DNA of 64,000 bases. Source: an uncultured bacterium (GTDB lineage: Bacteria; Abyssobacteria; SURF-5; CBDUXP01). Below are positions 1 to 64,000 of the stretch, piece after piece. The notes beneath the pieces are model-generated. The model did no database searches, was not told the origin of the DNA, and saw only the letters and a program-made list of their open reading frames with translations. Position numbers and translations under genes: made by a program. Each line of letters opens with the position of its first letter. The first letter of the stretch is position 1. The stretch lies in contig CBDUXP010000013.1 of assembly GCA_965371225.1 (NCBI GenBank), positions 10,767 through 74,766 of the forward strand. Reading direction: 5' to 3'.

Positions 1-26
1 CGATGGGTCCGGCGTCCGACACGTTT

Positions 27-118
27 GGAGAGGTGGCAGAGCCCGGTTGAATGCGCCTGACTCGAAATCAGGTGTCGGGGCAACCCGACCGGGGGTTCGA
101 ATCCCTCCCTCTCCGCCA
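27..118 (+). tRNA. tRNA-Ser (anticodon CGA)
   Basis: GGAGAGG acceptor stem pairs with CCTCTCC before GCCA; anticodon arm CCTGA-CTCGAAA-TCAGG; long variable arm GTCGGGGCAACCCGAC; T-loop GGTTCGAATCC; CCA encoded. Confidence 0.97.
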
Positions 119-443
119 TGGACTGGCGCGGCCGCGTGCGCACGCGGGTGATCCATCCGCGGACATTCCTTGCGCCTGGCACCCCCCGTTTGGGTGGGCG
201 GGATGACGACGCCTCGGCGTGCGCGTCGCCAGATATCGTTGACCGCGAACCGTGACCCTTGGCAGAAAGTGTGCGTTCGGCTACTATGGTGGAGTTTCCA
301 CGGACAAACAGTCTGACAGGACAAAGTGGGCCCCACGCTGACCGCCTCTTCTAGCGTTGTGGAGTATGCCTGCTCGACTGAGCGTGTGCGGCCTGCCCGT
401 GGGTGCGCACAATCCCGCGTGGCCCCAACCCCGACCGGAACCC

Positions 444-1325
444 ATGGCTGACTTCCCCGCTCCCGGCGACTTGCGCCGGCAGGTCGAAGCGATCCGGGAA
501 CTGGCCACGCTGCCGCATGTCATGAGCCGGTTGCTGGAGATCGTCGTTGGCGACGACGCGTCGGCCACGGACGTGAGCGAACTGATCGCGACGGACACCA
601 GCCTGACGGCGCGGATTCTGAAGATCGTGAACAGTGCATTCTACGGTTTCCCGCGCCGGATCGGCCTCATCAGCGAAGCGGTGGTGATCCTCGGGTTCAA
701 CGAAGTGCAGCGCATCAGCTTGGCGGCGACGGTGGTGGGCATGTTCGGCCCCGGCGGAGCCCAGAACACGCGACGCATGCACTTCTGGACGCACTCCTTC
801 GACACGGCCGCCATGGCGGAGCTGCTGGAGCGGAGCTTGGGCCGGGGCGAGCAGGGCGCGTTCACCGCCGGCATCCTGCACGACCTGGGCCGCGCGACCA
901 TGGACCAGTACTTTCCGGAATTCTACCAGGCAGTGTGGCAGAACGAACGCGAGACGCAGCGGCCCGCGGTGGTGGTGGAACAGGAGCTGCTGCGGTGCAC
1001 GCACGCCGACATCGGTTCATGGCTGGCGGAATGCTGGCACCTGCCGGAAACTTTGGTGGAGGCGATTCGCAATCACCACGCCCCGGACCGAAGCCACAAT
1101 AATCTGCTTCCGGCTGCCGTCCATGTGGCGGACGCCCTCGTGCATCGCCTGAATGATGCGGATAGCGAGGAGATCGCCCGGCGGCCGGTGAGCCCGGCGG
1201 CGCTCGAACTCCTGCACATGGACCCCGTGGACCTGGATCCCCTCATGGCTGAATTTTCCAGCCGATTCGCAGGTGAAGATCCGCTCATTGGGGACCTCCT
1301 CAGCCCCACGCCGCCAGCCGCCTAG
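444..1325 (+). CDS. Stand-alone HDOD domain protein
   Basis: LATLPHVM, DTSLTARILKIVNSAFYG, EAVVILG, FWTHS, AGILHDLGR, HADIGSWLAECWHLP and AIRNHH are HDOD hallmarks. Start moved from the TTG at 357 to the ATG at 444. Confidence 0.9.
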   Translation: MADFPAPGDLRRQVEAIRELATLPHVMSRLLEIVVGDDASATDVSELIATDTSLTARILKIVNSAFYGFPRRIGLISEAVVILGFNEVQRISLAATVVGMFGPGGAQNTRRMHFWTHSFDTAAMAELLERSLGRGEQGAFTAGILHDLGRATMDQYFPEFYQAVWQNERETQRPAVVVEQELLRCTHADIGSWLAECWHLPETLVEAIRNHHAPDRSHNNLLPAAVHVADALVHRLNDADSEEIARRPVSPAALELLHMDPVDLDPLMAEFSSRFAGEDPLIGDLLSPTPPAA

Positions 1326-1482
1326 CCGCCGCCCTCCCCACGGCGCCCGGCCGCGATGCATCCGTCGCGGAAAAATTCTCTCCCCGCCTGGATGTGACGT
1401 GAATATCCCGGCCCGCGCGGCGTCAAAGGGAGCAGAACGCAACCGACTCCGGCCGCAGGGCGGGGGCAGAGGGAGAGAGATC

Positions 1483-1830
1483 ATGCGCTCGACGACACTT
1501 GCACTCGCCTCGGTGATCGGACTGGGCACGCTGGTTGGTGCGCCCGGGGCTGCTTCCGCAGACCGGATCGAGGTCTACAGTTCCCCCGTGCACGAGACCG
1601 TCACGGTCTACGCGACGCCCCACCGCGTCCACACGCGCGCTTACCACGGCCACACCCATCACCGGATGGCGCGCACGCACGTGGAAGTCCACCCCCGGCC
1701 CGTGTTCACGAACTACTACACCGGCTCGCGGCAGTTCCACACGTGGCCGGCCGTGACGCACGAGGTGTACGCGTACGGCGCGCCGACCACACGCGTGGTT
1801 TCGCACGAGGTCTATCGATTGTACCGGTGA
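1483..1830 (+). CDS. Small secreted His/Tyr/Val/Thr-rich hypothetical protein
   Basis: ATG after purine-rich GGGAGAGAGA; Sec-type signal MRSTTLALASVIGLGTLVGAPGAASA; mature part of about 89 aa with 12 His and 9 Tyr. Confidence 0.7.
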   Translation: MRSTTLALASVIGLGTLVGAPGAASADRIEVYSSPVHETVTVYATPHRVHTRAYHGHTHHRMARTHVEVHPRPVFTNYYTGSRQFHTWPAVTHEVYAYGAPTTRVVSHEVYRLYR

Positions 1831-1889
1831 GCGGCACTGCCGCTGTCTCCTGGTACCCCGCGCCGGCGCCCTGGCTCCCGTCTCCCACA

Positions 1890-1922
1890 GGCCGCCGGCG
1901 CCCCCTTTTGGGGCCGGCGGCC
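1890..1922 (+). terminator. GC-rich hairpin downstream of the His-rich ORF, possible terminator
   Basis: GGCCGCCGG..CCCC-TTTT-GGGG-CCGGCGGCC stem with a 3-nt bulge; no U-tract follows. Confidence 0.3.
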
Positions 1923-2038
1923 GCTATACTGAGGCCGGAGCTTCCCCGCGATGCCGCACACGTGACCACGCACACCGCTCATCGCACAGCGGCCTGACCG
2001 CGCACGGCCGCACGCCGCGCCCGGGGCGGAGGTGACCC

Positions 2039-3208
2039 ATGCCTGACGCCGCCCGCGGCCTCCGCTCGTTTCTGTGGCGCTATTACGCGTACCACTTCTG
2101 CAACGGTTTCGTGCTGGTGTACCCCGTGTACGCCATCCTCTTCGTGCGCGCGGGCTTGTCCGTCGCGAGTATTTCCGTGTTGCTCGCCATCTGGAGCGGT
2201 AGCGCGGTCATCTCGGAACTCCCGTCCGGCGCCTTAGCGGACCGGTGGCATCGCCCGCGGATGCTGGTGCTCTCCATGGTGGGCAAGGGCGCAGGCTTCA
2301 CCTGCTGGCTGATGGCGCCGAGCTTCGCGACGTTCGCCCTCGGCTTCGTGTGCTGGGGCGTGGCGGGCAGCCTGCGTTCGGGAACGCTCGAGTCATTGCT
2401 GTTCGATACGTTGCAGGCGCACGGCGCGACGCAAGAGTACGAGCGCGTCGCAGGCCGCGCCATGTTCTACTACCTGGCCGCCATCACGGCCGCTTTCCTG
2501 CTCGGCGCTGCAGTGGCCACGTACAGCTTTGCCCTCACGGTCTGGTGCTCGGTGGCGGTGATGGGCATTGGCGCGGTGCTCGCCGCCGGGTTCCGCGACG
2601 TCCGGCCCACCCCGGCGATCCCGCCGACGCACGGGCTCATGGCCCAAATCTCCGGCGCGACGCGGCAGGCCATGGTCCAGCCTGGGCTGCGCCGGTTGAT
2701 GCTCTTCGCCATGGGGGCGCTCGCGGTGTACGGCACGCTGGAGGAGTACGACCAGTTATACCGCGACTGGATCGGGATGCCGCTCGCGTGGTTCGGCGTC
2801 TGGAGCGCGCTCCTGATGGGTGGCGAGGGCCTGAGCGCGCGGCTCGCGCACCGCGTCGGTGGCCGCGGCCGGCCTCGCGTGAAATACGCGTGCGCGCTGG
2901 CGGCCGGTGCGTGCTTGCTGGCCGCGGCGCTGTTTCCGTCCTTCGCGGTCCTGCCGCTGTACGCCTTGACGTACTGGATCATGGCACTCGCGCACGTGCT
3001 GGTGGAGGGCGAGCTGCAGCGGGAGATCGCCTCGGCCGAGCGCGCCACGATCATCTCGCTGCACCGGCTCGTCATGAACCTCGCCGGAATCGGACTGGCG
3101 CTGCTGTTTGGCGCGTGCTCCCGATTCGGCGGCCTGGGGCCGGGGTTACTGCTCTTTGCCGGGCTGATGCTGGCCACCGGCCTGGCGGGCCTCGTCCGGC
3201 GCCGGTAG
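2039..3208 (+). CDS. MFS transporter
   Basis: About 12 hydrophobic segments; motif A-like ELPSGALADRWHR; C-terminal RATIISL. Confidence 0.88.
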   Translation: MPDAARGLRSFLWRYYAYHFCNGFVLVYPVYAILFVRAGLSVASISVLLAIWSGSAVISELPSGALADRWHRPRMLVLSMVGKGAGFTCWLMAPSFATFALGFVCWGVAGSLRSGTLESLLFDTLQAHGATQEYERVAGRAMFYYLAAITAAFLLGAAVATYSFALTVWCSVAVMGIGAVLAAGFRDVRPTPAIPPTHGLMAQISGATRQAMVQPGLRRLMLFAMGALAVYGTLEEYDQLYRDWIGMPLAWFGVWSALLMGGEGLSARLAHRVGGRGRPRVKYACALAAGACLLAAALFPSFAVLPLYALTYWIMALAHVLVEGELQREIASAERATIISLHRLVMNLAGIGLALLFGACSRFGGLGPGLLLFAGLMLATGLAGLVRRR

Positions 3209-3301
3209 CGGCAGGCCTGCAGTCCGCGCCGCGCGGATGCGTTGCATTCGGCCGGGGGCGGCTCTAGGCTACGGGCGCGCGTAGGGCGCCGGGAGGTGGA
3301 C

Positions 3302-4501
3302 ATGAGCAGTACGAACGGTGAGGGGCCGCTGGCGGGAATCCGGGTGGTGGACCTGACGGCCATGATCAGCGGGCCGCTGGGCACCATGATCCTCGGGGAC
3401 CAAGGGGCGGACGTGATCAAGATTGAACCGCCCGGGTTGGGGGATCCCATGCGCATGTTCGGCGCCATGCGCGGCGGGGTCGCGTCCACGTACGTGACCA
3501 ACAACCGGAGTAAGCGCGGTGTCGTGCTGAACCTGCGGACCGACGAGGGGAAAGAGGTGCTGCGCCGGCTCGTGCGCACCGCGGACGTGTTCGTGCAGAA
3601 CTTCCGGCCGGGCGCCATTGACCGCATGGGATTCGGGTACGACGACGTGGCGGCGCTTGCCCCGGACGTGATTTACGTGTCTATTTCCGGGTTCGGCGAG
3701 ACCGGCCCCCTTGCGGATCGGCCGGTGTACGACAACATCGTGCAAGGCATCTCCGGCATGGCTGCAGCACAGGCTGATCCGGAGACGGGCGCGCCCGAGC
3801 TGGTGCGCAACCTCTCCCTCGACAAGGCCACGGCCTACACCGTCGCGCAAGCGGTGACGGCCGCGTTGTTCGCCCGCGAACGCGGCCGGGGCGGCCAGCA
3901 CGTGCGCCTGGCCATGCTCGACGTGGGGCTCGCGTTCCTTTGGCCGGACGGCATGATGAACCACACGTTTCTCGGAGACGACGTGATGCGCATCCCGCCG
4001 TTCGGCGTCATCTACAGCGTGCTGCCCACGGCGGACGGCGCGATCACGGTGACGGCGCTCACGGACGAGCAGTGGGCGAATGCGTGCCGCGCCGGCGGCC
4101 GCGAGGATCTCATCACGGATCCCCGCTACGCCTCCATCTTCGGCCGCATGAGCCATATGGATGAGCTGCGGTCCACTTTGCGCGAGATGATCGGGACGCG
4201 CACGACGGCGGAGTGGTGCGCGCTTTTCGAACAGCATGACGTGCCGCATGCGCCCATCCTGTCGCTGGACGAGGTGCCCGAGCATCCGCAGGTGCAGGCG
4301 AACGGCACCCTGGTGGAATCGGAGCACCCGCAGGCGGGTCGGATGCGCGAACCCCGGCCCGCCGCGCGGTTCGCGGGCACCCCCGCCACTCCGCAGCGGC
4401 ATGCCCCGATCCACGGGGAACATACGGACGAGGTGCTGGCGGAGCTTGGCTATTCCGCTGACGACATCGCGAGCCTTCGTACCTCGGGCGCGCTCGGATA
4501 G
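3302..4501 (+). CDS. CoA-transferase family III (CaiB/BaiF)
   Basis: GPLAGIRVVDLT, GADVIKIEPP, NNRSKRGVVLNL, ADVFVQNFRPG, SISGFGETGP; candidate catalytic Asp in SLDKATA; GGGAGG RBS before the ATG at 3302. Confidence 0.93.
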   Translation: MSSTNGEGPLAGIRVVDLTAMISGPLGTMILGDQGADVIKIEPPGLGDPMRMFGAMRGGVASTYVTNNRSKRGVVLNLRTDEGKEVLRRLVRTADVFVQNFRPGAIDRMGFGYDDVAALAPDVIYVSISGFGETGPLADRPVYDNIVQGISGMAAAQADPETGAPELVRNLSLDKATAYTVAQAVTAALFARERGRGGQHVRLAMLDVGLAFLWPDGMMNHTFLGDDVMRIPPFGVIYSVLPTADGAITVTALTDEQWANACRAGGREDLITDPRYASIFGRMSHMDELRSTLREMIGTRTTAEWCALFEQHDVPHAPILSLDEVPEHPQVQANGTLVESEHPQAGRMREPRPAARFAGTPATPQRHAPIHGEHTDEVLAELGYSADDIASLRTSGALG

Positions 4502-4664
4502 TCAGAAGCGCGCCGCCAGGGGTCCAGACGCACGACGCGTCGTCTGAGCGCCCCGCACTTTCCCCGCACGTAACTGAAACTTCCGTCCCGCCGGGCCCGT
4601 ATGACGGGGGACGCACGAAGGACCGGGCCGCCCTGCGGCCGTGTGGAACGTGGAGGAGATACGC

Positions 4665-5783
4665 ATGACCGATGCGAAACGCCTGTTTACGCCCGCAATC
4701 TGGGGCTTCTACCTGTTGATCGTCTTCGAAATCCTGTACATGATCAGCCCGTTCGCGCTCTATTTCTATTCGACCTACGGCCCGGTGCTCAACGTGTGGC
4801 ACCAGTCCGCCGCCACGGCTTGGCTCACCACTTTTTTCCTGCCCCACTTCTCGCACACGACCAACCCCATCCTGAACGTGCTGCCGCTGGTCGGCCGGGC
4901 GGCGATCTTTGTCGGCATCGCCACGTTTGTCATCGGCTTCATCCAGATTTACGGAGCGAAGCTGCTGCGCCGCAGCGAAGTGACCGGCGGCCTGTACCGG
5001 TTCGTCCGCCACCCGCAGTACGCGGCCCTCGCCGTGCTCGGCCTGGGCACCACCCTGGTGTGGCCCCGTTTCCTCGTGCTCTTGGCCTACGTGACCATGC
5101 TGTTCTTGTACGTGTTCCTCGCGCGATGGGAAGAGGAACTCTGCATCGCGAAGTTCGGCGACGGCTACCGCGACTACGCCGCGCGCACGGGCATGTTTTT
5201 CCCGCGGGTGCTGTATCGCGGTGGCGGACCGTGGTTGCCGGCCGCCGGTGCGCCGCGCGTGTTCGCCAACATTGGACTCTACGTCGCGCTCATGCTGATC
5301 ACCGTTGCCCTCGGCCGCGGCGTGCAAGCGTACGCTCTCACCCAGGTCTCGGCCTCGTTCAGCGACGACGTAGCCATCTTGTCGCCCGCCGTGCTCAGCG
5401 AACAGGAGTTGGCCGCCGCCCATCGCGTCGCCCTCGGTGACGCGACCGTGCAGCAGGCGCTCCGCGACGCTGGGCCCGACGCGCGGCTGCTGGTCTACGT
5501 GGTGCCGCGGGAGTGGAGCCTGGCCGACCTGCCGATGGACCGCGAGCACCGGCCGGGGGGCCACCACGTGCCGGCCGACTTCGACCGGCGCTACTACAAG
5601 GTGCTGTTTACCAAGGTGCGCACCCACGCCGCGCACACGCGCGGCGCGGAGATCGTGACCCGTGCGTACGGGCGCGAGCCGCTCATCCTCGCCCACGTCG
5701 ATGTGGAACGGGGTACGGTCACCGCGACGGAGACGCCTCCGGTCCACGTCCGCTGGGGCGACATTCCCACGCCCATGTTCTAG
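4665..5783 (+). CDS. Isoprenylcysteine carboxylmethyltransferase/PEMT-family membrane protein with C-terminal extension
   Basis: GGLYRFVRHPQYA and EEELCIAKFGDGYRDYAARTGMFFP are the ICMT/PEMT signatures; GGAGGAG RBS before 4665. Confidence 0.75.
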   Translation: MTDAKRLFTPAIWGFYLLIVFEILYMISPFALYFYSTYGPVLNVWHQSAATAWLTTFFLPHFSHTTNPILNVLPLVGRAAIFVGIATFVIGFIQIYGAKLLRRSEVTGGLYRFVRHPQYAALAVLGLGTTLVWPRFLVLLAYVTMLFLYVFLARWEEELCIAKFGDGYRDYAARTGMFFPRVLYRGGGPWLPAAGAPRVFANIGLYVALMLITVALGRGVQAYALTQVSASFSDDVAILSPAVLSEQELAAAHRVALGDATVQQALRDAGPDARLLVYVVPREWSLADLPMDREHRPGGHHVPADFDRRYYKVLFTKVRTHAAHTRGAEIVTRAYGREPLILAHVDVERGTVTATETPPVHVRWGDIPTPMF

Positions 5784-5860
5784 CGCCGCGCCTGCGCACC
5801 CGTCCGCCGCCTGCGGGGGACGCGGGACGACTTGTACCATAGGGGCCTGGTCCGGTCTCC

Positions 5861-7765
5861 ATGAGCGACTCCCATACGCCCCCCCCGCCGGATGTGGTCC
5901 CGCCCGCCGCCGCGGCGGGGAACGCCGCCCGCGACTCCCGCCGTCCCGGCGCGTTCGCGGCGCTGTTTCTGCCCGCCGTCGTGTTCCTGGGCGCGCCCAA
6001 CTCCATTGTGTTCGCCAACCTCGCTGATTTGCCGTACCGGTGGTCCACCACTGTCGTATTTGCTATCGGCCTAGTGGCGAGCGTGGGGCTGCTCTTGCCC
6101 GCATTCCTCGCCTGCGGCCGCTCGCGCGCCGCGGCGGTGGCGGTACGCTGCAGCCTCGGCCTCGGGCTCGCGATTCTGTTGTTCGACGCGGTCGACGCCG
6201 CCACCGCCACGCGCGTGCGATGGTTCGTGCAGATGTTGGCGATCGACGCGGCGGCCGCGATCGGGGTCGCGCTCCTCATGCGCCTCGCGCCCCTGCCCGC
6301 CCTGGTGCGGGTGTTTGCGGTCATCGGTCCAGTGCTGGTGTTCCACGGACTCGGCTTCCACGCCGTCCGGTACGGGCAGTACCGCGAAGCGCAAGCGGCG
6401 CGGTCGACGGCCGTGGCGGACTTCACCCGGGTCGCCCGGCCCACGGCGCCGCCCGACGTGGGCAACGTGTACCACATCGTGTTGGACGCGTTTCAGCCCG
6501 AGGCGTACACCGTGCTGGCCCGGGAGCGGCCCGACCTGCGGCTGGCGGACTTCACCGAGTACACGCGCTTCGTCGCGAATTACGACTTCACGGTGAACGC
6601 GGTGCCGGGGTTGATCGCCGGCCGCTACTATCAGGCGGGCACCTCCGTGGTCACGTGGCGCCGGGATGCGACGCTCGTCGGGTTTTGGGGTGACTTGTAC
6701 GCGCGCGGCATGCGCCTAGCCCTGTACCCCCAATTTGCCTACCACGCATCGCCCCTCGCCGACACCCTGCGCTTCGGCCAGGACGTGGAGGAGCAGGCGG
6801 GCGTCAGCGGCGGCGGGCGCGCGCAACTGCGGGCGACGGTGGACCTCTGGTTCCTCCACGTGTTGCCGCGTTCGGCGCGCCTGGCGTTGAACCACGGGTG
6901 GGAGACGGTCACGCAGCGGCCCATTGAGGAACGGCGCCAGGTGTTGGACTGGTACTCGATTACGGATCGGCTCCTGCCCGCCGGCGCGCCGGGCGCTCGC
7001 GTGATCCGGCGCAATCACACGTCGGCGCACAGTCCGGCCCAATTGGACCAGATGCTGGCGGATGAGGAAGCGCGCCCAGGCACGGGGCAGTACGTGTTTC
7101 TGCACCTCATGCTGCCGCACTCGCCCTACGTTTTGGACTGCACGTGCCGTTACACGGGCCTGGACCCCGCGTGGCGCTTCGACCAGGATGACCTGGACGC
7201 GTATATGGAACAGGCCGCGTGCGCGCTCCGGTTGGTGCACACGCTGGTGGACCGGCTGCGGGCGCTCGGCCGCTACGACGACGCCCTGATCGTGCTGCAT
7301 GCCGACCACGGGGCGTGGCCCACCATCGGCCTGCAGCTCGCCGCGCGCCATCCGTGGGCGGCGGCGCACCGGCCCGGCGCCGCGACCGATCCCGCCGCGG
7401 GCGCGCCCGGTCTACCGCGGGCCCTGCGCGAGTGGCGCACCGGGGTGAACGTCAAGCAGCGCAGCCGCACGTTGCTGCTCGTGAAGTATCCTGGCGCGCG
7501 GGAGGCGGCGCCGTCGCCCGTGCCCGCCCAGATGCTCGACGTGGGCCCGACCATTCTGGAACACGTGGGCGCGCCCACGGCGCACTATCCCGGCCGCCCC
7601 CTGCAGTCTGCCACCGGTCCGGCGCCGGCCGAGACGTTTTACTTCACGGGCCGCCTCCCCAAGAGCGGCCCCCTGACCTTCCTCCCCCTCGGCGGCACCC
7701 TGTCCGCGTTCGCGCTTGCCGGCGACCGGTGGGAGTATCGCGGGGAGGTTCCGGTGGTGCCGTAG
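5861..7765 (+). CDS. Membrane-anchored sulfatase/alkaline-phosphatase superfamily protein (LtaS/EptA-like)
   Basis: About 5 N-terminal TM helices, then NVYHIVLDAF, YDFT (candidate Thr nucleophile), HLMLPHSPY, LIVLHADHG and MLDVGPTIL. Confidence 0.75.
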   Translation: MSDSHTPPPPDVVPPAAAAGNAARDSRRPGAFAALFLPAVVFLGAPNSIVFANLADLPYRWSTTVVFAIGLVASVGLLLPAFLACGRSRAAAVAVRCSLGLGLAILLFDAVDAATATRVRWFVQMLAIDAAAAIGVALLMRLAPLPALVRVFAVIGPVLVFHGLGFHAVRYGQYREAQAARSTAVADFTRVARPTAPPDVGNVYHIVLDAFQPEAYTVLARERPDLRLADFTEYTRFVANYDFTVNAVPGLIAGRYYQAGTSVVTWRRDATLVGFWGDLYARGMRLALYPQFAYHASPLADTLRFGQDVEEQAGVSGGGRAQLRATVDLWFLHVLPRSARLALNHGWETVTQRPIEERRQVLDWYSITDRLLPAGAPGARVIRRNHTSAHSPAQLDQMLADEEARPGTGQYVFLHLMLPHSPYVLDCTCRYTGLDPAWRFDQDDLDAYMEQAACALRLVHTLVDRLRALGRYDDALIVLHADHGAWPTIGLQLAARHPWAAAHRPGAATDPAAGAPGLPRALREWRTGVNVKQRSRTLLLVKYPGAREAAPSPVPAQMLDVGPTILEHVGAPTAHYPGRPLQSATGPAPAETFYFTGRLPKSGPLTFLPLGGTLSAFALAGDRWEYRGEVPVVP

Positions 7766-7830
7766 GGGCCCGCATCGGCGCGGGTGAGGTATCCTGCCCG
7801 TCCCCGCTGGCACGGGGGAGAGGGGGCTCG

Positions 7831-8616
7831 GTGGAACTCAAAGGTGGCGTGACGATCGTGACCGGCGCGAGCCGGGGCTTGGGTGCGGCGGCGGCGACGC
7901 AACTCGCGGCCAAGGGCTGCAACGTGGTGATCAACTACCGCGCGAGCGACGCGGAAGCCCGGGCCACCGCCGCGGCCTGCGAAGCGCACGGGGTGGAGGC
8001 GCTCGTGTGTCAGGCGAACGTGGCCGAGGATGCCGATTGCCGGCGGCTGGCGCAGGCCGCCGTCGACCGCTGGGGCCGTATCGATGCGCTCGTGAACAAC
8101 GCCGGTACGACGGTGTTCCGGAACATGGCCGATCTGGAGGGGCTCACCGCGGAGGATTTTCAGCAGGTGTACGCCGTGAACGTCATCGGGCCGTTTCAGA
8201 TGGTCCGCGCCGTGGTGCCGCACATGCAAGCCGCGGGCCACGGGGCCATCGTCAACGTATCGTCCGTCGCGGCCGTCATGGGCATCGGCAGTTCCCTGGC
8301 ATACGCCGCCTCGAAAGGTGCGCTCAATACGCTCACCCTGTCGCTGGCGCGGGTGCTGGGCCCGGCGATCCGCGTGAACGCTGTCTGCCCCGGATTCATC
8401 CAGGGCCGGTGGCTGCGCGAAGGCCTCGGCGCGGACCGGTACGATGCGACGAAGGCGCACATCGAACGCACGACGCCGCTCCAAAAGGCCGGCACGCCGG
8501 AGGAGATCGCCGAGGCCGTGGTGTGGCTCCTCGAAGCGGGCAAGCTGGTGACGGGCGAAACCCTGCTCGTGGACGCCGGCCTTCACCTGGGGTACGCCCC
8601 CCTGGTCGCCCGGTAG
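7831..8616 (+). CDS. SDR family oxidoreductase (FabG-like)
   Basis: TGASRGLG, NNAG, SS and YAASK motifs, VNAVCPG; GTG start at 7831 inside the longer reported ORF. Confidence 0.93.
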   Translation: MELKGGVTIVTGASRGLGAAAATQLAAKGCNVVINYRASDAEARATAAACEAHGVEALVCQANVAEDADCRRLAQAAVDRWGRIDALVNNAGTTVFRNMADLEGLTAEDFQQVYAVNVIGPFQMVRAVVPHMQAAGHGAIVNVSSVAAVMGIGSSLAYAASKGALNTLTLSLARVLGPAIRVNAVCPGFIQGRWLREGLGADRYDATKAHIERTTPLQKAGTPEEIAEAVVWLLEAGKLVTGETLLVDAGLHLGYAPLVAR

Positions 8617-8629
8617 GCCCGCGCGAGGG

Positions 8630-9580
8630 TTACGCGCCGGCGGCGGCCGCGGGTCGGCGGATCAGGCGCGCGAGCACGGTCCCGTAGCCCGCCGTGGGAG
8701 CCCATGCCGGCTCGGTGTCGGCGCGCGCCCGTGTCACGGCGGGCAGGTGATAGTAGGGCACGTTCGCGTCCAAGTGATGCGCGGCGTGGTCGTCGAACCC
8801 GTACATGCCGAAGACGTACCACGTGACCCGGTTACACCGCAGATTGCGGATCGCGGCGTGCCCCTCCACCGCAATCTCGCCGGCACCGATCTGATGCTCC
8901 GCGATGCCACGCAACGCGGCGAGGAAATTCGTGAGCGCAGCGCCGCTATAGAAGTACACGCCGAAGTACACGAGGGCGACGGTGCCTACAATGGCCAGAG
9001 CGTCGTTCGGGTGGTGCACCTGGGCCGCCGCCGCCATGCCGCCGACGATGAGCATGTGGGCCGGCACGGCGCGCCACATCCACGCCGGGAGCCCGGCCGG
9101 CCGCGCCTGCGCGCGTGCGCCCTGCCCGACCTGCATGCGAATTTTGCCCCACGCTTCCGTTAGCAGGACGGAGCGCAGCAGCAAGGTGACTACGCGGAAC
9201 CCGCGAATGTTGAGCAGGTAGATTTCCTTCGTGTCGCGCTCCGTGCCCAGATACGCGTGGTGTCCCCAGTGGCGCTCGCGATAAGCGTCGAAGTCGGCGG
9301 ACAGGATGGGGCCTAGCACCCAGCGGCCCAGCACTTCCGAGGCCCATTGGGGTTGAAACGTGAGGTAGTGCGACGTCTCATGCATGAGCGAGACCAGACC
9401 GTTCAGCGTCACCCCGGTCCACACCCAAATCGCGAGCCACCACCAGCCTGCGCCCCAGACGATGCCCACGTACATCGGGCCTAACGCCGCGGCGATGTGG
9501 CTCACCACCACGGCCAGCGACACCAGGTCGGAGCGTTTCCCGGTGTCCAGCCCGAGTTGTTGTGCGGGGGACTGCGGCAT
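8630..9580 (-). CDS. Membrane fatty-acid desaturase family protein
   Basis: His boxes HETSH, HWGHH and HAAHH plus AEHQ; TM segments. Confidence 0.8.
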   Translation of the reverse strand: MPQSPAQQLGLDTGKRSDLVSLAVVVSHIAAALGPMYVGIVWGAGWWWLAIWVWTGVTLNGLVSLMHETSHYLTFQPQWASEVLGRWVLGPILSADFDAYRERHWGHHAYLGTERDTKEIYLLNIRGFRVVTLLLRSVLLTEAWGKIRMQVGQGARAQARPAGLPAWMWRAVPAHMLIVGGMAAAAQVHHPNDALAIVGTVALVYFGVYFYSGAALTNFLAALRGIAEHQIGAGEIAVEGHAAIRNLRCNRVTWYVFGMYGFDDHAAHHLDANVPYYHLPAVTRARADTEPAWAPTAGYGTVLARLIRRPAAAAGA

Positions 9581-9794
9581 GCCCTAGCCCGGCCCGCGCG
9601 TGCGGCCGGTCAGCGGCGCGGCCGCGCCCTTCGCGGACGGAAGGCGTGTACGTTTCTGGTGAATCTCAAACCCCCTGCAAGACGCCGCAACACAAACTAT
9701 ATACCACATACCACCAGCCGGGCGCCCGGAAGCCGTTGATCGTGCTACGGTGCGCTCCGAGGAGCACGATGGGCGACCGACGGAGCGGCGGCGC

Positions 9795-10709
9795 ATGAGT
9801 GTCCGCGAACTGGTCGTGCTGGGGACGGCGAGTCGCGTCCCCACGCGGCACCGCAATCACAACGGCTACCTGTTGCGCTGGGATGGCCGCAGCATCCTCT
9901 TCGATCCCGGTGAGGGGATGCAGCGGCAGTTCACGTTCGCCGGCATCTCGCCCGCGGCGGTCACCGACATGTGCATCACGCACTTTCATGGCGATCACTG
10001 TCTGGGCCTCGCCGGCATGATCCAGCGCTTGGCCCACGAACAGGTGACGCGGCCCGTGCACGTCGCGTTCCCCGCCTCCGGCGCAGAGTACGTGCAGCGT
10101 CTGCGCACCAGTAGTATCTTTCACGACACCACGACTCTCACCCTGCGGCCGCTGGCGGAAGCCCCGCAACAGTGGGAGCGGGACGGGTTGCGGTTTGACG
10201 CCCTGCCGCTGGACCACAAGGTGCCGACCATGGGATACCGCGTGAGTGAGCCGGACGGCGTGCGATTCCTTCCGGACCAGCTCGCGGCCGCGGGCGTGCG
10301 CGGCCCGGACGTCGCGCGATTGCAGGCAGCGGGGGAGATCCGTATCGAGGACCGCACGGTGCGGCTTGCCGAGGTAAGCGTTCCCCACCCCGGCGCAAGC
10401 TTCGCGTTCGTGATGGATACGCGCCCATGCGCGAACGCCGTGGCACTCGCGCGCGGTGCGAGCCTCGCCGTCATCGAGGCCACGTTCCTGGAGTGCCACG
10501 CGGACCTTGCCGACAAGTACGGCCACACCACCGCGGCGGGCGCGGCGCGGCTGGCTCAGGAGGCCGGCGTGGACCGGCTCGTGCTCTCCCATTTCAGTCA
10601 ACGGTATGCGGAGCCGCAGCAGTTCCTCGACGAGGCCGTGCCGATCCATCCGGACACCGTCCTGGCCAACGACCTGGATCGGATTCCCGTGCCCAAGCGG
10701 GCGCCCTAG
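9795..10709 (+). CDS. rnz: Ribonuclease Z
   Basis: LVVLGTAS..PT, FDPGEG.QRQ, THFHGDH (HxHxDH), IEATF, GHTTA, LVLSHFSQRY; exosite region present. Confidence 0.92.
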   Translation: MSVRELVVLGTASRVPTRHRNHNGYLLRWDGRSILFDPGEGMQRQFTFAGISPAAVTDMCITHFHGDHCLGLAGMIQRLAHEQVTRPVHVAFPASGAEYVQRLRTSSIFHDTTTLTLRPLAEAPQQWERDGLRFDALPLDHKVPTMGYRVSEPDGVRFLPDQLAAAGVRGPDVARLQAAGEIRIEDRTVRLAEVSVPHPGASFAFVMDTRPCANAVALARGASLAVIEATFLECHADLADKYGHTTAAGAARLAQEAGVDRLVLSHFSQRYAEPQQFLDEAVPIHPDTVLANDLDRIPVPKRAP

Positions 10710-10715
10710 CCGCAC

Positions 10716-11609
10716 ATGGCCCGCGACCAGCGGCTTGCCCTCTTCGCGCTCGTGTTCGCGAACGTGCTGTGGGGCAGCGCGTTCGTGGCGGCAAAATACC
10801 TCTTGGACACCCTGTCGCCGCCCCTGGTCGCGTTCATGCGGGTAGCCCCGGCCGTGCCGTTCATGTTCGCGGTGCTGGTGTGGCGCCGCATCCCGCTGCG
10901 GCTGTCGGTGCGCGACGCGGCCGCCTTCGCCCTGTTGGGCCTTTTCGGCTTCGCCGGGGCGAAGTACTTGCAGTACTCGGGGCTCGCAATGTCGACCGCC
11001 GTGGACGGGGCGCTGTTGGTGTCCATCGAAGCGATTCTCACGATGCTCGCCGCCGTGGTGTTCCTGCGCGAGGCGCTCACGCGCCGCAAGCTCGCCAGCG
11101 CGGCGCTGGGCTTCGTCGGCGTATGCGTGCTCTCCCGCGTGCGGCCGTGGCAGGGGTTCGCCGTCCTCGCGGATCAACACGTGCTCGGCAACGCGATCAT
11201 GGTGCTGTCCCTGTGCTGCGAGGCGGGGTACACGGTCTGGGGCGCGCGCCTCATGCGCACGCACGATCCGTACCGCGCCATGACCTGGTCCGTCTGCTTC
11301 GGTGCCCTGTTGCTGCTGCCGGTCCTGCCGGGCGGGGCGCTGGACGAACTGCGGCAGGCGACCCCCGGCGTGTGGGCCGCCGTCCTGTTCCTCGGGCTCG
11401 GGCCCACGGCGCTGGCGTACACCATCTGGCTGGTGGCGGCGCGCGTGCTGGAGGCAAGCCACATGGCGATCACGCTCTACGTGCAGCCGCTGAGCGGCAG
11501 CGTCATCGCGATCCTGCTGCTCCGCGAGCGCGTGTCGTGGGCCACCGCCCTCGGCGGGGCGCTCCTGCTGCTCGCCGTGCGGATCGCCGCGCAGGGGCGG
11601 CGGGCGTGA
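10716..11609 (+). CDS. DMT/EamA family transporter
   Basis: About 10 TM in two EamA repeats; LWGSAFVAAK and FLREAL/LLRERV repeat ends. Confidence 0.9.
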   Translation: MARDQRLALFALVFANVLWGSAFVAAKYLLDTLSPPLVAFMRVAPAVPFMFAVLVWRRIPLRLSVRDAAAFALLGLFGFAGAKYLQYSGLAMSTAVDGALLVSIEAILTMLAAVVFLREALTRRKLASAALGFVGVCVLSRVRPWQGFAVLADQHVLGNAIMVLSLCCEAGYTVWGARLMRTHDPYRAMTWSVCFGALLLLPVLPGGALDELRQATPGVWAAVLFLGLGPTALAYTIWLVAARVLEASHMAITLYVQPLSGSVIAILLLRERVSWATALGGALLLLAVRIAAQGRRA

Positions 11610-11653
11610 CGGGTTTTTGACCCGCGCCCGGGACCTGCCTACACTGGTTCCGT

Positions 11654-13519
11654 ATGTGCGCGCTGCAACGCTCCGACTTTGAACGGGCGCTTCGCGGAGA
11701 GGCGTCGCTCGGGGGGACGGAGGATGTGCTGCGCGAGTTCGAGGCGCGGGTGGAGCGGGTGGAGCGCGACCTGCGCGGCGCGCTCGAGCGCCGCCAGCAA
11801 CATGCCGACGCCGCGCGGGAGGCGCGCCAGCGCATCGCGGACCTGACGGCGCGGGCGGGGACGGCGCGGGATGCGGCAGCGACGAAGAAGCTGCGCGCGC
11901 AGCGAAAACGGAAGCAGGCCGCTCTCACAGACGCGGAACAGGGCTTCGCGACCCAGAATGCGTGGTGCGAGAAGCTGCACCGCGAGAAACTCCAATTGGA
12001 GAAGGCCCTGGCGAAGTTGGTGCGGCTGCGGAAGCGCGCGCGCTGGCGGCGCTTCCTCGGACGGCTCCGCGGGCTGCGCGATGAGGACGACAGCGGCGCG
12101 GCGGCCAACACCCAGATTCCCGCGCCGGTGCTCGCCCTGGGGGGCGTGCTGCTGGTGGTGCTCGTTGTGGGCGTAGTCGGGGTTGGCGCATTCTCCACGG
12201 ACGCGGACGGCGCGGCGGCAAATCCTGTCGCGCGCCTCATCGCTTGGGTCCGCGGCGAGCCCGAAGTCGATCCCACCACGAGCGAGAACGTGACCGCGGG
12301 CCGGGCGGCGGCCGAACGTTTCGGCTACATCCGCGGCCAGGCGGCGCAAGCACCGGCGCCACCCGAGCGGCCGCCGCCCCCACCACGCCTCCGGGTCCGG
12401 ACGGGTGGCCCACTGACTCGCTTGAACGGTGCGCTGTGGCGCGCGGCCCTCGAGGCGCCGGTGGTGTACGAACGGCCGGGGAAAACCTGGCGCACGCCCT
12501 TTGCCGACCTGGATGGGGATGGACGCGCTGAATGGTTGTTCTACGACAAACCGGGGCAGCGCATTCTGGTGTACGCCCAAGGCCGCCGCGGCGGCGATTA
12601 CGCGTTTCAGCGCCAGCTTCTCACGGAACCGTTTCCGCAGACGTTGCACATTGCAGATATCAATGCCGACAGCGCACCGGACTTGCTGATTCCGCACGCG
12701 ACGCGTGACTCCCCATTTTGGTATTTGCGCAACCGCGGCGATGGTACGTTCGAGCAGCGGGTGATCGGCCAAGGCCAGGCCTACTGGCGGGTCGCGACAG
12801 CGGACATGAACGGGGACGGTGCAGTCGACATTGCGACGGCAGGTTATCGGGGTGCCTGGATCTTCCGTGGCGTCGGCGACGGCGACTTCGCCCCGCCGCA
12901 GCGCGCACACGATCACGGGAAACAAACCTTCATCGCGGTGGCGGACTTCAACGGCGACGGCGTGATGGATGTGGCGACGGCGGACGCATATAGCTGGGAT
13001 ACGCCGCAGGCGACTGCGGTGGTGACTGTGGCGCTGATGACGTCGGCCCTGCAGCCCGCAGGGCCCGTGAAACGGACGCAGGTGTCTCCGGCCATTCTCG
13101 CACTGGCGCCAATTGATCTGGACGGTAAGGACGGCATGGATCTGGTGGCGTTGCGCTACGCGGGCAAGCGCAAGAACGCCAACGGGGACGCCGTCTACGA
13201 CGTGGTGCTCCTGTGGAATAGCGGCACCGGCCGGTTCGACGTGGTGGAGTGCGGGCGCACGCTGGCCGGCAACGCGCTGGTCGTGCTCGATGTGAACCAT
13301 GATGGCCGTGAAGACGTGCTCGCCGGGAATCGCGTGTTCCTCAACACCGGCCGCGCACTCAAACCGCACGCGGACACCCTGCACTCCGGCTACCCCTGGT
13401 GGTACCAACTCGCGGACATCGACGGCGACGGCACGCAGGACCTGGTGTGCAACACATGGGGGGCCAGGTCGCGGTGTATGCGCTCCGTCGCCCGTCCGCG
13501 TTTTGATCGGCGGAATTGA
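11654..13519 (+). CDS. Membrane-anchored FG-GAP/VCBS repeat protein with N-terminal coiled coil
   Basis: Charged helical N-terminus, one TM (VLALGGVLLVVLVVGVVGVGAF), then seven D-x-[DN]-x-D-type repeats (DLDGDG, DINADS, DMNGDG, DFNGDG, DLDGKDG, DVNHDG, DIDGDG). The C-terminus may be frameshifted (see findings). Confidence 0.8.
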   Translation: MCALQRSDFERALRGEASLGGTEDVLREFEARVERVERDLRGALERRQQHADAAREARQRIADLTARAGTARDAAATKKLRAQRKRKQAALTDAEQGFATQNAWCEKLHREKLQLEKALAKLVRLRKRARWRRFLGRLRGLRDEDDSGAAANTQIPAPVLALGGVLLVVLVVGVVGVGAFSTDADGAAANPVARLIAWVRGEPEVDPTTSENVTAGRAAAERFGYIRGQAAQAPAPPERPPPPPRLRVRTGGPLTRLNGALWRAALEAPVVYERPGKTWRTPFADLDGDGRAEWLFYDKPGQRILVYAQGRRGGDYAFQRQLLTEPFPQTLHIADINADSAPDLLIPHATRDSPFWYLRNRGDGTFEQRVIGQGQAYWRVATADMNGDGAVDIATAGYRGAWIFRGVGDGDFAPPQRAHDHGKQTFIAVADFNGDGVMDVATADAYSWDTPQATAVVTVALMTSALQPAGPVKRTQVSPAILALAPIDLDGKDGMDLVALRYAGKRKNANGDAVYDVVLLWNSGTGRFDVVECGRTLAGNALVVLDVNHDGREDVLAGNRVFLNTGRALKPHADTLHSGYPWWYQLADIDGDGTQDLVCNTWGARSRCMRSVARPRFDRRN

Positions 13520-13560
13520 CCGCGCTTAGGGCCTCTGCCATACTGGCGCCGCGTTTCCTT

Positions 13561-13648
13561 GGAGCGGTGTCCGAGCGGTCGAAGGAGCACGCTTGGAAAG
13601 CGTGTGTGGTGCAAGCCACCGTGGGTTCGAATCCCACCCGCTCCGCCA
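13561..13648 (+). tRNA. tRNA-Ser (anticodon GGA)
   Basis: GGAGCGG pairs with CCGCTCC before GCCA; anticodon arm CACGC-TTGGAAA-GCGTG; long variable arm GTGGTGCAAGCCAC; T-loop GGTTCGAATCC; CCA encoded. Confidence 0.97.
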
Positions 13649-13769
13649 CGTTCTCCGCCCCAGCCGCTAGCCCCGCACCCCGCGTGAGATCGGTTCCCCC
13701 CCCATCCCCCCCGGCGCGGCTTCCGATCCGCCGTGGCCGATTCGCGCACCGCCGCCCCGTAAGGTCCTG

Positions 13770-15650
13770 ATGGCGCATCCCGAACCGACGCTGGTAATCG
13801 CACTCGCGCTAGGGGTCGGCGTGCTCGCTCAGGTCGTGGCGAGTCACCTGCGGTTGCCGAGCATCGTGCTGCTGTTCGCGCTCGGCGTCGCACTCGGTCC
13901 GGACGGGGCCGGCTGGATCGTGCCCGCCGCGCTCGGCGACGGCCTGTTCGGCATCGTGGAGCTGGCGGTCGCGATCATTCTGTTCGAAGGCGGCCTGAAC
14001 TTGGACCTGCGGCAATTGCGGCGGCAGAGCGCGCCCATCCGCGGGCTGGTAACCGTCGGCGTCGCCGTGACCGCCGTCGGGGGCGCGACGGCAGCCGCGC
14101 TGCTCATGGACTGGTCGCCGCCGCAGGCCGTACTGTTCGGAACCTTGGTGGTGGTCACGGGGCCCACTGTCGTCCGCCCAATCTTGCGCAACGTGCCGCT
14201 GGCCCCGCGGCTCGCCACCGTGGTGGAAGCCGAAGGCGTGCTCATCGATCCGATCGGGGCGATCCTGGCCACGGTCACGCTCCAGATCGTGCTGCACGCG
14301 ACGCTCGAGTCCGTGGCGTTCGGCATCGCCGGCCTGTTCCTGCGGTTGGGGTTCGGCACGGCGGTCGGGCTCGCGTTCGGCTACGTGCTCGCCCGCGGCC
14401 TCAGCACGCCGCGCATCGTCCCTCGCGACTTGGTGAACATCGTCACGCTCGGGCTCGTGCTGGCGTTGTTCGCGCTCTGTGAGCACACGCTGTCCGAAAC
14501 CGGTATCCTGGCCGTGACGCTCGCGGGCATCGTCGTGGCGAACTTCGGCGCGCACGTGACCGAGGACTTGCGCGAGTTCAAGGAGCACCTGACCGTCGGC
14601 TTCGTCGGGATGCTGTTCGTGCTGCTGGCGGCGGACGTGCGCGTCGCGGAGGTGATGGAGCTGGGCCGCGGCGGCATCCTGACCGTCGCCGCCCTGGCGT
14701 TCATCGTCCGCCCCGTGGCGGTCGCGGTGAGTACCATCACTTCCGACCTGTCCGTGCGCGAGAAGCTCTTTCTCGCGTGGATGGGCCCGCGGGGTATCGT
14801 CGCCGCGGCAATCGCGTCCATCGCCGCCGGGTTCATGGAGGCGCAGGGCGTGCCCGGCGGCCGGGAGCTGCGCGCGCTGCTGTTCCTGACCATCGCGTTG
14901 ACCGTGGTGGTGCAGGGCGGCACGGCACCGCTGCTGGCGCGCGCGCTCCGCGTGCGGCGCCCAGGCCGCGACGGGGTGGTGATCCTCGGCGCCGGCGAGC
15001 TGGGCCTGGCGCTGGCCCGCGCCGTCCGCAGCGATGCGACGCGTGTCCTGTTGCTCGATACGAATCCCGGCCACATCCACGGGGCGCAGGAGGAGGGCTT
15101 CCCGTGCGTGTACGGGAACGCGCTGGCGGAGCGCACGCTCGCACAGGCAGGCTTGGACCAGGCGAAGCTGGCCGTCGCGGTCACCTCGAACGAAGAGGTC
15201 AACAGCCTCTTCGCGCGCGAGGTGGCCGAGCAGTTCGACGTGCCCGCGACGCTCGCCGCGATCGACAGCAGCACGAGCGGCATCACGCCGGACATGCTCG
15301 CCCGCCAGGGCACGGGGGTGCTGTTCGACGGGCCGACGGATGTGGAGCGCTGGAACGTGCGATTCCGGCACGACATGGTCCGCGTGCGGCCCTTCCGCTA
15401 CGCCGGTGCGCCGGTCCCGGCCCAGGAAGCTGAGGCTACACCGCCCGCCGACGTGCATGCGCGGCCGTTTGTAATCCTCGCGGTCGGTGCGGACGACCGG
15501 CGCGACCCCATGTCTGCCGCATACGTGCCGCAGCCCGGGGACGACGCGACGATCGCGCTGTACACGCTGGAGGCCGAACGGGCGCACGAGGCGCTGCGAG
15601 TGCTTGGCTGGCATCCCGCTGAGGAGGAGCGGCCCGCGGTGGACGGTTAG
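13770..15650 (+). CDS. CPA1/NhaP-type cation:proton antiporter with TrkA-N (RCK) domain
   Basis: AIILFEGGLNL, VTGPTVV, EGVLIDPIG, WMGPRGIVAAA; C-terminal ILGAGELG Rossmann motif and VYGNAL. Confidence 0.92.
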   Translation: MAHPEPTLVIALALGVGVLAQVVASHLRLPSIVLLFALGVALGPDGAGWIVPAALGDGLFGIVELAVAIILFEGGLNLDLRQLRRQSAPIRGLVTVGVAVTAVGGATAAALLMDWSPPQAVLFGTLVVVTGPTVVRPILRNVPLAPRLATVVEAEGVLIDPIGAILATVTLQIVLHATLESVAFGIAGLFLRLGFGTAVGLAFGYVLARGLSTPRIVPRDLVNIVTLGLVLALFALCEHTLSETGILAVTLAGIVVANFGAHVTEDLREFKEHLTVGFVGMLFVLLAADVRVAEVMELGRGGILTVAALAFIVRPVAVAVSTITSDLSVREKLFLAWMGPRGIVAAAIASIAAGFMEAQGVPGGRELRALLFLTIALTVVVQGGTAPLLARALRVRRPGRDGVVILGAGELGLALARAVRSDATRVLLLDTNPGHIHGAQEEGFPCVYGNALAERTLAQAGLDQAKLAVAVTSNEEVNSLFAREVAEQFDVPATLAAIDSSTSGITPDMLARQGTGVLFDGPTDVERWNVRFRHDMVRVRPFRYAGAPVPAQEAEATPPADVHARPFVILAVGADDRRDPMSAAYVPQPGDDATIALYTLEAERAHEALRVLGWHPAEEERPAVDG

Positions 15651-15719
15651 GATGCGGGCGCGTCCCTTGCGGCGCGCGGGGGACCGGCGGATACTGGGGG
15701 CACGGGGGGACAGGGACGC

Positions 15720-17267
15720 ATGAGTCGCAACCGGGAGATTGCCGCGGCGTGGGAGTATCACCGGGCCACATGCCATTCCGAGGCGGGCCTGCGCACGGGC
15801 GACCACACGCTCGATTTCGCCAACCGGCCGCTGCCGTTCAAGGTCTACACCACGCTCGACGCGATCCCCCTCACACCGGACGTGGCCGTGTCCGGCATGC
15901 CCACTCTGGCGGCGCTGGCCGCGTCGGCCGCGGATGCGGGGGTGGGCGGCGACGAGGAACGCATCCCGGACCTGGCGGCGCTCACGCGTGTGTTGTACCT
16001 GTCCGCCGGGGTTCTGCGGCGCATTGCACGGCCCGGCGGGGAGATGTACTTCCGCGCGTATGCGAACACGGGCGCGCTCTACCACATCGATCTGTACGTG
16101 GTGTGTGGCGCCCTGCCAGGCCTGGAGGCGGGTGTGTACCACTTCAGTCCGCACGACTTCGCGTTGCGGCGGCTGCGCGCCGGGGACTACCGTGGGGTGC
16201 TGGTGGAGGCCAGCGGCGTCGAGCCGGCGGTGGCGCACGCGCCCGTCATCCTTGCGAGCGCGTCCACCTACTGGCGCAACGCATGGAAGTACCGCGCGCG
16301 CGCCTACCGGCATTGCTTCTGGGACGCGGGCACTCTGCACGCGAACTTGCTGGCGGTGGCGGCGACCGCGCAACTTACGCCACGAGTCGTGGTGGGATTC
16401 GCGGACCGTCCTGTCGAGCAGCTGCTGGGGCTTGACCCGCAGACGGAGGGCGCGCTGACGCTCGTGCCACTCGGCCGCACCGCGACCCCGCCACCGGCGC
16501 CGCCCCACGCGGCGGCATTGCAATACGACACCTTGCCCCTGTCGGACCATCCCATCGACTACCCGTTGATTCGGGAGATGCACGCCGCGTCATCGCTGGA
16601 GACGGGCGCCGACGCCGCGGCTTGGCGCGGCGGCACGCCCGAGGCCGCTCAGCTACCGGCCGGGGACGGGCTCGTGCCGTTGCGTGCTCCTGCGCCGGAG
16701 GCGCTCCCCACGGACCCGGTGGAGCAGGTGATCACGCGCCGCGGCTCCACGCGGCATTTCGATCCGCACCGGGCTATCACGTTCGAGCAGTTGTCGGCCG
16801 TGCTCAAGGCCGCGACCTGCGGGATGTCCGCCGATTTTCTCGGTCCGGCGGCGTCGACGCTGCTCGATACGTACCTCATCGTGCAGAACGTGGAAGGGCT
16901 GGCTCCCGGCTCGTACCGCTACCGGCGCGGCGACGGGGCGCTCGAACGGCTGGCGGAAGGCGACTTTCGCGCGCGCGCGGGGCGGCTCGGCCTGTTCCAA
17001 GCGTTGCCCGCCGACGCGGCGGTGAACATTTATATGCTCACGGATTTGGACGCGGTGCTCGCGCGCTTCGGCAATCGGGGATATCGTGCGGCGCAATTGG
17101 AAGGCGGCATTGTTGGCGGGCGCATGTACCTGGCCGCGTACGCGCAACGCTTCGGGGCCACGGGCCTGACCTTCCTCGACGATGAGGTGACCGACTTCTT
17201 CTCGCCGCCCGCCGCCGGCAAGAGCGTCATGTTTCTCATGGCCCTGGGCCGCTCCCGGCGCCGCTGA
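15720..17267 (+). CDS. SagB/ThcOx-family dehydrogenase, two tandem nitroreductase-like domains
   Basis: Domain 1: RAYANTGALY, KYRARAYRHCFWDAG. Domain 2: ITRRGSTRHF, RGYRAAQLEGG. Confidence 0.85.
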   Translation: MSRNREIAAAWEYHRATCHSEAGLRTGDHTLDFANRPLPFKVYTTLDAIPLTPDVAVSGMPTLAALAASAADAGVGGDEERIPDLAALTRVLYLSAGVLRRIARPGGEMYFRAYANTGALYHIDLYVVCGALPGLEAGVYHFSPHDFALRRLRAGDYRGVLVEASGVEPAVAHAPVILASASTYWRNAWKYRARAYRHCFWDAGTLHANLLAVAATAQLTPRVVVGFADRPVEQLLGLDPQTEGALTLVPLGRTATPPPAPPHAAALQYDTLPLSDHPIDYPLIREMHAASSLETGADAAAWRGGTPEAAQLPAGDGLVPLRAPAPEALPTDPVEQVITRRGSTRHFDPHRAITFEQLSAVLKAATCGMSADFLGPAASTLLDTYLIVQNVEGLAPGSYRYRRGDGALERLAEGDFRARAGRLGLFQALPADAAVNIYMLTDLDAVLARFGNRGYRAAQLEGGIVGGRMYLAAYAQRFGATGLTFLDDEVTDFFSPPAAGKSVMFLMALGRSRRR

Positions 17268-17539
17268 CGCTATCACTAACGGCATTCCCGCACCCGAAGT
17301 GCCGATTCGCGGCGCCCGGCGCCGCGGCGTGCATAACATGCACGCAGTCGTGCACCCAATCCCGTAACACTTGTCAACCGACACACGGTAGTTCGGGTCA
17401 TGCACCGCCGGATGTGATGTTCGGTGGTACGTTTCCTGTGGAAGACCAAACGGGGGCAGCGAGTACCTGTAGGGGGAGAGACGGCGCCACGGGAAGGGCG
17501 CCGGACCCCAGGGATGCTCGACCTCTCTTAGGACGGATT

Positions 17540-18931
17540 ATGCAGTACATCAACGGTGTTTTTGGTTCACGCGCGAACCTGCGCGCGGCAGTCAAGGTTG
17601 GGGCGGGACGCCTCGCGCTCGCGGGCGCGCTGGTCGGCATGATCGGCTGCGATGGCGGCGGCGGAGGCGGCGGGATCATCCCACAACTGGATCCGCCTCC
17701 GCCGGGCGTCATCTCCATCGGGTTCGATAGTTCCCAGGCTTCGGGCGGCAGCACGGTGCTCGTCCTGGCGGCCGGAGTGCTGGACCCCGGCATCGGCGAA
17801 CCCTTAGGCTCGGTCGACTTTGTGGCGATCACGGACGGCGGCACGCCCGTGCTGCCGCAGTTGTTCGACGACACCGCGCCGGGGGGCACGTTCCCCTTCA
17901 TGCTGCCGCTGGCGCCCGGCGGACCCTACGCCAGCGGGTTGACCGCGCCGGGCACTGTGGCGAATAAGGCGCCGGGCGCGCATCGCCCGGGCGGGGCGAT
18001 CCTCGCGGACATGGACGGCGACGGGCGGAACGACTTGGTGGTCGGCGACGGGACGACGGGCATGGGCCCGGACCTGGAAGTCGCCCTGAACGATGCCAAC
18101 ATGACGGGCAATGAGGGCGAGCTGGCCAGCACCGGTCTGACGGTGAGCTACGGGCCGCCCGGCGGGCAGCCGCGGCGCATCGCCATGGCCGACTTCGACG
18201 GCGACTTCGACGTGGACGTGGTCACGGCGAACGAAAAGAATGACAGTTTTACCATCCTCCTCAACACGCCGCCACCCGCGAACATTCTGGTGGACACTCC
18301 GCACCTGGTCGCGCCGGGCGCCGCTATCGATGTGGCCGTCGGCCGCTTCGATGACGACGCGGCCGCGGACATCATCGGCTTGGTGGGGACCGGCACAAAT
18401 GTGCGCGTGGTTGTGTGGCTGGACGAGGGGCTTCCGTTTCCGCCGCCGCCGCAGAACCCGGACCTGACCTTCCCCATGGGCGGGCCGGCCGTGGGTTTCG
18501 CCGTGGCGAACTTCGACAACGATCCCGCGAGGCTGGCTGACGTTATCGTGCTCCGAACGGACGGCACCCTGGAGATTGCGATCAACGATCCGGCCAACCC
18601 GGGCACCCTGTTGCCGGCCATCTCGGTGGCGACGGGATTCGGTCCCGGCGAAGCGCACGACTTGGTCGCGGCGTCCTTCAGTGACCTGGGCCCCGCAGGC
18701 GTGGACTTGGTGGTTATCGGCGACGCCGCGGACGACGGATTCGACATTCGGTTCTTCGCGAACAACGGCGTCGGCATGTTGTTCGGTTCCGCGAAGTTTT
18801 CCACATCCACCGGCGCGGCGCCGACGGCGGTCATCGCCGGCGATTTCGATGGGGACGGGGACAACGACGTGGTGGTCGGCCTGGAGGATGGGACTCTGGA
18901 ACTGTACGGAAACCTGCTGGTGGTTCCGTAG
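17540..18931 (+). CDS. FG-GAP/VCBS repeat lipoprotein
   Basis: Hydrophobic stretch ending in lipobox-like MIG-C (Cys codon 17648-17650), poly-Gly linker, about six FG-GAP repeats (DMDGDGRNDLVVG, DFDGDFDVDVV, DFDGDGDNDVVVG). Start uncertain. Confidence 0.72.
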   Translation: MQYINGVFGSRANLRAAVKVGAGRLALAGALVGMIGCDGGGGGGGIIPQLDPPPPGVISIGFDSSQASGGSTVLVLAAGVLDPGIGEPLGSVDFVAITDGGTPVLPQLFDDTAPGGTFPFMLPLAPGGPYASGLTAPGTVANKAPGAHRPGGAILADMDGDGRNDLVVGDGTTGMGPDLEVALNDANMTGNEGELASTGLTVSYGPPGGQPRRIAMADFDGDFDVDVVTANEKNDSFTILLNTPPPANILVDTPHLVAPGAAIDVAVGRFDDDAAADIIGLVGTGTNVRVVVWLDEGLPFPPPPQNPDLTFPMGGPAVGFAVANFDNDPARLADVIVLRTDGTLEIAINDPANPGTLLPAISVATGFGPGEAHDLVAASFSDLGPAGVDLVVIGDAADDGFDIRFFANNGVGMLFGSAKFSTSTGAAPTAVIAGDFDGDGDNDVVVGLEDGTLELYGNLLVVP

Positions 18932-18939
18932 GCGTCCGC

Positions 18940-21111
18940 CTACGACGCCGCATCGGTGCGGCGATGGTCGAGCGGTAGCCGCACGGTGAAGATCGTGCCG
19001 GGCCGGTCGAGGCGGTCCGCAGCCTCCACGCGCCCGCCGTGGTGTTCAGCGATGACGCGCACCACGTAGAGCCCCATGCCAAGATGCGGCCGATCGTCGT
19101 GGCTCGGCGGCCGGCCGGACACGAGCGATTCGAAGACTTGCCCGCGGAGCGCGTCGGGCAGCGGTGGCCCATCGTTGAGCATGCTGAGATGCGCCTCGCC
19201 ATTCGCCTGCGTCAGCCGGACGAGGATCGTGCTGTCGGCGGGGCTGAAGTCCACCGCGTTGTCTACGAGCTTGTCGAGCATCTGCTCGATCATGAAATCG
19301 GCCGCGCGCACGTGGAGCGGTCCCGCCGGCCCTTCGTACCGTAGCCGGCGCTGCGGCCGCGCGGCGGCGACGTTCTCCACGTAGCGCGCCACGAGGGCGT
19401 CCAGGTCCAGGTCCGCCCGCGTCTCCCGGCGCAGGGCTTCCTCGAGATTCGCCGCTTCCGTCAGGCTGTCCACGATCACCCCGAGCCGCTGCACGCCCCG
19501 CTCCGCCGCCGCCAGGTATTTGTCCTCGCGCCCGGCCGGAACCTGGGCCGCCAGGTGTTGCAGCGACGTACTGACCGTGTTCAGCGGGTTGTGCAGTTCG
19601 TGCTTCAGCGCCCGGGGAATCAGTTCCAGGTACCGCGTGTACTGCGCGAGCCGCTGCAACATGCCCGAGATGCCGCGCGCCAGATCGCCGATCTCGTCGC
19701 GCGCCTGCGCTTCGGCCGGCAGCCGGTCCAGGCGGACGCGCCCGTCCCGGTCGATGGCGGCCTCGCTGTCGTCCCGCAAGCGGCGGATGCGCAGGGTCAA
19801 CCGCGTCGCGAACGCCAGCAACACCGCGGCGACCGCGGCGAACACCAGCAGGGTCGCGCCGGTGAGGTTTTCCATCGCGCGGCGCTGGACCCCGAGGACC
19901 TCCCGTTCGCTCTGCTCCACGACCACTGCGCCGAGCACGTCCTCGCCCGACCAGATGGGATGCGCCGCGGCGAGGATACGGGTGCCTCGCGCCGAGGTCA
20001 GGCGGCGGACCTCCGTCCGCCCGGCGAGCGCGCCCGCGACGAGTTGATCCCGGAGCGCGCTGGTTGTCGTCCGGGGATGCGATCCGTAGCCGATGCCGGA
20101 TGCCGTCGTGCGGAAGAACACGTCCATGACGGCATCGCGCACGCCGCCGGACGCTTCGGCCTCAGGGTCGTATGGCGGATCCGGTGAGCCCTTCACGGCG
20201 CGCACGCGCTGTTGCGTGTCCACCACCCAGATGCGTTCGCCGGGCCGGTCGAGGCCCGCGAGGATGCGCGCAATGTCGGGCGAGTGCACCAGGAGCCGGT
20301 TCAGGTCCTTCACCTGCGGAGTGGGCACCGTGCTCACCAGCGTATCCACCGTGCGCGCGTCGGGATCGTCCACGTCCGCCACCACCAGGGCCAGGCGCGC
20401 GTCGCGGCCCAGCAAGCGTTCGGGAAAGCGTATCTCCACGGCGTAGCCGTCCGGCGCCGGCTGCCACTCCGAACGGATCCGGCCTTCGGGTGCACCGCCC
20501 GCCGGCCGCGCCCAGTCGTCCCCCACCGCGTAGGTGGTGCCCGTGCCCGGCCCCTCGGCGAGGAGCACGTAGCGCTGCAGCCGGCCGTCCGCGTCCTGCA
20601 CGTACAGCCGCAGGTGGTCGCAGTGGTCCAGGCGCAGGTAGCGCGCGTGGCGATACAACACGCGGTCGTCGCGCACCACGGCATACGCGTAGAGGAAGCC
20701 GCCGCGCAGGCCGAACACGAGGCGAAGTTCCAAGTCGGCCGGGTTGAATGGCTGCCGCGGTTGCAGCACGTGGCTGGCGCCGAACGTCTGTGCCTCGGCG
20801 GCCACGGGCCCCCAGTCGTTCGCGCGCCCGTCGAGCCGGATCGCCCGCGGCAGGAGGTGGGCGATCACTTCGTGTTCGTCCTTGAGCGGAAGCGGCAAGC
20901 CGAACGTGGGATCGAACAGGTCGGCGCGATCGTGCAGCACGGTGGCGATCGCCCCCGCCGCAAGCACCTGGGCGTTCGCCTGGCCCTCGAGCAGGAACGC
21001 CTGCATCTCGCGCGCGTAGTAGTGCCCGAGCAAGGGAATGAGGAGCAGGATCGAGGACACGAGCATGAGCCGCGCGCGGATGCCTACGCGCCGCGGCACG
21101 CGGAGGCGCAT
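18940..21111 (-). CDS. pdsS: Sensor histidine kinase of the dedicated sortase system (PdsS-like)
   Basis: Two TM, large periplasmic region with CBM9/DOMON-like IRLDGRANDW, HAMP (DEIGDLA), H-box KHELHNPL, N-box DNAVDFS, G-boxes NDGPPL and HLGMGLY; ATGA overlap with the response regulator; context of sortase and VIT-vWA target. Confidence 0.82.
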   Translation of the reverse strand: MRLRVPRRVGIRARLMLVSSILLLIPLLGHYYAREMQAFLLEGQANAQVLAAGAIATVLHDRADLFDPTFGLPLPLKDEHEVIAHLLPRAIRLDGRANDWGPVAAEAQTFGASHVLQPRQPFNPADLELRLVFGLRGGFLYAYAVVRDDRVLYRHARYLRLDHCDHLRLYVQDADGRLQRYVLLAEGPGTGTTYAVGDDWARPAGGAPEGRIRSEWQPAPDGYAVEIRFPERLLGRDARLALVVADVDDPDARTVDTLVSTVPTPQVKDLNRLLVHSPDIARILAGLDRPGERIWVVDTQQRVRAVKGSPDPPYDPEAEASGGVRDAVMDVFFRTTASGIGYGSHPRTTTSALRDQLVAGALAGRTEVRRLTSARGTRILAAAHPIWSGEDVLGAVVVEQSEREVLGVQRRAMENLTGATLLVFAAVAAVLLAFATRLTLRIRRLRDDSEAAIDRDGRVRLDRLPAEAQARDEIGDLARGISGMLQRLAQYTRYLELIPRALKHELHNPLNTVSTSLQHLAAQVPAGREDKYLAAAERGVQRLGVIVDSLTEAANLEEALRRETRADLDLDALVARYVENVAAARPQRRLRYEGPAGPLHVRAADFMIEQMLDKLVDNAVDFSPADSTILVRLTQANGEAHLSMLNDGPPLPDALRGQVFESLVSGRPPSHDDRPHLGMGLYVVRVIAEHHGGRVEAADRLDRPGTIFTVRLPLDHRRTDAAS

Positions 21112-21803
21112 CAGTCGGCGCTCCACCGGTAGCCGAGGCCGTACTCGTTCTCGATGCGCGCGAACGTGGGCTCGATGGCCGTGAATTTGTCGCGGATGCG
21201 GCGGATGTGCGTGGTGATCGTGTTCTTCGTCACGATCATCTGCCGAGTCGCGTCCATGAGGGCGTCATAGGTCACCACGTGGCCGGGATGCTTGACCAGG
21301 CGCAGGAGTATCTCGAACTCCGTCACGGTCAGACGCAGCCGGGCGCCCTGCCATTCCACCGTCACGCGCGCTTCGTCAATGACGAGTGGGCCGCGGCGGA
21401 GGATGGGGTCGCTGGAGGCCTGCTTCGTCTTCGTCTCGATGATCCGAAAGAGGGCGGCCACTTTCGCGGCGAGAAAATCCAGCGTGATGGGTTTCGGAAC
21501 GTAATCCCACGCCAGCAGCAGGCCGGCGACTTTGTCGACTTCGCTCGAGCGGTCCGTTAGGAAGATGACGGGCAGGTGCGGCGCGAGCCGAAGGAGCGTA
21601 CGGGACAGCTCGAAGCCGCCGTCCACCTCGTCGTGCAGGACGATGTCGAGGATCGCCAGGTCGGGCAGCCGCTCCGCGAACCCGGCCTCCGCTTCCGCGC
21701 GGCTACCGTACGTCTGCACCGCGTAGCCGCGCGTGCGGAGCGCGTCGGCGTAATTCTGCAACTGGTCCGCGTCATCTTCCACGATGGCGATGGTCTTCGG
21801 CAC
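21111..21803 (-). CDS. pdsR: OmpR-family response regulator of the dedicated sortase system (PdsR-like)
   Basis: IAIVEDD, LAILDIVL (phospho-Asp), FLTDR, DYVPKP; winged helix TITTHIRRIRDKF..YGLGYRW; GGAGGAG RBS before the GTG at 21803. Confidence 0.85.
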   Translation of the reverse strand: MPKTIAIVEDDADQLQNYADALRTRGYAVQTYGSRAEAEAGFAERLPDLAILDIVLHDEVDGGFELSRTLLRLAPHLPVIFLTDRSSEVDKVAGLLLAWDYVPKPITLDFLAAKVAALFRIIETKTKQASSDPILRRGPLVIDEARVTVEWQGARLRLTVTEFEILLRLVKHPGHVVTYDALMDATRQMIVTKNTITTHIRRIRDKFTAIEPTFARIENEYGLGYRWSAD

Positions 21804-22009
21804 GGGCTCCTCCACCGGCAGGGTCGGGGGATGACTCCACCATACTCCACCGCGCGAGCCGAGAGGTATGCCCACGGCGCGGGCCGACACACATTCCATC
21901 GGTTCGTCATTATTCGGCGCCACATTGCCACGGTTCCGCCCCGGTAGACGCATTTTAATGTGGCTTACTTATCGCTGGGGAACGCACCCCGTCACCAAGG
22001 AGCCTCCAT

Positions 22010-24106
22010 ATGTATGACCGTATTGCTGATCTGCGCCGCCTGCTGTGGTACGCCGCCGTCACCGGCACCCTGCTCGCGATCGTCGGGCCCGCCGTCAGCA
22101 TCGCGCACGCCGCGCCCACGCCCGACCGCGACTCGCGTCCGGAGGCTGTCACCTGCGGCTCGTTGCTGCTGCGGGGCGACGATAACAAAGAAGTCAATCC
22201 CGCCCCGATGCTGCACACGGAAGTGAGCATCCAAGTCACCGGGATGTTGGCGCGGGCCACGGTCACCCAGCGGTTCCGCAATCCGAGCGACACCTGGGCC
22301 GAGGGGATCTACGTGTTCCCGCTGCCCGAGGGCGCGGCGGTGGATCACATGCGCATGCGCGTGGGCGCATTGGTGATCGAAGGGCAGATTCAGGAACGCG
22401 CTGAGGCGAAGCGGACCTACGATCGCGCCAAGAGGCAGGGTAAGCGCGCGAGCCTGGTAGAGCAGGAGCGGCCGAACATTTTCACCACGTCCGTGGCCAA
22501 CATTGCGCCGCATGCCGAAATCGTCGTGGAGATCGAGTACCAGGAGACGCTGCGCTACGACCAAGGGCAGTACCGGCTCCGCTTCCCCATGGTGGTCGGG
22601 CCCCGGTACATACCGGGATCGGCGGCGGCAGCTCCCACGCCCAGCCCGGCCACCACGGGGCTCGGGTGGGCGCCGAACACGGATCAGGTGCCCGACGCGT
22701 CGCGCATCACGCCGCCCGTGCGACATCCCGACTTGGGCCACATCAACCCGGTCACCTTGCGCGTCGATCTGGAAGCCGGCCTGGCCCTCACGCGGTTGGA
22801 AAGCGCGTATCACCAGGTGGTGGTGAAGGACCTGGGCGGCGAGCGGTACGACATTCGTCTGGCGGGGCCCGTGCCCGCGGACCGCGATTTCGAGCTGATG
22901 TGGGAACCGGTACGGGAGGCCGCGCCCACCGCGGCGGTGTTTACCGAGCGGGGGGACGACGCAACGTACGCGCTCGTCATGGTCATGCCGCCGCAACCGT
23001 CCGCCACGGCGGCGTCCCGACAGCCGCGCGAGATGATCATGGTCCTGGACACGTCGGGGTCCATGCACGGCCGGTCCATCGCGCAGGCGAAGCTGGCCAT
23101 GACGCTCGCCATGCAAACCTTGACGCCGGAGGATTACTTCAACGTGGTGCCCTTCAACAGCCGGACCGAATCAATGTTCCCGACTTCGGTGCCCGCGACC
23201 GCGGCCAATCTCCGGAATGCGGCGACGTATGTGAAGCGGCTGCAGGCCGGCGGGGGAACGGAGATGCTGGGCGCGCTGGAAGAAGCGCTCAACGTGCGCG
23301 ACGATTCCGGCCGCCTGCGCCAGGTGCTCTTCATTACGGACGGGGGCGTCGGCAACGAGTTGGAACTGTTCCGCATCATCAAGCAGCGTCTGGGCAACAG
23401 CCGCCTGTTCACCGTGGGTGCCGGGTCGGCGCCCAACAGTCATTTCATGACCAAGGCCGCCCAGTTCGGGCGCGGCACGTTCACGTACATCGGCAGCATC
23501 CAGGAGGTGCGGGAGAAGATGGCGGCCCTCTTCCGCAAGATGGAGCACCCCGCCCTGTCGGACATCTCGATCGACGCCGTCGGCGCCTCGGCGGCCGTGC
23601 TCTATCCCGAGTTTATTCCGGACCTGTACCTGGGTGAGCCGGTGGTGGTCGCGGCCCGGTTTCCGCGCCGGCCCCGGTCCCTGCGCATCCGGGGCCGCAC
23701 GGGGGACGCGGCGTGGTCGAAGGACGTCAGCCTGACGGACGAGGTGGACCGGCCCGGCGTGTCCGTGCTGTGGGCCCGGCGCAAGATCGCGGCGCTCATG
23801 GACCAGCGCGTGACAAGGTCCACGAAGCAGGCGGAGGTGCGTGAGGCGGTGATCCAAGTCGCGCTCGACCATCATCTGGTCAGCAAGTACACGAGCCTCG
23901 TCGCGGTGGACGTCACGCCGGTGCGCCCGGATGCGGACGCGCTCCGCACGCGCGCCATGAAAACCAACCTGCCCGCCGGGTGGAGTTACGAACACGTGTT
24001 CGGCATGCCGCGCACCGCCACGTGGGCTCCCGCGCATCTACTGTTGGGCACGCTGGCGCTGCTGCTGGCGGTGTGCCTGTGGCGGCCGTGGACGCGGTAC
24101 GCGTGA
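22010..24106 (+). CDS. Sortase target protein: signal peptide, VIT and vWA domains, C-terminal MPRTAT sorting signal (TIGR03788-like)
   Basis: VIT (EGIYVFPLPEGAAVDHM, SLVEQERPNIFTTSVANI); vWA MIDAS DTSGSM, GGTEM, FITDG; C-terminus MPRTAT, hydrophobic helix, basic tail. Confidence 0.9.
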   Translation: MYDRIADLRRLLWYAAVTGTLLAIVGPAVSIAHAAPTPDRDSRPEAVTCGSLLLRGDDNKEVNPAPMLHTEVSIQVTGMLARATVTQRFRNPSDTWAEGIYVFPLPEGAAVDHMRMRVGALVIEGQIQERAEAKRTYDRAKRQGKRASLVEQERPNIFTTSVANIAPHAEIVVEIEYQETLRYDQGQYRLRFPMVVGPRYIPGSAAAAPTPSPATTGLGWAPNTDQVPDASRITPPVRHPDLGHINPVTLRVDLEAGLALTRLESAYHQVVVKDLGGERYDIRLAGPVPADRDFELMWEPVREAAPTAAVFTERGDDATYALVMVMPPQPSATAASRQPREMIMVLDTSGSMHGRSIAQAKLAMTLAMQTLTPEDYFNVVPFNSRTESMFPTSVPATAANLRNAATYVKRLQAGGGTEMLGALEEALNVRDDSGRLRQVLFITDGGVGNELELFRIIKQRLGNSRLFTVGAGSAPNSHFMTKAAQFGRGTFTYIGSIQEVREKMAALFRKMEHPALSDISIDAVGASAAVLYPEFIPDLYLGEPVVVAARFPRRPRSLRIRGRTGDAAWSKDVSLTDEVDRPGVSVLWARRKIAALMDQRVTRSTKQAEVREAVIQVALDHHLVSKYTSLVAVDVTPVRPDADALRTRAMKTNLPAGWSYEHVFGMPRTATWAPAHLLLGTLALLLAVCLWRPWTRYA

Positions 24107-24774
24107 GCCGCCGTGCCACCGCGCTGTTGGCCGCGGCGTGTGCGTTGGTCGGCGTCGCGAACGTCGCCCGGGGCCTCTACATCCCCGCGAAGGCACTGCT
24201 CGCGCAACGGCTCATTCAACGCTCGTGGACGCAGGTCGAGGCGGGCCGGGCGTGGGCCCCGCCGTGGCCGTGGGCGGACACGCAACCGGTGGCGCGCATG
24301 CGCGTGCCCGCACACGGGGTGGACTTGTTTATCCTCGCGGGCGACAGCGGCCGCACCCTCGCGTTCGGCCCCGGACACGCCACGGAAAGCGCCCGGCCCG
24401 GGGAGCCGGGCACCGTGCTCGTGAGCGGGCACCGGGACACTCACTTCCGGTTCCTGCGCCGGGTGGCGCCGGGCGAGGTGGTCGTGCTCGAGACCCCCGA
24501 CCGCGCGCAGCACCGGTATCGGGTGACGCGGGCCGAGGTTGTCGACAGCCGGGACGCGCTGATCGTGCACGACCCGGACGTGGAGCGGTTGGTGCTGGTG
24601 ACGTGCTATCCGTTCGATACGCCGGTGCCCGGCGGGCCGCTGCGATACGTGGTCACCGCTTCCCCGGAACCGGATGCGCCGGTCACCGGGCTTGCGCTAA
24701 CTCGTGCGGGGATCCAGGAGCACGCCCGGGTTCAGGATGCCCGCCGGGTCGAGTTCCGCCTTCGCGGCGCGTAG
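24103..24774 (+). CDS. Class GN sortase (TIGR03784-like)
   Basis: GTGA overlap with the target stop; YIPAKALLAQRLI..W, WPWADT.PVAR, LAFGPGH, SGHRDTHF (His), LVTCYPF (Cys), LRYVV (Arg). Confidence 0.9.
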   Translation: MSRRATALLAAACALVGVANVARGLYIPAKALLAQRLIQRSWTQVEAGRAWAPPWPWADTQPVARMRVPAHGVDLFILAGDSGRTLAFGPGHATESARPGEPGTVLVSGHRDTHFRFLRRVAPGEVVVLETPDRAQHRYRVTRAEVVDSRDALIVHDPDVERLVLVTCYPFDTPVPGGPLRYVVTASPEPDAPVTGLALTRAGIQEHARVQDARRVEFRLRGA

Positions 24775-26322
24775 CGCCCGGGCGAACGGTTCCGGCCGCT
24801 GCCGGTCGTACCACGGCCGGTGATCCCGGCCGACGGCGTGGTGGTGCGTGATCGTCCCGCCGTTACTCAGGACCGCCTCGGCGGCCGCCTGTTTGATCTC
24901 GTCCCACTGTTCGATCTGGCTGCCCTTCTTCCCTTCGGCGAAGATGGTGAAGTACGGCGCCGGGCCGTCCGGGTACAGGTGCGTGAACCGGCAGGTCATG
25001 TCCCCCTGGCCGCATACGCCCTTGATCGCTGCCCGCCCCGCCTCCATCACTTCGTGGTAGAACGCTTCGAACGCGCTCCAGGGGATCGCGGTTTCGAACG
25101 TTTCGCACACGATGCCCATGCGAATGAGCGTGTCGCGCATGTACGGCGCCTGCAGGAACGCTTTGCGCCACGCGCCTGCCGCGCCGCCGCGCGTGGCGGC
25201 CGCATCCGTGCGCGTTTGGCCCGCGTCCTCGTCCGCCTCACCGCCCGCATCGCGGCAGCATTCCAGCGCGCGCGCCATCCACGGGTCCAGGGGATGGTCC
25301 GCCGATTCGAACCCGAGCACCAGGATGGCGTGCTCGCCGGTGCCCGCGCCGCTGTTGGCCGCTTCCGCTGCGTCGAGCAATCGACAGTTGGTCGGGTAGA
25401 GCCCGCTTTGGGCCAGCTGCCGCGCCGCCTCCGCTCCGCGGAGGAACCCGTCCTCGCCGGGAAACCGGACCGGGGCGGACGCGCGATAGACGGGCCGGTC
25501 CTGCAGGCGCATCCACGCTTCGGTGATGATGCCCAGGGTGCCCTCCGAGCCGGCGAGCAGGCGATCCGGGCTCGGCCCCGCGCCCGAGCCGGGCAACCGC
25601 CGACTTTCCAAGATGCCCGTGGGAGTTACGCACCGGAGCGATTCCACGAAGTCTTCGATGTGCGTATATAAGGTGGCATAGTGGCCCCCGGAGCGGGTGG
25701 CGATCCAGCCGCCGAGGGTCGAAAATTCGAACGACTGCGGGAAGTGGCGCAGGGTCAGGCCGTGCGGCCGCAGCGCGTCTTCGAGTGCCGGGCCGAAGAT
25801 GCCGGCCTGAATGCGCGCCGCCCGCGACATCTTGTCGATCTCGATCACCTGGTCCAGCTCGCGCAGGTCGATGGTGACGACGCCGGCGTAGCTGTCGTCC
25901 ACGGCGCCTGGCTCCACGCCGCCCACCACGGAGGACCCGCCGCCGTAGGGGATCGCGGCCGCGTTGGCGTCCGTGCACCAGTCCAGCAACGCCACCACGT
26001 CCCCTTCCGTGCGGGGTAGCGCAACCAGGTCCGGCGGCGCGTCGAACTCGCCCCGGGCGCCGCGCACCACGTCCCGAAAAGACTTGCCGTACGTGTGGGC
26101 GGCCCGTTCGTAGGGATCGGTGGTGCAGATGCCGGCCAGCGGCGCCGGCACGGTCAAGCGGGGGGCGCGGAGGTCGAGATCGTCCAGGCGCGGTTCCGGG
26201 TCGGGGGTGAGGTCGGCGCCGGGGAAATGGTGTTGGACCACGTAATCGACCATGACCTGCTGCATGGCATCGTCCGTCTGGTCCGCGTACCCCCAGCCCC
26301 AGAATTTGCGCTGCCGTCCCAT
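24697..26322 (-). CDS. FAD-binding oxidoreductase, alkyl-DHAP synthase (AgpS)-like
   Basis: FWGWG N-terminus, PYGGGSSVVGG, RHFPQSFEFSTLGGWIATRSGGH, GSEGTLGIITE, THLYPDGPAPYFT, GGTITHHHAVG. Confidence 0.85.
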   Translation of the reverse strand: MGRQRKFWGWGYADQTDDAMQQVMVDYVVQHHFPGADLTPDPEPRLDDLDLRAPRLTVPAPLAGICTTDPYERAAHTYGKSFRDVVRGARGEFDAPPDLVALPRTEGDVVALLDWCTDANAAAIPYGGGSSVVGGVEPGAVDDSYAGVVTIDLRELDQVIEIDKMSRAARIQAGIFGPALEDALRPHGLTLRHFPQSFEFSTLGGWIATRSGGHYATLYTHIEDFVESLRCVTPTGILESRRLPGSGAGPSPDRLLAGSEGTLGIITEAWMRLQDRPVYRASAPVRFPGEDGFLRGAEAARQLAQSGLYPTNCRLLDAAEAANSGAGTGEHAILVLGFESADHPLDPWMARALECCRDAGGEADEDAGQTRTDAAATRGGAAGAWRKAFLQAPYMRDTLIRMGIVCETFETAIPWSAFEAFYHEVMEAGRAAIKGVCGQGDMTCRFTHLYPDGPAPYFTIFAEGKKGSQIEQWDEIKQAAAEAVLSNGGTITHHHAVGRDHRPWYDRQRPEPFARALRAAKAELDPAGILNPGVLLDPRTS

Positions 26323-26478
26323 GTGATCCCGCTCCCCCAGGTGCCGGGCACCCCACCAGCGTGCACTCTAGCACGCGCCGGCTTGCCGGGCCGCGGCCGC
26401 GCGATGTCGCCGGGTCGGTGGTTGCGGTACAGTTGAAGGGCGTACGCGCAGGCCCGCCGCCGCCAGTACCACGCCGTT

Positions 26479-27342
26479 ATGCGCACCAGCACTGCTCCCG
26501 ACACGTCGGGCCGGGCCGTCGGCACCAGCCGCATCCTCGCGGATGCCCACGTGCATATCTACAGCTGCTTCGCCCTGGCCCGGTTCTTCGACGCCGCGTG
26601 GACCAATTTTTCCCGCGAGGCGGCCGGCGGGCCGTTTACCGGTGTGCTGCTGCTGGCGGAGACCGCGGAGGATGACTGGTTCGCCGCGTTGGGGGTTCGA
26701 GCCGATGCGGGCGAGTCCGTCGATGGGCAGGCCGCGACTCCCTGGCGCCCGCAGCGCACGGGGGAAGCGGAATCCTTGCGCATCGCGGGGCCGGAGTCGG
26801 AGAGCTTGTTGCTGATCGCGGGACGCCAACTCGTCACGCGCGAGCGGCTCGAGGTGTTGGCGCTGGGGACGGCGGCGCGGTTCGACGATGGGCTGCCCCT
26901 GTCGCAGGCGGTGGACCAAGTGCGCGCGGCGGGCGCCGTGCCGGTGCTGCCCTGGGGCTTCGGGAAGTGGTGGGGCCGGCGGGGCGCGGTGCTCCGGGCG
27001 TACCTGGAGACGGTGGCCGCCGGGGCGCTTTTCGTGGGGGACAACGGCAGCCGCCCGCAGTTTGCGCCCACCCCCGCCCCCTTCCGGCAGGCGGCCGCGC
27101 GTGGGGTCCGCATGTTGCCGGGGACGGATCCCCTGCCGCTGGCGGCGGAATGCACCCGGGTGGGGAGCTATGGCTTTTACGTGCGGGCGTCCCTGGACCC
27201 TGAACATCCCGCGCGCTCCGTGCGGGCGGCGCTGCAGGCTTCGGGCGTGGCCCCCGTGGCGTACGGTGCGCGCAAGACGCCGCCCCTGTTTGTCTGGCGG
27301 CAGGCGGCCCTACAGTTCCGGCAGGCGGGCAGGGCGACGTGA
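26479..27342 (+). CDS. Hypothetical protein with a degenerate PHP-type metallohydrolase fold
   Basis: N-terminal ADAHVH; G(R)Q..T..RLEVLALG; terminal PGTDPLP where PHP proteins have GSDAH; GTGA coupling to the downstream GT4. Confidence 0.5.
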   Translation: MRTSTAPDTSGRAVGTSRILADAHVHIYSCFALARFFDAAWTNFSREAAGGPFTGVLLLAETAEDDWFAALGVRADAGESVDGQAATPWRPQRTGEAESLRIAGPESESLLLIAGRQLVTRERLEVLALGTAARFDDGLPLSQAVDQVRAAGAVPVLPWGFGKWWGRRGAVLRAYLETVAAGALFVGDNGSRPQFAPTPAPFRQAAARGVRMLPGTDPLPLAAECTRVGSYGFYVRASLDPEHPARSVRAALQASGVAPVAYGARKTPPLFVWRQAALQFRQAGRAT

Positions 27343-28541
27343 GGCCGGGTATGCGCGCGCTGATGGTGGAACCGCAGCCGTTCTTCTCCCCGCGCGGGTC
27401 CCCGCTGCAGGTGTATTACCGCGTGCAGGTCTTGGCGGAGCTGGGCGTGAAAGTGGACCTGCTCACGTACGGGGAGGGGCAGGACGTGGACCTCCCGGGC
27501 GTGCGGATGATCCGCATCCCCCGCTTCGCGAGTCTCGGCCACGTGAAGACGGGCCCGTCCCTGCTCAAGGCGTTTCTGGACGTGTTTCTGGCGCTCTGGA
27601 CGATCGGGCTGCTGTTGCGCCACCGGTACGATTTCGTACACGCGCACGAAGAGGCGGTGTTCTTCTGCCGCTTCTTGAAGCCGCTGTTCCGCTTCAAGCT
27701 CGTGTACGAGATGCACTCGCAGCTGCCGGAGCAATTGCGCAATTTCGATTTCACCACGTCCCGCGCATTGATCTGGGCGTTCGAGCGGCTGGAAGCGACC
27801 GCGCTGCACGCTGCCGATGCCGTGATCACCATCTGCCCGGCGCTGGCCGATTACGCGACGGGGGTGCTCGCGCAGCCGGACAAGCACGTGCTGATCGAGA
27901 ACTCGCTGTTCGAACCGGTCAAGCTGGCCGGGACGGCGGGGGACGGCGCCTCGCCCCCGGCCGGGGCCAATGGGGATGCGGGCGTCGACTTGCCCGCCGG
28001 CCGCCCGCTCATCGTGTATGCGGGAACCCTGGAGGCGTACCAGGGCATCGAGTTGCTGTTGCGCGCGTTCCGGCTCTTGCGCGCGGACGAGCCGGCGGCG
28101 TTCCTGCTGGTGGCGGGCGGCACGGCGGATCACGTGGAGCACTACCGCGCCCTGGCGGCGGACCTGAAATTGCGCGACGACTGCGTGTTCACCGGCCGCG
28201 TGCCGCCGGCCGTGGCGAAGGCGTTCTGTGCGCGCGCCGACGTGCAGGTGTCGGCCCGCATCGAGGGCATGAACACGCCGCTCAAGGTCTACGAGCAGTT
28301 GGCCAGCGGGGTGCCGCTCGTGGCGACGGATATCTACGCGCACACCCAAGTGCTGGACGACGCCGTGGCTTTTCTCGTCCAGCCCACGCCCGAGGCTTTC
28401 AGCGCGGGCTTGGCCGCCGCGCTGGGAGACGCGCCTGCCGCGGCGCGCAAGGTGGACGCCGCCAAGCGCCTCTACGACCAAAAGTATGCACGGCACGCGT
28501 ACGTGGCCAAGATGGAGGAGTTCCTCGGGAAGCTCGCGTGA
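27339..28541 (+). CDS. Glycosyltransferase family 4
   Basis: HAHEEA, VYAGTLEAYQGIELLL, EGMNTPLKVYEQLASGVPLVAT (E-x7-E). Confidence 0.9.
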   Translation: MRPGMRALMVEPQPFFSPRGSPLQVYYRVQVLAELGVKVDLLTYGEGQDVDLPGVRMIRIPRFASLGHVKTGPSLLKAFLDVFLALWTIGLLLRHRYDFVHAHEEAVFFCRFLKPLFRFKLVYEMHSQLPEQLRNFDFTTSRALIWAFERLEATALHAADAVITICPALADYATGVLAQPDKHVLIENSLFEPVKLAGTAGDGASPPAGANGDAGVDLPAGRPLIVYAGTLEAYQGIELLLRAFRLLRADEPAAFLLVAGGTADHVEHYRALAADLKLRDDCVFTGRVPPAVAKAFCARADVQVSARIEGMNTPLKVYEQLASGVPLVATDIYAHTQVLDDAVAFLVQPTPEAFSAGLAAALGDAPAAARKVDAAKRLYDQKYARHAYVAKMEEFLGKLA

Positions 28542-28814
28542 ACGCTGCCGGCGGCTGCCCTGCCGCCATCTTCGGTAGGGGCGGGCCGCTTCAGTGAGTC
28601 CCGGCCGGGGCCGATAGGTAATCGGGGTCGGTGCCGGAGGGGGGATAGTTTCAACGCAGTCGTAGAGGGAGTCCGTGTCCGGCGCAAGCCGCGGGGCCGG
28701 CGTTCCGGGAGAGCCGCAGGGGGGGCATCGTGCTCATAAGCTGTTGTAGGTCTGGTACTTCCGGTCGTAGGCTCTTTCGGGAACGTTGCCGGTGACGTCC
28801 CGGAAAACAGAACA

Positions 28815-28851
28815 TTTAGTGACTAAACAGCGTCATGGATAAATCGTTGCA
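28815..28851 (+). promoter_or_regulatory. Palindrome TTTAGT-G-ACTAAA followed by a weak sigma-54-like element TGGATAAATCGTTGCA
   Basis: Perfect 6-1-6 palindrome at 28815-28827; GG-N10-GC spacing at 28836-28851 but with A instead of C after GG; lies in the ~560 bp gap before the epimerase operon. Confidence 0.35.
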
Positions 28852-29105
28852 AGACAGGAACTTGGCTCGTACGGGTGGTAGACTTGGGCACGCTGGAAGC
28901 GAGTCCGCGACCCGCCGCCCGGACCTGATCCCGCAGATCTGTCGTCGCGCGTCCCCCGTGCACAGCCCGGGCTGGTGCGCTGGAGGCCGGGGTGTCGGCG
29001 CGGATCGGCCGTTTGGGGCTTGGTCCGGCGGCTCCGGCTGCCGGGGGGTGGGGGCTCCCAGGCAATGGTAGGGTTCAGAAGGATTGCAGGATGGAGGAGG
29101 ATGGT

Positions 29106-30092
29106 ATGACCCCCACGGTGTTGGTGACGGGGGCCAACGGCTACACCGGCAAGTACATGTGCGAGTATTTGGCCCAGCAGGGCGTTGCCACGCGGGGCAT
29201 GTACTGGCCGCCGGACGGGGAGCCGGATTACGCGCACGAGAACCTGGAGCTGGTGCCCGGGGACCTGCGCGATCGGGAAACCCTGAAGCCGGCGCTGGAC
29301 GGTATAGAGGTGGTCTACAACATCGCGGCGCTCTACCGCACCATGACCGTCTCGGAGCAGATGTACTTCGATGTGAACGCCGCCGGGGTGGGAAACTTGG
29401 TGGAACTCGCCGCCGAAGCCGGCGTGCGCCGGTTCGTCCAGTGTTCGACCATGGGGGTGCACGGTACGGTGGCCGACCCTCCCGGGACGGAAGAGGCGCC
29501 CATCCAGCCGGACGATTACTACCAGCTCACGAAACTGAAGGGCGAAGAGATCGCCCGCGAACTGGGCCAGCAGTTGAACTTGCCCATGGCCATCGTGCGC
29601 CCGGCGGCCATCTACGGGCCGCGGGAGACGCGGTTCCGCAAGCTGGCGCAGCTGATCAGCCGCGGCCGGTTCGTCATGTTCGGCGATGGGGAGGTGCTGT
29701 ACCACTTCGTCCACGTGCGGGACCTGTGCGACGGATTCATCCTCTGCGCTGAGCTGGACCAGGCCGTGGGCGAAACCTACCTCATTGCCGACGACCACGC
29801 CGTGACGCTGAATACCGTGGTGCGGGTGCTAGCCGAGGCCACCGGCAAGAAGCCGCCGCGTCTGCACGTGCCCTTCGCCGTACTGCAAACCGCGAGCATC
29901 GCCTGCGAGTTTGCGTGTAAGCCTTTTGGGATTTCGCCGCCGCTGCACCGCCGCAGGGCCGCGTGGTTCCGCTCTACCCGGTCGTTCGATATCGGGAAGG
30001 CGCGGCGCGAGTTGGGGTACGAACCGAAAGTGAAGACGGAGCAAGGGCTCACGGAGATGGTGCAGTCATTCGCGGAGGCCGGCTGGTTATAA
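29106..30092 (+). CDS. NAD-dependent epimerase/dehydratase
   Basis: VTGANGYTG, CSTMGVHG, YQLTK (YxxxK), RPAAIYGP, FVHVRDL; GGAGGAGG RBS before 29106. Confidence 0.9.
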   Translation: MTPTVLVTGANGYTGKYMCEYLAQQGVATRGMYWPPDGEPDYAHENLELVPGDLRDRETLKPALDGIEVVYNIAALYRTMTVSEQMYFDVNAAGVGNLVELAAEAGVRRFVQCSTMGVHGTVADPPGTEEAPIQPDDYYQLTKLKGEEIARELGQQLNLPMAIVRPAAIYGPRETRFRKLAQLISRGRFVMFGDGEVLYHFVHVRDLCDGFILCAELDQAVGETYLIADDHAVTLNTVVRVLAEATGKKPPRLHVPFAVLQTASIACEFACKPFGISPPLHRRRAAWFRSTRSFDIGKARRELGYEPKVKTEQGLTEMVQSFAEAGWL

Positions 30093-30135
30093 CGCCGCAG
30101 CCGGGCCGGGGGGCCCGGGGTGGAGGGACAGACGT

Positions 30136-30819
30136 ATGAGCCACAGCCCGGTTGCCGAGCACGAACTCGTGACGCGCGAACGGTTCGACGCGTGGTCGGA
30201 TTCCTACATGTTCGACCACGTGCGCCCGTGGCTCGCGTACAACCAGCGGCAGGTGCTCGGGCGGATCGACTGGGCGCGGACGCGGCGGGTGCTGGACATC
30301 GCGTGCGGCAGCGGGTACGCGGTCTACGAAGCCGGCGCGCGTTTGCGCGCGACCCCCGGCGGCATGGCGTGCGGCTGCGACATTTCCGTCGCCATGCTCG
30401 GCCGGCGCACCCCGGCGGGGGACGGAGCACCGTCCCGCACCTATTTCCAGGCAGCGAGCGCGCAGGCCCTGCCCTACGCGACCGGCACGTTCGATGCCGT
30501 GCTTTGCACCACTGCGTTCCACCACTTTCCCGACCCGGCGGCCGCGCTCACCGAAATCCGGCGGATCCTGCGGCCCGGGGGGCAGCTCCTCATCGGCGAC
30601 ATCTGCCGCAACCTGTCCCTGGGCACCTGGGTGTGGGACCGGTTGCACCGGTGGTTCGAGCGGGCCCACGTGCAGTACTACCGCACGGATGAACTGTTCG
30701 CGCTGTTCGCGGGAGCGGGATTCGAGGACGTGGCCCTGACGGAACTGGCGCCGTCGTACAGCGAAACCAAGAAGCTAGTGCGCAAGTTCGCGCTCTTCCG
30801 CGCGGTCGCGCCGGTGTAA
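30136..30819 (+). CDS. Class I SAM-dependent methyltransferase
   Basis: VLDIACGSG motif I, ASAQALPY..GTFDAV, FHHFPDP. Confidence 0.88.
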   Translation: MSHSPVAEHELVTRERFDAWSDSYMFDHVRPWLAYNQRQVLGRIDWARTRRVLDIACGSGYAVYEAGARLRATPGGMACGCDISVAMLGRRTPAGDGAPSRTYFQAASAQALPYATGTFDAVLCTTAFHHFPDPAAALTEIRRILRPGGQLLIGDICRNLSLGTWVWDRLHRWFERAHVQYYRTDELFALFAGAGFEDVALTELAPSYSETKKLVRKFALFRAVAPV

Positions 30820-30836
30820 GGGGGCGCCTGCGTCGC

Positions 30837-32618
30837 ATGCTCGTCCTGGGACTCACAGACGGTATCACCTGCGGCGCCGCGGTCATCGCGGACGGCGTGG
30901 TGCTCGCGGCGGTCAATGAGGAGCGCCTGACGCGGTTGAAGATGGCGTATGGCTTCCCGCGGCAAGCGATCGCCGAGGTGCTGCAGCTCGCCGGCGTGGA
31001 GCCGGCTGATATCGATCGCGTGGCGGCCGCGACGATCAACAACCACTTCTTCGACGGCGTACGCCCCTTTGACGGGTGGATGGCCCAGGACAAGGGCTTC
31101 ATCCGGAACGCGGTGTTCAATTCTGCCGGGCGCTTCAGTTTTCTCATCGATAGCGTGCCGGGACTCGAGGCGCTGTATTACACCGCCCGCAAGCCGGTAT
31201 TCGCTGCGCGGCGCCGCGCCATTCGCCGCATCATGGCGCAGGAGTTCGGGATCGCGGCACCGGTGCGGTTCGTGAACCACCACCTGGCGCACGCCACGAG
31301 CGCGTACTTCACCAGCGGCTTCGCGGACGCGACGGTGGTAAGCATGGACGGCGGCGGCGACGGCGCTTCCTCCCACATCTACGAGGTGCGGGACGGCCGG
31401 TTCCGCCGGATCGGGTACACGAGCGCCTTCAATTCCCTGGCGAATTACTACGCGTATATGACGCACATCTGCGGGTTCAAAGCGCAGAAGCATGAGGGCA
31501 AGATCACCGGTCTCGCCGCATACGGCGAGCCGCGGTACGTGGACCTGCTGGATACGTTCATCACGTTTCGGGACGGCGCGCTGCGGAACGTGGGGGGCGT
31601 GGTCTTCTCCGCGGCTGTGGAGGCGCTGCGCCGGCGCCTGCCCGCCGACTGGGCGAGGGAGGACGTGGCGGCCAGCATCCAACTGCATGCGGAGCGCTTG
31701 GCCGGGCAATACGTGCTGCACCACCTGGGGCTCGACGCGCGCGCAAACGTCGCCTTGGCCGGCGGCCTCTTCGCTAACGTGCGCATCAACCAATGCATCG
31801 CGGAGTGCGACGGCGTGGACCGGCTGTTCGTGCACCCCGGCATGACGGATGGCGGCCTCGCCGTCGGTGCCGCGCTGACCGCGTGCATGCGCGGCGGTGA
31901 AGACAGCCACATGCCGCGCGACCCGGGCGTGATCCCGGACGTGTATTACGGACGGGGGTACAGCACGGCGGAGATCGAGCGGGCGCTCACGAGCGACGGG
32001 CTCGCCTTCTCGCGGCCGGCGTGCATCGAGACGGAGATCGCGCGGCTGCTGGCGGAGGGCTACGTGGTCGCGCGGTTCGACGGGCGGATGGAATACGGAC
32101 CGCGGGCGCTCGGCAACCGCTCCATCCTGTATCAGCCGGCCGATCCCAGCGTGAACGATTGGTTGAACGACCGCCTCCAGCGGACGGAGTTCATGCCGTT
32201 CGCCCCGTCAACGGTGATGGAATGTGCCGAGGAGTTTTACGAGAACGTGGAGGTGGCGCGTGAGGCCGCGCGGTTCATGACGGTGACGTACGGGTGTACC
32301 GCGCGCATGAAGGATACGTGTCCCGGGGTGGTGCACGTGGACGGGACCGCCCGGCCCCAGCTCGTCCGCCGCGAGGACAATCCGAGCTACCACCGGATCA
32401 TCGACGCGTTCGGCAAGCTCACGGGGGTGCCGACGATCATCAACACGAGTTTCAACATGCACGAAGAGCCGATCGTATGTTCGCCGCAGGACGCGATTCG
32501 CGCGTTCCGGCTGGGCCACTTGGACTACCTCGCGATTGGAAATTGCCTCGTGCCGTCTCCGACCCCCGTCACCCGTCCCCTCCGGCCCATGCCGGTGGAC
32601 CGGGCGGCGATGACCTAG
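30837..32618 (+). CDS. Carbamoyltransferase (NodU/CmcH/TobZ family)
   Basis: EERLTRLK, HHLAHATSAY, MDGGGD, HEGKITGLAAYG, AGGLFANV, DGGLAVGAA, EYGPRALGNRSIL, FMPFAP, HVDGTARPQ, INTSFNMHEEPIV. Confidence 0.95.
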   Translation: MLVLGLTDGITCGAAVIADGVVLAAVNEERLTRLKMAYGFPRQAIAEVLQLAGVEPADIDRVAAATINNHFFDGVRPFDGWMAQDKGFIRNAVFNSAGRFSFLIDSVPGLEALYYTARKPVFAARRRAIRRIMAQEFGIAAPVRFVNHHLAHATSAYFTSGFADATVVSMDGGGDGASSHIYEVRDGRFRRIGYTSAFNSLANYYAYMTHICGFKAQKHEGKITGLAAYGEPRYVDLLDTFITFRDGALRNVGGVVFSAAVEALRRRLPADWAREDVAASIQLHAERLAGQYVLHHLGLDARANVALAGGLFANVRINQCIAECDGVDRLFVHPGMTDGGLAVGAALTACMRGGEDSHMPRDPGVIPDVYYGRGYSTAEIERALTSDGLAFSRPACIETEIARLLAEGYVVARFDGRMEYGPRALGNRSILYQPADPSVNDWLNDRLQRTEFMPFAPSTVMECAEEFYENVEVAREAARFMTVTYGCTARMKDTCPGVVHVDGTARPQLVRREDNPSYHRIIDAFGKLTGVPTIINTSFNMHEEPIVCSPQDAIRAFRLGHLDYLAIGNCLVPSPTPVTRPLRPMPVDRAAMT

Positions 32619-32630
32619 AAGGACCCGCGC

Positions 32631-33656
32631 ATGACGCAGATTCACACACCACAGCCGACCGGCCAGGACACGACGATCCAGGAGCAGGTCGTCGCCATGT
32701 ACGAGCGCCATCCCTTCCCGGCGTACACGGACAAGTTCCGCAAAGCGTCCGAGGAGATGGTGCTGAAGATGCGGCTCCTGGGCTTGGCCGAGGCGGCGTA
32801 CACGAACAAGCGGATTCTCGACTGCGGGTGCGGCACGGGGGAGTTCACCTGCTGGTACGCGGCGCGCGGGAACGACGTGACGGCGGTGGACTTGTCCGGC
32901 CCCTCCATCGCGCACGCGAAGAAGTACGCGGCCAGTTACGAGCTGGAGGACCGCATCACGTTTCGGCAGCACTCCGTGCTCGAGTTGGACTTCCCGGACG
33001 ACTCGTTCGATATCGTCTATTCCTACGGCGTCCTGCACCACACGCCGGATCCCTACAAAGGCTTCCAGAATATGGTGCGCGTGTGCAAACCGGGCGGTAT
33101 CGTCATCGTAAGCGTCTACAGCCTGTACAGCCGGTTCATCCATCGGGAGAAGCAGCGGCTGATCGGTTGGCTGGCGGGGGACGACATCGAGGCGCGGTAC
33201 CGGTGGGGCAAGCGGCTCTTCCCGCTGACGGCGCGTAAACTCAAGCTGCGCGCGCACGACGACAGCGACGCAGTGTTGTACGACCAGTTCAGCCAGCCGC
33301 ACGAATCCCTGCACACGGCCGGGGAGATTCTCGGTTGGTATCGGGAGCATGGCCTGGAGTACCTGGGGGCGTTTGGGCCGCTGCGGATTCGCGATTACAT
33401 CTACGCGGCGAGTTTGCCGGAGTACCAGGTGTTCGAGCGCACCTTCGACGGTTACGTGCTGTCGCGCTTGGCCAGCGGCTGTCTCAAGGGCCTGGCGTCG
33501 GTGATGGGCTACCGGCCGGAGGAGGCGCACCCGTTCCCGTATCCCTCAGGCGTGTCGCAGGTGATGAGTCAGCTCGGTTGGGCCGCCTTGGGCTTGCGTT
33601 TCAGTTGCTTCAGCATCGCCGGCCGGAAGCCGCCGTCCGAGGCGCCCGCCGGATGA
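32631..33656 (+). CDS. Class I SAM-dependent methyltransferase
   Basis: ILDCGCGTG, VDLS, FDIVYSYGVLHHTPDP, LYDQFSQPHE. Confidence 0.88.
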   Translation: MTQIHTPQPTGQDTTIQEQVVAMYERHPFPAYTDKFRKASEEMVLKMRLLGLAEAAYTNKRILDCGCGTGEFTCWYAARGNDVTAVDLSGPSIAHAKKYAASYELEDRITFRQHSVLELDFPDDSFDIVYSYGVLHHTPDPYKGFQNMVRVCKPGGIVIVSVYSLYSRFIHREKQRLIGWLAGDDIEARYRWGKRLFPLTARKLKLRAHDDSDAVLYDQFSQPHESLHTAGEILGWYREHGLEYLGAFGPLRIRDYIYAASLPEYQVFERTFDGYVLSRLASGCLKGLASVMGYRPEEAHPFPYPSGVSQVMSQLGWAALGLRFSCFSIAGRKPPSEAPAG

Positions 33657-33696
33657 CCCCAGGCTCCCGGCGCCCCGCGGATCTGTCGGCCACGTC

Positions 33697-34770
33697 ATGA
33701 ACGCGGCGCACACCACCCCGTCGGCGTCCGGCGCCGCGCCCGCCACGCGCCATGGCATGCGGTTGCTGCGCGTGGCCATTAGCGTAGGGCTGCTGTACTA
33801 CATCCTGCGCAGCACCTCCCTCCAGGACATCGGTGCCGTCTTTGCGCGTGCGCTCGACCGGTGGCCGCTGTTGCTGGTGGCCACCGTGCTGCCCGGCCTC
33901 GGCACGCTGGCGGCAGTCCTCCGGTGGCGGGTGCTGCTCCGGGGGCTGGGCGCGCGGCCGAGCCTGGGCAGTCTCGCGCACGCGTATCTCGTCGGCCACT
34001 TCTTCAACCAGTTTCTGCCGTCCACCATTGGTGGGGATATGGTGCGCGGCTGGTGGATGAAGCACACGGTCGACTCGCCCGTCCAAAGCTTGACGGTGGT
34101 GGGGCTGGACCGGGTGATCGGGATGGTGGGGATCTGCGCGGTGGGGCTGCTCGCCGCCGTGCTGAGGCCGGACACCATTCGCGAGCTGCCCGCCTTCTGG
34201 GCCGTGCTGGGCCTCGCTACCCTCGGCTTGGTGTTTCTCGCCTTGATGTCCCATCCGCGCACCGCCGCTCTCGGGCGTCGGCTGACCGTCATCCCGCTCT
34301 TTCGTCCCTTGCAGGAGACGGGCCGCACCGTGTACGACGCGCTGCATACCTTTCGCCGCAAGCGGGCGCACCTCATGGCCGCGCTCCTATACTCCATGAT
34401 CCTGCAGCTCATCATCATCGGGCAATTCGTCCTGTTGTCCGTGGCGTTCGACTTGCCCGTGTCTCGCACGGGACTTGCGGCAATCGTTCCCGTCGTCACG
34501 CTGGTCAGCCTGCTGCCGCTCGCGATTAACGGCATCGGGTTGCGCGAGAGTGCCCTCGCCGTGCTCGGGGCGCCCCTCGGCCTCGCCGTGGGCGACGCCA
34601 TCGCGCTCGCTTGGGCCTTCATCTTCTTTACGTTCTTGTACGCGTTGGTCGGCGGCGGGCTGTACCTCGTCGGTCGGCGAGATCGCGCCCCCGCGGCGCC
34701 GGCTTCCCCGGTCGGGCCCCAGGTAGGTGAGGTGCGCCACGGCAGCGCGCCCGCGGGAGGGCGCGTATGA
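33697..34770 (+). CDS. Lysylphosphatidylglycerol-synthase TM-domain (flippase-like, UPF0104) protein
   Basis: [42 protein letters not shown]. Confidence 0.88.
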
Positions 34771-35573
34771 GCGGCGTTGCGGGGCACTTCGATGCCGCCC
34801 TGGCGGCGCCCGATCGGCATTCCGCGAAGCTGGCCCACGCGATCACGGATAAGTCCGTCTCCCTGCTGCAGCGGTATCGCGAGTTCGTGCTCGGTACCGA
34901 GGGCGGCTTGCGCGCATTGCTCACCTACGAGTTCGTCACCCTCTTCCTCACGCCGATGCCCGGGGCGCTGGGGCTGGCGCTCCGGCGGCTTTTCTTTCCG
35001 GCAATCCTCGGCCGAGTGGGCCGCGGGGTGGTCTTCGGGCGGAGCCTTACCGTGCGCCACGGCCGCAAGATCCGCCTGGACGACAACGTGGTCATCGACG
35101 ACTACGCGGCGCTGGACGCCAAGGGGGCGCACAACGACGGGATCGACATCGGCGCGCATGCGTTCATTAGCCGGAATGTCGTCCTGAGCTGCAAGGGCGC
35201 CAACATTCGCATCGGCCGCAACGTGACGATCGGTAACAACAGCCTGGTGCGTGCGCAGGATGACAGCCCGGTGACCATCGGGGACGACACGGTCATTGCG
35301 GCGTTCGTGGACATTGTGGGCGGCGGCAACTATCACACGAACCGCTTCGACGTGCCCATGTGGCAGCAGGGGCAGTATTCCAAGGGCGGCATCACGATCG
35401 GTGAAGATGTGTGGATCGGTTCGCACGTCCAGGTGTTGGACGGTGTCCGCGTCGGTCGGGGCAGCATCCTGGCCGCCGGCGCGGTGGTGCATCGCGACGT
35501 GCCGGACTACGCCATCGTCGGCGGCGTACCCGCCAAGATCATCGGCACGCGCGGATCGCCCCCCGGAAGCTGA
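34767..35573 (+). CDS. Hexapeptide-repeat (LbH) acyltransferase
   Basis: [IV]-G-x-x hexapeptide repeats; [30 protein letters not shown]. Confidence 0.9.
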
Positions 35574-35659
35574 GCCCGTGGCGACGGCGCGCGCCCCCCA
35601 TTTCGCAGTGCCGCGAACCCGGCGTCTCGAATCCCGCGGGGTGCGGGCGGAGGCGCGCC

Positions 35660-37213
35660 GTGCCGCTCCCTGAACGCGCGCCCGCCACCCTGGCCCTCGA
35701 ACGCTTCGATCTCATCGTGGTCGGTGGCGGCATCTACGGCGTCATGCTGTGCCTCGAAGCCGTGCGCCGCCGGCTGCGTCCGCTCCTGGTGGAACGTGCG
35801 GACTTCGGCGGCGCCACCAGCCACAACAGCCAACGCATCGTCCACGGCGGATTGCGATACCTGCAATCCGCCGACCTGCCGCGGTTTTACGAATCCGTGC
35901 AGGAGCGCCGGTGGTTCCTGCGGACGTTTCCGGATTTCGTGCAGCCCCTGCCGTGCCTCATGCCGCTCTACGGCGCGGGGCTCCGCACGCCGGGGCTGCT
36001 GCGTCTCGCGCTGGCGCTGAACGATCTCGGGTCCGCGCGCCGGAACGTCGAGGTCCCGCGCGACCGGCATATTCCGCCGGGCCGCATCCTGGACGCGGCC
36101 GCGACGCGGGACCGGTTCCCCGGCGTGGACACCCGGGACCTGCGGGGCGGGGCGCTCTGGCATGACGCATTAATGCCCAGCGCGCCACTGCAGCTCATCG
36201 AGACGTTGCGCTGGGCCTGCGAGCGCGGCGCGGCAGCGCTTAACTATGTGGAAGCGCAGGGGCTGATCGAGACGGCCGGGCGCGTCGCCGGCATCCGCGC
36301 GCGGGACCTGGTGGATCAACAGGATCTGGAATTCCACGCCGACGCGGTCGTGAATGCCGCCGGCCCCTGGGCGCGGCAGTTTTCCGCGGCGTGTGGCCAT
36401 GAACATCCTCCCCTGTTCGAACCCGCCTTGGCGTGGAACGTGGTGTTCCGCCGGGAGGCGCTGGCCGACGCGGCCCTCGCGGTGGCGCCGCGACGGCGGG
36501 CCGCACAAACGTATTTTCTCGTGCCGTGGAAGGGGGCGCTGCTGGCGGGCACAGGCCACGCCCCCTGGCGCGGCGGGCTCGACCGCCCCGGCCCGACACC
36601 CGAACAACTGCTGGAGTTCATCGCCGACTTGAACGCCGCCGTGCCCGGCCTCGAGTTGACCCCGCACGACGTGCATCGCGTGTTCGCCGGTTTACTCCCC
36701 GCGACGCGGGCGGACACGAGCGAGCCCACCACGCGCGAAGTGATCGTGGACCACGGCGCACGCGGCGGGCCCGGGGGCTTCTTCAGCCTCAGCGGCGTCA
36801 AGCTCACCACCGCGCGCCGGATGGCCGACAAAGTGTTGCGGCGTGCATTTCCCGCCGCCGTGCCCCTCACCGCCGCCGCGTTCCCGCGTCCCGCTCCCGC
36901 CGTGACGGCGCCGGAGTACCCGTACTTCTGGATGCCGCCGCCCGGTGACGAGGCGTGGCAAGCGGACCTACGCCGTGCGGCGGCCGATGAGGCCGTGCAA
37001 CATTTGAGCGACCTACTGCTGCGCCGGTCGAACCTGGGGGACAATCCCGACCGTGCATTCCACGTCGCGCCGGACGTGTGTCGCCTCCTGGGATGGGACG
37101 CGGGGCGTACCGCGCAGGAACTGGCGGACCTGGCGAATCAGCTCGGGCGGCCCGGCGGGGCAAGCGCGTCGGACCCGGCCACGGCGGCTGCGGCCGCCCG
37201 CCGACGCACGTAG
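35660..37213 (+). CDS. FAD-dependent glycerol-3-phosphate dehydrogenase/oxidase family (GlpD-like)
   Basis: DLIVVGGGIYG, DFGGATSHNSQRIVHGGLRYL, VNAAGPW, GVKLTTARRMA, LSDLLLRRS; GTG start after GGAGG. Confidence 0.82.
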   Translation: MPLPERAPATLALERFDLIVVGGGIYGVMLCLEAVRRRLRPLLVERADFGGATSHNSQRIVHGGLRYLQSADLPRFYESVQERRWFLRTFPDFVQPLPCLMPLYGAGLRTPGLLRLALALNDLGSARRNVEVPRDRHIPPGRILDAAATRDRFPGVDTRDLRGGALWHDALMPSAPLQLIETLRWACERGAAALNYVEAQGLIETAGRVAGIRARDLVDQQDLEFHADAVVNAAGPWARQFSAACGHEHPPLFEPALAWNVVFRREALADAALAVAPRRRAAQTYFLVPWKGALLAGTGHAPWRGGLDRPGPTPEQLLEFIADLNAAVPGLELTPHDVHRVFAGLLPATRADTSEPTTREVIVDHGARGGPGGFFSLSGVKLTTARRMADKVLRRAFPAAVPLTAAAFPRPAPAVTAPEYPYFWMPPPGDEAWQADLRRAAADEAVQHLSDLLLRRSNLGDNPDRAFHVAPDVCRLLGWDAGRTAQELADLANQLGRPGGASASDPATAAAAARRRT

Positions 37214-37743
37214 GCCGCGCCCAGCGCCACCGGCGCGAAAAGAACCACCTCCCGGCCCAGGGCCGCGAGGTTGTACCAACTCATCAGCCCGCCCATCCAT
37301 GCGAGCAGGCCCGGCTCGACCGCGGGCGGCCGGCGGACGCCGAGCAGCAGTTGCACGGTAGAGAGGTAATGCGCTTGGCTGAACGGCGCGAACAGGGGCA
37401 GTCCGTGCGGAGCCACCACGTCGGGGCCGCAGAGGTCCAGGGCCAGGTGCGACGCGTACGCCACCGTGAACGCAACCCCGTCGCGCCACCAGCGCTCCGT
37501 CCCCCGGCTGCACCAGAGGGCGGCGGCCAGGCCGGCGAGCAGGGCCGCTGCCAGACTGTGGGTGAATTGTTGGTGATAGAGGTTCGGCTGGCCGAGCAGG
37601 GCGCCGGGAAGAAAGTCGAGGTCCGGACCGATCGCCAGCCCGACGCAGAGGCCCAGCCGGCGCTTGGCCGCGGCATCGCCCGGTCGGTCCGCAACCGCGA
37701 AAATCGCGTACCCGATCAAGCCATGGGCGAGTGGCGACGCCAC
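37138..37743 (-). CDS. Membrane-bound metal-dependent hydrolase (YdjM/DUF457-like)
   Basis: MASPLAH, PDLDF, HQQFTHSL, SHLALD, G.PLFAPF. Confidence 0.85.
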   Translation of the reverse strand: MASPLAHGLIGYAIFAVADRPGDAAAKRRLGLCVGLAIGPDLDFLPGALLGQPNLYHQQFTHSLAAALLAGLAAALWCSRGTERWWRDGVAFTVAYASHLALDLCGPDVVAPHGLPLFAPFSQAHYLSTVQLLLGVRRPPAVEPGLLAWMGGLMSWYNLAALGREVVLFAPVALGAAYVRRRAAAAAVAGSDALAPPGRPS

Positions 37744-37762
37744 ACCGGACTTCCTCTCTCCT

Positions 37763-38881
37763 TCACGCCGCGGCGTCCGCTTTGGCCCGGCGCCGCGCGT
37801 AGGCGAGAGCGCCCGCCCACGCGCCGACCGTGTTCAACAGGAGGTCCGTCGCGTCGCAGGTACGCGTCGGCAGAAACACTTGTCCGCTTTCGACGGCCGC
37901 GCTGAGACAGGCGGCGAGGACCACCGTCACCACCAGCCCGTGGCCGCGCTGCGTCAGCAGCCAACCGAACGGGAGGAACAGCAGCACGTTCAGGCTCCAG
38001 TCCACCCAAGGCCGACGCATTTGGTCGCTGTTGCGAAACGGCACGAGCGACCAGGGGGGGAGCAGCCGACCGCCTGCGACGTCCGCAACGTGCCCGTGCC
38101 ATCCCTGGGGCTGCCGCCCGTCCGCCGCGGACAGGTCGAAGAGCGGAACGGCCTCCGGCCCGGGCTGCGCGCCCGGCGCGTCGGTCGGGGCCACCCCCGC
38201 TTCGGCCAGGATGCGTGCCGGCGGTGGGCCCGCCCCGAGTTCCACGCGCCGGAGGCGCCCGTGCCATCCGCGGTCGCCGATCGCTTCATTGCCCGCCACC
38301 AGGAAGCTGTTGCGCGACCACCGGACCGCGTGCAAGTCCGGCCCGGGATGCTCGCCGACTAGCGCGCCGTTGCGATAGACGCGCAACGTGCCGCCCGTGC
38401 CGATCAGCAGCAGCGCCTGCCACTCGCTGGAAGCCAGGACATCGGGAAAGCGCGTTTCGTACTCGCGGCTCCGGGGGGGGCGCACGGATCGCTGGCGCAC
38501 CCGCACGATGAGGTGCGGCCCGTGCTGGCCAACCATGATGGCATGGTTCGTCGGCGTGCGCGAGTACGCGAAGAGGCGGCTGGGGCCGTACTGGTCCGGA
38601 CGGGCGGAGGACGCTTCCAGGTACACGTAGAACGCGCCCGCGTCCCGGATCGCGGCGCCGACCTCCGGGCTCGCGGCTCCCATGGAGTACCGGCCGATCC
38701 CGGCGAAGACCATGCCGTCCGTGGGGTGCCAGGCGGGCGGCGGCGCCGCGGCTTCGCGAAAGTAGTTCGGCGTGCCGTAACGCAGGGGGTACTGGGTCGC
38801 GAGCACGACGGCGGCCAGATACAACCACAGGGCTGCGGCAGCAGGGCGGTGCCGCATCTGATCGGGAGGCACGAGAGTCAT
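37763..38881 (-). CDS. VanZ-family protein with an inserted LamG/ConA-like domain
   Basis: C-terminal NVLLFLPFG, ESGQVFLPTR and DLLLNTVGA (VanZ); central beta-rich region (RLFAYS..MVGQHG..VRV, LRVYRNG, GNE...GWHG). Confidence 0.65.
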   Translation of the reverse strand: MTLVPPDQMRHRPAAAALWLYLAAVVLATQYPLRYGTPNYFREAAAPPPAWHPTDGMVFAGIGRYSMGAASPEVGAAIRDAGAFYVYLEASSARPDQYGPSRLFAYSRTPTNHAIMVGQHGPHLIVRVRQRSVRPPRSREYETRFPDVLASSEWQALLLIGTGGTLRVYRNGALVGEHPGPDLHAVRWSRNSFLVAGNEAIGDRGWHGRLRRVELGAGPPPARILAEAGVAPTDAPGAQPGPEAVPLFDLSAADGRQPQGWHGHVADVAGGRLLPPWSLVPFRNSDQMRRPWVDWSLNVLLFLPFGWLLTQRGHGLVVTVVLAACLSAAVESGQVFLPTRTCDATDLLLNTVGAWAGALAYARRRAKADAAA

Positions 38882-39155
38882 GGTACATGCGGGGGGCGGG
38901 CCGCGTCGCGTCTGCGTCTCGCGCGTCCGAACCGGCGCACGCCGCTGCGCGCTGGCAGGGTTCTAGTGGATGGAGTATCGTGAGAGGTCGTGACGCGCAA
39001 CGATGGACAACGGGCAACGCGCAGCGTCCGCGCGTGAGCCGCCCCGGGTGGTCCGGCCGCGCGCCGCGCGTGCCTGAACGCATGCGCGATGGGAGCGGCT
39101 GGCGCGGACTCCGTCAGGCGGCGCGGCCGACCGGCGCCCTATCCCGAAGACTCCT

Positions 39156-40631
39156 GTGAGCGGCGTCGGCCAGCGAATCGTCAAGCATTCGTTCGTGTAC
39201 GGGATCCACGTGGTCCTGCGGCGGGTGGCGTCCATCCTCATGCTGCCCGTCTACACGCGCTACCTGACACCGGCGGACTACGGCACCCTCGAGCTGCTGA
39301 GCATCACCACCGAGGTGGCGGCGCTGGTGTTGGGTATAGGCCTGAATGCCGCGCTGTTCAAGTTTTTCAGCGACGCGGAATCCGACGAGGAACGGTCGGC
39401 CGTCATCAGCACCATCCTCATCCTCGTGATCCTGTTGTTCCTGTCCGGCGCGGCGGTGGGTATCGCGTGTGCCGGCCCCCTCTCGGCCCTCGTCTTCGGG
39501 ACGGTGGAGTACGCCGGGCTGTTCCGCGTTGTGTTCATGACCTTCTTTTTCCTGGCTGTGACGCAGGTCGGCTTGCGGCATCTCCAGGCGCACCAGCGGT
39601 CGGGGTTCTTCGTGCTCGTGGGCCTCGGTCTCGTGGCGCTGCAACTGTCGCTGAACGTGTACTTTCTCGTGGCGCGCGGCCTGGGCATCCGGGCGCTGCT
39701 CTACGGCAATCTCATCGCGCAGGCGGTGACGGCCACGCTGCTGATGGGTGCGATGGTGCGCGAGGTCGGCGTGCGCTTCTCCGTCCCGCTCGTCCGCCCG
39801 CTCGTGCGGTACGGCGCGCCCCTGATCGTGGTGAACCTCTGCGCGTTTGTCTACACGTTCGGCGATCGGTATTTCCTGAACCAGTTCGCGAGCACCGCGG
39901 ACGTGGGCCTGTACTCGCTGGCGTACCGTTTCGGGTTTATGCTCACGTTCCTGCTCCAGCCGTTCAACCGCATGTGGGCGGCGGAGCGCTTCGAAGTCGC
40001 GAAGCGGCCTGAGGCGCCGCAGGTGTACCGCCGGGTGTTCAACTACTATCTGTTCTTCCTGTTGTGCGCCGCGTTGGGCATCGCGCTTTTCGCCCGGGAT
40101 GCCATCTACATTCTGGCCACCCCGGAATTCCACCCGGCCTGGCGCGTGGTGTGGATCCTGGTGCTCGCGTACACGGTGTCCTCGGTCACCTCCTTCGGCT
40201 TGATCGGGGTGCTGGTTTCCGGCCGAACGGAACAGAACAGCGTGGCGACGTTCATCGCGGCCGTCGTGGCGCTCGCCGCGTACGCCCTGCTGATCCCGCG
40301 GTGGCACAGTACGGGCGCGGCGGTCGGCACCCTCCTCTGCTTCTGCGTGCGCCACGTGATCCTCATCCACTACTCCCAGCGGCACATCCGCATTCCGTAC
40401 GATTGGAACGCGATCCTCCGCATGGCGGCGCTGGCGGCGGGGTTGCTCACCGTGTCGCTGCTCGCGCCGGTCGAGCGCCTGCCGTTGTCCCTCGGGCTCC
40501 ACGCCGCGCTCTGGCTGGCGCTCCCGGTGGGCGTCTATTTCAGCGGCGCGTTCCCCGCTGCGGAGCGCGCGCAGTTCCTGGCCCTGCTGGCCAACCCGCG
40601 CCGGACCCTGCAGGGCATCCTCGCGGCGTGA
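39156..40631 (+). CDS. wzx: Wzx-type oligosaccharide flippase
   Basis: About 12-14 TM; LPVYTRYLTPADYG, DRYFLNQF..VGLYSLAYRFG, NALLIPRW-like segment. Confidence 0.85.
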   Translation: MSGVGQRIVKHSFVYGIHVVLRRVASILMLPVYTRYLTPADYGTLELLSITTEVAALVLGIGLNAALFKFFSDAESDEERSAVISTILILVILLFLSGAAVGIACAGPLSALVFGTVEYAGLFRVVFMTFFFLAVTQVGLRHLQAHQRSGFFVLVGLGLVALQLSLNVYFLVARGLGIRALLYGNLIAQAVTATLLMGAMVREVGVRFSVPLVRPLVRYGAPLIVVNLCAFVYTFGDRYFLNQFASTADVGLYSLAYRFGFMLTFLLQPFNRMWAAERFEVAKRPEAPQVYRRVFNYYLFFLLCAALGIALFARDAIYILATPEFHPAWRVVWILVLAYTVSSVTSFGLIGVLVSGRTEQNSVATFIAAVVALAAYALLIPRWHSTGAAVGTLLCFCVRHVILIHYSQRHIRIPYDWNAILRMAALAAGLLTVSLLAPVERLPLSLGLHAALWLALPVGVYFSGAFPAAERAQFLALLANPRRTLQGILAA

Positions 40632-40646
40632 CGGCGCGGCCGCGGC

Positions 40647-41792
40647 TCATGTGTCCCGCGCGGACGCCGGATCGCCGGCGACCTCGGTGTACAGCCGCTC
40701 GAGCGCGCGCACCATCGTCTGCTGGCTGAACCGTTCCGCCACGGTCCGCACACCCCGGCCAACCAGGCGTTCCCGCAGCGCCTCGTCGGCCAACAGGGCG
40801 AGGATGGTCTCGGCCAGCGCCGCCGGCTGTTGCACGGGGGTCAGCAGCCCATTGACCTCAGGCTCGATGATCTCTTGGGAGGTGGGGATCGCCGTCGAGA
40901 TCACGGGGACCCCGGCGGCCATGGCTTCGATGATGACGAGACCGAACCCCTCATAGTGGGAAGACAGCACGAACACGTCGAAGGCGCGCAGGAGCGCAGG
41001 CACGTCTTGCCGAAAGCCGAGGAAGCGCACGCGGTCGCCGAGGCCCAATCCCGCCGCGCGCGCTTCCAGCGTCGCGCGTTCGCGGCCGTCGCCGGCCAGC
41101 ACGAGCCGGGTGTCCGGCCGCTGTTGCACGACCTGGGCGAACGCGTCGAGCAGATCCCCGTAGCCTTTCTGCGGGTGCAGCCGGCCGACGGTGCCGATGA
41201 CGGTCTCGCCCGCCGGGATGCCGAGCCGCTCCTTGGCCGCGCGCCGGTCCTCGGCGGACGCGTACGCCGCCGGATCGATCCCGTTGTAAATGACGGTGCA
41301 CCGATCGGGGCGGATGCCCGGCTGCTCGCAGACGAAAGCCTTGACAGATTCGGAGACGCACCGGATGCGGGCCGTTCGTGGCGCCAGCAGGCAATCCCAG
41401 CGGACCTGCCACCGCGACTTCACAGCGGTGTTGTGCTCAGACGCGATAAGACGCCGGCGCCCGGCCATCAGCGCGGCGAGCCGCCCGACTGTGTTCGCAT
41501 GCGGGAGGTGCGTTTCGACCACGTCGTATCCCCCCTGCCGCAAGAGCCGGGCGAGGCGGAGGATGGCCCGGACGTTGTAGCGAAACGGCAGAGGGCGGGT
41601 GTAGTCGAACACCTTGGCCACGTGGACAGTGTAGCCCGCCTCCTGAAACGCCGGGATCAACCGGTTGTCGTCATCGTACAGGCAGAAGAACGTGAGGTTG
41701 TATTTCGCGCGATCGATGGTTCTGGCTACGCGCAGGAGCAGGGCTTCCGCGCCGCCGATGCCGAGTCCGGTAATGATGACAGCGATTCGCAT
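40647..41792 (-). CDS. Glycosyltransferase family 4
   Basis: GGAEALL, VIYNGID, GRLHPQKG, SHYEGFGLVIIEAMAAG. Confidence 0.93.
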   Translation of the reverse strand: MRIAVIITGLGIGGAEALLLRVARTIDRAKYNLTFFCLYDDDNRLIPAFQEAGYTVHVAKVFDYTRPLPFRYNVRAILRLARLLRQGGYDVVETHLPHANTVGRLAALMAGRRRLIASEHNTAVKSRWQVRWDCLLAPRTARIRCVSESVKAFVCEQPGIRPDRCTVIYNGIDPAAYASAEDRRAAKERLGIPAGETVIGTVGRLHPQKGYGDLLDAFAQVVQQRPDTRLVLAGDGRERATLEARAAGLGLGDRVRFLGFRQDVPALLRAFDVFVLSSHYEGFGLVIIEAMAAGVPVISTAIPTSQEIIEPEVNGLLTPVQQPAALAETILALLADEALRERLVGRGVRTVAERFSQQTMVRALERLYTEVAGDPASARDT

Positions 41793-41814
41793 GGACGGAC
41801 GCGCGGCGGCGGGC

Positions 41815-42873
41815 CTACGCCCCCGCCCGCGCCGCCGGCCGGATCACCCAGCCGCGCACCCGTCGCAGTAGTTCCAGCAGGCCGCACAGTTCCGCTTCGA
41901 ATTCGATGTCCGTCACGTTCTCGCCGTCCACGAAGCGCCGCAACTCCAAGCGTGGGGTGTCCCGGTAGTTCAAGCCGGGCTTCGTGGTGGTGGCGCTGAC
42001 GATACCCAGCTCGGCCAGCCAGGGCCACTGCCGCGGATGGTACGCCCCGCTCGGATAACAGAGATGGGCGAGCGGCTCGCGCACGAACGGGCGCAAGGCG
42101 TCGCGGTTCTCCTGAATTTCGCGCTCGCACTCCATCCGGTCGTCCTGCGGCAGCGCGTGCCGGTGCGTGTGCAGTTGGAGGTCGAGGCCCCCGTCCACCA
42201 GCGTCTGCATCTGCGGTGCCGTCAGCAGGAGGAATAACGGCTGCCCATTCGTTCCGCACAGGCTCACATCGAGCGCCTCGGCGACCGCGACCGCCAGGTC
42301 CCACCGTTCCTCGGCGTTGAGGCGGGCTTCCCCGAATGCGAGCACGGCGTCGCACGCCCGCGCCCGCTCTGCGGCGCGGGACAGATCGAATGGTCCCGCC
42401 AGCGTCGCATCGCGATGTGGCAGCGCGAAGGTGGAGACCGTCGTCAATGCATATGCGTACCGCACGGCCACGTTGAAGACCGGGACTTCTTTCAGCGCGT
42501 AGTGCGTGGTGACGTACACGGTCGCGGGCATGTTGTGCTCGCGCAGGATGGGGAGGACGTCGCTGCACGTGCCGCTCCAGCCGTCGTCTACGGTGATGAC
42601 CGTGGCGCACGGGGGCAGCTCGCCGCCGTCGAGTCCACGCACCGCCTCCGCGAGCGGCACCACGGGATACCCCCACGCCGCCAGTCGCGCCATGCGCCGG
42701 CGGAAGGTGGCGGGCTGCATGAAGAGCATGTCGTCGAACGTGTGTTCGTCCTTCTGGGAGATGCCGTGATAGCAGAGGATGCGTACGCCGCGCCGCGTGA
42801 GCCACCGGCAGAGAGGAAACGCTCCTACGCGCTTGAGAGCATGGAGGATCGCGACCTTGAACCCGTGTCGCAT
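41815..42873 (-). CDS. Polysaccharide deacetylase (NodB/CE4)
   Basis: ILCYHG, ITVDDG, LQLHTHRH, CYPSG, TTTKPGLN; start placed at the ATG at 42873 after GGAGG. Confidence 0.9.
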   Translation of the reverse strand: MRHGFKVAILHALKRVGAFPLCRWLTRRGVRILCYHGISQKDEHTFDDMLFMQPATFRRRMARLAAWGYPVVPLAEAVRGLDGGELPPCATVITVDDGWSGTCSDVLPILREHNMPATVYVTTHYALKEVPVFNVAVRYAYALTTVSTFALPHRDATLAGPFDLSRAAERARACDAVLAFGEARLNAEERWDLAVAVAEALDVSLCGTNGQPLFLLLTAPQMQTLVDGGLDLQLHTHRHALPQDDRMECEREIQENRDALRPFVREPLAHLCYPSGAYHPRQWPWLAELGIVSATTTKPGLNYRDTPRLELRRFVDGENVTDIEFEAELCGLLELLRRVRGWVIRPAARAGA

Positions 42874-42893
42874 CCCCCCCCTCCGGGGGCGCG

Positions 42894-43856
42894 CTACTGC
42901 CGCTTCGCCCATCGGAGCAGGGCGCTGCGCGACCAGACCATGAGGTAGCTGATGGGCGTGTAGCTGCCTTCCGCGTGCAGCCGCTGCCGCGTGGGCGACG
43001 TGGCGAGCGCGTTCCGGTTCGCTTCCTCCCCGGGTCCGCTGTAGAAAAACTGCGCGCCCCCCTCCTCCGGAATCTGCCGGATGTACCACAGCCGCGGACT
43101 GATGACGGCCACGTAGGGATCGTAGAACCAGCTATCCCCAAACCACCCCTTCACGTGCGGGTTCAGCTCGAAGAACTCCGCCAACCGCAGGCAGAATCGG
43201 GTGAGCCCTTCGGGCGTGAACTCCGAAAAGTCGCGGCTGTCGCTGTGCGGTTCGCAGATGGTGCGGAACCCCCGGGTTTCGAACGTGAAGTACCACAGGC
43301 CTTTGAAGAACTGCCGCGGCCCGTGGCGCCAGAGCAGGCTGCGCGGGACGCCGGAATATTCCTGAATCAGCCGCATGCCCGCCGGAATCATCCGCTGGCT
43401 GCAAATGGCCACGTCCTTGCAGAAGTTCTCGTTCGGGTACAGGTAGAACCCAGGCGCGTTGGTGTCGAGGCTATCGACAATGCGCTGCAGGGCGAGGGAG
43501 TACTGTTCCGCGATGCTCAGGGGAAGGATCCGCCCGCGGATGCGTTCGCGAAACCGCGCGATGAGGGTCATGAAAACGAGTTGATGGTACTGCTCGAGCA
43601 GCGGCTCGCGGCCCCCCGCCGCGATGGCGTTGCACATCTCCAGCGTCGCATCGCTGACAAAATGATAGGCCGCGTACCGGGGGCGCGCATCCAGGTGCTG
43701 GATATACGTGTCGATGGGATACCGCGCGAGCAGGTCGGCGTCCACGGCCGCAATCGCGTGCTGCAAGCGCTCCTGCTGCGCGCGCGTGTCCGGCACGACG
43801 ACCGTCTGCCCGTTCTCGCGCACCTCCCCCGCGGCCACCACCGGCGCGCCGCTCAT
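42894..43856 (-). CDS. Hypothetical protein, candidate GNAT_C-type (Orf11*/Dbv8-like) amino-sugar N-acyltransferase
   Basis: Helical N-half; C-half pattern H..(x)..TPE..RLAEFF..P..SWFYDP resembles, from memory, the H..TPE..FF..SWLLDP pattern of GNAT_C proteins. The ORF is secure (ATGA coupling); the family call is tentative. Confidence 0.5.
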   Translation of the reverse strand: MSGAPVVAAGEVRENGQTVVVPDTRAQQERLQHAIAAVDADLLARYPIDTYIQHLDARPRYAAYHFVSDATLEMCNAIAAGGREPLLEQYHQLVFMTLIARFRERIRGRILPLSIAEQYSLALQRIVDSLDTNAPGFYLYPNENFCKDVAICSQRMIPAGMRLIQEYSGVPRSLLWRHGPRQFFKGLWYFTFETRGFRTICEPHSDSRDFSEFTPEGLTRFCLRLAEFFELNPHVKGWFGDSWFYDPYVAVISPRLWYIRQIPEEGGAQFFYSGPGEEANRNALATSPTRQRLHAEGSYTPISYLMVWSRSALLRWAKRQ

Positions 43857-45097
43857 CGCGGCACCGCCGCGGGCTCTGGCACCAGTTCGGTGTAGAGGTC
43901 GAGCATCCCCTGCGCCAGTTGCGGCCATGCGAATTCCTGCTCCACCCGCGCCCGGCCCGCGCACCCCAGTCGAAGCCGGCGCTCACGGTCGGCGAGCAAG
44001 GCGACCGCGGCCGCAGCGAACGCCTCCGGAGTATCTGCGACGCACACGTCTCGCTCGGCCTCCGCATGCAGACCCTCACAGCCCACCGAGGTGGACAGCA
44101 CAGCCTTCTGCATTGCCCACGCATCGAGAACCTTCAGGCGCGTGCCGCCGCCTACGAGCAACGGCACGAAGAAGACGGCCGCTGCCTGCACGAGCGGACG
44201 GATGTCCTCCACCAGGCCGGTGACCGTCACGTGCTCCGGGTCGGCCGCCGCCGCGGCCACGGCGCCCGCCGAGGGGTGGGACCCGACGAACGTCACCGTG
44301 GCGTCCGGCCGCTCCCGGCGAATGCGCGGCCAGACGTCGCGGAGGAACCACGCGACGCCATCCCGGTTCGGGTACCACGACATCCCACCCACGAAAATCA
44401 GGTTCGGCGCCGATCCAGCGGGATCGGGGCCGGCACGGAAGTACGCCGTGTCCGTCCCGTTCTCCACCACGTGCACGCGCGCGCCCGGCGCCATCGCCAG
44501 GAAATCCTCGCGGTCGCTTGGGGAAACGGCCACGTGCGCGCCGACGCGCTGAAAACACGCGATCTCATACCGCCGCACCTTGCGCGCCTGCACGCCGAGG
44601 TACCAGCGCGCGGCGGGATTCGCCTCCGCCTCCGCGCGCCGCGCCAGCAGCTTCGACTCCACATTCTGATGGATCAACACCTGCGGCAGCGCCGGAGCCA
44701 GCGCCCCGTAGGGCGCTAGGGCGAGAGTTTCGAACTGCACCAGGTCGATCTGTTCCCGCCGCAACAGGTCCGCGGCCGCAGCGCGCAGCGGCGCCGATGC
44801 AAAACGGGGCACCAGGTACGGGTCGGCCGACAGGAGGTTGCGCGCGAGCAGTCCGGCATATGCGGCGCGGGACTGTTCCGTGGGAATGGGAAACACGCGG
44901 ACTTCCGCGCAGAATTCTTCCAAATGACGGACGGAAGCCGCCAAGGGATCGCCGGATTTGAGCAGGACCGTTTGATTGAAGGCGTACAGGAAGATGCGGT
45001 GGTGGCGGGCCACTTCCCGGAGCAGGTTGTAGCAGCGGAGCAGCACCCCTGAGGTGAGCGGATACGGCACCAGGTTCGAGAAGAGGAGGATGTTCAT
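43853..45097 (-). CDS. Glycosyltransferase family 4 (type seen in PEP-CTERM/exosortase loci)
   Basis: PYPLTSGVLLRCYNLL, HQNVES, VENGTD, FVGGMSWYPNRDG, GGGTRLKVLDAWAM. Confidence 0.88.
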   Translation of the reverse strand: MNILLFSNLVPYPLTSGVLLRCYNLLREVARHHRIFLYAFNQTVLLKSGDPLAASVRHLEEFCAEVRVFPIPTEQSRAAYAGLLARNLLSADPYLVPRFASAPLRAAAADLLRREQIDLVQFETLALAPYGALAPALPQVLIHQNVESKLLARRAEAEANPAARWYLGVQARKVRRYEIACFQRVGAHVAVSPSDREDFLAMAPGARVHVVENGTDTAYFRAGPDPAGSAPNLIFVGGMSWYPNRDGVAWFLRDVWPRIRRERPDATVTFVGSHPSAGAVAAAAADPEHVTVTGLVEDIRPLVQAAAVFFVPLLVGGGTRLKVLDAWAMQKAVLSTSVGCEGLHAEAERDVCVADTPEAFAAAAVALLADRERRLRLGCAGRARVEQEFAWPQLAQGMLDLYTELVPEPAAVPR

Positions 45098-47040
45098 GCG
45101 TACAGGGATCCGGGCTGGATGTCGTGTTGCGGCCCGGGCGCCGCCGCGCTGCCGAGGTACTCGCGATGCCACAGCATGAACGTCAGCAATCCCCAAATGT
45201 GATTCACGTAGTTCGCGCGCCGGGCGAAGTGGTCGTCCAGCAGCCGCCGCACCACGGGGTACTCGAACACCCCCGCCTGCTGCACCGCGGTCCGGGAAAG
45301 CACGTCCTCCAGAAACGGCCGCAGCTCGCCGCGGAACCACTCGGGTAGCGGCACGCTGAACCCCATCTTGCGGCGATTCAAGATGTGCGGCGGTAGCAGG
45401 TCCGCCACCGCCCGCTTCAGGATGTGCTTCCGCTCCAGGCCGCGCAATTTCAGCGCCGGGGGAATCGTGGCCGCGTATTCCAGCACGTGGTGATCCAGGA
45501 ACGGCACGCGCACCTCCAGCGAGTGCGCCATGGAAATCCGATCGCTCAGGGTCAACAGGTCGCCGGGCAGATACAACTTCAAATCACAAAACAACGCGCG
45601 GTTCAGGGGCGCGGCGTCGGCCACCCCGTTCATGGACCGGCGACACAGGTCCCCCGGCTCGTCCAGGGTGACCTGTTCGCGCATGCCGGGGCTAAGCAGG
45701 TCCTGCCGCAGGGCGGTGCCGAAGGTGGAGATGAGCGCGAAGTACCGCGCGTCGAACTCCAGGTCGAGCCCATGCACGAAGCGTTTGGCGCGTCCGGTCC
45801 ACTGGCCGCCCCGCCGGGAATCCGGCAACCGGTCCACCAGCGGCGCCAGTACTCCCTGCCGCAGCCACCGGGGCAGGCGGCGCAGGTGATTGCCCAGCAG
45901 CGCGCCCCGGTAGCGCTCGTACCCGGCCGCGACTTCATCGCCCCCCAGCCCGGAGAGCGCGACGGTCACGTGGCGGCGGGTCAACTCGCTCAGGTACCAA
46001 TTCGGAATCGCGGAAGAGTCGGCGAACGGCTGGTCGAACGCCCGCACCAGATGGGGCACCACCTCCGTGAGGTCCGGGCGGACGACGAACTCGCGATGCT
46101 GCGTGGCGTACCGTTCAGCGATCTCCCGCGCGGCCGGCCGTTCGTCGTACAGCTCGCCACCGTCCTCGTAGCCGATGGAAAACGTGCGGACCGGCTCGGA
46201 GCTGTGCGCGGCCATGAGCGCCACCACGCTCGCCGAGTCGATGCCGCCCGAGAGAAACGCGCCGAGTGGCACGTCCGACATGAGGCGCACGCGCACCGCG
46301 TCCTCCAGGTGGGCGCGCAGGCCCTCCGCGGTCTCGTCCGGCGTCCGCGTCTCGTCCACGTCGTACCGCAGGTCCCAGTACTTGCGCACCTCGCAGGCGC
46401 CGTTCTCGGCGACCAGCACGTGGCCGGCCTCCAGTTCCTGGAGGTCCTGGAAAATGGTCAGCGGCGCGGGGACGTACAGGAAGGTGAGGAAGTGGTTGAG
46501 CGCTGCGGGACTCAAGCGGCGTTCAACCGCCGGGTGCTGCAGCAGGCATTTCAGTTCGGAGCCCCAGAGCAACTGGCCGTCGGCCACGGTGTAGAAGAGC
46601 TGCTTAATGCCGACGCGGTCGCGGGCGAGCAACAACCGGCCGCGCGGCGCGTCCCACACGGCGAACGCGAACATGCCCCGCAGATGGGCGACGCAGTCCA
46701 CCCCATACTCCTCGTAGGCGTGCACGATGACTTCCGTGTCGCAGCGGGTGCGAAACCGGTGGCCGCGCCCTTCCAGCTCGCGGCGCAACGCCTGGAAGTT
46801 GTAGATCTCCCCATTGAACACCACCCACACGGACTCGTCTTCGTTCGCGATGGGCTGGGCGCCGCCGGCAAGATCGATGATGGCCAGGCGGCGCATGGCC
46901 AGCCCCACGCGGCCTGGATCCTCGTAGAAGCCCTCCCCGTCCGGGCCCCGGTGGGTGATGACCCGGTTCATGGCCTCCAACAGGCCCCGGTCGATGGGGA
47001 GGCCGCCCTCCAGGGAGTGGATTCCAGCGATGCCGCACAT
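45094..47040 (-). CDS. asnB: Asparagine synthase (glutamine-hydrolysing)-like amidotransferase
   Basis: MCGI N-terminal Cys, HRGPDG, RRLAIID, FNGEIYN, RDRVGIKQL, LSGGIDS, LSGLGGDE, SLEVRVPFLD, KMGF. Confidence 0.95.
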   Translation of the reverse strand: MCGIAGIHSLEGGLPIDRGLLEAMNRVITHRGPDGEGFYEDPGRVGLAMRRLAIIDLAGGAQPIANEDESVWVVFNGEIYNFQALRRELEGRGHRFRTRCDTEVIVHAYEEYGVDCVAHLRGMFAFAVWDAPRGRLLLARDRVGIKQLFYTVADGQLLWGSELKCLLQHPAVERRLSPAALNHFLTFLYVPAPLTIFQDLQELEAGHVLVAENGACEVRKYWDLRYDVDETRTPDETAEGLRAHLEDAVRVRLMSDVPLGAFLSGGIDSASVVALMAAHSSEPVRTFSIGYEDGGELYDERPAAREIAERYATQHREFVVRPDLTEVVPHLVRAFDQPFADSSAIPNWYLSELTRRHVTVALSGLGGDEVAAGYERYRGALLGNHLRRLPRWLRQGVLAPLVDRLPDSRRGGQWTGRAKRFVHGLDLEFDARYFALISTFGTALRQDLLSPGMREQVTLDEPGDLCRRSMNGVADAAPLNRALFCDLKLYLPGDLLTLSDRISMAHSLEVRVPFLDHHVLEYAATIPPALKLRGLERKHILKRAVADLLPPHILNRRKMGFSVPLPEWFRGELRPFLEDVLSRTAVQQAGVFEYPVVRRLLDDHFARRANYVNHIWGLLTFMLWHREYLGSAAAPGPQHDIQPGSLYA

Positions 47041-47431
47041 CGTGTCTGGCCGTAGCAGGAGGCGTGCCGCGGTCCCGGTCGCGGGGGCGTGCGCCCCGAT
47101 TCGCGCCGGTTGGGGTTCGTCGTGGCACAGCATCCGCCACGGGGTGCACCCGGCTGCCCGCTCCGTCTCAGCATACCGAATTCCGGCGAAAGGGACCACG
47201 CGAGGCCATTCGGCCGGGTCGGGAACCAGTGTTGTGCCAAGGGGTTCCGGCGCTGACCGCTCCACGGGACCCCGGCGATCTGTGTGTGAATAGTCACATG
47301 CCGGGAGCCCGAGTTTGGATCATTACCCCCCTATTAGAGGGGGGCCAGGTGTTGAAGCTCCGCAACGCGGTGATGCGCGACCGCAACCCCAGCGGGGTAG
47401 CTGGACCGCAGCGCATCCGGGTAACGGTACG

Positions 47432-47444
47432 TAACATATTGATA
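47432..47444 (-). promoter_or_regulatory. IHF-binding consensus site
   Basis: Minus strand TATCAATATGTTA is an exact match to WATCAANNNNTTR, about 37 bp upstream of a sigma-54 element, within an AT-rich patch. Confidence 0.6.
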
Positions 47445-47480
47445 TGACATAAGTTATGCAATATGGCAACCCGCCGCCGG

Positions 47481-47497
47481 CTGGCATTGGCCTTGCG
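47481..47497 (+). promoter_or_regulatory. Sigma-54 (-24/-12) promoter
   Basis: CTGGCATTGGCCTTGCG fits TGGCA-N6-TTGC with exact spacing, 57 bp upstream of the first ATG of the long plus-strand operon. Confidence 0.72.
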
Positions 47498-47553
47498 AAA
47501 AGTGCGGGCAGGTTTGAACACGTGCGAACACGTGTGGAGGGGAATGAACGCGT

Positions 47554-47814
47554 ATGGCGAGCAGAGCAGGGGGGGAATCGCCGGTTCCGGCCGACGGGGA
47601 AATCCTGACGACGGAGGAGGCCTGCCGGTTCCTGAAGATCGGCCGCACCAAGCTGTGGCAACTCACGCAGGCCAATGAAGTCCCGGCCTACCGCGTCGGC
47701 AACAGTGCGCGCAGCGAGCTGCGGTACCTGCGCTCCGAGTTGCTGGCGTGGCTGTCGGGCAACCGGCTGACCGGGAAGCGGGCGCCCAAGGAAGCGCAGC
47801 CGGATCATGGGTAG
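47554..47814 (+). CDS. Small excisionase/BldC-like HTH (HTH_17) DNA-binding protein
   Basis: ILTTEEACRFLKIGRTKLWQL..VPAYRVG..LRYLRSELLAWL is the typical winged HTH_17 pattern. Confidence 0.85.
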   Translation: MASRAGGESPVPADGEILTTEEACRFLKIGRTKLWQLTQANEVPAYRVGNSARSELRYLRSELLAWLSGNRLTGKRAPKEAQPDHG

Positions 47815-47842
47815 CCGGCGCGCTCCGGCGCGGAGTGGCCCC

Positions 47843-48772
47843 ATGCGGCTGAGCATCGTCATTCCCGTCTACAACGAAGTTGAGAGCATCGGGGCCGTAA
47901 TCCATGACTGCATCCGGGTGCTCGACGCGGAAAAATTGCCGGGGGAGATCGTCGTGGCGGACGACGGCAGTACGGACGGCACGCCCGCCCTCCTGTACGA
48001 CTTGGCGGCGGACCTGCCCCGGCTTCGGGTGATCTGCTTCCGGCGGAATCGCGGGCAGACGGCCGCCATGGCCGCCGCCATCCAGTCTTCTACAGGGGAC
48101 GTGATCGTCGGGATGGATGGGGATGGGCAGAACGATCCGCGCGACATCCCGCTGTTGCTGGCGAAGATGGCCGAGGGCTACGACGTGGTGAGCGGGTGGC
48201 GCCGGGAGCGGCAAGATCGGTGGCTGAGCCGCACGTTCCCCTCACGCGTGGCGAACGCGATCATTCGTCTGGTCACCGGCGTGCCGCTGCACGACAACGG
48301 CTGCTCGCTGAAGGCCTACCGGGCGGCGGTGTTGCGCGCGCTGCCCCTGTACAGCGATATGCACCGCTTCTTGCCCGGGCTGTGCGCCGCGCGCGGGGCA
48401 CGCGTGGCGGAAGTCGCGGTGCGGCACCACGCGCGAGAGCACGGCCAGTCGAAGTACGGCCTATCGCGCATCTGGAAGGTGTTGCTGGACATTCTCGGGC
48501 TGAAGATGCTCATGACCTTCTCCAGCCGGCCCGCGCAATGGTTCGCGCTGTGCGCGGTGCCGTGGCTCCTGGTGGCGGTGCTCGCGTTCGGCGCGTGGAT
48601 CGTGGCGGCCTGGGCCGGGGAGAGCTTCGTGATCTTCCCCGCCATCAGTCTGCTCTGCGCGTACCTCGGCGTGCACCTGTTGGTTCTGGGGCTCGTGGGC
48701 GAGGCCTTCGTGCAGCACAGTCCGTACCGCGGCGTGGGTCTCATACTGCCCCTGGCGGAGGAAACGACATGA
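47843..48772 (+). CDS. Glycosyltransferase family 2, polyprenol-phosphate glycosyltransferase (ArnC/GtrB/DPM-like)
   Basis: SIVIPVYNE, DDGSTD, RNRGQ, MDGDGQNDP, DNGCSLKAYR, HRFLP, two C-terminal TM. Confidence 0.92.
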   Translation: MRLSIVIPVYNEVESIGAVIHDCIRVLDAEKLPGEIVVADDGSTDGTPALLYDLAADLPRLRVICFRRNRGQTAAMAAAIQSSTGDVIVGMDGDGQNDPRDIPLLLAKMAEGYDVVSGWRRERQDRWLSRTFPSRVANAIIRLVTGVPLHDNGCSLKAYRAAVLRALPLYSDMHRFLPGLCAARGARVAEVAVRHHAREHGQSKYGLSRIWKVLLDILGLKMLMTFSSRPAQWFALCAVPWLLVAVLAFGAWIVAAWAGESFVIFPAISLLCAYLGVHLLVLGLVGEAFVQHSPYRGVGLILPLAEETT

Positions 48773-49785
48773 CGACTATTGCCCAGGCATCCATCCCGCC
48801 GGTTGCGGGGCCCGACACTGCGGCCGACGCGCACGACCCCGAGGCGGCGGCTGCGGCTCCTGCGGTGTCCCTCATCGTGCCGGTGGTGGAACGGGCCGGG
48901 GACCTCCGCGAAATCTACGCCGCCTATGCCGAGGCGCTGGAGGCCGCGGGCTACACGTTCGAATGTCTCTTCGTGATCAACGCCGGCTGGGACACGGTCG
49001 CGGCACAGGCGGAGGCGCTGGCGCAGGAAGACGACCGCGTACACCTGCATCGCTTTCGGCGGAATTTCGGCGAGTCCGCCTCCTTGAGCTACGGCATTCG
49101 GCAGGCGCGCGGGGCCATTCTCTGCACCATCCCCGCGTACCTCCAGGTGGAACCGGCCGCACTGGTGCCGTTAATCCGGGCGGTGGAAGCCGGGTCGGAC
49201 CTGGTCATCGCGCGCCGCTGGCCGCGCACCGACCCGGCCCTGAACCAGTTGCAGACGCGGCTGTTCGCGTGGCTCGTGGGGAAGACCGCGCACGTGCGCC
49301 TGCGCGACGTGAGCTGCGGTGTGCGCGCCATGCGCCGCGAAGTGGCGGAACGCCTGCCCCTGTACGGCGATCTGCACCGCTTCATCCCGGTGCTCGCGGA
49401 CCGCGAAGGGTACCGGGTTACCGAGATCGACGCGCGCCAGAGCGCGCAGGACTCCACGCTGCGCATCTACGGCGGCACCACGTATCTGCGCCGGCTGTTG
49501 GACCTGCTGACGCTGGTGTTCCTCGTGCGCTTCACGCACAAGCCCCTGCGCTTCTTCGGCATGATCGGTGCCGCACTCTTCGGCACGGGCGTGCTAGTGG
49601 ACGGATATCTGACCTTGCAACGCCTGTTCGGGGAGACGGCCCTCGCGAACCGGCCCCTGCTGCTCCTGGGCACGCTGCTGATCGTGCTCGGCGTGCAGAT
49701 CGTGTCGGTGGGGTTGCTCGGGGAAATCGTCGTGTACGTCAATGCGCGACAGGGATCTGATGACGTCTTCCGTCCCCAGCCCTAG
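48769..49785 (+). CDS. ArnC/GtrB-like GT2 paralog lacking catalytic motifs (probable pseudo-enzyme)
   Basis: Colinear with the upstream GT2 (RRNFGE, DVSCGVRAMR, YGDLHRFIP, two TM), but DDGSTD is replaced by NAGWD and DGDGQNDP by PAYLQVEP. Confidence 0.85.
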   Translation: MTTIAQASIPPVAGPDTAADAHDPEAAAAAPAVSLIVPVVERAGDLREIYAAYAEALEAAGYTFECLFVINAGWDTVAAQAEALAQEDDRVHLHRFRRNFGESASLSYGIRQARGAILCTIPAYLQVEPAALVPLIRAVEAGSDLVIARRWPRTDPALNQLQTRLFAWLVGKTAHVRLRDVSCGVRAMRREVAERLPLYGDLHRFIPVLADREGYRVTEIDARQSAQDSTLRIYGGTTYLRRLLDLLTLVFLVRFTHKPLRFFGMIGAALFGTGVLVDGYLTLQRLFGETALANRPLLLLGTLLIVLGVQIVSVGLLGEIVVYVNARQGSDDVFRPQP

Positions 49786-51265
49786 CCGCGCCGGACGCGG
49801 TTGGGATCGCCGCGACTGGATCTGCCTCGCGCTTCTGCTCGTGGGCGCGGCCGCGTTGCGCCTGCCTACGTTGGGGCGCTGGAGCATCTGGATGGATGAG
49901 GCGTTCACCATCCACGATGCGTTCGTGCCCCCGGGGGCCGCGTCCAGCGCCGCGATTGGGCTGTCGGGACCGCAACCGCTGAACTACTGGCTGGTGAGTT
50001 TCGCGCTCCGGTGGTGGGGCACGAGCGAAGTCAGCGTGCGCTTGCTGCCCTGCCTCACGGGCATCGCCGCGGTGGGCGTGCTGTACGCCGGCATGCGCCG
50101 GAATGTGGGGCGGGGGTGTGCGTTCCTGGCCGCCAGCTTCTTGGCGCTCTCCTCGTGGCACGTGTACTGGTCGCAGAACGCGCGGCATTACGCGCCCATG
50201 ATGCTGGCCGCCACGGTGGCGGCCTTCGCCGGCTTCGAGGCGATTCATCGGCGCCGCATCGGGTGGGGGGTCGTGGCGCTCGCGGCGCTGGCGGTCGCCA
50301 CGTTGACGCACCTGACCGCCGTGCTGTTGGCGGGCGCGCTGGGGCTCTTCGCGGTGTGGCGGTACGCCGGAGAGTGGCGGCGGCTGTCCGCGCGCGGGTG
50401 GATGGTCGTGGCGCTGCTGGTCGGGGGCTTGGGGACGCTGTTCATGCTGCGCGCCTGGACCGTGTTCGAACAACTGGCGGCAAAAGTGCAACCCGGCGGC
50501 AGCCTGCCGTACTTCCTCGCCACAGTCCTCCAGTATGTGGAAATTCCCTTGCTGGTGGCGGCCGGCGCGGGCCTCATCGCGGCGTGGAACGCCGACCGGG
50601 CGTGGGGCGCTTTTCTCGGCGCGTACGCGCTCGTACCCCTGGCCGGCATCATGGCGTGTGCGCTGGTGTGGAACGTCAGCGCCTTGTATGCGTTCGCCGT
50701 GCTGCCCGGCGTGTGCGCCCTGGCAGCGCACGCGGCCACCGGGCTGGCGCGCGCGCCGCTTGGGGGACCGCTCGCGGGTGCGCTCGTGGCGCTGGTGGTC
50801 CTGGGCCATCAGGCGGGCGAGACGCTGCTGTACCACACGCATCGGCATGGGAACCGCCCGCGCTGGCGGGAAGCGGCCGCGTACCTGCAGCAGCAGGGCG
50901 TGCCCCCCGCCGCGATCGCGAGCACCGGGGCGCCCGCCCTGGCGTACTACCTGGACTATGCGCCGACGGAGTTGCGCGCGCCCCAACCCATCACGTGGTT
51001 AGGGCCGCCGGAGAGCGTCGACCGCGTGATCCGTGCGCCGGGCCGGCAATGGCTCGTGGTGAAGGCCGATCGGCTGGCCCTGACGGACCCGGATGGCCGG
51101 TTGCGCGCGTGGCTGGCGGACCATGCGGTGATCGTGGCCGAGTACCCCGCATGGACGAACGTGAAAGACCGGACGATTCGGATTTATCGGTCGGACCCGG
51201 CCGCGCCCTCGCCCACGTCGCGCGCCCATGCGCCGGCGACCGCGCCGCCCCGGGAGGCCACATGA
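49742..51265 (+). CDS. GT-C fold glycosyltransferase (GT39/ArnT-PMT-like)
   Basis: WSIWMDEAFT first-loop DE motif, about 11 TM, SQNARHY, periplasmic C-terminal tail. Start is 49742 or 49760. Confidence 0.8.
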   Translation: MRDRDLMTSSVPSPSRAGRGWDRRDWICLALLLVGAAALRLPTLGRWSIWMDEAFTIHDAFVPPGAASSAAIGLSGPQPLNYWLVSFALRWWGTSEVSVRLLPCLTGIAAVGVLYAGMRRNVGRGCAFLAASFLALSSWHVYWSQNARHYAPMMLAATVAAFAGFEAIHRRRIGWGVVALAALAVATLTHLTAVLLAGALGLFAVWRYAGEWRRLSARGWMVVALLVGGLGTLFMLRAWTVFEQLAAKVQPGGSLPYFLATVLQYVEIPLLVAAGAGLIAAWNADRAWGAFLGAYALVPLAGIMACALVWNVSALYAFAVLPGVCALAAHAATGLARAPLGGPLAGALVALVVLGHQAGETLLYHTHRHGNRPRWREAAAYLQQQGVPPAAIASTGAPALAYYLDYAPTELRAPQPITWLGPPESVDRVIRAPGRQWLVVKADRLALTDPDGRLRAWLADHAVIVAEYPAWTNVKDRTIRIYRSDPAAPSPTSRAHAPATAPPREAT

Positions 51266-52470
51266 CCGGGAGCGCGCGCGGGACGGCGATGGCGGGGCCG
51301 CCGCTTACTGCGAAGCCGGCCGCCGTGCCCGTGCTGTACGTGGACGCGAGTTTGACCGTGGGCGGTGCGCCCACGTCGCTCGCATTGCTGTTGCGCCACG
51401 TGCAGGGGGTCCGGCCTGTGGTGCAGTACAGCCTGCCCGAGTCGCAGGCCACGCCGTTTTCGGCATGGGACGCCACGTACGTGCCCCACTGGGATCCCCC
51501 CGTTACCGGCAAGGGCTGGCGTAAGGATGGCGCGCGCAATGGGGGCGTGCCGGCATTGCTGCACGTGGGACAGCGTCTGTGGCGCCAATTGCGCCCCGCG
51601 GCGCAACGGACGGCGGCGCTGGCGCGCGCTTCGGGTGCGCGGCTGATTCACTGCAACAACCAGATCAGCACGAACTTGCCCGCGATCCTGGCGGCGCGCT
51701 GGCTGGGCATTCCCTGCATCGTGCATCACCGGGGTTATGAGCGTGGCGCCCGGCTGCCCCGCGCCTTGTCGCGCTTCGTCGCCCACCACATCTGCGTGTC
51801 CCAGAGCATCGCGGACCACTTGATCGCGTGGGGCGTGCCGGCCGCCAAGGTCAGCGTGATCCACAACGGGATCGCCGTCGAAGCGGGACCACCGCCGCGG
51901 CCGTGCACGCCGACGGTGACCGTAGGAGCGGTGGGCCGGTTCGTGCGCTGGAAAGGTCTTCACGTGGCGGTCGAGGCGGCGTTGCGCGTCGCGGTGGATT
52001 GTCCCCAGGCGCGGTTCATGTTCGTCGGCGGCGTCCACCCGAACATCCCCGAGTATCACGCCGAGCTGGAAGCACTGGTGAAAGCCGGCCCGCAGGCGGA
52101 CCGGATTGCGTTCCTCGGCCATCGGGCCGATGCGGCGGCGCTTATGCAGCAGATGGACATTCTCATGCACACGTCCATCGAGCCCGAACCGTGCGCGCGG
52201 GTGCTGCTCGAGGGCATGGCCGCCGGTTGCGCGGTGGTCACCACCGATGTGGGCGGATCGCCCGAGCTGGTGGCCGATGGCGCGGGCCGCGTGTTGCCTG
52301 CGGGGGATGTGGACGCCTTGGCGCGCGAACTGCGCGCGCTCATTACCGACCCGGCGGCGCGGCGGGCGTTGCAGGAGCGCGGGCTGGCCCAAGTGCAGGC
52401 CCGCTTCAGCGCCGCGCGCGTGGCGCGGCAAGTGGAGGGGTTGTATGCCGTCTGCCTCGGCACGGCGTGA
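51262..52470 (+). CDS. Glycosyltransferase family 4
   Basis: ATGA overlap; GGAPTSL, IHNGI, GRFVRWKG, EPCARVLLEGMAAG. Confidence 0.9.
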   Translation: MTGSARGTAMAGPPLTAKPAAVPVLYVDASLTVGGAPTSLALLLRHVQGVRPVVQYSLPESQATPFSAWDATYVPHWDPPVTGKGWRKDGARNGGVPALLHVGQRLWRQLRPAAQRTAALARASGARLIHCNNQISTNLPAILAARWLGIPCIVHHRGYERGARLPRALSRFVAHHICVSQSIADHLIAWGVPAAKVSVIHNGIAVEAGPPPRPCTPTVTVGAVGRFVRWKGLHVAVEAALRVAVDCPQARFMFVGGVHPNIPEYHAELEALVKAGPQADRIAFLGHRADAAALMQQMDILMHTSIEPEPCARVLLEGMAAGCAVVTTDVGGSPELVADGAGRVLPAGDVDALARELRALITDPAARRALQERGLAQVQARFSAARVARQVEGLYAVCLGTA

Positions 52471-53764
52471 GCGGGTAGCGGGCGGCACGTTCGCCCGCTT
52501 CGCGTGGGGGCTGCTGCTCGTCTTCGTCATTCTGTACTTCGCGCGCCCGCAGGACACGTACGGCTTCGCGTTTCCCGGCCTGCTGAAGATCGTGGCGCTG
52601 CCCATGTGCGGGTGTTGGGTGCTCGCCATCGTCGTGGAGGGGTGCTGGCCCCCGCTGCACGTCCGGCAGGTGCGCTGGCTGTTGGGCCTGCTCGCGCTGA
52701 TGGCGTTCTCCACGGTATTCGCGCTCGTGTTCCGCTACGCCATCCTGAGCACCATCTACGTGGGGCAACACATCGTGTTGCCCGTCATCGTCGCGGCGAC
52801 CTTGGTGTCCACCCGGGAGCGCTTCTATACGTTGATGCACTGGTTCGCCGGCGCGGTAGCCCTGCTCGCGGTGGAGGGGGTGCGGATTTACGTGTTGCCG
52901 GGCGGCCGCCGCTGGGCGGGCGGCATCAGCGGACACTTCGTCGGCGGCCCGAACGAATTCGCGCTCTTCGTCGCCATGTTCCTGCCGCTGCTCGTGTTCA
53001 TGGCGCTCACCCGGAAGACGGTGCGCTGGCGCCGGGTGTGGTGGGTGCTCAGCGCCTGCGCCCTCGCCGGTGCCGTCTTCACCTTTTCCCGCGGCGCGTT
53101 CCTCGCCCTCGCGGGCATGGGGTGCTACATGCTGTATCGGTCGTCGGGCCATCGTGGAGGCTTGGCCGCCATGGCGGTGGGCGTGCTGCTGGTGCTCTAC
53201 CTGGCGCTGCCCGCGTCGTACTGGGAGAATCTGCAAGGGGTCGGGCCCCACCGGACCCGCAGCGGGAAGGTGGAGTTTGCCGACGGCTCCGCGCAGGGCC
53301 GGTACGAAGCCTGGCAGGCGGCGGTCCTCATGGCCAAGGATCGTCCGCTGACCGGCGTCGGCCCCGGCAACTCCTGGGCGGCCATGTGGGAGACTTACCG
53401 GCCCGAGGGGGTGAAACGCGCCCGGCCGGCGCACAGCATGTACTTCGACATGCTGGGGGACCTGGGTATCCCCGGCGTGCTCTGGCTCGTCGGCCTCGGC
53501 GTGCTCAACGTGCGGACGGCGCGTGCCGTCCAGCGCAAGGCGGCGCAGGACGGCGATCGGGATGCGGCGCTCCTGGGCCAGGCGCTTGAGCTGAGCGTGG
53601 TCGGGCTCATGGTGGGCGGCGCGTTCCTGTCCGTCGCGTTCCACCCGCAGCTGTACTGGCTCGCGTTCTTTATCGGCGCGCTGGGCGACGTGGGCATCGC
53701 CGCCCCCGCCGCGGCGCCGGTGCCGGTCCCCGTGCGGCCGCGCTACGGGTTGGTGCGCACGTGA
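52445..53764 (+). CDS. O-antigen ligase/Wzy_C family protein, similar to exosortase-associated O-glycosylation ligases
   Basis: About 12 TM; GPNEFAL, TFSRGAFL, DGSAQGRYEAWQAA..PLTGVGPG, AHSMYFDMLGDLGIPG, AFLSVAF. Start uncertain. Confidence 0.82.
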   Translation: MPSASARRERVAGGTFARFAWGLLLVFVILYFARPQDTYGFAFPGLLKIVALPMCGCWVLAIVVEGCWPPLHVRQVRWLLGLLALMAFSTVFALVFRYAILSTIYVGQHIVLPVIVAATLVSTRERFYTLMHWFAGAVALLAVEGVRIYVLPGGRRWAGGISGHFVGGPNEFALFVAMFLPLLVFMALTRKTVRWRRVWWVLSACALAGAVFTFSRGAFLALAGMGCYMLYRSSGHRGGLAAMAVGVLLVLYLALPASYWENLQGVGPHRTRSGKVEFADGSAQGRYEAWQAAVLMAKDRPLTGVGPGNSWAAMWETYRPEGVKRARPAHSMYFDMLGDLGIPGVLWLVGLGVLNVRTARAVQRKAAQDGDRDAALLGQALELSVVGLMVGGAFLSVAFHPQLYWLAFFIGALGDVGIAAPAAAPVPVPVRPRYGLVRT

Positions 53765-54921
53765 CCCCGCGGTGCCAGGTCGACGTGCTGCAGGTGGTGC
53801 CCACGCTCGCGGTCGGCGGCCTCGAGCGGGTGGCGACGGACTTGTGCGTGCAGTTGCGCGACCGGTTCCAGATCGGCGTCGCGTGCCTGCGGGGCGAGGG
53901 CCCTCTGGCCGAGGTGCTCCGCGACGCCGGCGTGCCCGTGTACAGCTGGGGCCCGCAACACGGACGCCGGGGCGGATACTCTGCGCCCCTTCGCCTGCGC
54001 CGGTTGCTGCGCGACAGCCCCGTGCGCGTGGTGCATTCCCACAATCCGCCGTCGCTGTTCAGCAGTGTCCCCGCCACGCGCGGCCGTCCTGGTATTCAGC
54101 TCATCCACACGGACCACGCCCGCAAGTTTCCCGGCCGGCGGCACTACATGCTCGGCGAACGGCTGTGCGCGCCGGCGACCTATCGTTTTGTGGCGGTCAG
54201 CGAGCGGGGCAAGCGGGACGTGATGCAGTACGAACACATTCCCGCCGCGCACATTCAGGTCATTCCAAACGGGGTAGAGACGGCCCGCTTCGCGTCGGTG
54301 CCGCCGCCGGCGTTCGATCCCGAGCGCGGAATCGTACTCGGTGCAGTCGCGCGCCTCACCCAGGAAAAAGCGCTCGGCGCGCTGCTCGACGCTGCCGCGA
54401 CGCTCGTAGCGGAAGGCCTGTCCATCCGGGTGCACCTGGCCGGCGATGGTCCCTTGCGCCCGCACCTGGAACAACAGGCGCGTACGCTCGGCCTGGCCGA
54501 CCGCGTGCACTTCCTCGGGTATCGGGCGGACGTGCCCGCCGTGCTGGCCGCGGTGGATGTGGTGGTGTCATCCTCGACGCGGGAGGGGATGCCGCTCGGA
54601 CTCTTGGAGGCCATGGCGGCGGGACGGCCCGTGGTGGCGACCGCGGTGGGGGGCGTGCCGGAAGTGGTTGTCGACGGTGAGACGGGGCTGTTGGTGCCGC
54701 CGGGCGATGGGCCCGCGCTGGCCGCAGCGGTGCGGCGGGTAGTGGTGGACCCTGCGTGGGGCCGCGCGCTCGGCGCGGCGGGCCGCGCGCGGGCGACGGC
54801 GCACTTCTCGCTGGCGCGCACCGTGGCGCAGTATGCCGCCCTGTACGACGAGGCGTTGGCGAGCCTGGGGGCGTGCGCGCGGGCGACCGCCTCCGCCGCC
54901 GCGCTGGGAAGGCTGCTGTAG
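53761..54921 (+). CDS. Glycosyltransferase family 4
   Basis: GGLERV, HSHN, IPNGVE, ARLTQEKAL, REGMPLGLLEAMAAG. Confidence 0.92.
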   Translation: MTPRCQVDVLQVVPTLAVGGLERVATDLCVQLRDRFQIGVACLRGEGPLAEVLRDAGVPVYSWGPQHGRRGGYSAPLRLRRLLRDSPVRVVHSHNPPSLFSSVPATRGRPGIQLIHTDHARKFPGRRHYMLGERLCAPATYRFVAVSERGKRDVMQYEHIPAAHIQVIPNGVETARFASVPPPAFDPERGIVLGAVARLTQEKALGALLDAAATLVAEGLSIRVHLAGDGPLRPHLEQQARTLGLADRVHFLGYRADVPAVLAAVDVVVSSSTREGMPLGLLEAMAAGRPVVATAVGGVPEVVVDGETGLLVPPGDGPALAAAVRRVVVDPAWGRALGAAGRARATAHFSLARTVAQYAALYDEALASLGACARATASAAALGRLL

Positions 54922-54923
54922 TC

Positions 54924-56039
54924 ATGGCCGTGGTGTTCTGGGTGAGCCTCGGCGTGGTGGCTTACACGTACGTCGGCTACTTTGTGGTGCTCGTTTTGCT
55001 GCGCGGCCTGCGGTCCCGTCCCGTTCATGCGGCCCCGGCCACACCGGCACTCAGCGTTATCGTCCCAGTGCACAACGCCGGTTCCCGCATCGGGGCCAAG
55101 CTCGACAACCTCCTGGCCTCGGACTATCCGCGGGAGGCGATGCAGATCATCGTCGTGTCCGACGGGTCCACCGACGACACGGTGTCTGTGGTGAACGCCC
55201 GTGCCGACGAGGGCGTCACGTTGCTCGCGCTCAGCGTGCGGGGCGGCAAGGAGGTGGCGCAGCGGGCGGCCCTGGCGCACGCCACCGGCGACATCTGCGT
55301 GTTCACGGATGTGGCGGCGCGGATCGAACCGGACGGGCTGCGGCGCATCGTGGAGCCGTTCGCCGATCCCACAGTGGGCGCGGTCACGGGGCACAACATC
55401 GCGGGCGCCGGGAGCGCGGAGCGCACGTTCATCGGGTACGACATGATGCTGCGGGAACTGGAATCGGCGCTCGGCAGTGTGGTGGGGCTCAGCGGCGCGT
55501 TCAGTGCCCTGCGGCGCGAGCTGTGCGATGTGTGGCCGGAAGATGTGCCCAGCGATTTCTACATGATGCTAGTCACCGTGCTGCGCGGGTACCGGGGCGT
55601 CTACGCGCGGCGCGCGACGGTGCGATACGGAGTGGTGCACTCCCTGCCGGCGGAGTTCCAGCGCAAGGTGCGTACCGTGCAACGCGGGTTGGCGGCGCTC
55701 ATGCGCGTGCCCCGCGTCCTGCTCCCGTGGCGCACCGGGGTATTCGCGCTGCAGGTGTTCAGCCACAAGCTGCTCCGCTGGTGCGTCCCCTTCTTCCTCG
55801 CCCTCGCGCTCGCGAGTAACATCGCCCTCAGCGGGTCCGCGCCGTACGCGTCGCTCCTGCTGGTGCAACTGGTTGCCTACGCCGTGGCCGCGGCGGCGCT
55901 GCTGCGCCCGCGCCTGCAAGCCTTCTTCCCCTTCCGGCTGCTGGGATTTTTCATTGTGTCGAACGCGGCGGTAGTGGTGGCGTGGTTGCGCTACTGGCGC
56001 CAAGGGGGGGTGCAGGTATGGCAGCCGTCCGTGCGGTAG
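54924..56039 (+). CDS. Glycosyltransferase family 2 (membrane-bound, PgaC/IcaA-like type common in exosortase loci)
   Basis: SVIVPVHN, SDGSTD, GGKE, FTDV, GAFSALR, SDF, EFQRKVR, SHKLLRW. Confidence 0.88.
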   Translation: MAVVFWVSLGVVAYTYVGYFVVLVLLRGLRSRPVHAAPATPALSVIVPVHNAGSRIGAKLDNLLASDYPREAMQIIVVSDGSTDDTVSVVNARADEGVTLLALSVRGGKEVAQRAALAHATGDICVFTDVAARIEPDGLRRIVEPFADPTVGAVTGHNIAGAGSAERTFIGYDMMLRELESALGSVVGLSGAFSALRRELCDVWPEDVPSDFYMMLVTVLRGYRGVYARRATVRYGVVHSLPAEFQRKVRTVQRGLAALMRVPRVLLPWRTGVFALQVFSHKLLRWCVPFFLALALASNIALSGSAPYASLLLVQLVAYAVAAAALLRPRLQAFFPFRLLGFFIVSNAAVVVAWLRYWRQGGVQVWQPSVR

Positions 56040-57196
56040 CCGGCGCCCCCCTGCGGGTTGGCCACGTGCTCACCGGCGACGCGTGGGCCGGCGCCGAAGC
56101 GCAGGCGTGGCACTTGGTGCACCGGTTGCCGGAACATGGCGTGCAGCCGCACGTGGCGCTCCTGAACCCGGGCGAAACGGCGGAGCGGTTCGCAGCGCTC
56201 GGCGTGCCGGTCACGCTGCTGGACGAGCACGTCCTCGGCCGGCGTGCGCTGGCGCGGCGGTTGCGCGCGTGGATGGGGGACGCGCGTCTGAACCTCGTGC
56301 ACACACACAAGTACAAGAGCCACCTGTTCAGCGTCTGGGCGACGCGCGGCGACGCGGGGCCCGCGATCGTCCGCACACTCCACGGCGCACCGGAGGTGCC
56401 CGCCGGGTGGCGCTGGGTGAAGGGCAGCGTCGCGAACGCGCTCGACGGCTGGGCCCTGCGCGGGCGCACGGCGGCGGTCATCGCGGTGTCCCAGGAACTG
56501 GCGGCCCGGTTCCGTTCACGTCTGGGCCGGACGCCTTTGCACACGATTCCCAACGGGGTGGTCTGTCCGCCGGTGCCGCCGGCCGTCCCGCCACATCCGC
56601 CGCGCTTGGTCTTCTGCGGCCGGCTGGCGCCGGTGAAGCGTGTGGACCGGCTCATTCGCGCGCTCGCGGTGATCCGCGCCGCCGTTCCCGAGGCGGAACT
56701 CTGGATCGTCGGCACCGGGTCGGAGGAGCCGGCGTTGCGCGCACTCGCTCGCTCGGTGGGCGTGTCCGAGGCGGTGCAGTTTTGCGGGTGGCGGCCGGAC
56801 GTACCGGACCTGTTGGCGCAGAGCGATGTAGTCGTGATGAGTTCACGGCACGAGGGGTTGCCCATGATCGTGTTGGAGGCCGGCGCGGCGGGGAAGCCCG
56901 TCGTCGCGCCCCGCGTCGGTGGCATTCCGGAAGCCGTGCGCGACGGGGAGACCGGCGTCCTGGTGGATGACGCCACGCCGACGGCACTCGCGGCGGCGTG
57001 CGTGTCGGTGTTGCAGGATCGCGCGCGCGCGGACGCCATGGGCCGCGCAGCGCGCCAGCATGTGGCGACGAACTTTTCGGTGGAAGCCATGACGGCGGCC
57101 ACGAGCGCGCTGTACACCGCGGTGCTCGCCGGTGCGGTAGATGTGAACCTGCGGCCGGCGCCGGCTGCGTCTGCGGTGGGGGAGGGGGCGGCATGA
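56018..57196 (+). CDS. Glycosyltransferase family 4
   Basis: WAGAEAQ, VHTHKYKS, IPNGV, GRLAPVKR, HEGLPMIVLEAGAAG. Confidence 0.9.
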   Translation: MAAVRAVAGAPLRVGHVLTGDAWAGAEAQAWHLVHRLPEHGVQPHVALLNPGETAERFAALGVPVTLLDEHVLGRRALARRLRAWMGDARLNLVHTHKYKSHLFSVWATRGDAGPAIVRTLHGAPEVPAGWRWVKGSVANALDGWALRGRTAAVIAVSQELAARFRSRLGRTPLHTIPNGVVCPPVPPAVPPHPPRLVFCGRLAPVKRVDRLIRALAVIRAAVPEAELWIVGTGSEEPALRALARSVGVSEAVQFCGWRPDVPDLLAQSDVVVMSSRHEGLPMIVLEAGAAGKPVVAPRVGGIPEAVRDGETGVLVDDATPTALAAACVSVLQDRARADAMGRAARQHVATNFSVEAMTAATSALYTAVLAGAVDVNLRPAPAASAVGEGAA

Positions 57197-58041
57197 GCGC
57201 TCCCAGCCAAGCGGACCGCCGCGCCGTGGTGCAGGGCGCGGTCCTGTGGGGCGCCGGACTCCTGGCGCTGGGCCTGCTGTATCGCGAAACCCTCTGGGAT
57301 TGGTACCGGTTCCTGAAGGGGGACTTGGAAGAGGGACTGGGCATGCTGGTGCCGCCGCTGGTGGGGTATCTGGTTTGGCGGCGGCGCGACGCGTTGGCGC
57401 AGACGCCGGCCGGCGTGTCGTGGGCCGGGGCCCTGGCATTCGTCGTTGCGATGGCCTTCACGGCGGGGACGGAAGCGCTCTGGTTCGGCACCGGTGCCCG
57501 GTTGGGCCTGTGGTGCGCCGTCGCAACCTTGACGTGGGCCGCGTGGGGCGGCTCGTGGACGCGAGTGCTGGTGGTGCCGCTGCTGTTCCTGTTCTTCGCG
57601 CAACCCATGCCGGTCACCCTCTCGGACCTTCTCACGCATCCGTTGCGGTTGCGCGTGACGGCGCACGCGGCGCAGGTGCTGTCGCTGGGTGGGTTGCCCG
57701 CCGTGGCCGAGGGCGTGCTGCTGCACATGCCGCGCGCCACATTGGAGACGACGGCGGCGTGCAGTGGGGTGCGCGGGTTCGTGGCGGCGGTGGCGGTGGC
57801 GCTGCTCTTGGCGGACTTGGTGCCGGGGCCGCGGCTCACCACGGCGGCGATGTTCCCCGGCGCGTTGCTCGTAGCCTATGTGTTGAATCTGGTGCGCGTG
57901 ATGATGGAAGCGGTGTGGACCAGCGTCGCGGGCGGCCCGTCGGCCGCGATAGTCCACACGAGCTTTGGGCTGTTCACTTTCGCCGGTGTGGCGTGGATCC
58001 TTGCGATATGGCAATTACGGACGAGCGACGGTTTCAGCTAG
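57193..58041 (+). CDS. xrt: Exosortase (EpsH family)
   Basis: About 8 TM; catalytic triad motifs ACSGVRG (Cys), NLVRV (Arg), VHTSFG (His); PLLFLFFAQPMP; directly followed by EpsI. Confidence 0.9.
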   Translation: MSAPSQADRRAVVQGAVLWGAGLLALGLLYRETLWDWYRFLKGDLEEGLGMLVPPLVGYLVWRRRDALAQTPAGVSWAGALAFVVAMAFTAGTEALWFGTGARLGLWCAVATLTWAAWGGSWTRVLVVPLLFLFFAQPMPVTLSDLLTHPLRLRVTAHAAQVLSLGGLPAVAEGVLLHMPRATLETTAACSGVRGFVAAVAVALLLADLVPGPRLTTAAMFPGALLVAYVLNLVRVMMEAVWTSVAGGPSAAIVHTSFGLFTFAGVAWILAIWQLRTSDGFS

Positions 58042-58700
58042 TCGCGGTCTGCGTGGCCGTGACGCTCGCGTGCGCGTGGGGGGTGCAGTGGACCGCCCGC
58101 GGTGCAGCGCGCGAACCGGTGCCGGGGCAGCCCGCGGCTCCGCTGGACCGGCTGGTGCCGCTGCAGTTGGCGGGCGCGACGGCGCGGTCGGTGCCCGTGA
58201 GCCAAGGGGTGTTCGACCGGCTCGCGGCGGCGGGGTACCTTTTCCGCGAGTACACGGACGGCGACGGGGCCGTCGTGTGGCTGTGGATCGGCTATTACGA
58301 CAACCAGCGGGACGCCACGGTCCACAGCCCGCGCGGCTGCTATCGCGGCAGTGGCTGGATCGCCACGGTGGACCGGAACGTCTCGGCGGAGGACGCACCG
58401 GTCGAGTGGCCGTTGCGGTGGTTGCGGGTGCGGCGCGAGTCCGAGGAGCGGCTCGTGCTCTACTGGTATGAAACGGCGTACGGGCCGGTGGCGTCGGAAC
58501 TCCAGCGCAACCTGCACCGGCTGCGGGGCCGCATCGGCGGCAACACGGCGTTGTTCTTCGTGCGGCTGTCGACGCCGGTCGGCGGCGGCGCGGATGATGC
58601 CAGCCGGCTGCTGCGCATGGCCCGTGCCGTGCGCCAGGCGCTCGGCGCGCACGTGGCGGCGGCCCCGGGGACGCCCCTGCGCGTGAAGGCGGAGGGGTAG
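58008..58700 (+). CDS. epsI: EpsI family exosortase-associated protein
   Basis: N-terminal TM; REY..LWIGYYDNQR..VHSPRGCYRGSGW; LVLYWY; FFVRLST. Confidence 0.87.
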   Translation: MAITDERRFQLVAVCVAVTLACAWGVQWTARGAAREPVPGQPAAPLDRLVPLQLAGATARSVPVSQGVFDRLAAAGYLFREYTDGDGAVVWLWIGYYDNQRDATVHSPRGCYRGSGWIATVDRNVSAEDAPVEWPLRWLRVRRESEERLVLYWYETAYGPVASELQRNLHRLRGRIGGNTALFFVRLSTPVGGGADDASRLLRMARAVRQALGAHVAAAPGTPLRVKAEG

Positions 58701-58701
58701 G

Positions 58702-60042
58702 ATGCCCGTGGACGTCTGCCCGAGCCCGGTGGCCTGGCGGCGCGTGTGGCCCGCGTGTGCGGTGGCGGTGCTGTTGCGGGTGTTGCTCATTGCCGCCACC
58801 CCGGCGGACGCGGTGGGGCACGGGGACACGTTCGTGTATCACAACGTGGCTGTGCGCCTGGCCGAGTCGGCCGAGGCGTGGCTGCAGCCGGGGAGCGAAT
58901 TCGGTTATCGCGCGCCGCTGTACTTCGCGTATCTGGCGGCGGTGCACTGGATGACGGGCGCGCCGGGGTATCACGTCTCGCAACTGGCGAACGTGCTGCT
59001 CGTGCTCGGCATTCTCGTGTTGCTGTACCGCGTGACGGCCCCGGTGTTCGGCGCGACCGTGGCCACGCTCGCGGTCTGGCTCCGGGCGGTGCTCCCCACG
59101 TTCGTGATGACGGATGTGTTGGTGATGAGCGAACCCCTGTTCGACGTGTTTCTGCTGGGAAGTCTGGCGATCCTGCTGCCGCGGTGGCGGGCGGGGTACC
59201 GGCCGGGCGCGGCCGTCGGCTTGGGTCTCCTCTTGGGGGCGGCGGTGCTGACGCGCCAATCCGGGCAGGGGCTGGGGCTGATCGCCCTGGTGGCCGTAGC
59301 TGCCGGCGCGCGCGGCGCGAAGGAGGCGGCCACCAACGTCGGCCTGGTGGGGCTGGGCATGATGTTGCTCTGTGCGCCGTGGCTGTGGCGCAACACGGTA
59401 GTGTGGGGTAGCGCCCTGCCCCTCGCGTTGACGGCCGGCCCGAATCTACACATGGGCAATTCGCCGGATGCGACGGGGACCTACGCGGTCATCCGCGATC
59501 CCGCGCACGCCGCTCCCGCGGACATCGCGTGGGGGACGCGCGCGTACGACCGTTGGCATAAGGCGCGGGCGGTGGAGTACATCGGCGAGGCCCCGGGGCG
59601 GTTCGTGGCCATGAGCGTGCGGAAGTGGGCGTACCTGGTGTGGCCGCGGCCGCTGCGCACGACGTTGCTGTCCGCGGGCGTTTTTCCCGCGCTGCCGCGG
59701 AGCGTGTCCCTGACGCTGGTGGCGGCCAGCGGGCTCGGCATGGCGGCGGTGTGGATGTTCGGGGTCGTGGGCTTGGCCGTGCGGCCGATGGATCGCTACG
59801 GGTGGGCCACGGTGGTGGTCACCGGGTACGCGTTCCTGACCGTCGCCGTGGCGTTCGGTTCGCCGCGGTTCGCCGACCCGATCCATCTGCTGCTGTTGGC
59901 CCCTGCGGTGCACGCGGCGCGCGAGTTCCGCGTGGCGGGACGGACGCTGCGGCACGCCTCGCTCCAGACGGCTACCGCCTGGTCCGCGCTGGGCGGTTTG
60001 GGGATCCTGTGGACGTGGCTGCTGGCGGACAAGTTGCTGTAG
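58702..60042 (+). CDS. GT-C fold (ArnT/GT39-like) membrane glycosyltransferase
   Basis: GDTFVY, YRAPLYFAYLA, VMSEPLF, LTRQ, PWLWRN, G.NL.MGN; multi-TM. Confidence 0.75.
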   Translation: MPVDVCPSPVAWRRVWPACAVAVLLRVLLIAATPADAVGHGDTFVYHNVAVRLAESAEAWLQPGSEFGYRAPLYFAYLAAVHWMTGAPGYHVSQLANVLLVLGILVLLYRVTAPVFGATVATLAVWLRAVLPTFVMTDVLVMSEPLFDVFLLGSLAILLPRWRAGYRPGAAVGLGLLLGAAVLTRQSGQGLGLIALVAVAAGARGAKEAATNVGLVGLGMMLLCAPWLWRNTVVWGSALPLALTAGPNLHMGNSPDATGTYAVIRDPAHAAPADIAWGTRAYDRWHKARAVEYIGEAPGRFVAMSVRKWAYLVWPRPLRTTLLSAGVFPALPRSVSLTLVAASGLGMAAVWMFGVVGLAVRPMDRYGWATVVVTGYAFLTVAVAFGSPRFADPIHLLLLAPAVHAAREFRVAGRTLRHASLQTATAWSALGGLGILWTWLLADKLL

Positions 60043-61217
60043 TGCAACGCGCAGTCCAGGCCCCGCGCGAGGCGGCGAGGGGGAAGCAGTTGGTCGGCAT
60101 CATCGGCAGCGGCATGATCGGGCGCGATCCGTTCGATGAGCGGGCGTGGTCCGGAATCAGCCGGCAATTCTTTCGGGCGTGCGAGCGGGAGGGCTTGCTG
60201 CACCGGGCGTTCGGGGTGGAAGCGCCACCCCACGTGCGCTATCCACTCATGGTGAAGAACCTGACATTTGGGCGCCACCGGTGGGAAGCCAAGTTCAACC
60301 TGGATACGCAGTACTACGACGCGCTGACCGCGGCGATCGGCCGGGGACTGGCGCCGGCGGATTTCGAGCACGACTTCCTGCAGATCGGCGGTATCTACGA
60401 CGTGCCGGCGCTCGTGAACGGCCGGGCCCGGTGTTTCTCCTACCATGACGGGAATGTGGCGCAAATGGTGAAGAGCCCCTACATGCCGGCCGTTCCGGAG
60501 CGGTGCGTGCGCGCCGCGGTCGATTATGAACGCCGGGTGTACGACGGGCTGGACAAGATTTTCACCATGGCCGAGTATCTCCGGGCCTCCTTTATAGAGG
60601 ACTTCGGCATTGACGCGGACCGGGTCGTCACTCTCGGCGCCGGGATCAATTTTGACCCGTGCGACGCGCCCGCGAAGGACTACGCCCGGCGGGACATCCT
60701 GTTCGTCGGGATCGACTTCGCCCGCAAAGGCGGCCCCTCGCTGGTGCGTGCATTCGAGCAGGTGCGGCAGAAGTTCGCCGATGCGACACTGCACATCGTG
60801 GGCCCGCGCCACCGGCCCCCCCTCCTCCAAACGCCGCGCGCGGGGGTGGAGTTTCACGGATTCCTCTCGCGGGCGGATGCGGCGCAGCGACGGCAGTTCG
60901 ACACGCTGTTGCAGCGATCGTCGCTCTTCGTCCTCCCGTCCACGTATGAACCCTTCGGTGTGGCGGTGCTGGAAGCCATGGCCCACCAATTGCCCTGCCT
61001 CGTGACGGACGCGTGGGCATTCCCGGAGATGGTCACGCCGGGGGTGCACGGGGACCTGGTCGCGAGTGGTGACGTGGACGATCTGGCGGACAAGATGATT
61101 CACCTGTTGGGCGATCCGGATGCGTTGGCGCGCCAGGGGGCCGCCGCACGCCGCAAGGTGCTCGAGCACTACACGTGGGCGCACGTGGCCGGGCGCCTGC
61201 GGGAGCAGGTGGCGTAG
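60042..61217 (+). CDS. Glycosyltransferase family 4
   Basis: AWSG, FVGIDFARKGG, PSTYEPFGVAVLEAMAH; GTG start overlapping the previous stop. Confidence 0.9.
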   Translation: MQRAVQAPREAARGKQLVGIIGSGMIGRDPFDERAWSGISRQFFRACEREGLLHRAFGVEAPPHVRYPLMVKNLTFGRHRWEAKFNLDTQYYDALTAAIGRGLAPADFEHDFLQIGGIYDVPALVNGRARCFSYHDGNVAQMVKSPYMPAVPERCVRAAVDYERRVYDGLDKIFTMAEYLRASFIEDFGIDADRVVTLGAGINFDPCDAPAKDYARRDILFVGIDFARKGGPSLVRAFEQVRQKFADATLHIVGPRHRPPLLQTPRAGVEFHGFLSRADAAQRRQFDTLLQRSSLFVLPSTYEPFGVAVLEAMAHQLPCLVTDAWAFPEMVTPGVHGDLVASGDVDDLADKMIHLLGDPDALARQGAAARRKVLEHYTWAHVAGRLREQVA

Positions 61218-62243
61218 GTGACGCCGGAGCAGTCCCCCCTCCCCAGCGGCAGCGTGGTCGCGGCGGATCAGCCTCCCGCCGCCGCGGCTGTCGACCGGGT
61301 GCCCTTCTTTGTGGTCGGCGCCGACCGCTCCGGCACCACGCTGCTGCGGCTCATGCTGAACGCGCACCCGCGGCTGCGCATCCCGCGGGAGACGCACTTT
61401 CTGACGGACCTCATGGATGCGCTGCCGCCGGACCGGCCCCTTCGCGCGGAGGAGGTGGAGCAGGCCTACACCATCATCTCCACGCACGAATGGTGGCCGC
61501 AGTGGGGTGCGGATACTGAGACGCTCCGCAAGACGCTGCTCGCGCTGGCGCAACCGTCGCTCGCCGAGGTGATCGATGCGGTGTACCGGCGGGTGAACAA
61601 TCCGGACGGCAAGCCGCGGTGGGGGGACAAGACGCCCATCTACATCCGCGACATCCGCCGCCTCCACGCGGTGTTTCCCGCCGCGAAGTTCGTGCACGTC
61701 ATCCGGGACGGCCGGGACGTGTGCGTCTCCCTGCGCCAGGTGGCATGGTGGGGGCGCAACATCCTGAAGCGGGCCTACTACTGGAGCACGAGCGTCCGCC
61801 GGGGCCGCGACGCGGGGGCGGCGCTGGGGCCGGACCGGTACCTGGAGATTACCTACGAAGCGCTCGTGCTGGATGCGGAGGGAACGCTCCGGCGCGTGTG
61901 CGCGTTCCTGGACGAGGCGTACGATCCGTGTATGGCGGAGTATTACCGCGGGGCGGCGGACGAAATCGCGCCGGGCGAGCAGGCCATCCACGCCAAGACG
62001 CTCCGGCCCCCACAGCCGGCGGACGTGGGTCGCTGGCCCGCTGAGCTGAACGGCGTCGATGTGGCCGCGTTCGAACTCGTGGCGGGGGAGACGATGGATC
62101 TGGTGGGGTACGCGCGCAAGTATCCCGCGCTCGCCCCGTGGTCGCGGCTCCTGGGGCGGATGCGGCGCGCACTGGGCCCATCCGTACGGCCGCTGCGGGA
62201 CCGCCTGGTCACCGCGATCCCCGCCCTCCGCCAACATATATAA
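61218..62243 (+). CDS. PAPS-dependent sulfotransferase (Sulfotransfer_3)
   Basis: 5'-PSB loop GADRSGTTLL, WGDKTP, 3'-PB IRDGRDVCVS, YEALV. Confidence 0.92.
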   Translation: MTPEQSPLPSGSVVAADQPPAAAAVDRVPFFVVGADRSGTTLLRLMLNAHPRLRIPRETHFLTDLMDALPPDRPLRAEEVEQAYTIISTHEWWPQWGADTETLRKTLLALAQPSLAEVIDAVYRRVNNPDGKPRWGDKTPIYIRDIRRLHAVFPAAKFVHVIRDGRDVCVSLRQVAWWGRNILKRAYYWSTSVRRGRDAGAALGPDRYLEITYEALVLDAEGTLRRVCAFLDEAYDPCMAEYYRGAADEIAPGEQAIHAKTLRPPQPADVGRWPAELNGVDVAAFELVAGETMDLVGYARKYPALAPWSRLLGRMRRALGPSVRPLRDRLVTAIPALRQHI

Positions 62244-62305
62244 AGGAGGGGCGCCGGTCGGGCGCCATGTCCGCCGCGACGCCGGCCGCGTCCGCCGATG
62301 CGACC

Positions 62306-63211
62306 CTAGTCGTCGAAGGTGTACCCCGCCAGAAACGGGTACTCGCCGATTTGCTCGGTGACGCGGCGGGTGAGTTCCGGCGCCCAGCGGATTTTGCTCC
62401 GGCTCTGGTGCGGGCTGGTCTTGATGATGCTGGTCGCATCGCGCAGGTACGCGGCCGAACAGTCCTCGACCCCGAGCGCGGTCACGAGCCGCCGCAGGTG
62501 GGCCTCCGGATCCTGGAGGAAGGCCTCGTGCCGGATCTGCACGAGTTCCTCCGGCGGGAGCGTCCGCTCCAGATCGACGACGAGCCGGCACTTGCGGAAG
62601 AAGGCGTCGACCGCCTCGTCGTCGACCGCGTCCAGGCCCGCCCGCCGGCAGTTGGTGGCGATGCAGTCGAAGGGATTCCGGATGTGGATGACGATGCGGA
62701 GCGCCGCGGCCACCGTCTGCCGCAAGTCCGACAGGAGGCCGGGGTGGTGCAGCAGGTGCTCGCTGGAATCGCCGCCCTTCTTATCGCCGATCACCGTCAG
62801 CCGCTCGTACCGCCCTTGCCACTGATTGGGCACCGCGTAGGAATAGCCGGACCAGGCGCGCTCCACCGCGGCGAACCCCGCGGAGTTGGCGAGAATGCAG
62901 TGGAACAGTTGCGCGCGGCGGAAGCCCGCCTGGATCAGTCGGAGCGCGTCCAGTTCGTGCGCGATGACGATCTGGGGATGCGCATCCAGCAGGGCGCCCA
63001 GGAGGCTGTGGCCGCTGCGCGGGAAGCCGACGAAGAAGCAGTAGGTCTCCACCTCGGCGAAGGGGTCGGCCGGGCCCCGCGTGGCGAGGGCGGCCTGGAT
63101 GTACCGCGCCAGGAGCCAGCGGTGCCGGAACACCTCCTGGTGGTCCGCGGTGGGGGCGGCTTCGGTATGCAAACCGAACAGCAAGTGGTACAACTGCGGC
63201 CAAGGCTTCAT
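62306..63211 (-). CDS. PAPS-dependent sulfotransferase
   Basis: GFPRSGHSLLGALLDAHP, IGDKKG, IRNPFDCIAT, RHEAFLQDP; start placed at MKPWPQ. Confidence 0.82.
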   Translation of the reverse strand: MKPWPQLYHLLFGLHTEAAPTADHQEVFRHRWLLARYIQAALATRGPADPFAEVETYCFFVGFPRSGHSLLGALLDAHPQIVIAHELDALRLIQAGFRRAQLFHCILANSAGFAAVERAWSGYSYAVPNQWQGRYERLTVIGDKKGGDSSEHLLHHPGLLSDLRQTVAAALRIVIHIRNPFDCIATNCRRAGLDAVDDEAVDAFFRKCRLVVDLERTLPPEELVQIRHEAFLQDPEAHLRRLVTALGVEDCSAAYLRDATSIIKTSPHQSRSKIRWAPELTRRVTEQIGEYPFLAGYTFDD

Positions 63212-63691
63212 GGTGGGATCCCGAGACGACGCGGTGTCATAGCCTATGTGGCGTCGACGCTCCCGACAACCACGCCCGGGACCGGCCGGCGGCGGGCCCG
63301 GGGAACCCACGTCCTGCGCGAGGCCGGCCCCTCGACCCCATGCGGGCAACCGTGGATGGGGTGTGAGGCGGCACCGAAGGGGGCGGCGTGTTTCTTTGCA
63401 TTCCACCAATAATCAAGATATAGTGGTCTTGAAAGTCAAACGCTAAGATTATACGGCAATAATTGCCGGATAGAAATTGCCATCGGGCCGGGACATGTGT
63501 CGTATAAGCACTCAGACTTACTATTCCGTGTCCCAAGTGGGTTCAGGATTGTCGTTTTCATGGCATGCACCGGTCAGAATCCCGAATGGACCCTACCCCC
63601 TCTCGCAGCATCCGCACATGGAAGTTTCAAAAGGCGTTGGGAATACACCACTTGCGGTACTGTGCTCATCCGGTACACCTCGATCTCCAAT

Positions 63692-63708
63692 CTGGCACCC
63701 GGCTTGCG
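63692..63708 (+). promoter_or_regulatory. Sigma-54 (-24/-12) promoter
   Basis: CTGGCACCCGGCTTGCG fits TGGCAC-N5-TTGC, 86 bp upstream of the ATG at 63794. Confidence 0.78.
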
Positions 63709-63793
63709 GTGCAGAAGACGCCAATATTGGCATTAATGGAGACGAGATGCGACTCCGCGCTGAGAGATGGAGTCGCTTCCCGGAGGTGCTGAG

Positions 63794-64000
63794 ATGACCC
63801 GCCGCCTGACTTTGCTCAGCCTCGTGTGCCTCGCAGCCACGTGGTTCGCCCCCCCGGCTGCCGCCGAATTTACTGTGGTGCCGGACCACCCCCGGATTTT
63901 CATCCGGCCGGCGGACTTGCCGGGCTTGCGCGCGAAGTGCGGCATCCCGGGCTATGAGAATGTGGCCGGCGTAACGTTCGGCGACAGCGCGGCGGACTAT
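63794..64000 (+). CDS. 5' end of a secreted protein (truncated by the window edge), possibly DUF4962/heparinase II-III-like lyase
   Basis: Not in the ORF track. GGAGGTG RBS, then MTRRLTLLSLVCLAATWFAPPAAA-EFTVVPDHPRIFIRPADLPGLRAKC: a signal peptide followed by HPRIF. The frame is open to the window edge. Confidence 0.65.
   Translation, partial: MTRRLTLLSLVCLAATWFAPPAAAEFTVVPDHPRIFIRPADLPGLRAKCGIPGYENVAGVTFGDSAADY

Follow-up and report, generated by a model that had tools for sequence, protein, structure and literature searches.

Do the seven tightly packed genes at 29106-37213 constitute a pathway of their own, or do they belong to something larger? The initial annotation of the window (the whole stretch of 64,000 nucleotides analysed here) described a tailoring cassette with no glycosyltransferase of its own, proposed to make one decorated monosaccharide on a lipid carrier, flip it and supply two GT-C enzymes encoded at 49742 and 58702. 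Comparison with other genomes indicates that the seven genes are the decorator-rich and variable middle of a larger mobile module of ~13 genes, which has glycosyltransferases of its own.

All seven genes lie on the plus strand, with a typical coding GC3 of 0.82-0.88 and intergenic distances, in gene order, of 43, 17, 12, 40, -4 and 86 bp. The reported tight packing was confirmed, and the Pfam and NCBIfam matches agree with the gene labels. The first gene (29106-30092), whose ATG start at 29106 is preceded by the ribosome-binding site GGAGGAGG, encodes an NAD(P)-dependent oxidoreductase of the extended SDR type (HpnA-like / 3-beta-HSD-like; Pfam Epimerase, 2.9e-41). Its original label, epimerase, is too specific: the best NCBIfam match, HpnA, scores 149 bits against a cut-off of 368, and the best PDB match (3wj7, 150 bits) is a 'putative oxidoreductase'. 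It is followed by a class I SAM methyltransferase, MT1 (30136-30819; Pfam Methyltransf_23/11/25), a NodU/CmcH/TobZ-family O-carbamoyltransferase, CT (30837-32618; Carbam_trans_N 1.8e-36, Carbam_trans_C 6.2e-60), and another class I SAM methyltransferase, MT2, which is extended at its C terminus (32631-33656; Methyltransf_11 4.8e-27). CT matches NovN (252 bits), GdmN (211) and TobZ (206) in the PDB, and its homologues, at 42-71% identity, occur across many phyla. Orthologues of MT1 (55-56% identity) and MT2 (72-74%) are present in loci L002 and L003, in a block of the order MT1-CT-MT2-UPF0104. A second MT2-like/CT-like pair is carried by contig C61 of the same genome. The fifth gene (33697-34770) encodes a UPF0104 / LPG_synthase_TM membrane protein resembling the MprF flippase domain (PF03706 1.6e-37, TIGR00374; ~7 hydrophobic segments), and overlaps by ATGA the gene of an LbH (hexapeptide) O-acetyltransferase (34767-35573; Hexapep 4.1e-15), whose best NCBIfam matches are LacA, WcaF and WbbJ.

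The last gene (35660-37213) encodes a FAD-dependent oxidoreductase of the DAO family (DAO 4.2e-38). Translation most likely begins with the GTG at 35660, which has a GGAGG site; an ORF start at 35411 was rejected as too early. The protein was initially called a GlpD-like oxidase, and it is indeed a GlpD-like flavoenzyme (best PDB match GlpO, 2rgh, 124 bits), but it reaches only 121-124 bits with the GlpD/GlpO models (cut-offs 352-840) and lacks the canonical arginine of the G-x-R-P motif. In the family alignment, HGG(L/F/I)RY(L/V) is conserved in 25/25 members, and the arginine is replaced by L, V, I, T or M in all 25. It is kept in four canonical GlpD/GlpO sequences, and paralogues encoded in the same genome, unlike the GlpD-like enzyme, retain GLRP and GVRP. 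Because of this consistent replacement, glycerol-3-phosphate is probably not the substrate of the family, and the loss of the arginine is consistent with a substrate that is not a phosphomonoester. All the cassette enzymes require cytoplasmic cofactors (ATP and carbamoyl phosphate, SAM, acetyl-CoA, FAD and NAD(P)) and are followed by a flippase-like UPF0104 protein, which supports the earlier suggestion of envelope glycan or lipid tailoring.

Upstream, a GT4 glycosyltransferase gene, designated GT4a (27339-28541; Pfam Glycos_transf_1, Glyco_trans_4_4), lies on the same strand, 565 bp from the cassette. In 22/80 related loci, 22 GT4 genes matched it better than any other gene of the window, while the six other GT4 genes of the window were the best match for 0-14; this identifies GT4a as the window GT4 that travels with the cassette in other genomes. 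In L002 its orthologue is located inside the cassette. Since GT4a lies so close and recurs with the cassette elsewhere, the reported absence of a glycosyltransferase is a boundary artefact. Its best PDB matches are weak (MshA, PimA and sucrose-phosphate synthase; E 2e-6 to 4e-5). The intervening 565-bp gap (28542-29105) probably holds the cassette's own promoter; searches of it for a sigma-70-like promoter, a sigma-54 site, a terminator and an Rfam match found none.

GT4a is GTGA-coupled to an unannotated plus-strand gene (26479-27342) for a 287-aa PHP-fold protein resembling metal-dependent hydrolases, for which no Pfam or NCBIfam family match was obtained. D22, H24, H26, E125, D188 and D217 are invariant in an alignment of 11 sequences. 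The best Foldseek matches of its AlphaFold2 model (pLDDT 87) are PsfC (7rty), which we take to be an oxidative decarboxylase, and the PHP phosphoesterase TM0559 (2anu), with E ~1e-6. The PHP fold includes non-hydrolases too, which counts against the reading preferred below.

Further candidate partners lie downstream. A YdjM-family membrane hydrolase-like protein (37138-37743, minus strand; PF04307 4.5e-16) is encoded convergently with the GlpD-like gene, their 3' ends overlapping by 76 bp; in L001 and L005, YdjM lies between GT-C and ArnC-like genes. An AsnB-family glutamine amidotransferase of the XrtA/PEP-CTERM type (45094-47040, minus strand; TIGR03108, 699 bits, cut-off 817), with its true start at M76 followed by Cys, is a core partner of the module in other loci. 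Two plus-strand, ATGA-coupled genes encode an ArnC/GtrB/AglJ-like polyprenyl-phosphate GT2, ArnC1 (47807-48772; ArnC model 166 bits, PgfS 120 bits), and a divergent paralogue, ArnC2 (48769-49785; 29% identity to ArnC1, E 7e-21). ArnC2 overlaps by 44 bp the gene of a PMT_2 (ArnT/PMT-like) GT-C glycosyltransferase (49742-51265, plus strand; PF13231 4.9e-14), which has a weak Agl23 subfamily match and ~8 hydrophobic segments. For the protein encoded at 58702-60042 (plus strand), PMT_2 was below cut-off (E 1.4e-4); its GT-C fold was nevertheless corroborated, with the top 21 Foldseek matches of the AlphaFold2 model (pLDDT 65) all being GT-C enzymes (AglB, STT3, Pmt4, AftB, PglB), and it carries the motif D42-x3-Y46 ... 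RxPGYP. The window also encodes Wzx (39156-40631), a Wzy_C protein, a deacetylase, an exosortase, two sulfotransferases, at least seven GT4 and three GT2 enzymes.

Recurrence was analysed with three independent anchors, which converge on one horizontally mobile gene set. The first, CT, gave 80 loci in many phyla, 36 of them full-length. By clusters, the 80 loci contained GT4 (46), SDR (41), AsnB (30), GlpD-like (24), ArnC-like (22), PHP-fold (10) and YdjM (10) genes; UPF0104 homologues were found by jackhmmer in 31/80, and PMT_2-type GT-C homologues, detected only by iterative profile search, in 11/80. The full-length loci contained GT4 (24), SDR (21), UPF0104 (20), AsnB (14), GlpD-like (14), ArnC-like (14), Wzx (11) and GT-C (9) genes. 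CT is directly adjoined by SDR in 16 of the 80 loci, by AsnB in 15 and by UPF0104 in 11. The GlpD-like gene is associated with AsnB (p = 0.004), the PHP-fold gene (p = 0.008) and SDR (p = 0.014). Orthologues of the ArnC pair (44-52% identity) occur in 13/80 loci and directly flank module genes in L013, L041 and L053; the pairing itself is repeated in related loci, with one member at 44-52% and its neighbour at 25-33%.

The second anchor, the PHP-fold protein, was found in 11/301 Gemmatimonadota genomes. Nine newly fetched loci contained GT4a (9/9), GlpD-like (7), AsnB (7) and SDR (7) genes, with the PHP-fold gene adjoining GT4 or the GlpD-like gene. Close orthologues of the ArnC pair were present in 9/11 PHP-positive versus 4/27 PHP-negative genomes (Fisher p = 2e-4), tracking the marker even when unlinked to it in the genome, and 8 of the 12 strongest GlpD-like matches among the 301 genomes fell in PHP-positive ones (p = 5e-11). 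The third anchor, the LbH gene, is scarce among the CT loci (2/80). Its metagenome homologues (43-47%) lie beside GT4a, AsnB, GlpD-like, SDR, UPF0104 and ArnC-like genes, and each of the six contigs of 11 kb or more has two or more additional genes of the module.

Compact same-strand operons are found in L053 (Methylonatrum kenyense AMT 1; CT-PHP-GT4-MT-GlpD-SDR-ArnC-ArnC'), L041 (MT-GT4-GlpD-MT-SDR-CT-UPF0104-ArnC-ArnC') and L013 (ArnC-ArnC'-GT4-AsnB-...-SDR-CT-UPF0104-x-GT-C), and L128 has the order GT4a-AsnB-GlpD-SDR-UPF0104-LbH-AsnB-YdjM-ArnC1-ArnC2. Co-conservation across the three anchors therefore holds for the genes of the module but not for the exact seven-gene set, which occurred in no other locus examined (six genes in the best one), so that the cassette is not a self-contained unit. 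In this phylum, none of the 10 other genomes has the PHP-fold gene or a carbamoyltransferase above 42% identity (a partial match; the sole near-full-length match has 37%). This distribution points to horizontal acquisition here, the module having spread among many bacterial phyla.

Judged by these comparisons, its core consists of GT4, SDR, the GlpD-like enzyme, AsnB and the ArnC-like GT2 pair; UPF0104 is a frequent member, and the PHP-fold protein, YdjM and the PMT_2-type GT-C are less frequent. Carbamoyl-, methyl- and acetyltransferases and radical SAM enzymes appear as interchangeable decorators. In the window the module is split into three blocks: the PHP-fold gene to the GlpD-like gene, with YdjM convergent at the end; AsnB; and the ArnC-like pair with the PMT_2 GT-C.

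The analysis establishes the gene content of the module, its co-conservation and horizontal spread, and the features of the protein sequences. The most likely function of the module is to assemble and decorate a small lipid-linked sugar destined for the cell envelope, and to flip it. Our best reading, with a probability of about 0.45, is an elaborated Arn/Gtr/Agl-type pathway whose chemistry we infer. At the cytoplasmic face, the ArnC-like pair would put a sugar on a lipid phosphate, most likely polyprenyl phosphate, and GT4 may add a second one; the earlier restriction to one monosaccharide is not supported, as the recurrent ArnC1-ArnC2-GT4 order equally allows a disaccharide. The GlpD-like flavoenzyme and SDR would then perform redox chemistry on a secondary alcohol adjacent to a phosphodiester, resembling the DprE1/DprE2 logic. 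A carboxylate would be amidated by AsnB, decorators (here two methyltransferases, the carbamoyltransferase and the acetyltransferase) would act, the UPF0104 protein would flip the product, and GT-C would transfer it onto an acceptor in the envelope that belongs to the exosortase-linked polysaccharide locus. Supply of a GT-C, as initially proposed, is plausible from the overlap of the ArnC pair with the gene at 49742, but across the 36 full-length loci the direct co-location of UPF0104 and GT-C was not significant (odds ratio 1.9, p = 0.7). This result, the equally non-significant co-location of UPF0104 with ArnC-like genes in the same loci (p = 0.5) and the low frequency of GT-C count against the pathway. 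So do stand-alone cores in several Gemmatimonadota genomes, where GT-C, UPF0104 and ArnC-like genes are all absent within 10 kb, the lack of precedent for GT4 and PHP-fold roles in a polyprenyl-phosphate route, and the flippase activity of UPF0104, putative even in the studied GpgF and HexF.

Instead of a polyprenol, the lipid carrier could also be a phospholipid, as in GpgSDF and HexSDF. A decorated membrane (phospho)glycolipid as end product, needing no GT-C, is the likeliest of the alternatives, though in itself unlikely. GT4 would attach a sugar to the head group of a membrane lipid, for instance to the glycerol of phosphatidylglycerol or its phosphate precursor. The head group would be remodelled by the PHP-fold, GlpD-like and SDR proteins, by AsnB and LbH, and by the methyltransferases and the carbamoyltransferase, and UPF0104 would flip the completed lipid. 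In GpgSDF, a GT4 adds GlcNAc to phosphatidylglycerol, a tailoring enzyme follows and UPF0104 is the predicted flippase (PMC12713373); HexSDF follows the same logic (PMC10128005). Fusions of UPF0104 domains with GT-B enzymes occur in several phyla, and Escherichia coli YbhN interacts with PgpA, PgpB, PgpC and ClsB (preprint 10.1101/2022.03.11.483950). GT4a is the module's constant partner, and its PDB matches, weak as they are, use lipid- or phosphate-bearing polyols. Stand-alone core islands have a single glycosyltransferase, and a glycerophosphodiester head group would fit a GlpD-type pocket that has lost one arginine. However, a phospholipid route needs no ArnC-like pair, which is linked to the module by position and phyletically, and the module lies repeatedly in polysaccharide loci that also carry XrtA-type AsnB, deacetylase and FemAB-like genes.

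XrtA-type polysaccharide loci are a frequent setting of the module (such genes flank L041), and therefore cytoplasmic tailoring of a Wzx/Wzy- and exosortase-linked repeat unit has to be considered, doubtful as it seems. GT4a would be an ordinary repeat-unit glycosyltransferase, SDR and the GlpD-like enzyme would synthesise or alter a precursor, the methyltransferases, CT and LbH would decorate the undecaprenyl-diphosphate-linked unit before Wzx flipping, and UPF0104 would be accessory or unrelated. O-acetyl, O-methyl and O-carbamoyl groups commonly decorate polysaccharides, the window has the Wzx, Wzy_C, exosortase and other genes named above, including those for GT4 and GT2, and Wzx recurs in the full-length loci. 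Yet the core also forms islands flanked by kinase and sensor genes, where Wzx, Wzy and priming transferase genes are absent within 10 kb, and the CT-UPF0104 adjacency and ArnC linkage are left unexplained; a GlpD-like flavoenzyme is not known to act in nucleotide-sugar synthesis. A soluble small molecule outside the envelope, such as a glycosyl-glycerol/glyceramide-type solute or a secondary metabolite, is highly improbable. The coupling of GT4 with a phosphoesterase-like protein recalls the synthase/phosphatase pairs for compatible solutes, and adenylate-forming enzymes occur in stand-alone core islands, but integral membrane families (UPF0104, YdjM, GT-C) and the membrane-anchored ArnC-like pair recur with the module, and no recurrent exporter, PKS, NRPS or resistance gene was seen. 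That the closest solved relatives of CT tailor antibiotics is accounted for by the PDB, which holds mostly antibiotic enzymes.

For the Arn/Gtr/Agl-type pathway preferred here, a precedent for the gene combination is provided by the archaeal triad of an AglD-like GT2, UPF0104 and a PMT/STT3-like GT-C, in which UPF0104 is the predicted flippase (Makarova et al. 2015; PMC5898192).

The seven plus-strand genes proposed between positions 29106 and 37213 were borne out, and their Pfam and NCBIfam families agree with the initial labels; in this window, with a G+C content of 66-72%, true genes are recognisable by a GC3 of about 0.8-0.9. The cassette encodes (i) an extended SDR (29106-30092), whose ATG at 29106 is preceded by GGAGGAGG, (ii) the class I methyltransferase MT1 (30136-30819), (iii) a two-domain O-carbamoyltransferase, CT (30837-32618), (iv) a second methyltransferase, MT2 (32631-33656), (v) a stand-alone LPG_synthase_TM/UPF0104 membrane protein (33697-34770; COG0392; PF03706, 130 bits), (vi) an LbH hexapeptide acetyltransferase (34767-35573), whose gene overlaps that of UPF0104 by an ATGA, and (vii) a GlpD-like DAO flavoenzyme ending at 37213. 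The likely start of the last gene is the GTG at 35660, with GGAGG ahead of it; the initial 83 codons of the longer ORF from 35411 are Arg-rich frame noise overlapping the LbH gene. The intergenic gaps are, in order, 43, 17, 12, 40, -4 and 86 bp. Since scans of the cassette and the 565-bp gap upstream for promoters, terminators, sigma-54 sites and Rfam families gave nothing above chance, the operon boundaries were set by spacing alone. The GlpD-like gene and the opposing ydjM-like gene (YdjM, 37138-37743, minus strand) converge, their 3' ends overlapping by 76 bp (37138-37213), and no terminator-like hairpin was seen there. No RNA runs carrying the cassette were found (the sole public run is marine sediment metagenome DNA, with 5% of the sampled words), and an exact look-up of CT in the contig index returned no record.

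The cassette was initially described as having no glycosyltransferase of its own, which did not hold: a GT4 gene (GT4a, 27339-28541) lies on the same strand, 565 bp upstream. In a scan that used CT as the first anchor, 80 related loci were obtained (42-71% identity). Among the seven GT4 genes of the window, GT4a was the top match for 22 GT4 genes in 22 of these 80 loci, the other six being the top match for 0-14 only, and the apparent absence of a glycosyltransferase is therefore a boundary artefact. GT4a is GTGA-coupled to a gene for a 287-aa protein (26479-27342) with no Pfam or NCBIfam match. Foldseek groups the AlphaFold2 model of this protein (pLDDT 87) with PHP-family metal-dependent hydrolases (PsfC, 7rty; TM0559, 2anu), and residues D22, H24, H26, E125, D188 and D217 are invariant in an 11-sequence alignment. 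Divergent from this PHP-fold gene, across a 157-bp gap, is a GlcD/alkyl-DHAP-synthase-like FAD-linked oxidase gene (24697-26322, minus strand). The idea of an alkyl-DHAP or ether-lipid pathway raised by this oxidase was dropped, as it is co-located with the module in none of the 80 loci.

The hosts of the CT loci include Gemmatimonadota, Phycisphaerae, Nitrospirota, Chloroflexota, Acidobacteriota, Myxococcota, Pseudomonadota, Latescibacterota, Binatia and Woesearchaeota, among others. Neighbours were counted by clustering all neighbouring genes, with an additional jackhmmer pass, in the 36 loci for which both 10-kb flanks were complete. The partners found were GT4 (24 loci), SDR (21), UPF0104 (20), the amidotransferase AsnB (14), GlpD-like (14), ArnC-like GT2 (14), Wzx (11) and PMT_2-type GT-C (9). 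Within the CT loci, the GlpD-like gene was associated with AsnB (p = 0.004), the PHP-fold gene (p = 0.008) and SDR (p = 0.014), and no association was found between UPF0104 and GT-C (p = 0.7). Direct adjacency on the same strand was recorded for CT-SDR (16), AsnB-CT (15), CT-UPF0104 (11), MT-SDR (11), AsnB-GT4 (11), ArnC-ArnC (10), GT4-SDR (9) and GlpD-MT (9); in 17 CT loci the GlpD-like gene lies next to SDR or has a single gene between itself and SDR.

The second anchor was the PHP-fold gene, which just 11 of the 301 Gemmatimonadota genomes carry. The nine newly fetched PHP-fold loci contained GT4a in every case and GlpD-like, AsnB and SDR genes in seven each, with CT in a single locus. In several PHP-positive Gemmatimonadota genomes the core forms an island between unrelated sensor/kinase genes, in the order GT4-AsnB followed by a convergent adenylate-forming enzyme, AsnB, SDR, MT, GlpD-like and PHP. 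Soluble adenylate-forming enzymes are encoded in or beside such stand-alone cores at positions 3143-4555 of locus L109 and 910-2463 of locus L106 (both minus strand), one of the pair being PaaK/CapK-like (TSGSTG motif, no Pfam match) and the other an AMP-binding enzyme. They hint that the product of some versions of the module carries an acyl or aminoacyl group. With LbH as the third anchor, all six metagenome contigs of at least 11 kb that encode an LbH homologue (43-47% identity) bear further module genes; in one of them (L128) the order is GT4a-AsnB-GlpD-SDR-UPF0104-LbH-AsnB-YdjM-ArnC1-ArnC2.

These comparisons define a recurrent set of ~13 genes across at least 10 phyla and tell its constant core apart from its interchangeable parts. 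GT4a, SDR, the GlpD-like enzyme, AsnB and a pair of ArnC-like proteins make up the core. UPF0104 accompanies it frequently, and the PHP-fold protein, YdjM and GT-C do so less often; CT, LbH, radical SAM enzymes and a variety of methyltransferases serve as decorators that can replace one another. None of the loci reproduces the exact set of seven genes. Six of the seven, plus the two genes upstream, occur in a Gemmatimonadaceae locus (L002), which reads SDR-GT4-MT1-CT-MT2-UPF0104-PHP and has its GT4 within the cassette. The block MT1-CT-MT2-UPF0104 is common to the window, L002 and L003, the three enzymes being 55-74% identical. Genes for radical SAM proteins, B12-binding (L023, L033, L065, L072, L073, L075, L078) or SPASM-type (L013, L023, L033), were observed beside SDR/CT genes, where they substitute for or accompany methyltransferases in some loci, including those of Woesearchaeota. 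Among the large unlabelled neighbours scanned, 33 in 17 loci, one is a carbamoyl-phosphate synthase.

A compact version of the module is found in Methylonatrum kenyense AMT 1 (L053, 10001-19689; NZ_JALPKO010000008.1), where eight same-strand genes are arranged as CT-PHP-GT4-MT-GlpD-SDR-ArnC-ArnC'. Compared to this operon, L041 and L013 have UPF0104 in addition, and L013 and L001 also have GT-C. This gammaproteobacterium is cultured and offers a practical entry for experiments; with such a carrier and its eight-gene operon, the pathway is directly testable.

Judged by its domains, CT is a member of the NodU/CmcH/TobZ O-carbamoyltransferase family and is predicted to O-carbamoylate a hydroxyl group at the expense of carbamoyl phosphate and ATP. 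The N-terminal Kae1/ASKHA-like domain (Carbam_trans_N, 12-346 of 346; 1.8e-36) and the C-terminal YrdC-like domain (Carbam_trans_C, 1-168 of 170; 6.2e-60) follow the layout of this family, and full-length similarity to solved enzymes reaches 203-252 bits (NovN 9s2t, 252; GdmN, 211; TobZ, 206). The score against the NodU equivalog model is 121 bits (cut-off 1000), which does not indicate orthology to NodU itself.

Two of the initial labels had to be softened. The "epimerase" is an SDR whose top match is HpnA (149 bits, cut-off 368) and whose closest solved relative, 3wj7, is described as a "putative oxidoreductase". The "GlpD-like oxidase" has an FAD-binding DAO fold (4.2e-38), but its scores of 121-124 bits are well under every GlpD/GlpO equivalog cut-off (352, 360 and 840). 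The motif HGG(L/F/I)RY(L/V) is kept in its family, with minor variants, wherever the sequence covers the region. The arginine of G-x-R-P, which we take to be a substrate contact in the E. coli GlpD structure, is replaced by L, V, I, T or M in all 25 aligned members (GLLP in the window protein); it is present in GlpO 2rgh, GlpD 3da1 and both canonical paralogues of this genome (GLRP on contig C5 and GVRP on contig C87). Of the 12 strongest matches to the GlpD-like protein among the 301 Gemmatimonadota genomes, eight lie in PHP-positive genomes (p = 5e-11). The analysis identifies a putatively neo-functionalised GlpD-type flavoenzyme family, together with a PHP-fold family that has no Pfam model.

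Further downstream, ArnC1 (47807-48772) is an ArnC-like GT2 assigned at family level, its scores (ArnC model, 166 bits; PgfS, 120) being under the equivalog cut-offs. It is ATGA-coupled to a divergent paralogue of 29% identity, ArnC2 (48769-49785), whose 3' end overlaps the start of a PMT_2 GT-C gene at 49742 (4.9e-14). Orthologues of ArnC1 (44-52% identity) occur in 13 of the 80 CT loci, usually followed by a 25-33% identical paralogue, and directly flank module genes in L013, L041 and L053. Close orthologues were present in 9 of 11 PHP-positive Gemmatimonadota genomes versus 4 of 27 PHP-negative ones (p = 2e-4). This link holds even where the pair is not linked to the core, and such unlinked pairs have a GT4a-type gene and an SDR downstream. 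The ORF at 58702 had been called a GT-C enzyme as well, and this is upheld by a sub-threshold PMT_2 match, a D-x3-Y ... RxPGYP motif and a structural model whose 21 best Foldseek matches are GT-C enzymes without exception. In the window, UPF0104 is 13 kb from the coupled GT2 pair and GT-C; these genes are contiguous in L013 and L001. No flippase of the GtrA or ArnE/ArnF families was found among the scanned window genes, and UPF0104 (PF03706) is the candidate flippase.

The surrounding locus encodes an exosortase (EpsH Pfam model, 1.2e-39; XrtA model, 114 bits, cut-off 208) and the XrtA-type AsnB (45094-47040, minus strand; TIGR03108, 699 bits, cut-off 817), and GT4a scores 76 bits on the stp3 model (cut-off 442). 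By these profile scores the locus appears related to the XrtA/PEP-CTERM class, yet it remains under every equivalog cut-off. There is no deacetylase within the cassette; the closest gene of the Polysacc_deac_1 family (41815-43089) lies 4.6 kb off on the opposite strand. Between it and a GT4 gene lies a gene for a 356-aa protein (42894-43964, minus strand) that has no Pfam or NCBIfam match and no similarity to the FemAB-like protein at a comparable place in L041. One of the seven GT4 genes (51262-52470, plus strand) is located between the PMT_2 and Wzy_C genes, masked by a longer ORF (50011-52470) that begins out of frame inside the PMT_2 coding sequence; for Wzy_C, a start downstream of 52106 is probable.

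This phylum is represented in GTDB by no more than 11 genomes. The PHP-fold gene is absent from the other ten, where CT matches are partial and at most 42% identical (37% for the sole near-full-length match), and CT identity in other phyla reaches 63-71%; the module therefore arrived by horizontal transfer. The genome itself (4.35 Mb, 67.5% G+C) also contains a second MT/CT pair, about 32% identical to MT2 and CT (contig C61, 19512-22145), a third carbamoyltransferase gene (contig C125, 435-2147) and three UPF0104 paralogues (contigs C9, C13 and C91).

We favour, with a probability of roughly 0.45, the reading that the module is an elaborated pathway of the Arn/Gtr/Agl type. The ArnC-like pair, perhaps together with GT4a, would assemble a small glycan on a lipid phosphate, which the flavoenzyme/SDR pair, AsnB and the decorators would remodel; UPF0104 would then flip the remodelled glycan, and GT-C would move it to an envelope acceptor. 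Because the tailoring enzymes all need cytoplasmic cofactors, decoration must precede membrane translocation. A product of another kind, a membrane glycolipid such as that of GpgSDF (Pseudomonas aeruginosa, PMC12713373) or HexSDF (Clostridioides difficile, PMC10128005), seems rather unlikely. These systems provide a genuine precedent for a GT-B enzyme (GT4 in GpgSDF) partnered with UPF0104, and they share with the module a cytoplasmic GT-B, a head-group tailoring enzyme, a stand-alone UPF0104 protein and the logic of inner-leaflet tailoring followed by flipping. They consist, however, of three genes with a deacetylase as the sole tailoring step, compared to ~13 genes here, and a glycerolipid is both their substrate and their end product, whereas the module has an ArnC-like pair and GT-C in addition.

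The module might instead tailor, in the cytoplasm, the repeat unit of an exosortase-linked polysaccharide. The exosortase-polysaccharide context is recurrent, as in the flanks of L041, and we nevertheless regard this as unlikely; a soluble metabolite as the product is very improbable. Two other readings were rejected or set aside. The hopanoid reading, suggested by HpnA- and HpnL-like matches, fails because squalene-hopene cyclase (PF13243) is absent from this genome, which is 96.5% complete, and from most module carriers: of 12 module-bearing genomes tested, only two (G016 and G018) gave full-length matches, and those in a third (G012) are weak fragments whose scores reach the family cut-off only in sum. 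A Nod-factor-like lipo-chitooligosaccharide was set aside since the GT2 at 54756 scores 52 bits on NodC (cut-off 550) and the locus contains Wzx, Wzy and an exosortase.

It is a more doubtful, rather unlikely proposal that the arginine-less GlpD-like flavoenzyme and the constant HpnA-like SDR form an unrecognised two-enzyme oxidoreductase/epimerase in a new, mobile, cross-phylum pathway. The pair may act on a hydroxyl beside a phosphodiester, either in a sugar linked to a lipid phosphate or in the head group of a glycerophospholipid, and by analogy may be a DAO-family counterpart of DprE1/DprE2. The pathway may also include GT4a, the PHP-fold protein, AsnB and the ArnC-like enzyme/pseudo-enzyme pair, and may yield rare amidated lipid-linked sugar donors on which carbamoyl, methyl, acetyl and radical-SAM decorations are swapped like cassettes. 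The component families and the flip-and-transfer logic are known; for the gene combination, the arginine-less GlpD family and the PHP-fold family, no described counterpart was found in our literature search. Loci for exosortase-linked polysaccharides occur very widely, as do stand-alone UPF0104 proteins, and to our knowledge there is almost no biochemistry on either. If the favoured reading is true, the principle of lipid-linked sugar, flippase and GT-C known from Arn/Gtr would reach heavily tailored donors, and UPF0104 would gain a defined substrate.

CT shares its two-domain structure (Kae1-like and YrdC-like) with NodU/NolO, NovN, TobZ, GdmN and MoeM5, and its pairing with methyl- and acetyltransferases resembles Nod-factor and noviose tailoring. 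Moenomycin unit F, too, is tailored by an SDR epimerase together with amidation of the AsnB type, carbamoylation and methylation. Unlike the NodU/NovN-type clusters, the locus described here is an envelope polysaccharide/lipid locus and not an antibiotic or Nod-factor cluster.

In the DprE1/DprE2 route to mycobacterial decaprenyl-phospho-arabinose, a flavoenzyme oxidase and an SDR reductase act beside the phosphodiester of the lipid-linked sugar, accompanied by a phosphatase step, a small flippase and GT-C transferases. The proximity of the GlpD-like and SDR genes may resemble this route in logic only: DprE1 belongs to the VAO/FAD_binding_4 family and DprE2 is a classical SDR, whereas the enzymes considered here are a DAO/GlpD family member and an extended SDR, and the UbiA-type transferase is absent.

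Sugars on lipid monophosphate are also tailored in the Agl pathway of Haloferax, e.g., by the methyltransferase AglP, and the window GT-C has a weak match to Agl23. A triad of GT2, UPF0104 and GT-C has been predicted in archaea (Makarova et al. 2015, PMC5898192), where an AglD/AglJ-like GT2, a UPF0104 "flippase" and a PMT-like GT-C are neighbours, and the same triad is predicted here. In contrast to the archaeal systems, the window-type loci are bacterial, horizontally mobile and placed inside exosortase-type polysaccharide loci, their UPF0104 is unfused to GT2, and the Agl pathway has no counterpart of the flavoenzyme/SDR pair, AsnB or carbamoyltransferase.

With the Arn pathway (ArnA-ArnT) and the three-component Gtr/Rgt-type systems, which combine a polyprenyl-phosphate GT2, a flippase and a GT-C, the window shares an ArnC-like GT2 translationally coupled to a PMT_2/ArnT-type GT-C, and the presence of an SDR and a polysaccharide deacetylase in the locus; we propose that modification of the lipid-linked sugar would take place in the cytoplasm and precede flipping, as with ArnD. 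The module differs from Arn/Gtr in that its flippase candidate is UPF0104 and not GtrA or ArnE/F, its GT2 is an enzyme with a divergent paralogue, and it adds a GT4, a GlpD-like flavoenzyme, AsnB, a PHP-fold protein and variable carbamoyl, methyl and acetyl decorators.

Follow-up and report, generated by a model that had tools for sequence, protein, structure and literature searches.

The balance of the evidence tips slightly towards the view that two adjacent genes of an uncultured bacterium encode a conserved cytoplasmic two-enzyme 'acyl-swap' module, within a Wzx-dependent, exosortase-associated exopolysaccharide (EPS) operon. Together they probably take the acetyl off an amino sugar and put a different acyl group in its place. 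One of the two proteins has no annotation; it is here called FAM, and is a putative acyl-CoA-dependent N-acyltransferase. Its partner, DEAC, is a deacetylase.

The window, meaning the whole stretch of 64,000 nucleotides that was analysed, contains the following relevant genes:

39156..40631, plus strand: Wzx-type flippase (PF01943, PF13440; HfsF 3.5e-13)
40647..41792, minus strand: stp2-like GT4, the operon's last gene (PF00534 1.2e-47; TIGR03088 3.6e-53)
41815..42873, minus strand: DEAC, a CE4 (NodB-homology) deacetylase of 352 aa (PF01522 Polysacc_deac_1, 3.9e-15)
42894..43856, minus strand: FAM, an ORF of 320 aa from ATG, without annotation
43853..45097, minus strand: stp1-like GT4 (TIGR03087 4.9e-68, 230 bits against a cut-off of 316.65; PF13692)
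45094..47040, minus strand: AsnB-like glutamine amidotransferase of the XrtA/PEP-CTERM type, the operon's first gene (TIGR03108 7.4e-210; PF00733, PF13537)
52106..53764, plus strand: O-antigen-ligase/Wzy_C-like protein of the exosortase A-associated type (TIGR03097 1.3e-47)
56998..58041, plus strand: XrtA-like exosortase (TIGR03109 5.9e-33; TIGR02602 102.5 bits against a cut-off of 105.55)

Five of these form a tight operon on the minus strand, in the order asnB-like, GT4, FAM, DEAC, GT4. The first two junctions (asnB/GT4 and GT4/FAM) are ATGA overlaps, FAM and DEAC are 18 nt apart, and another 22 nt separate DEAC from the last GT4. The arrangement is as a preliminary description of this DNA had it: a 320-aa ORF, carrying the motif string ...PHSDSRDFSEFTPEGLTRFCLRLAEFFELNPHVKGWFGDSWFYDP..., directly upstream of a NodB-type deacetylase, in an operon with asnB and two GT4s. 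A scan of the operon for promoters and terminators gave nothing exceeding chance. The flippase gene converges on the operon with a gap of 15 nt. The presence of a Wzx flippase implies a repeat unit that is completed in the cytoplasm, prior to flipping.

The XrtA-locus models (exosortase, stp1, stp2 and amidotransferase) are the best matches for these genes, all of them below the NCBIfam cut-offs. The amidotransferase scores 698.8 bits with TIGR03108 (cut-off 816.9), the XrtA model gives 114 bits (cut-off 208) and the stp2 model 181 and 227 bits (cut-off 409). The stp2-like GT4 also resembles BshA (6.5e-41) and MshA. Judged by its sequence, the locus is a divergent exosortase-type EPS system; it resembles PEP-CTERM/XrtA loci in having an exosortase, stp1/stp2-like GT4s and an AsnB-like amidotransferase. 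PF01522 has been recorded in loci of the PEP-CTERM/XrtA type as well (PMC1569441). The window contains zero acyl-activating or ACP genes. All that the source genome offers in this respect is a GT2-CapK-like fusion, on another contig.

FAM can be read as up to 356 aa, from a GTG start at 43964. An exhaustive profile search finds 1,203 related cluster representatives (at 50% identity) with E<=1e-3, and 590 with E<=1e-30. These clusters, together with the codon-position GC (0.66/0.50/0.84), which matches that of real genes in this window of 69% GC, rule out that FAM is an ORF arising by chance from high GC. The exhaustive search was needed for the full count, as a word-indexed protein search retrieves merely 2-13 relatives. 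The family is large and has no name, and its members are typically about 305 aa long.

Neither FAM nor its homologues (for Pfam, the two nearest) match anything in Pfam or NCBIfam, even at E<=10. Zero matches were found among PDB sequences, where two HMMER profiles, one built from 3 sequences and one from 86, returned noise and did not retrieve Orf11*. Sequence prediction gives FAM no TM segment, no signal peptide and no hydrophobic segment, and the same goes for DEAC. FAM is a cytoplasmic protein; DEAC is likewise cytoplasmic, and is FAM's conserved partner.

In the biosynthesis of teicoplanin and A40926, Orf11* (tcp24/Tei11) and Dbv8 are the acyl-CoA:glucosaminyl-pseudoaglycone N-acyltransferases. 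They are represented in the PDB by 4mfj, 4mfk, 4q36, 6iix and 4mfz, and in Pfam by PF18082 plus PF18164. The teicoplanin-type deacetylases that go with them, Orf2*/Dbv21, are of the LmbE type.

An AF2 model of FAM, based on an alignment of 86 family members (pLDDT 95.3, pTM 0.91), predicts a helical N-terminal domain (about residues 25-130) and a GNAT-like alpha/beta C-terminal domain (about 140-320). In a Foldseek search of the PDB with this model, the top four matches are 4q36, 4mfk, 6iix and 4mfj, all of them structures of the Orf11*/tcp24 teicoplanin acyltransferase, some with acyl-CoA and teicoplanin and some without. The matches have a probability of 0.99-1.00 and E-values of 6e-3 to 2e-2, and the alignments are full length (332-352 columns for a query of 320 aa). 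A GNAT-like fold, which the preliminary description had proposed looking for in this way, is thus predicted. Classical GNATs follow, AAC(6')-Ib among them, at probabilities below 0.3. Orf11*/Dbv8 is the best and only confident structural match, and is collinear with FAM (323 versus 320 aa). The model has the two-domain fold of the Orf11*/Dbv8 type, although its whole-chain TM of 0.40-0.47 (rmsd 7-9 A) falls short of 0.5, the usual same-fold line. A different orientation of the domains in the model could account for the low whole-chain value.

At the level of HMMs, the two families are apart. FAM and its two nearest homologues have zero matches with PF18164 (GNAT_C, gathering score 22.8 bits) or PF18082 (NAT_N) at E<=10, and the whole source genome contains zero HMM candidates for PF18164. 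GNAT_C is the sole Pfam family that more than one of the 86 FAM members matches: two do, weakly, at E 0.15. A comparison by hhalign of the 86 sequences with 50 proteins that have both PF18082 and PF18164 is also weak, with a score of 37.5 (P 3.9e-4, probability 36%), against 28.2 for a reversed control and at most 31.4 for 20 block-shuffled ones. This alignment pairs H204 of FAM with an invariant histidine of the PF18082+PF18164 proteins, and the FAM motif SWFYDP (S242-W243-F-Y-D246-P247) with SWLLDP. Orf11* has SWMLDP at this place, so that SW..DP is common to both. Orf11* itself lacks the histidine that is invariant in FAM and in the PF18082+PF18164 proteins, which makes it impossible to transfer catalytic residues to FAM. 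The earlier proposal of an Orf11*/Dbv8-like family is therefore supported by the predicted fold, and fails for membership of PF18164/PF18082. The FAM family represents a separate, unnamed sister family of the PF18082/PF18164 proteins.

Within the FAM family, W243, R290 and P301 are invariant, and K147, H204, D246, S253, S287, Y299, W308 and R310 are nearly so. This bears on whether FAM is an enzyme at all. It might have kept the Orf11*-like fold but lost the transferase activity, and now assist the deacetylase or a GT4 without catalysis of its own, as a scaffold, a specificity subunit or a regulator. That would suit the tight translational coupling and the co-divergence with the deacetylase described below. 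The canonical GNAT pyrophosphate-binding motif is not verifiable in FAM, and double-FAM fusions (P0004, P0005, P0009 and L024) could mean a structural dimer. But about 20 residues, some of them polar or charged (K147, H204, D246, S253, S287, R290, Y299, R310), are invariant or near-invariant across more than 86 sequences of about 33% identity, as is typical of an active site, and 11 loci have FAM without the deacetylase. We consider a non-catalytic role improbable, and continue with FAM as a putative N-acyltransferase.

DEAC begins with MRHGF at the ATG at 42873, with GGAGG 5' of the start. Its PF01522 score is 56.4 bits (cut-off 23.1) and the Asp-Asp and His-His motifs are kept, which makes it a CE4 enzyme; an insert of about 110 aa separates motif 1 from motif 2. 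T-DDGW, LHxHxH and HxCxPSG are invariant among 18 partner DEAC orthologues, and identity with the partner in locus L002 is 35% over the full length. DEAC scores far under the cut-offs of the NodB equivalog (TIGR04243, 19.7 bits against 240, E 4.7e-4) and the PgaB equivalog (TIGR03938, 42.4 bits against 321.9).

The searches for related loci included one with a 5-sequence alignment of the FAM family as the query. A PF01522 deacetylase lies at most one gene from FAM in 23 of 34 independent loci from many phyla (17/26 in genomes, 6/8 in metagenomes). No other neighbour of FAM is nearly as constant, and the deacetylase gene usually overlaps FAM or lies less than 25 nt from it. Because the DEAC subfamily is single-copy in the source genome, accidental adjacency has a probability of about 1e-3 per locus. 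The pairwise identities of FAM and of the deacetylase are correlated (r = 0.785), with none of 2,000 Mantel permutations as high. Conservation of the gene pair, suggested earlier as a check, is thereby borne out. The preliminary description had named two findings that would refute its proposal, the lack of a GNAT-like fold and an unconserved pair; neither occurred.

The loci contain more than this pair. The adjacent CE4 deacetylase is missing at 11 of the 34. AsnB-like genes are present within about 6 kb of FAM in 8 loci, and a membrane AT3 acyltransferase accompanies the FAM/deacetylase pair in about 8. Locus L006 has an aminotransferase gene two genes downstream. Deacetylase and GT4 are fused in L021 and L023. 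One locus of the 34, L001, has an ACP/KASIII set near FAM, where the adjoining genes are AMP-ligase, ACP, KASIII, ketoreductase and KASIII.

Such mixed decoration kits leave some room for FAM being an acyltransferase with an acceptor other than the amine freed by the deacetylase, the genes travelling together merely as one decoration cassette. The glycan might be O-acylated, or FAM might N-acylate some other amino group, for example that of an amino sugar made by an aminotransferase or of a uronate amidated with the help of the AsnB-like enzyme. The loci without a deacetylase, those with AsnB-like or AT3 genes and the aminotransferase in L006 all point this way. Against this, the deacetylase is the neighbour that is most often there, is usually packed closely against FAM and co-diverges with it, and the sole characterised relatives of the fold are N-acyltransferases that act on de-N-acetylated glucosamine (PMC8987122). 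On these grounds a different acceptor seems unlikely to us, and the amine exposed by DEAC is retained as the candidate acceptor.

In glycopeptide biosynthesis the two steps are known in this order, with deacetylation by Tei2/Dbv21 followed by acylation by Tei11/Dbv8 (PMC8987122). There, as here, a de-N-acetylase that would unmask the acceptor amine is encoded alongside the acyltransferase. The likeness has limits beyond FAM being outside PF18082/PF18164 at the HMM level. The FAM genes are in Wzx/exosortase polysaccharide operons of Gram-negative and uncultured lineages, whereas Orf11* and Dbv8 belong to actinomycete glycopeptide clusters. FAM would use a lipid-linked glycan as its acceptor, where Orf11*/Dbv8 use a peptide aglycone. 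The partner deacetylase also differs, being CE4 for FAM and LmbE/PIG-L for Orf11*/Dbv8, so the comparison with Orf2*/Dbv21 that was drawn earlier needs correcting; NodB and HfsH are nearer parallels for the pair.

NodB is a cytoplasmic CE4 deacetylase that de-N-acetylates a GlcNAc residue, after which the N-acyltransferase NodA adds a fatty acyl chain. The logic of deacetylating and then acylating is the same, and DEAC weakly resembles NodB, though at 19.7 of the 240 bits required. FAM has no similarity to NodA in Pfam or NCBIfam, and the operon has no NodC-type chitin-oligomer synthase.

Another precedent is the holdfast of Caulobacter crescentus, with the cytosolic HfsH and the putative acyltransferase HfsK (PMC5362036). 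There, too, a cytosolic deacetylase and an enzyme of the GNAT superfamily serve an adhesive polysaccharide of the Wzx/Wzy type, and the Wzx of the window resembles HfsF. HfsK, whose function is putative, is a c-di-GMP-regulated, tandem-GNAT FemX-like protein, and hfsH is not adjacent to its gene. FAM, in contrast, resembles Orf11* and is coupled in translation to its own deacetylase, its function being predicted.

As a further alternative, FAM might be a GNAT-like scaffold with a different chemistry, such as aminoacyl transfer, thioester hydrolysis, or the attachment of some unusual or very short group in place of a fatty acyl chain. In canonical PEP-CTERM loci, aminoacyl transfer is the proposed role of the FemAB-like proteins. 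NCBIfam has models for the deacetylase (TIGR03006) and the FemAB-related protein (TIGR03019) of such loci, and these two genes are usually neighbours. DEAC and FAM are in neither of these families. TIGR03019 is absent from the source genome, which has one TIGR03006-like gene on another contig, and FAM could thus occupy the vacant slot. ATP-grasp 'sugar-transfer associated' genes are also found near FAM at L002 and L042. However, FemX-type proteins have tandem GNAT domains, where FAM has one GNAT-like and one helical domain, and the FAM model matches Orf11* and not the Fem structures. There is little likelihood of such a different chemistry, and an acyl swap remains our preferred reading.

The course of the reaction, including the acceptor sugar, the acyl donor and its chain length, is inferred to be as follows. 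A GT4 would extend the lipid-linked repeat unit by an N-acetyl-hexosamine. The metal-dependent CE4 enzyme would then strip the N-acetyl group, leaving a free amine. In the manner of Orf11*/Dbv8, FAM would hold an acyl-thioester, most likely acyl-CoA, where the helical N-domain meets the GNAT-like C-domain, and would move a non-acetyl acyl group onto the freed amine. The second GT4 would lengthen the unit, and Wzx would flip it.

A more far-reaching reading is possible but doubtful: that the FAM family makes lipidated or unusually N-acylated EPS in exosortase-type and other Wzx-dependent systems, where deacetylation in the cytoplasm would be followed by the addition of a fatty chain of medium or greater length, or of a 3-hydroxyacyl chain made for the purpose, to give a glycolipid-like polymer. 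If so, the gene set of L001 would build the chain, and the polymer would anchor the matrix or cross-link it hydrophobically. To our knowledge, N-acyl-lipidated bacterial EPS has so far been described neither as a class of modification nor through an enzyme family.

Should the acyl swap be real, a large family of 'hypothetical proteins' (about 1,200 clusters) without a Pfam or NCBIfam model would acquire a function, and the Orf11*/Dbv8 acyltransferase fold would reach beyond antibiotic tailoring into the assembly of surface polysaccharides. Many exopolysaccharides would then bear non-acetyl N-acyl groups, possibly overlooked by composition analyses. Polymers with non-acetyl N-acyl groups could be recognised in genomes by the FAM/CE4 pair, which could also supply enzymes for the N-acyl diversification of amino sugars.

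A literature search found no paper on any member of the FAM family. The family was not found in the 10 other species of the source phylum, nor in about 390 genomes of other families, and tblastn against plasmids gave zero matches. It is carried by environmental Proteobacteria, Acidobacteriota, Rokubacteria, Krumholzibacteria and the small phylum of the source genome. Its cultured carriers include Massilia suwonensis KACC 12635, Geomesophilobacter sediminis Red875 and members of Zoogloea and Desulfoluna.

Five tightly packed genes run head to tail on the minus strand of the window, from 47040 down to 40647. They are listed here together with three other genes of the surrounding locus.

45094-47040, minus strand, AsnB-like glutamine amidotransferase; best NCBIfam match TIGR03108 (XrtA/PEP-CTERM amidotransferase), 7.4e-210
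43853-45097, minus strand, GT4 glycosyltransferase; TIGR03087 stp1, 4.9e-68
42894-43856, minus strand, 320-aa ORF, a putative N-acyltransferase and the window's member of an unnamed family, here called FAM
41815-42873, minus strand, 352-aa CE4 deacetylase (Polysacc_deac_1, PF01522, 3.9e-15)
40647-41792, minus strand, second GT4 glycosyltransferase; TIGR03088 stp2, 3.6e-53; also resembles BshA and MshA
39156-40631, Wzx flippase, convergent with the operon
52106-53764, exosortase-A-associated ligase-like protein
56998-58041, XrtA-like exosortase

The window has a GC content of about 69%, and coding frames were selected by codon-position GC. The asnB/GT4 and GT4/FAM junctions are ATGA overlaps. 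FAM ends 18 nt short of the deacetylase ATG, a spacer that includes a GGAGG, and 22 nt separate the end of the deacetylase gene from the last GT4. The motif string that the preliminary description reported for the 320-aa ORF is present verbatim in the translation. Three additional glycosyltransferases (two GT4, one GT2) are encoded further along, in the same stretch as the ligase-like protein and the exosortase.

Upstream of the operon, 28992-35573 is a block of glycan-decoration genes, which also includes an SDR epimerase/dehydratase, two SAM methyltransferases and a flippase-like membrane protein.

30837-32618, NodU-like carbamoyltransferase
34767-35573, hexapeptide-repeat acetyltransferase

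Divergent from the asnB operon are an 86-aa excisionase-family helix-turn-helix gene (47554-47814) and an ArnC-like polyprenyl-phosphate GT2 gene (47807-48772), whose start the former overlaps by 8 nt. Two convergent PF13469 sulfotransferase genes, 61218-62243 (+) and 62306-63409 (-), lie at the far end of the locus. A sulfotransferase gene is also found beside FAM in L001, one of the loci elsewhere that carry a FAM homologue.

With a 3-sequence alignment, AlphaFold modelled FAM at a pLDDT of only 47.6; an 86-sequence alignment was used instead, which gave pLDDT 95.3 and pTM 0.91. In the model a helical N-terminal domain (roughly residues 25-130) precedes a five-stranded alpha/beta C-terminal domain. 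In a Foldseek search of the PDB, ranks 1-4 are all Orf11*/tcp24, the acyltransferase of teicoplanin biosynthesis: 4q36 (with octanoyl-CoA and teicoplanin), 4mfk (with decanoyl-CoA), 6iix (W163A mutant) and 4mfj (apo). These have probability 0.99-1.00 and E-values of 6e-3 to 2e-2, over 332-352 alignment columns for a query of 320 residues and targets of 323-328. From rank 5 on, probability is below 0.3, and the better ones are the GNATs AAC(6')-Ib, PA2578, NAT9 and SpeG. This supports the Orf11*-like/GNAT fold that had been proposed from sequence. FAM was modelled without templates and from an alignment free of Orf11* relatives, so the fold match is independent of that proposal. The whole-chain TM-score to Orf11* is 0.40-0.47 (rmsd 7-9 A); this low value may reflect a different hinge angle between the two domains of the FAM model.

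Sequence comparison places FAM further away. PF18164 is indeed GNAT_C, but FAM cannot be counted as a member of PF18082/PF18164: it fails the defining HMMs, with zero matches in Pfam or NCBIfam even at E<=10. It also has no match among PDB sequences. Across 86 FAM members, GNAT_C is the sole Pfam family matched more than once (twice, E 0.15). True PF18082+PF18164 members were gathered from genomes; one matches Orf11* and Dbv8, its A40926 counterpart, at about 1e-23, and all 120 relatives listed carry both domains. When the FAM alignment is compared with 50 such proteins, hhalign finds one collinear match (P 3.9e-4, probability 36%, score 37.5). The controls score 28.2 (reversed), 16.8 (unrelated) and at most 31.4 (twenty block-shuffled). 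In the core of that match, FAM H204 aligns with the invariant His of 'VHIPA' and S242-W-F-Y-D-P247 with 'SWLLDP', where Orf11* reads 'SWMLDP'. This link is weak taken alone, yet it is in line with the fold, and FAM is treated here as a distant sister family. The invariant His is missing from Orf11*, and can therefore not simply be called the catalytic base.

No family name or paper on FAM was found in the literature or databases. A word-indexed protein search returned two homologues only; when 1.84 billion cluster representatives were searched exhaustively with a profile, 1,203 matched at E<=1e-3, of which 590 reached E<=1e-30. Their length is mostly 300-320 aa, and a few are two-copy tandem fusions. 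The double unit is one fused protein of 620-690 aa in some organisms and a tandem of genes in others (L024 5977-7857; L042 5758-7610; proteins P0004, P0005 and P0009). Mean column identity in the 86-sequence alignment is 33%. W243, R290 and P301 are invariant, and F145, K147, P158, G160, P199, H204, G237, D246, P247, S253, P254, G267, A283, S287, G297, Y299, W308 and R310 nearly so. The conserved polar residues look like those of an enzyme active site.

The distribution of FAM is sporadic. Across the GTDB species representatives, a pattern scan turned up 26 FAM loci, spanning Gamma-, Beta-, Alpha- and Deltaproteobacteria, Acidobacteriota, Rokubacteria and Krumholzibacteria. Among the carriers in culture are Zoogloea oryzae, two Massilia, Desulfoluna butyratoxydans, an Oleiphilaceae strain and, with two copies, Geomesophilobacter sediminis. 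The source genome is a MAG of 4.35 Mb in 126 contigs, and its phylum counts just 11 species representatives. None of the other 10 carries FAM, nor do some 390 genomes of other families, which means that the FAM/deacetylase pair was probably acquired horizontally.

HMMs of FAM and its partner deacetylase were run on six-frame ORFs of all fetched loci, and FAM has a PF01522 deacetylase within one gene of it in 23 of 34. In 12 of these loci a strong partner-type match directly adjoins FAM, often overlapping it (L027, L029, L030, L032, L033, L036, L037, L038, L039, L041, L043 and L046). L025 has an adjoining PF01522 deacetylase of a more distant type. In L026 and L028 one gene intervenes, an Acyl_transf_3-type membrane acyltransferase similar to the PF01757-annotated gene of L008. 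In L021 (2061-4331) and L023 (3254-5524) the divergent neighbour of FAM is a 756-aa CE4-GT4 fusion (PF01522 at residues 89-294, GT4 at 380-733), which physically links deacetylation to cytoplasmic glycosyl transfer. Among metagenome loci the pair is found in the window, L002/L003, L008, L009, L011 and L012, and is absent from L001 and L006. The gene after FAM in L006 (3374-4546) codes not for a CE4 enzyme but for a 390-aa protein without a Pfam match, which may be an alternative deacetylase partner.

This deacetylase subfamily has a single member in the source genome, which puts the odds of the two being neighbours by chance at about one in a thousand for each locus. Over 18 paired loci, pairwise identities of FAM and deacetylase correlate at r = 0.785, a value that 2,000 permutations never attained. 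The deacetylases of the window and L002 share 35% identity from end to end, similar to their FAM partners. Judged by these sequences, the two genes are inherited as a unit, and the pair is conserved. All the FAM loci are polysaccharide loci; their genes include those for GT4s, Wzx, Wzy_C/ligase-like proteins, AsnB-like proteins and exosortases.

In about 8 loci the pair comes with a PF01757 Acyl_transf_3 membrane acyltransferase, whose gene in some of them separates the two; the window operon has none.

L008, 9900-10958
L009, 6786-7841
L026, 3772-4881
L028, 1575-2675
L036, 7984-9051
L037, 7571-8605
L039, 6924-7982

NodB and NodA, which deacetylate and then acylate, are one precedent for the acyl swap proposed below; another is the Caulobacter holdfast, with the cytosolic deacetylase HfsH and the putative acyltransferase HfsK (PMC5362036). 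The FAM partner is a CE4 deacetylase like NodB and HfsH, and unlike Orf2*/Dbv21, which are of the LmbE type. FAM itself resembles Orf11*/Dbv8 in predicted fold and proposed function, but differs in failing sequence membership. Two NCBIfam models are specific to such loci, one for a PEP-CTERM-locus deacetylase (TIGR03006) and one for a PEP-CTERM-associated FemAB-related protein (TIGR03019); the genes of these two are usually neighbours. The window operon uses neither and TIGR03019 has no match in the source genome, so FAM may be an alternative occupant of the TIGR03019 slot. The glycopeptide precedent is Tei2/Dbv21 followed by Tei11/Dbv8 (PMC8987122).

The motifs T-DDGW, LHxHxH and HxCxPSG are invariant in 18 deacetylase orthologues and represent the catalytic Asp, metal-binding Asp and His-His motifs of CE4 enzymes; from these, the deacetylase looks active. 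A 19-residue Kyte-Doolittle scan found no hydrophobic stretch in FAM or deacetylase (maximum means 0.76 and 1.05, against 2.87 for Wzx). Taken with the CE4-GT4 fusion, this assigns the two reactions to the cytoplasmic side, prior to flipping, where acyl-CoA or acyl-ACP can be drawn on as donor. A GT4 would put an N-acetyl-hexosamine on a lipid-linked unit, the CE4 deacetylase would strip the acetyl group, and FAM would use an acyl-thioester to re-acylate the freed amine. Extension of the unit by the next GT4 and flipping by Wzx would follow. On balance we lean slightly towards such an acyl swap.

There is no ACP or acyl ligase in the window. L001 (2314-12409) reads AsnB, CapK-like AMP-ligase, ACP, sulfotransferase, KASIII, SDR (ketoreductase), KASIII, the FAM homologue P0002 and an ExeA-like ATPase; P0002 begins 4 nt past the last KASIII, and the remaining 1.4 kb lacks a deacetylase. 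Such an AMP-ligase/ACP/KASIII set adjoins FAM in L001 alone among the 34 loci. This set may be a dedicated source of acyl-ACP for FAM, and hints at a 3-hydroxyacyl donor. Outside the window, contig C14 of the source genome (8715-10928) codes for a 737-aa fusion of a GT2 N-terminus and a CapK-like adenylate-forming enzyme, the sole homologue of the L001 AMP-ligase in that genome.

Elsewhere in the window, 18940-24106 holds a 'marine proteobacterial dedicated sortase' set, here in the genome of a small non-proteobacterial phylum. It is listed after the genes that precede it.

11654-13519, FG-GAP repeat protein
13770-15650, cation/proton antiporter
15720-17267, SagB-type peptide dehydrogenase-domain protein; TIGR03605, 5e-46
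17414-18931, FG-GAP repeat protein, which with the first flanks the SagB-type gene
18940-21126, minus strand, histidine kinase of the sortase set; TIGR03785, 7e-151
21111-21953, minus strand, response regulator of the set; TIGR03787, 1e-75
22010-24106, plus strand, sortase target protein; TIGR03788, 775 bits, above cut-off
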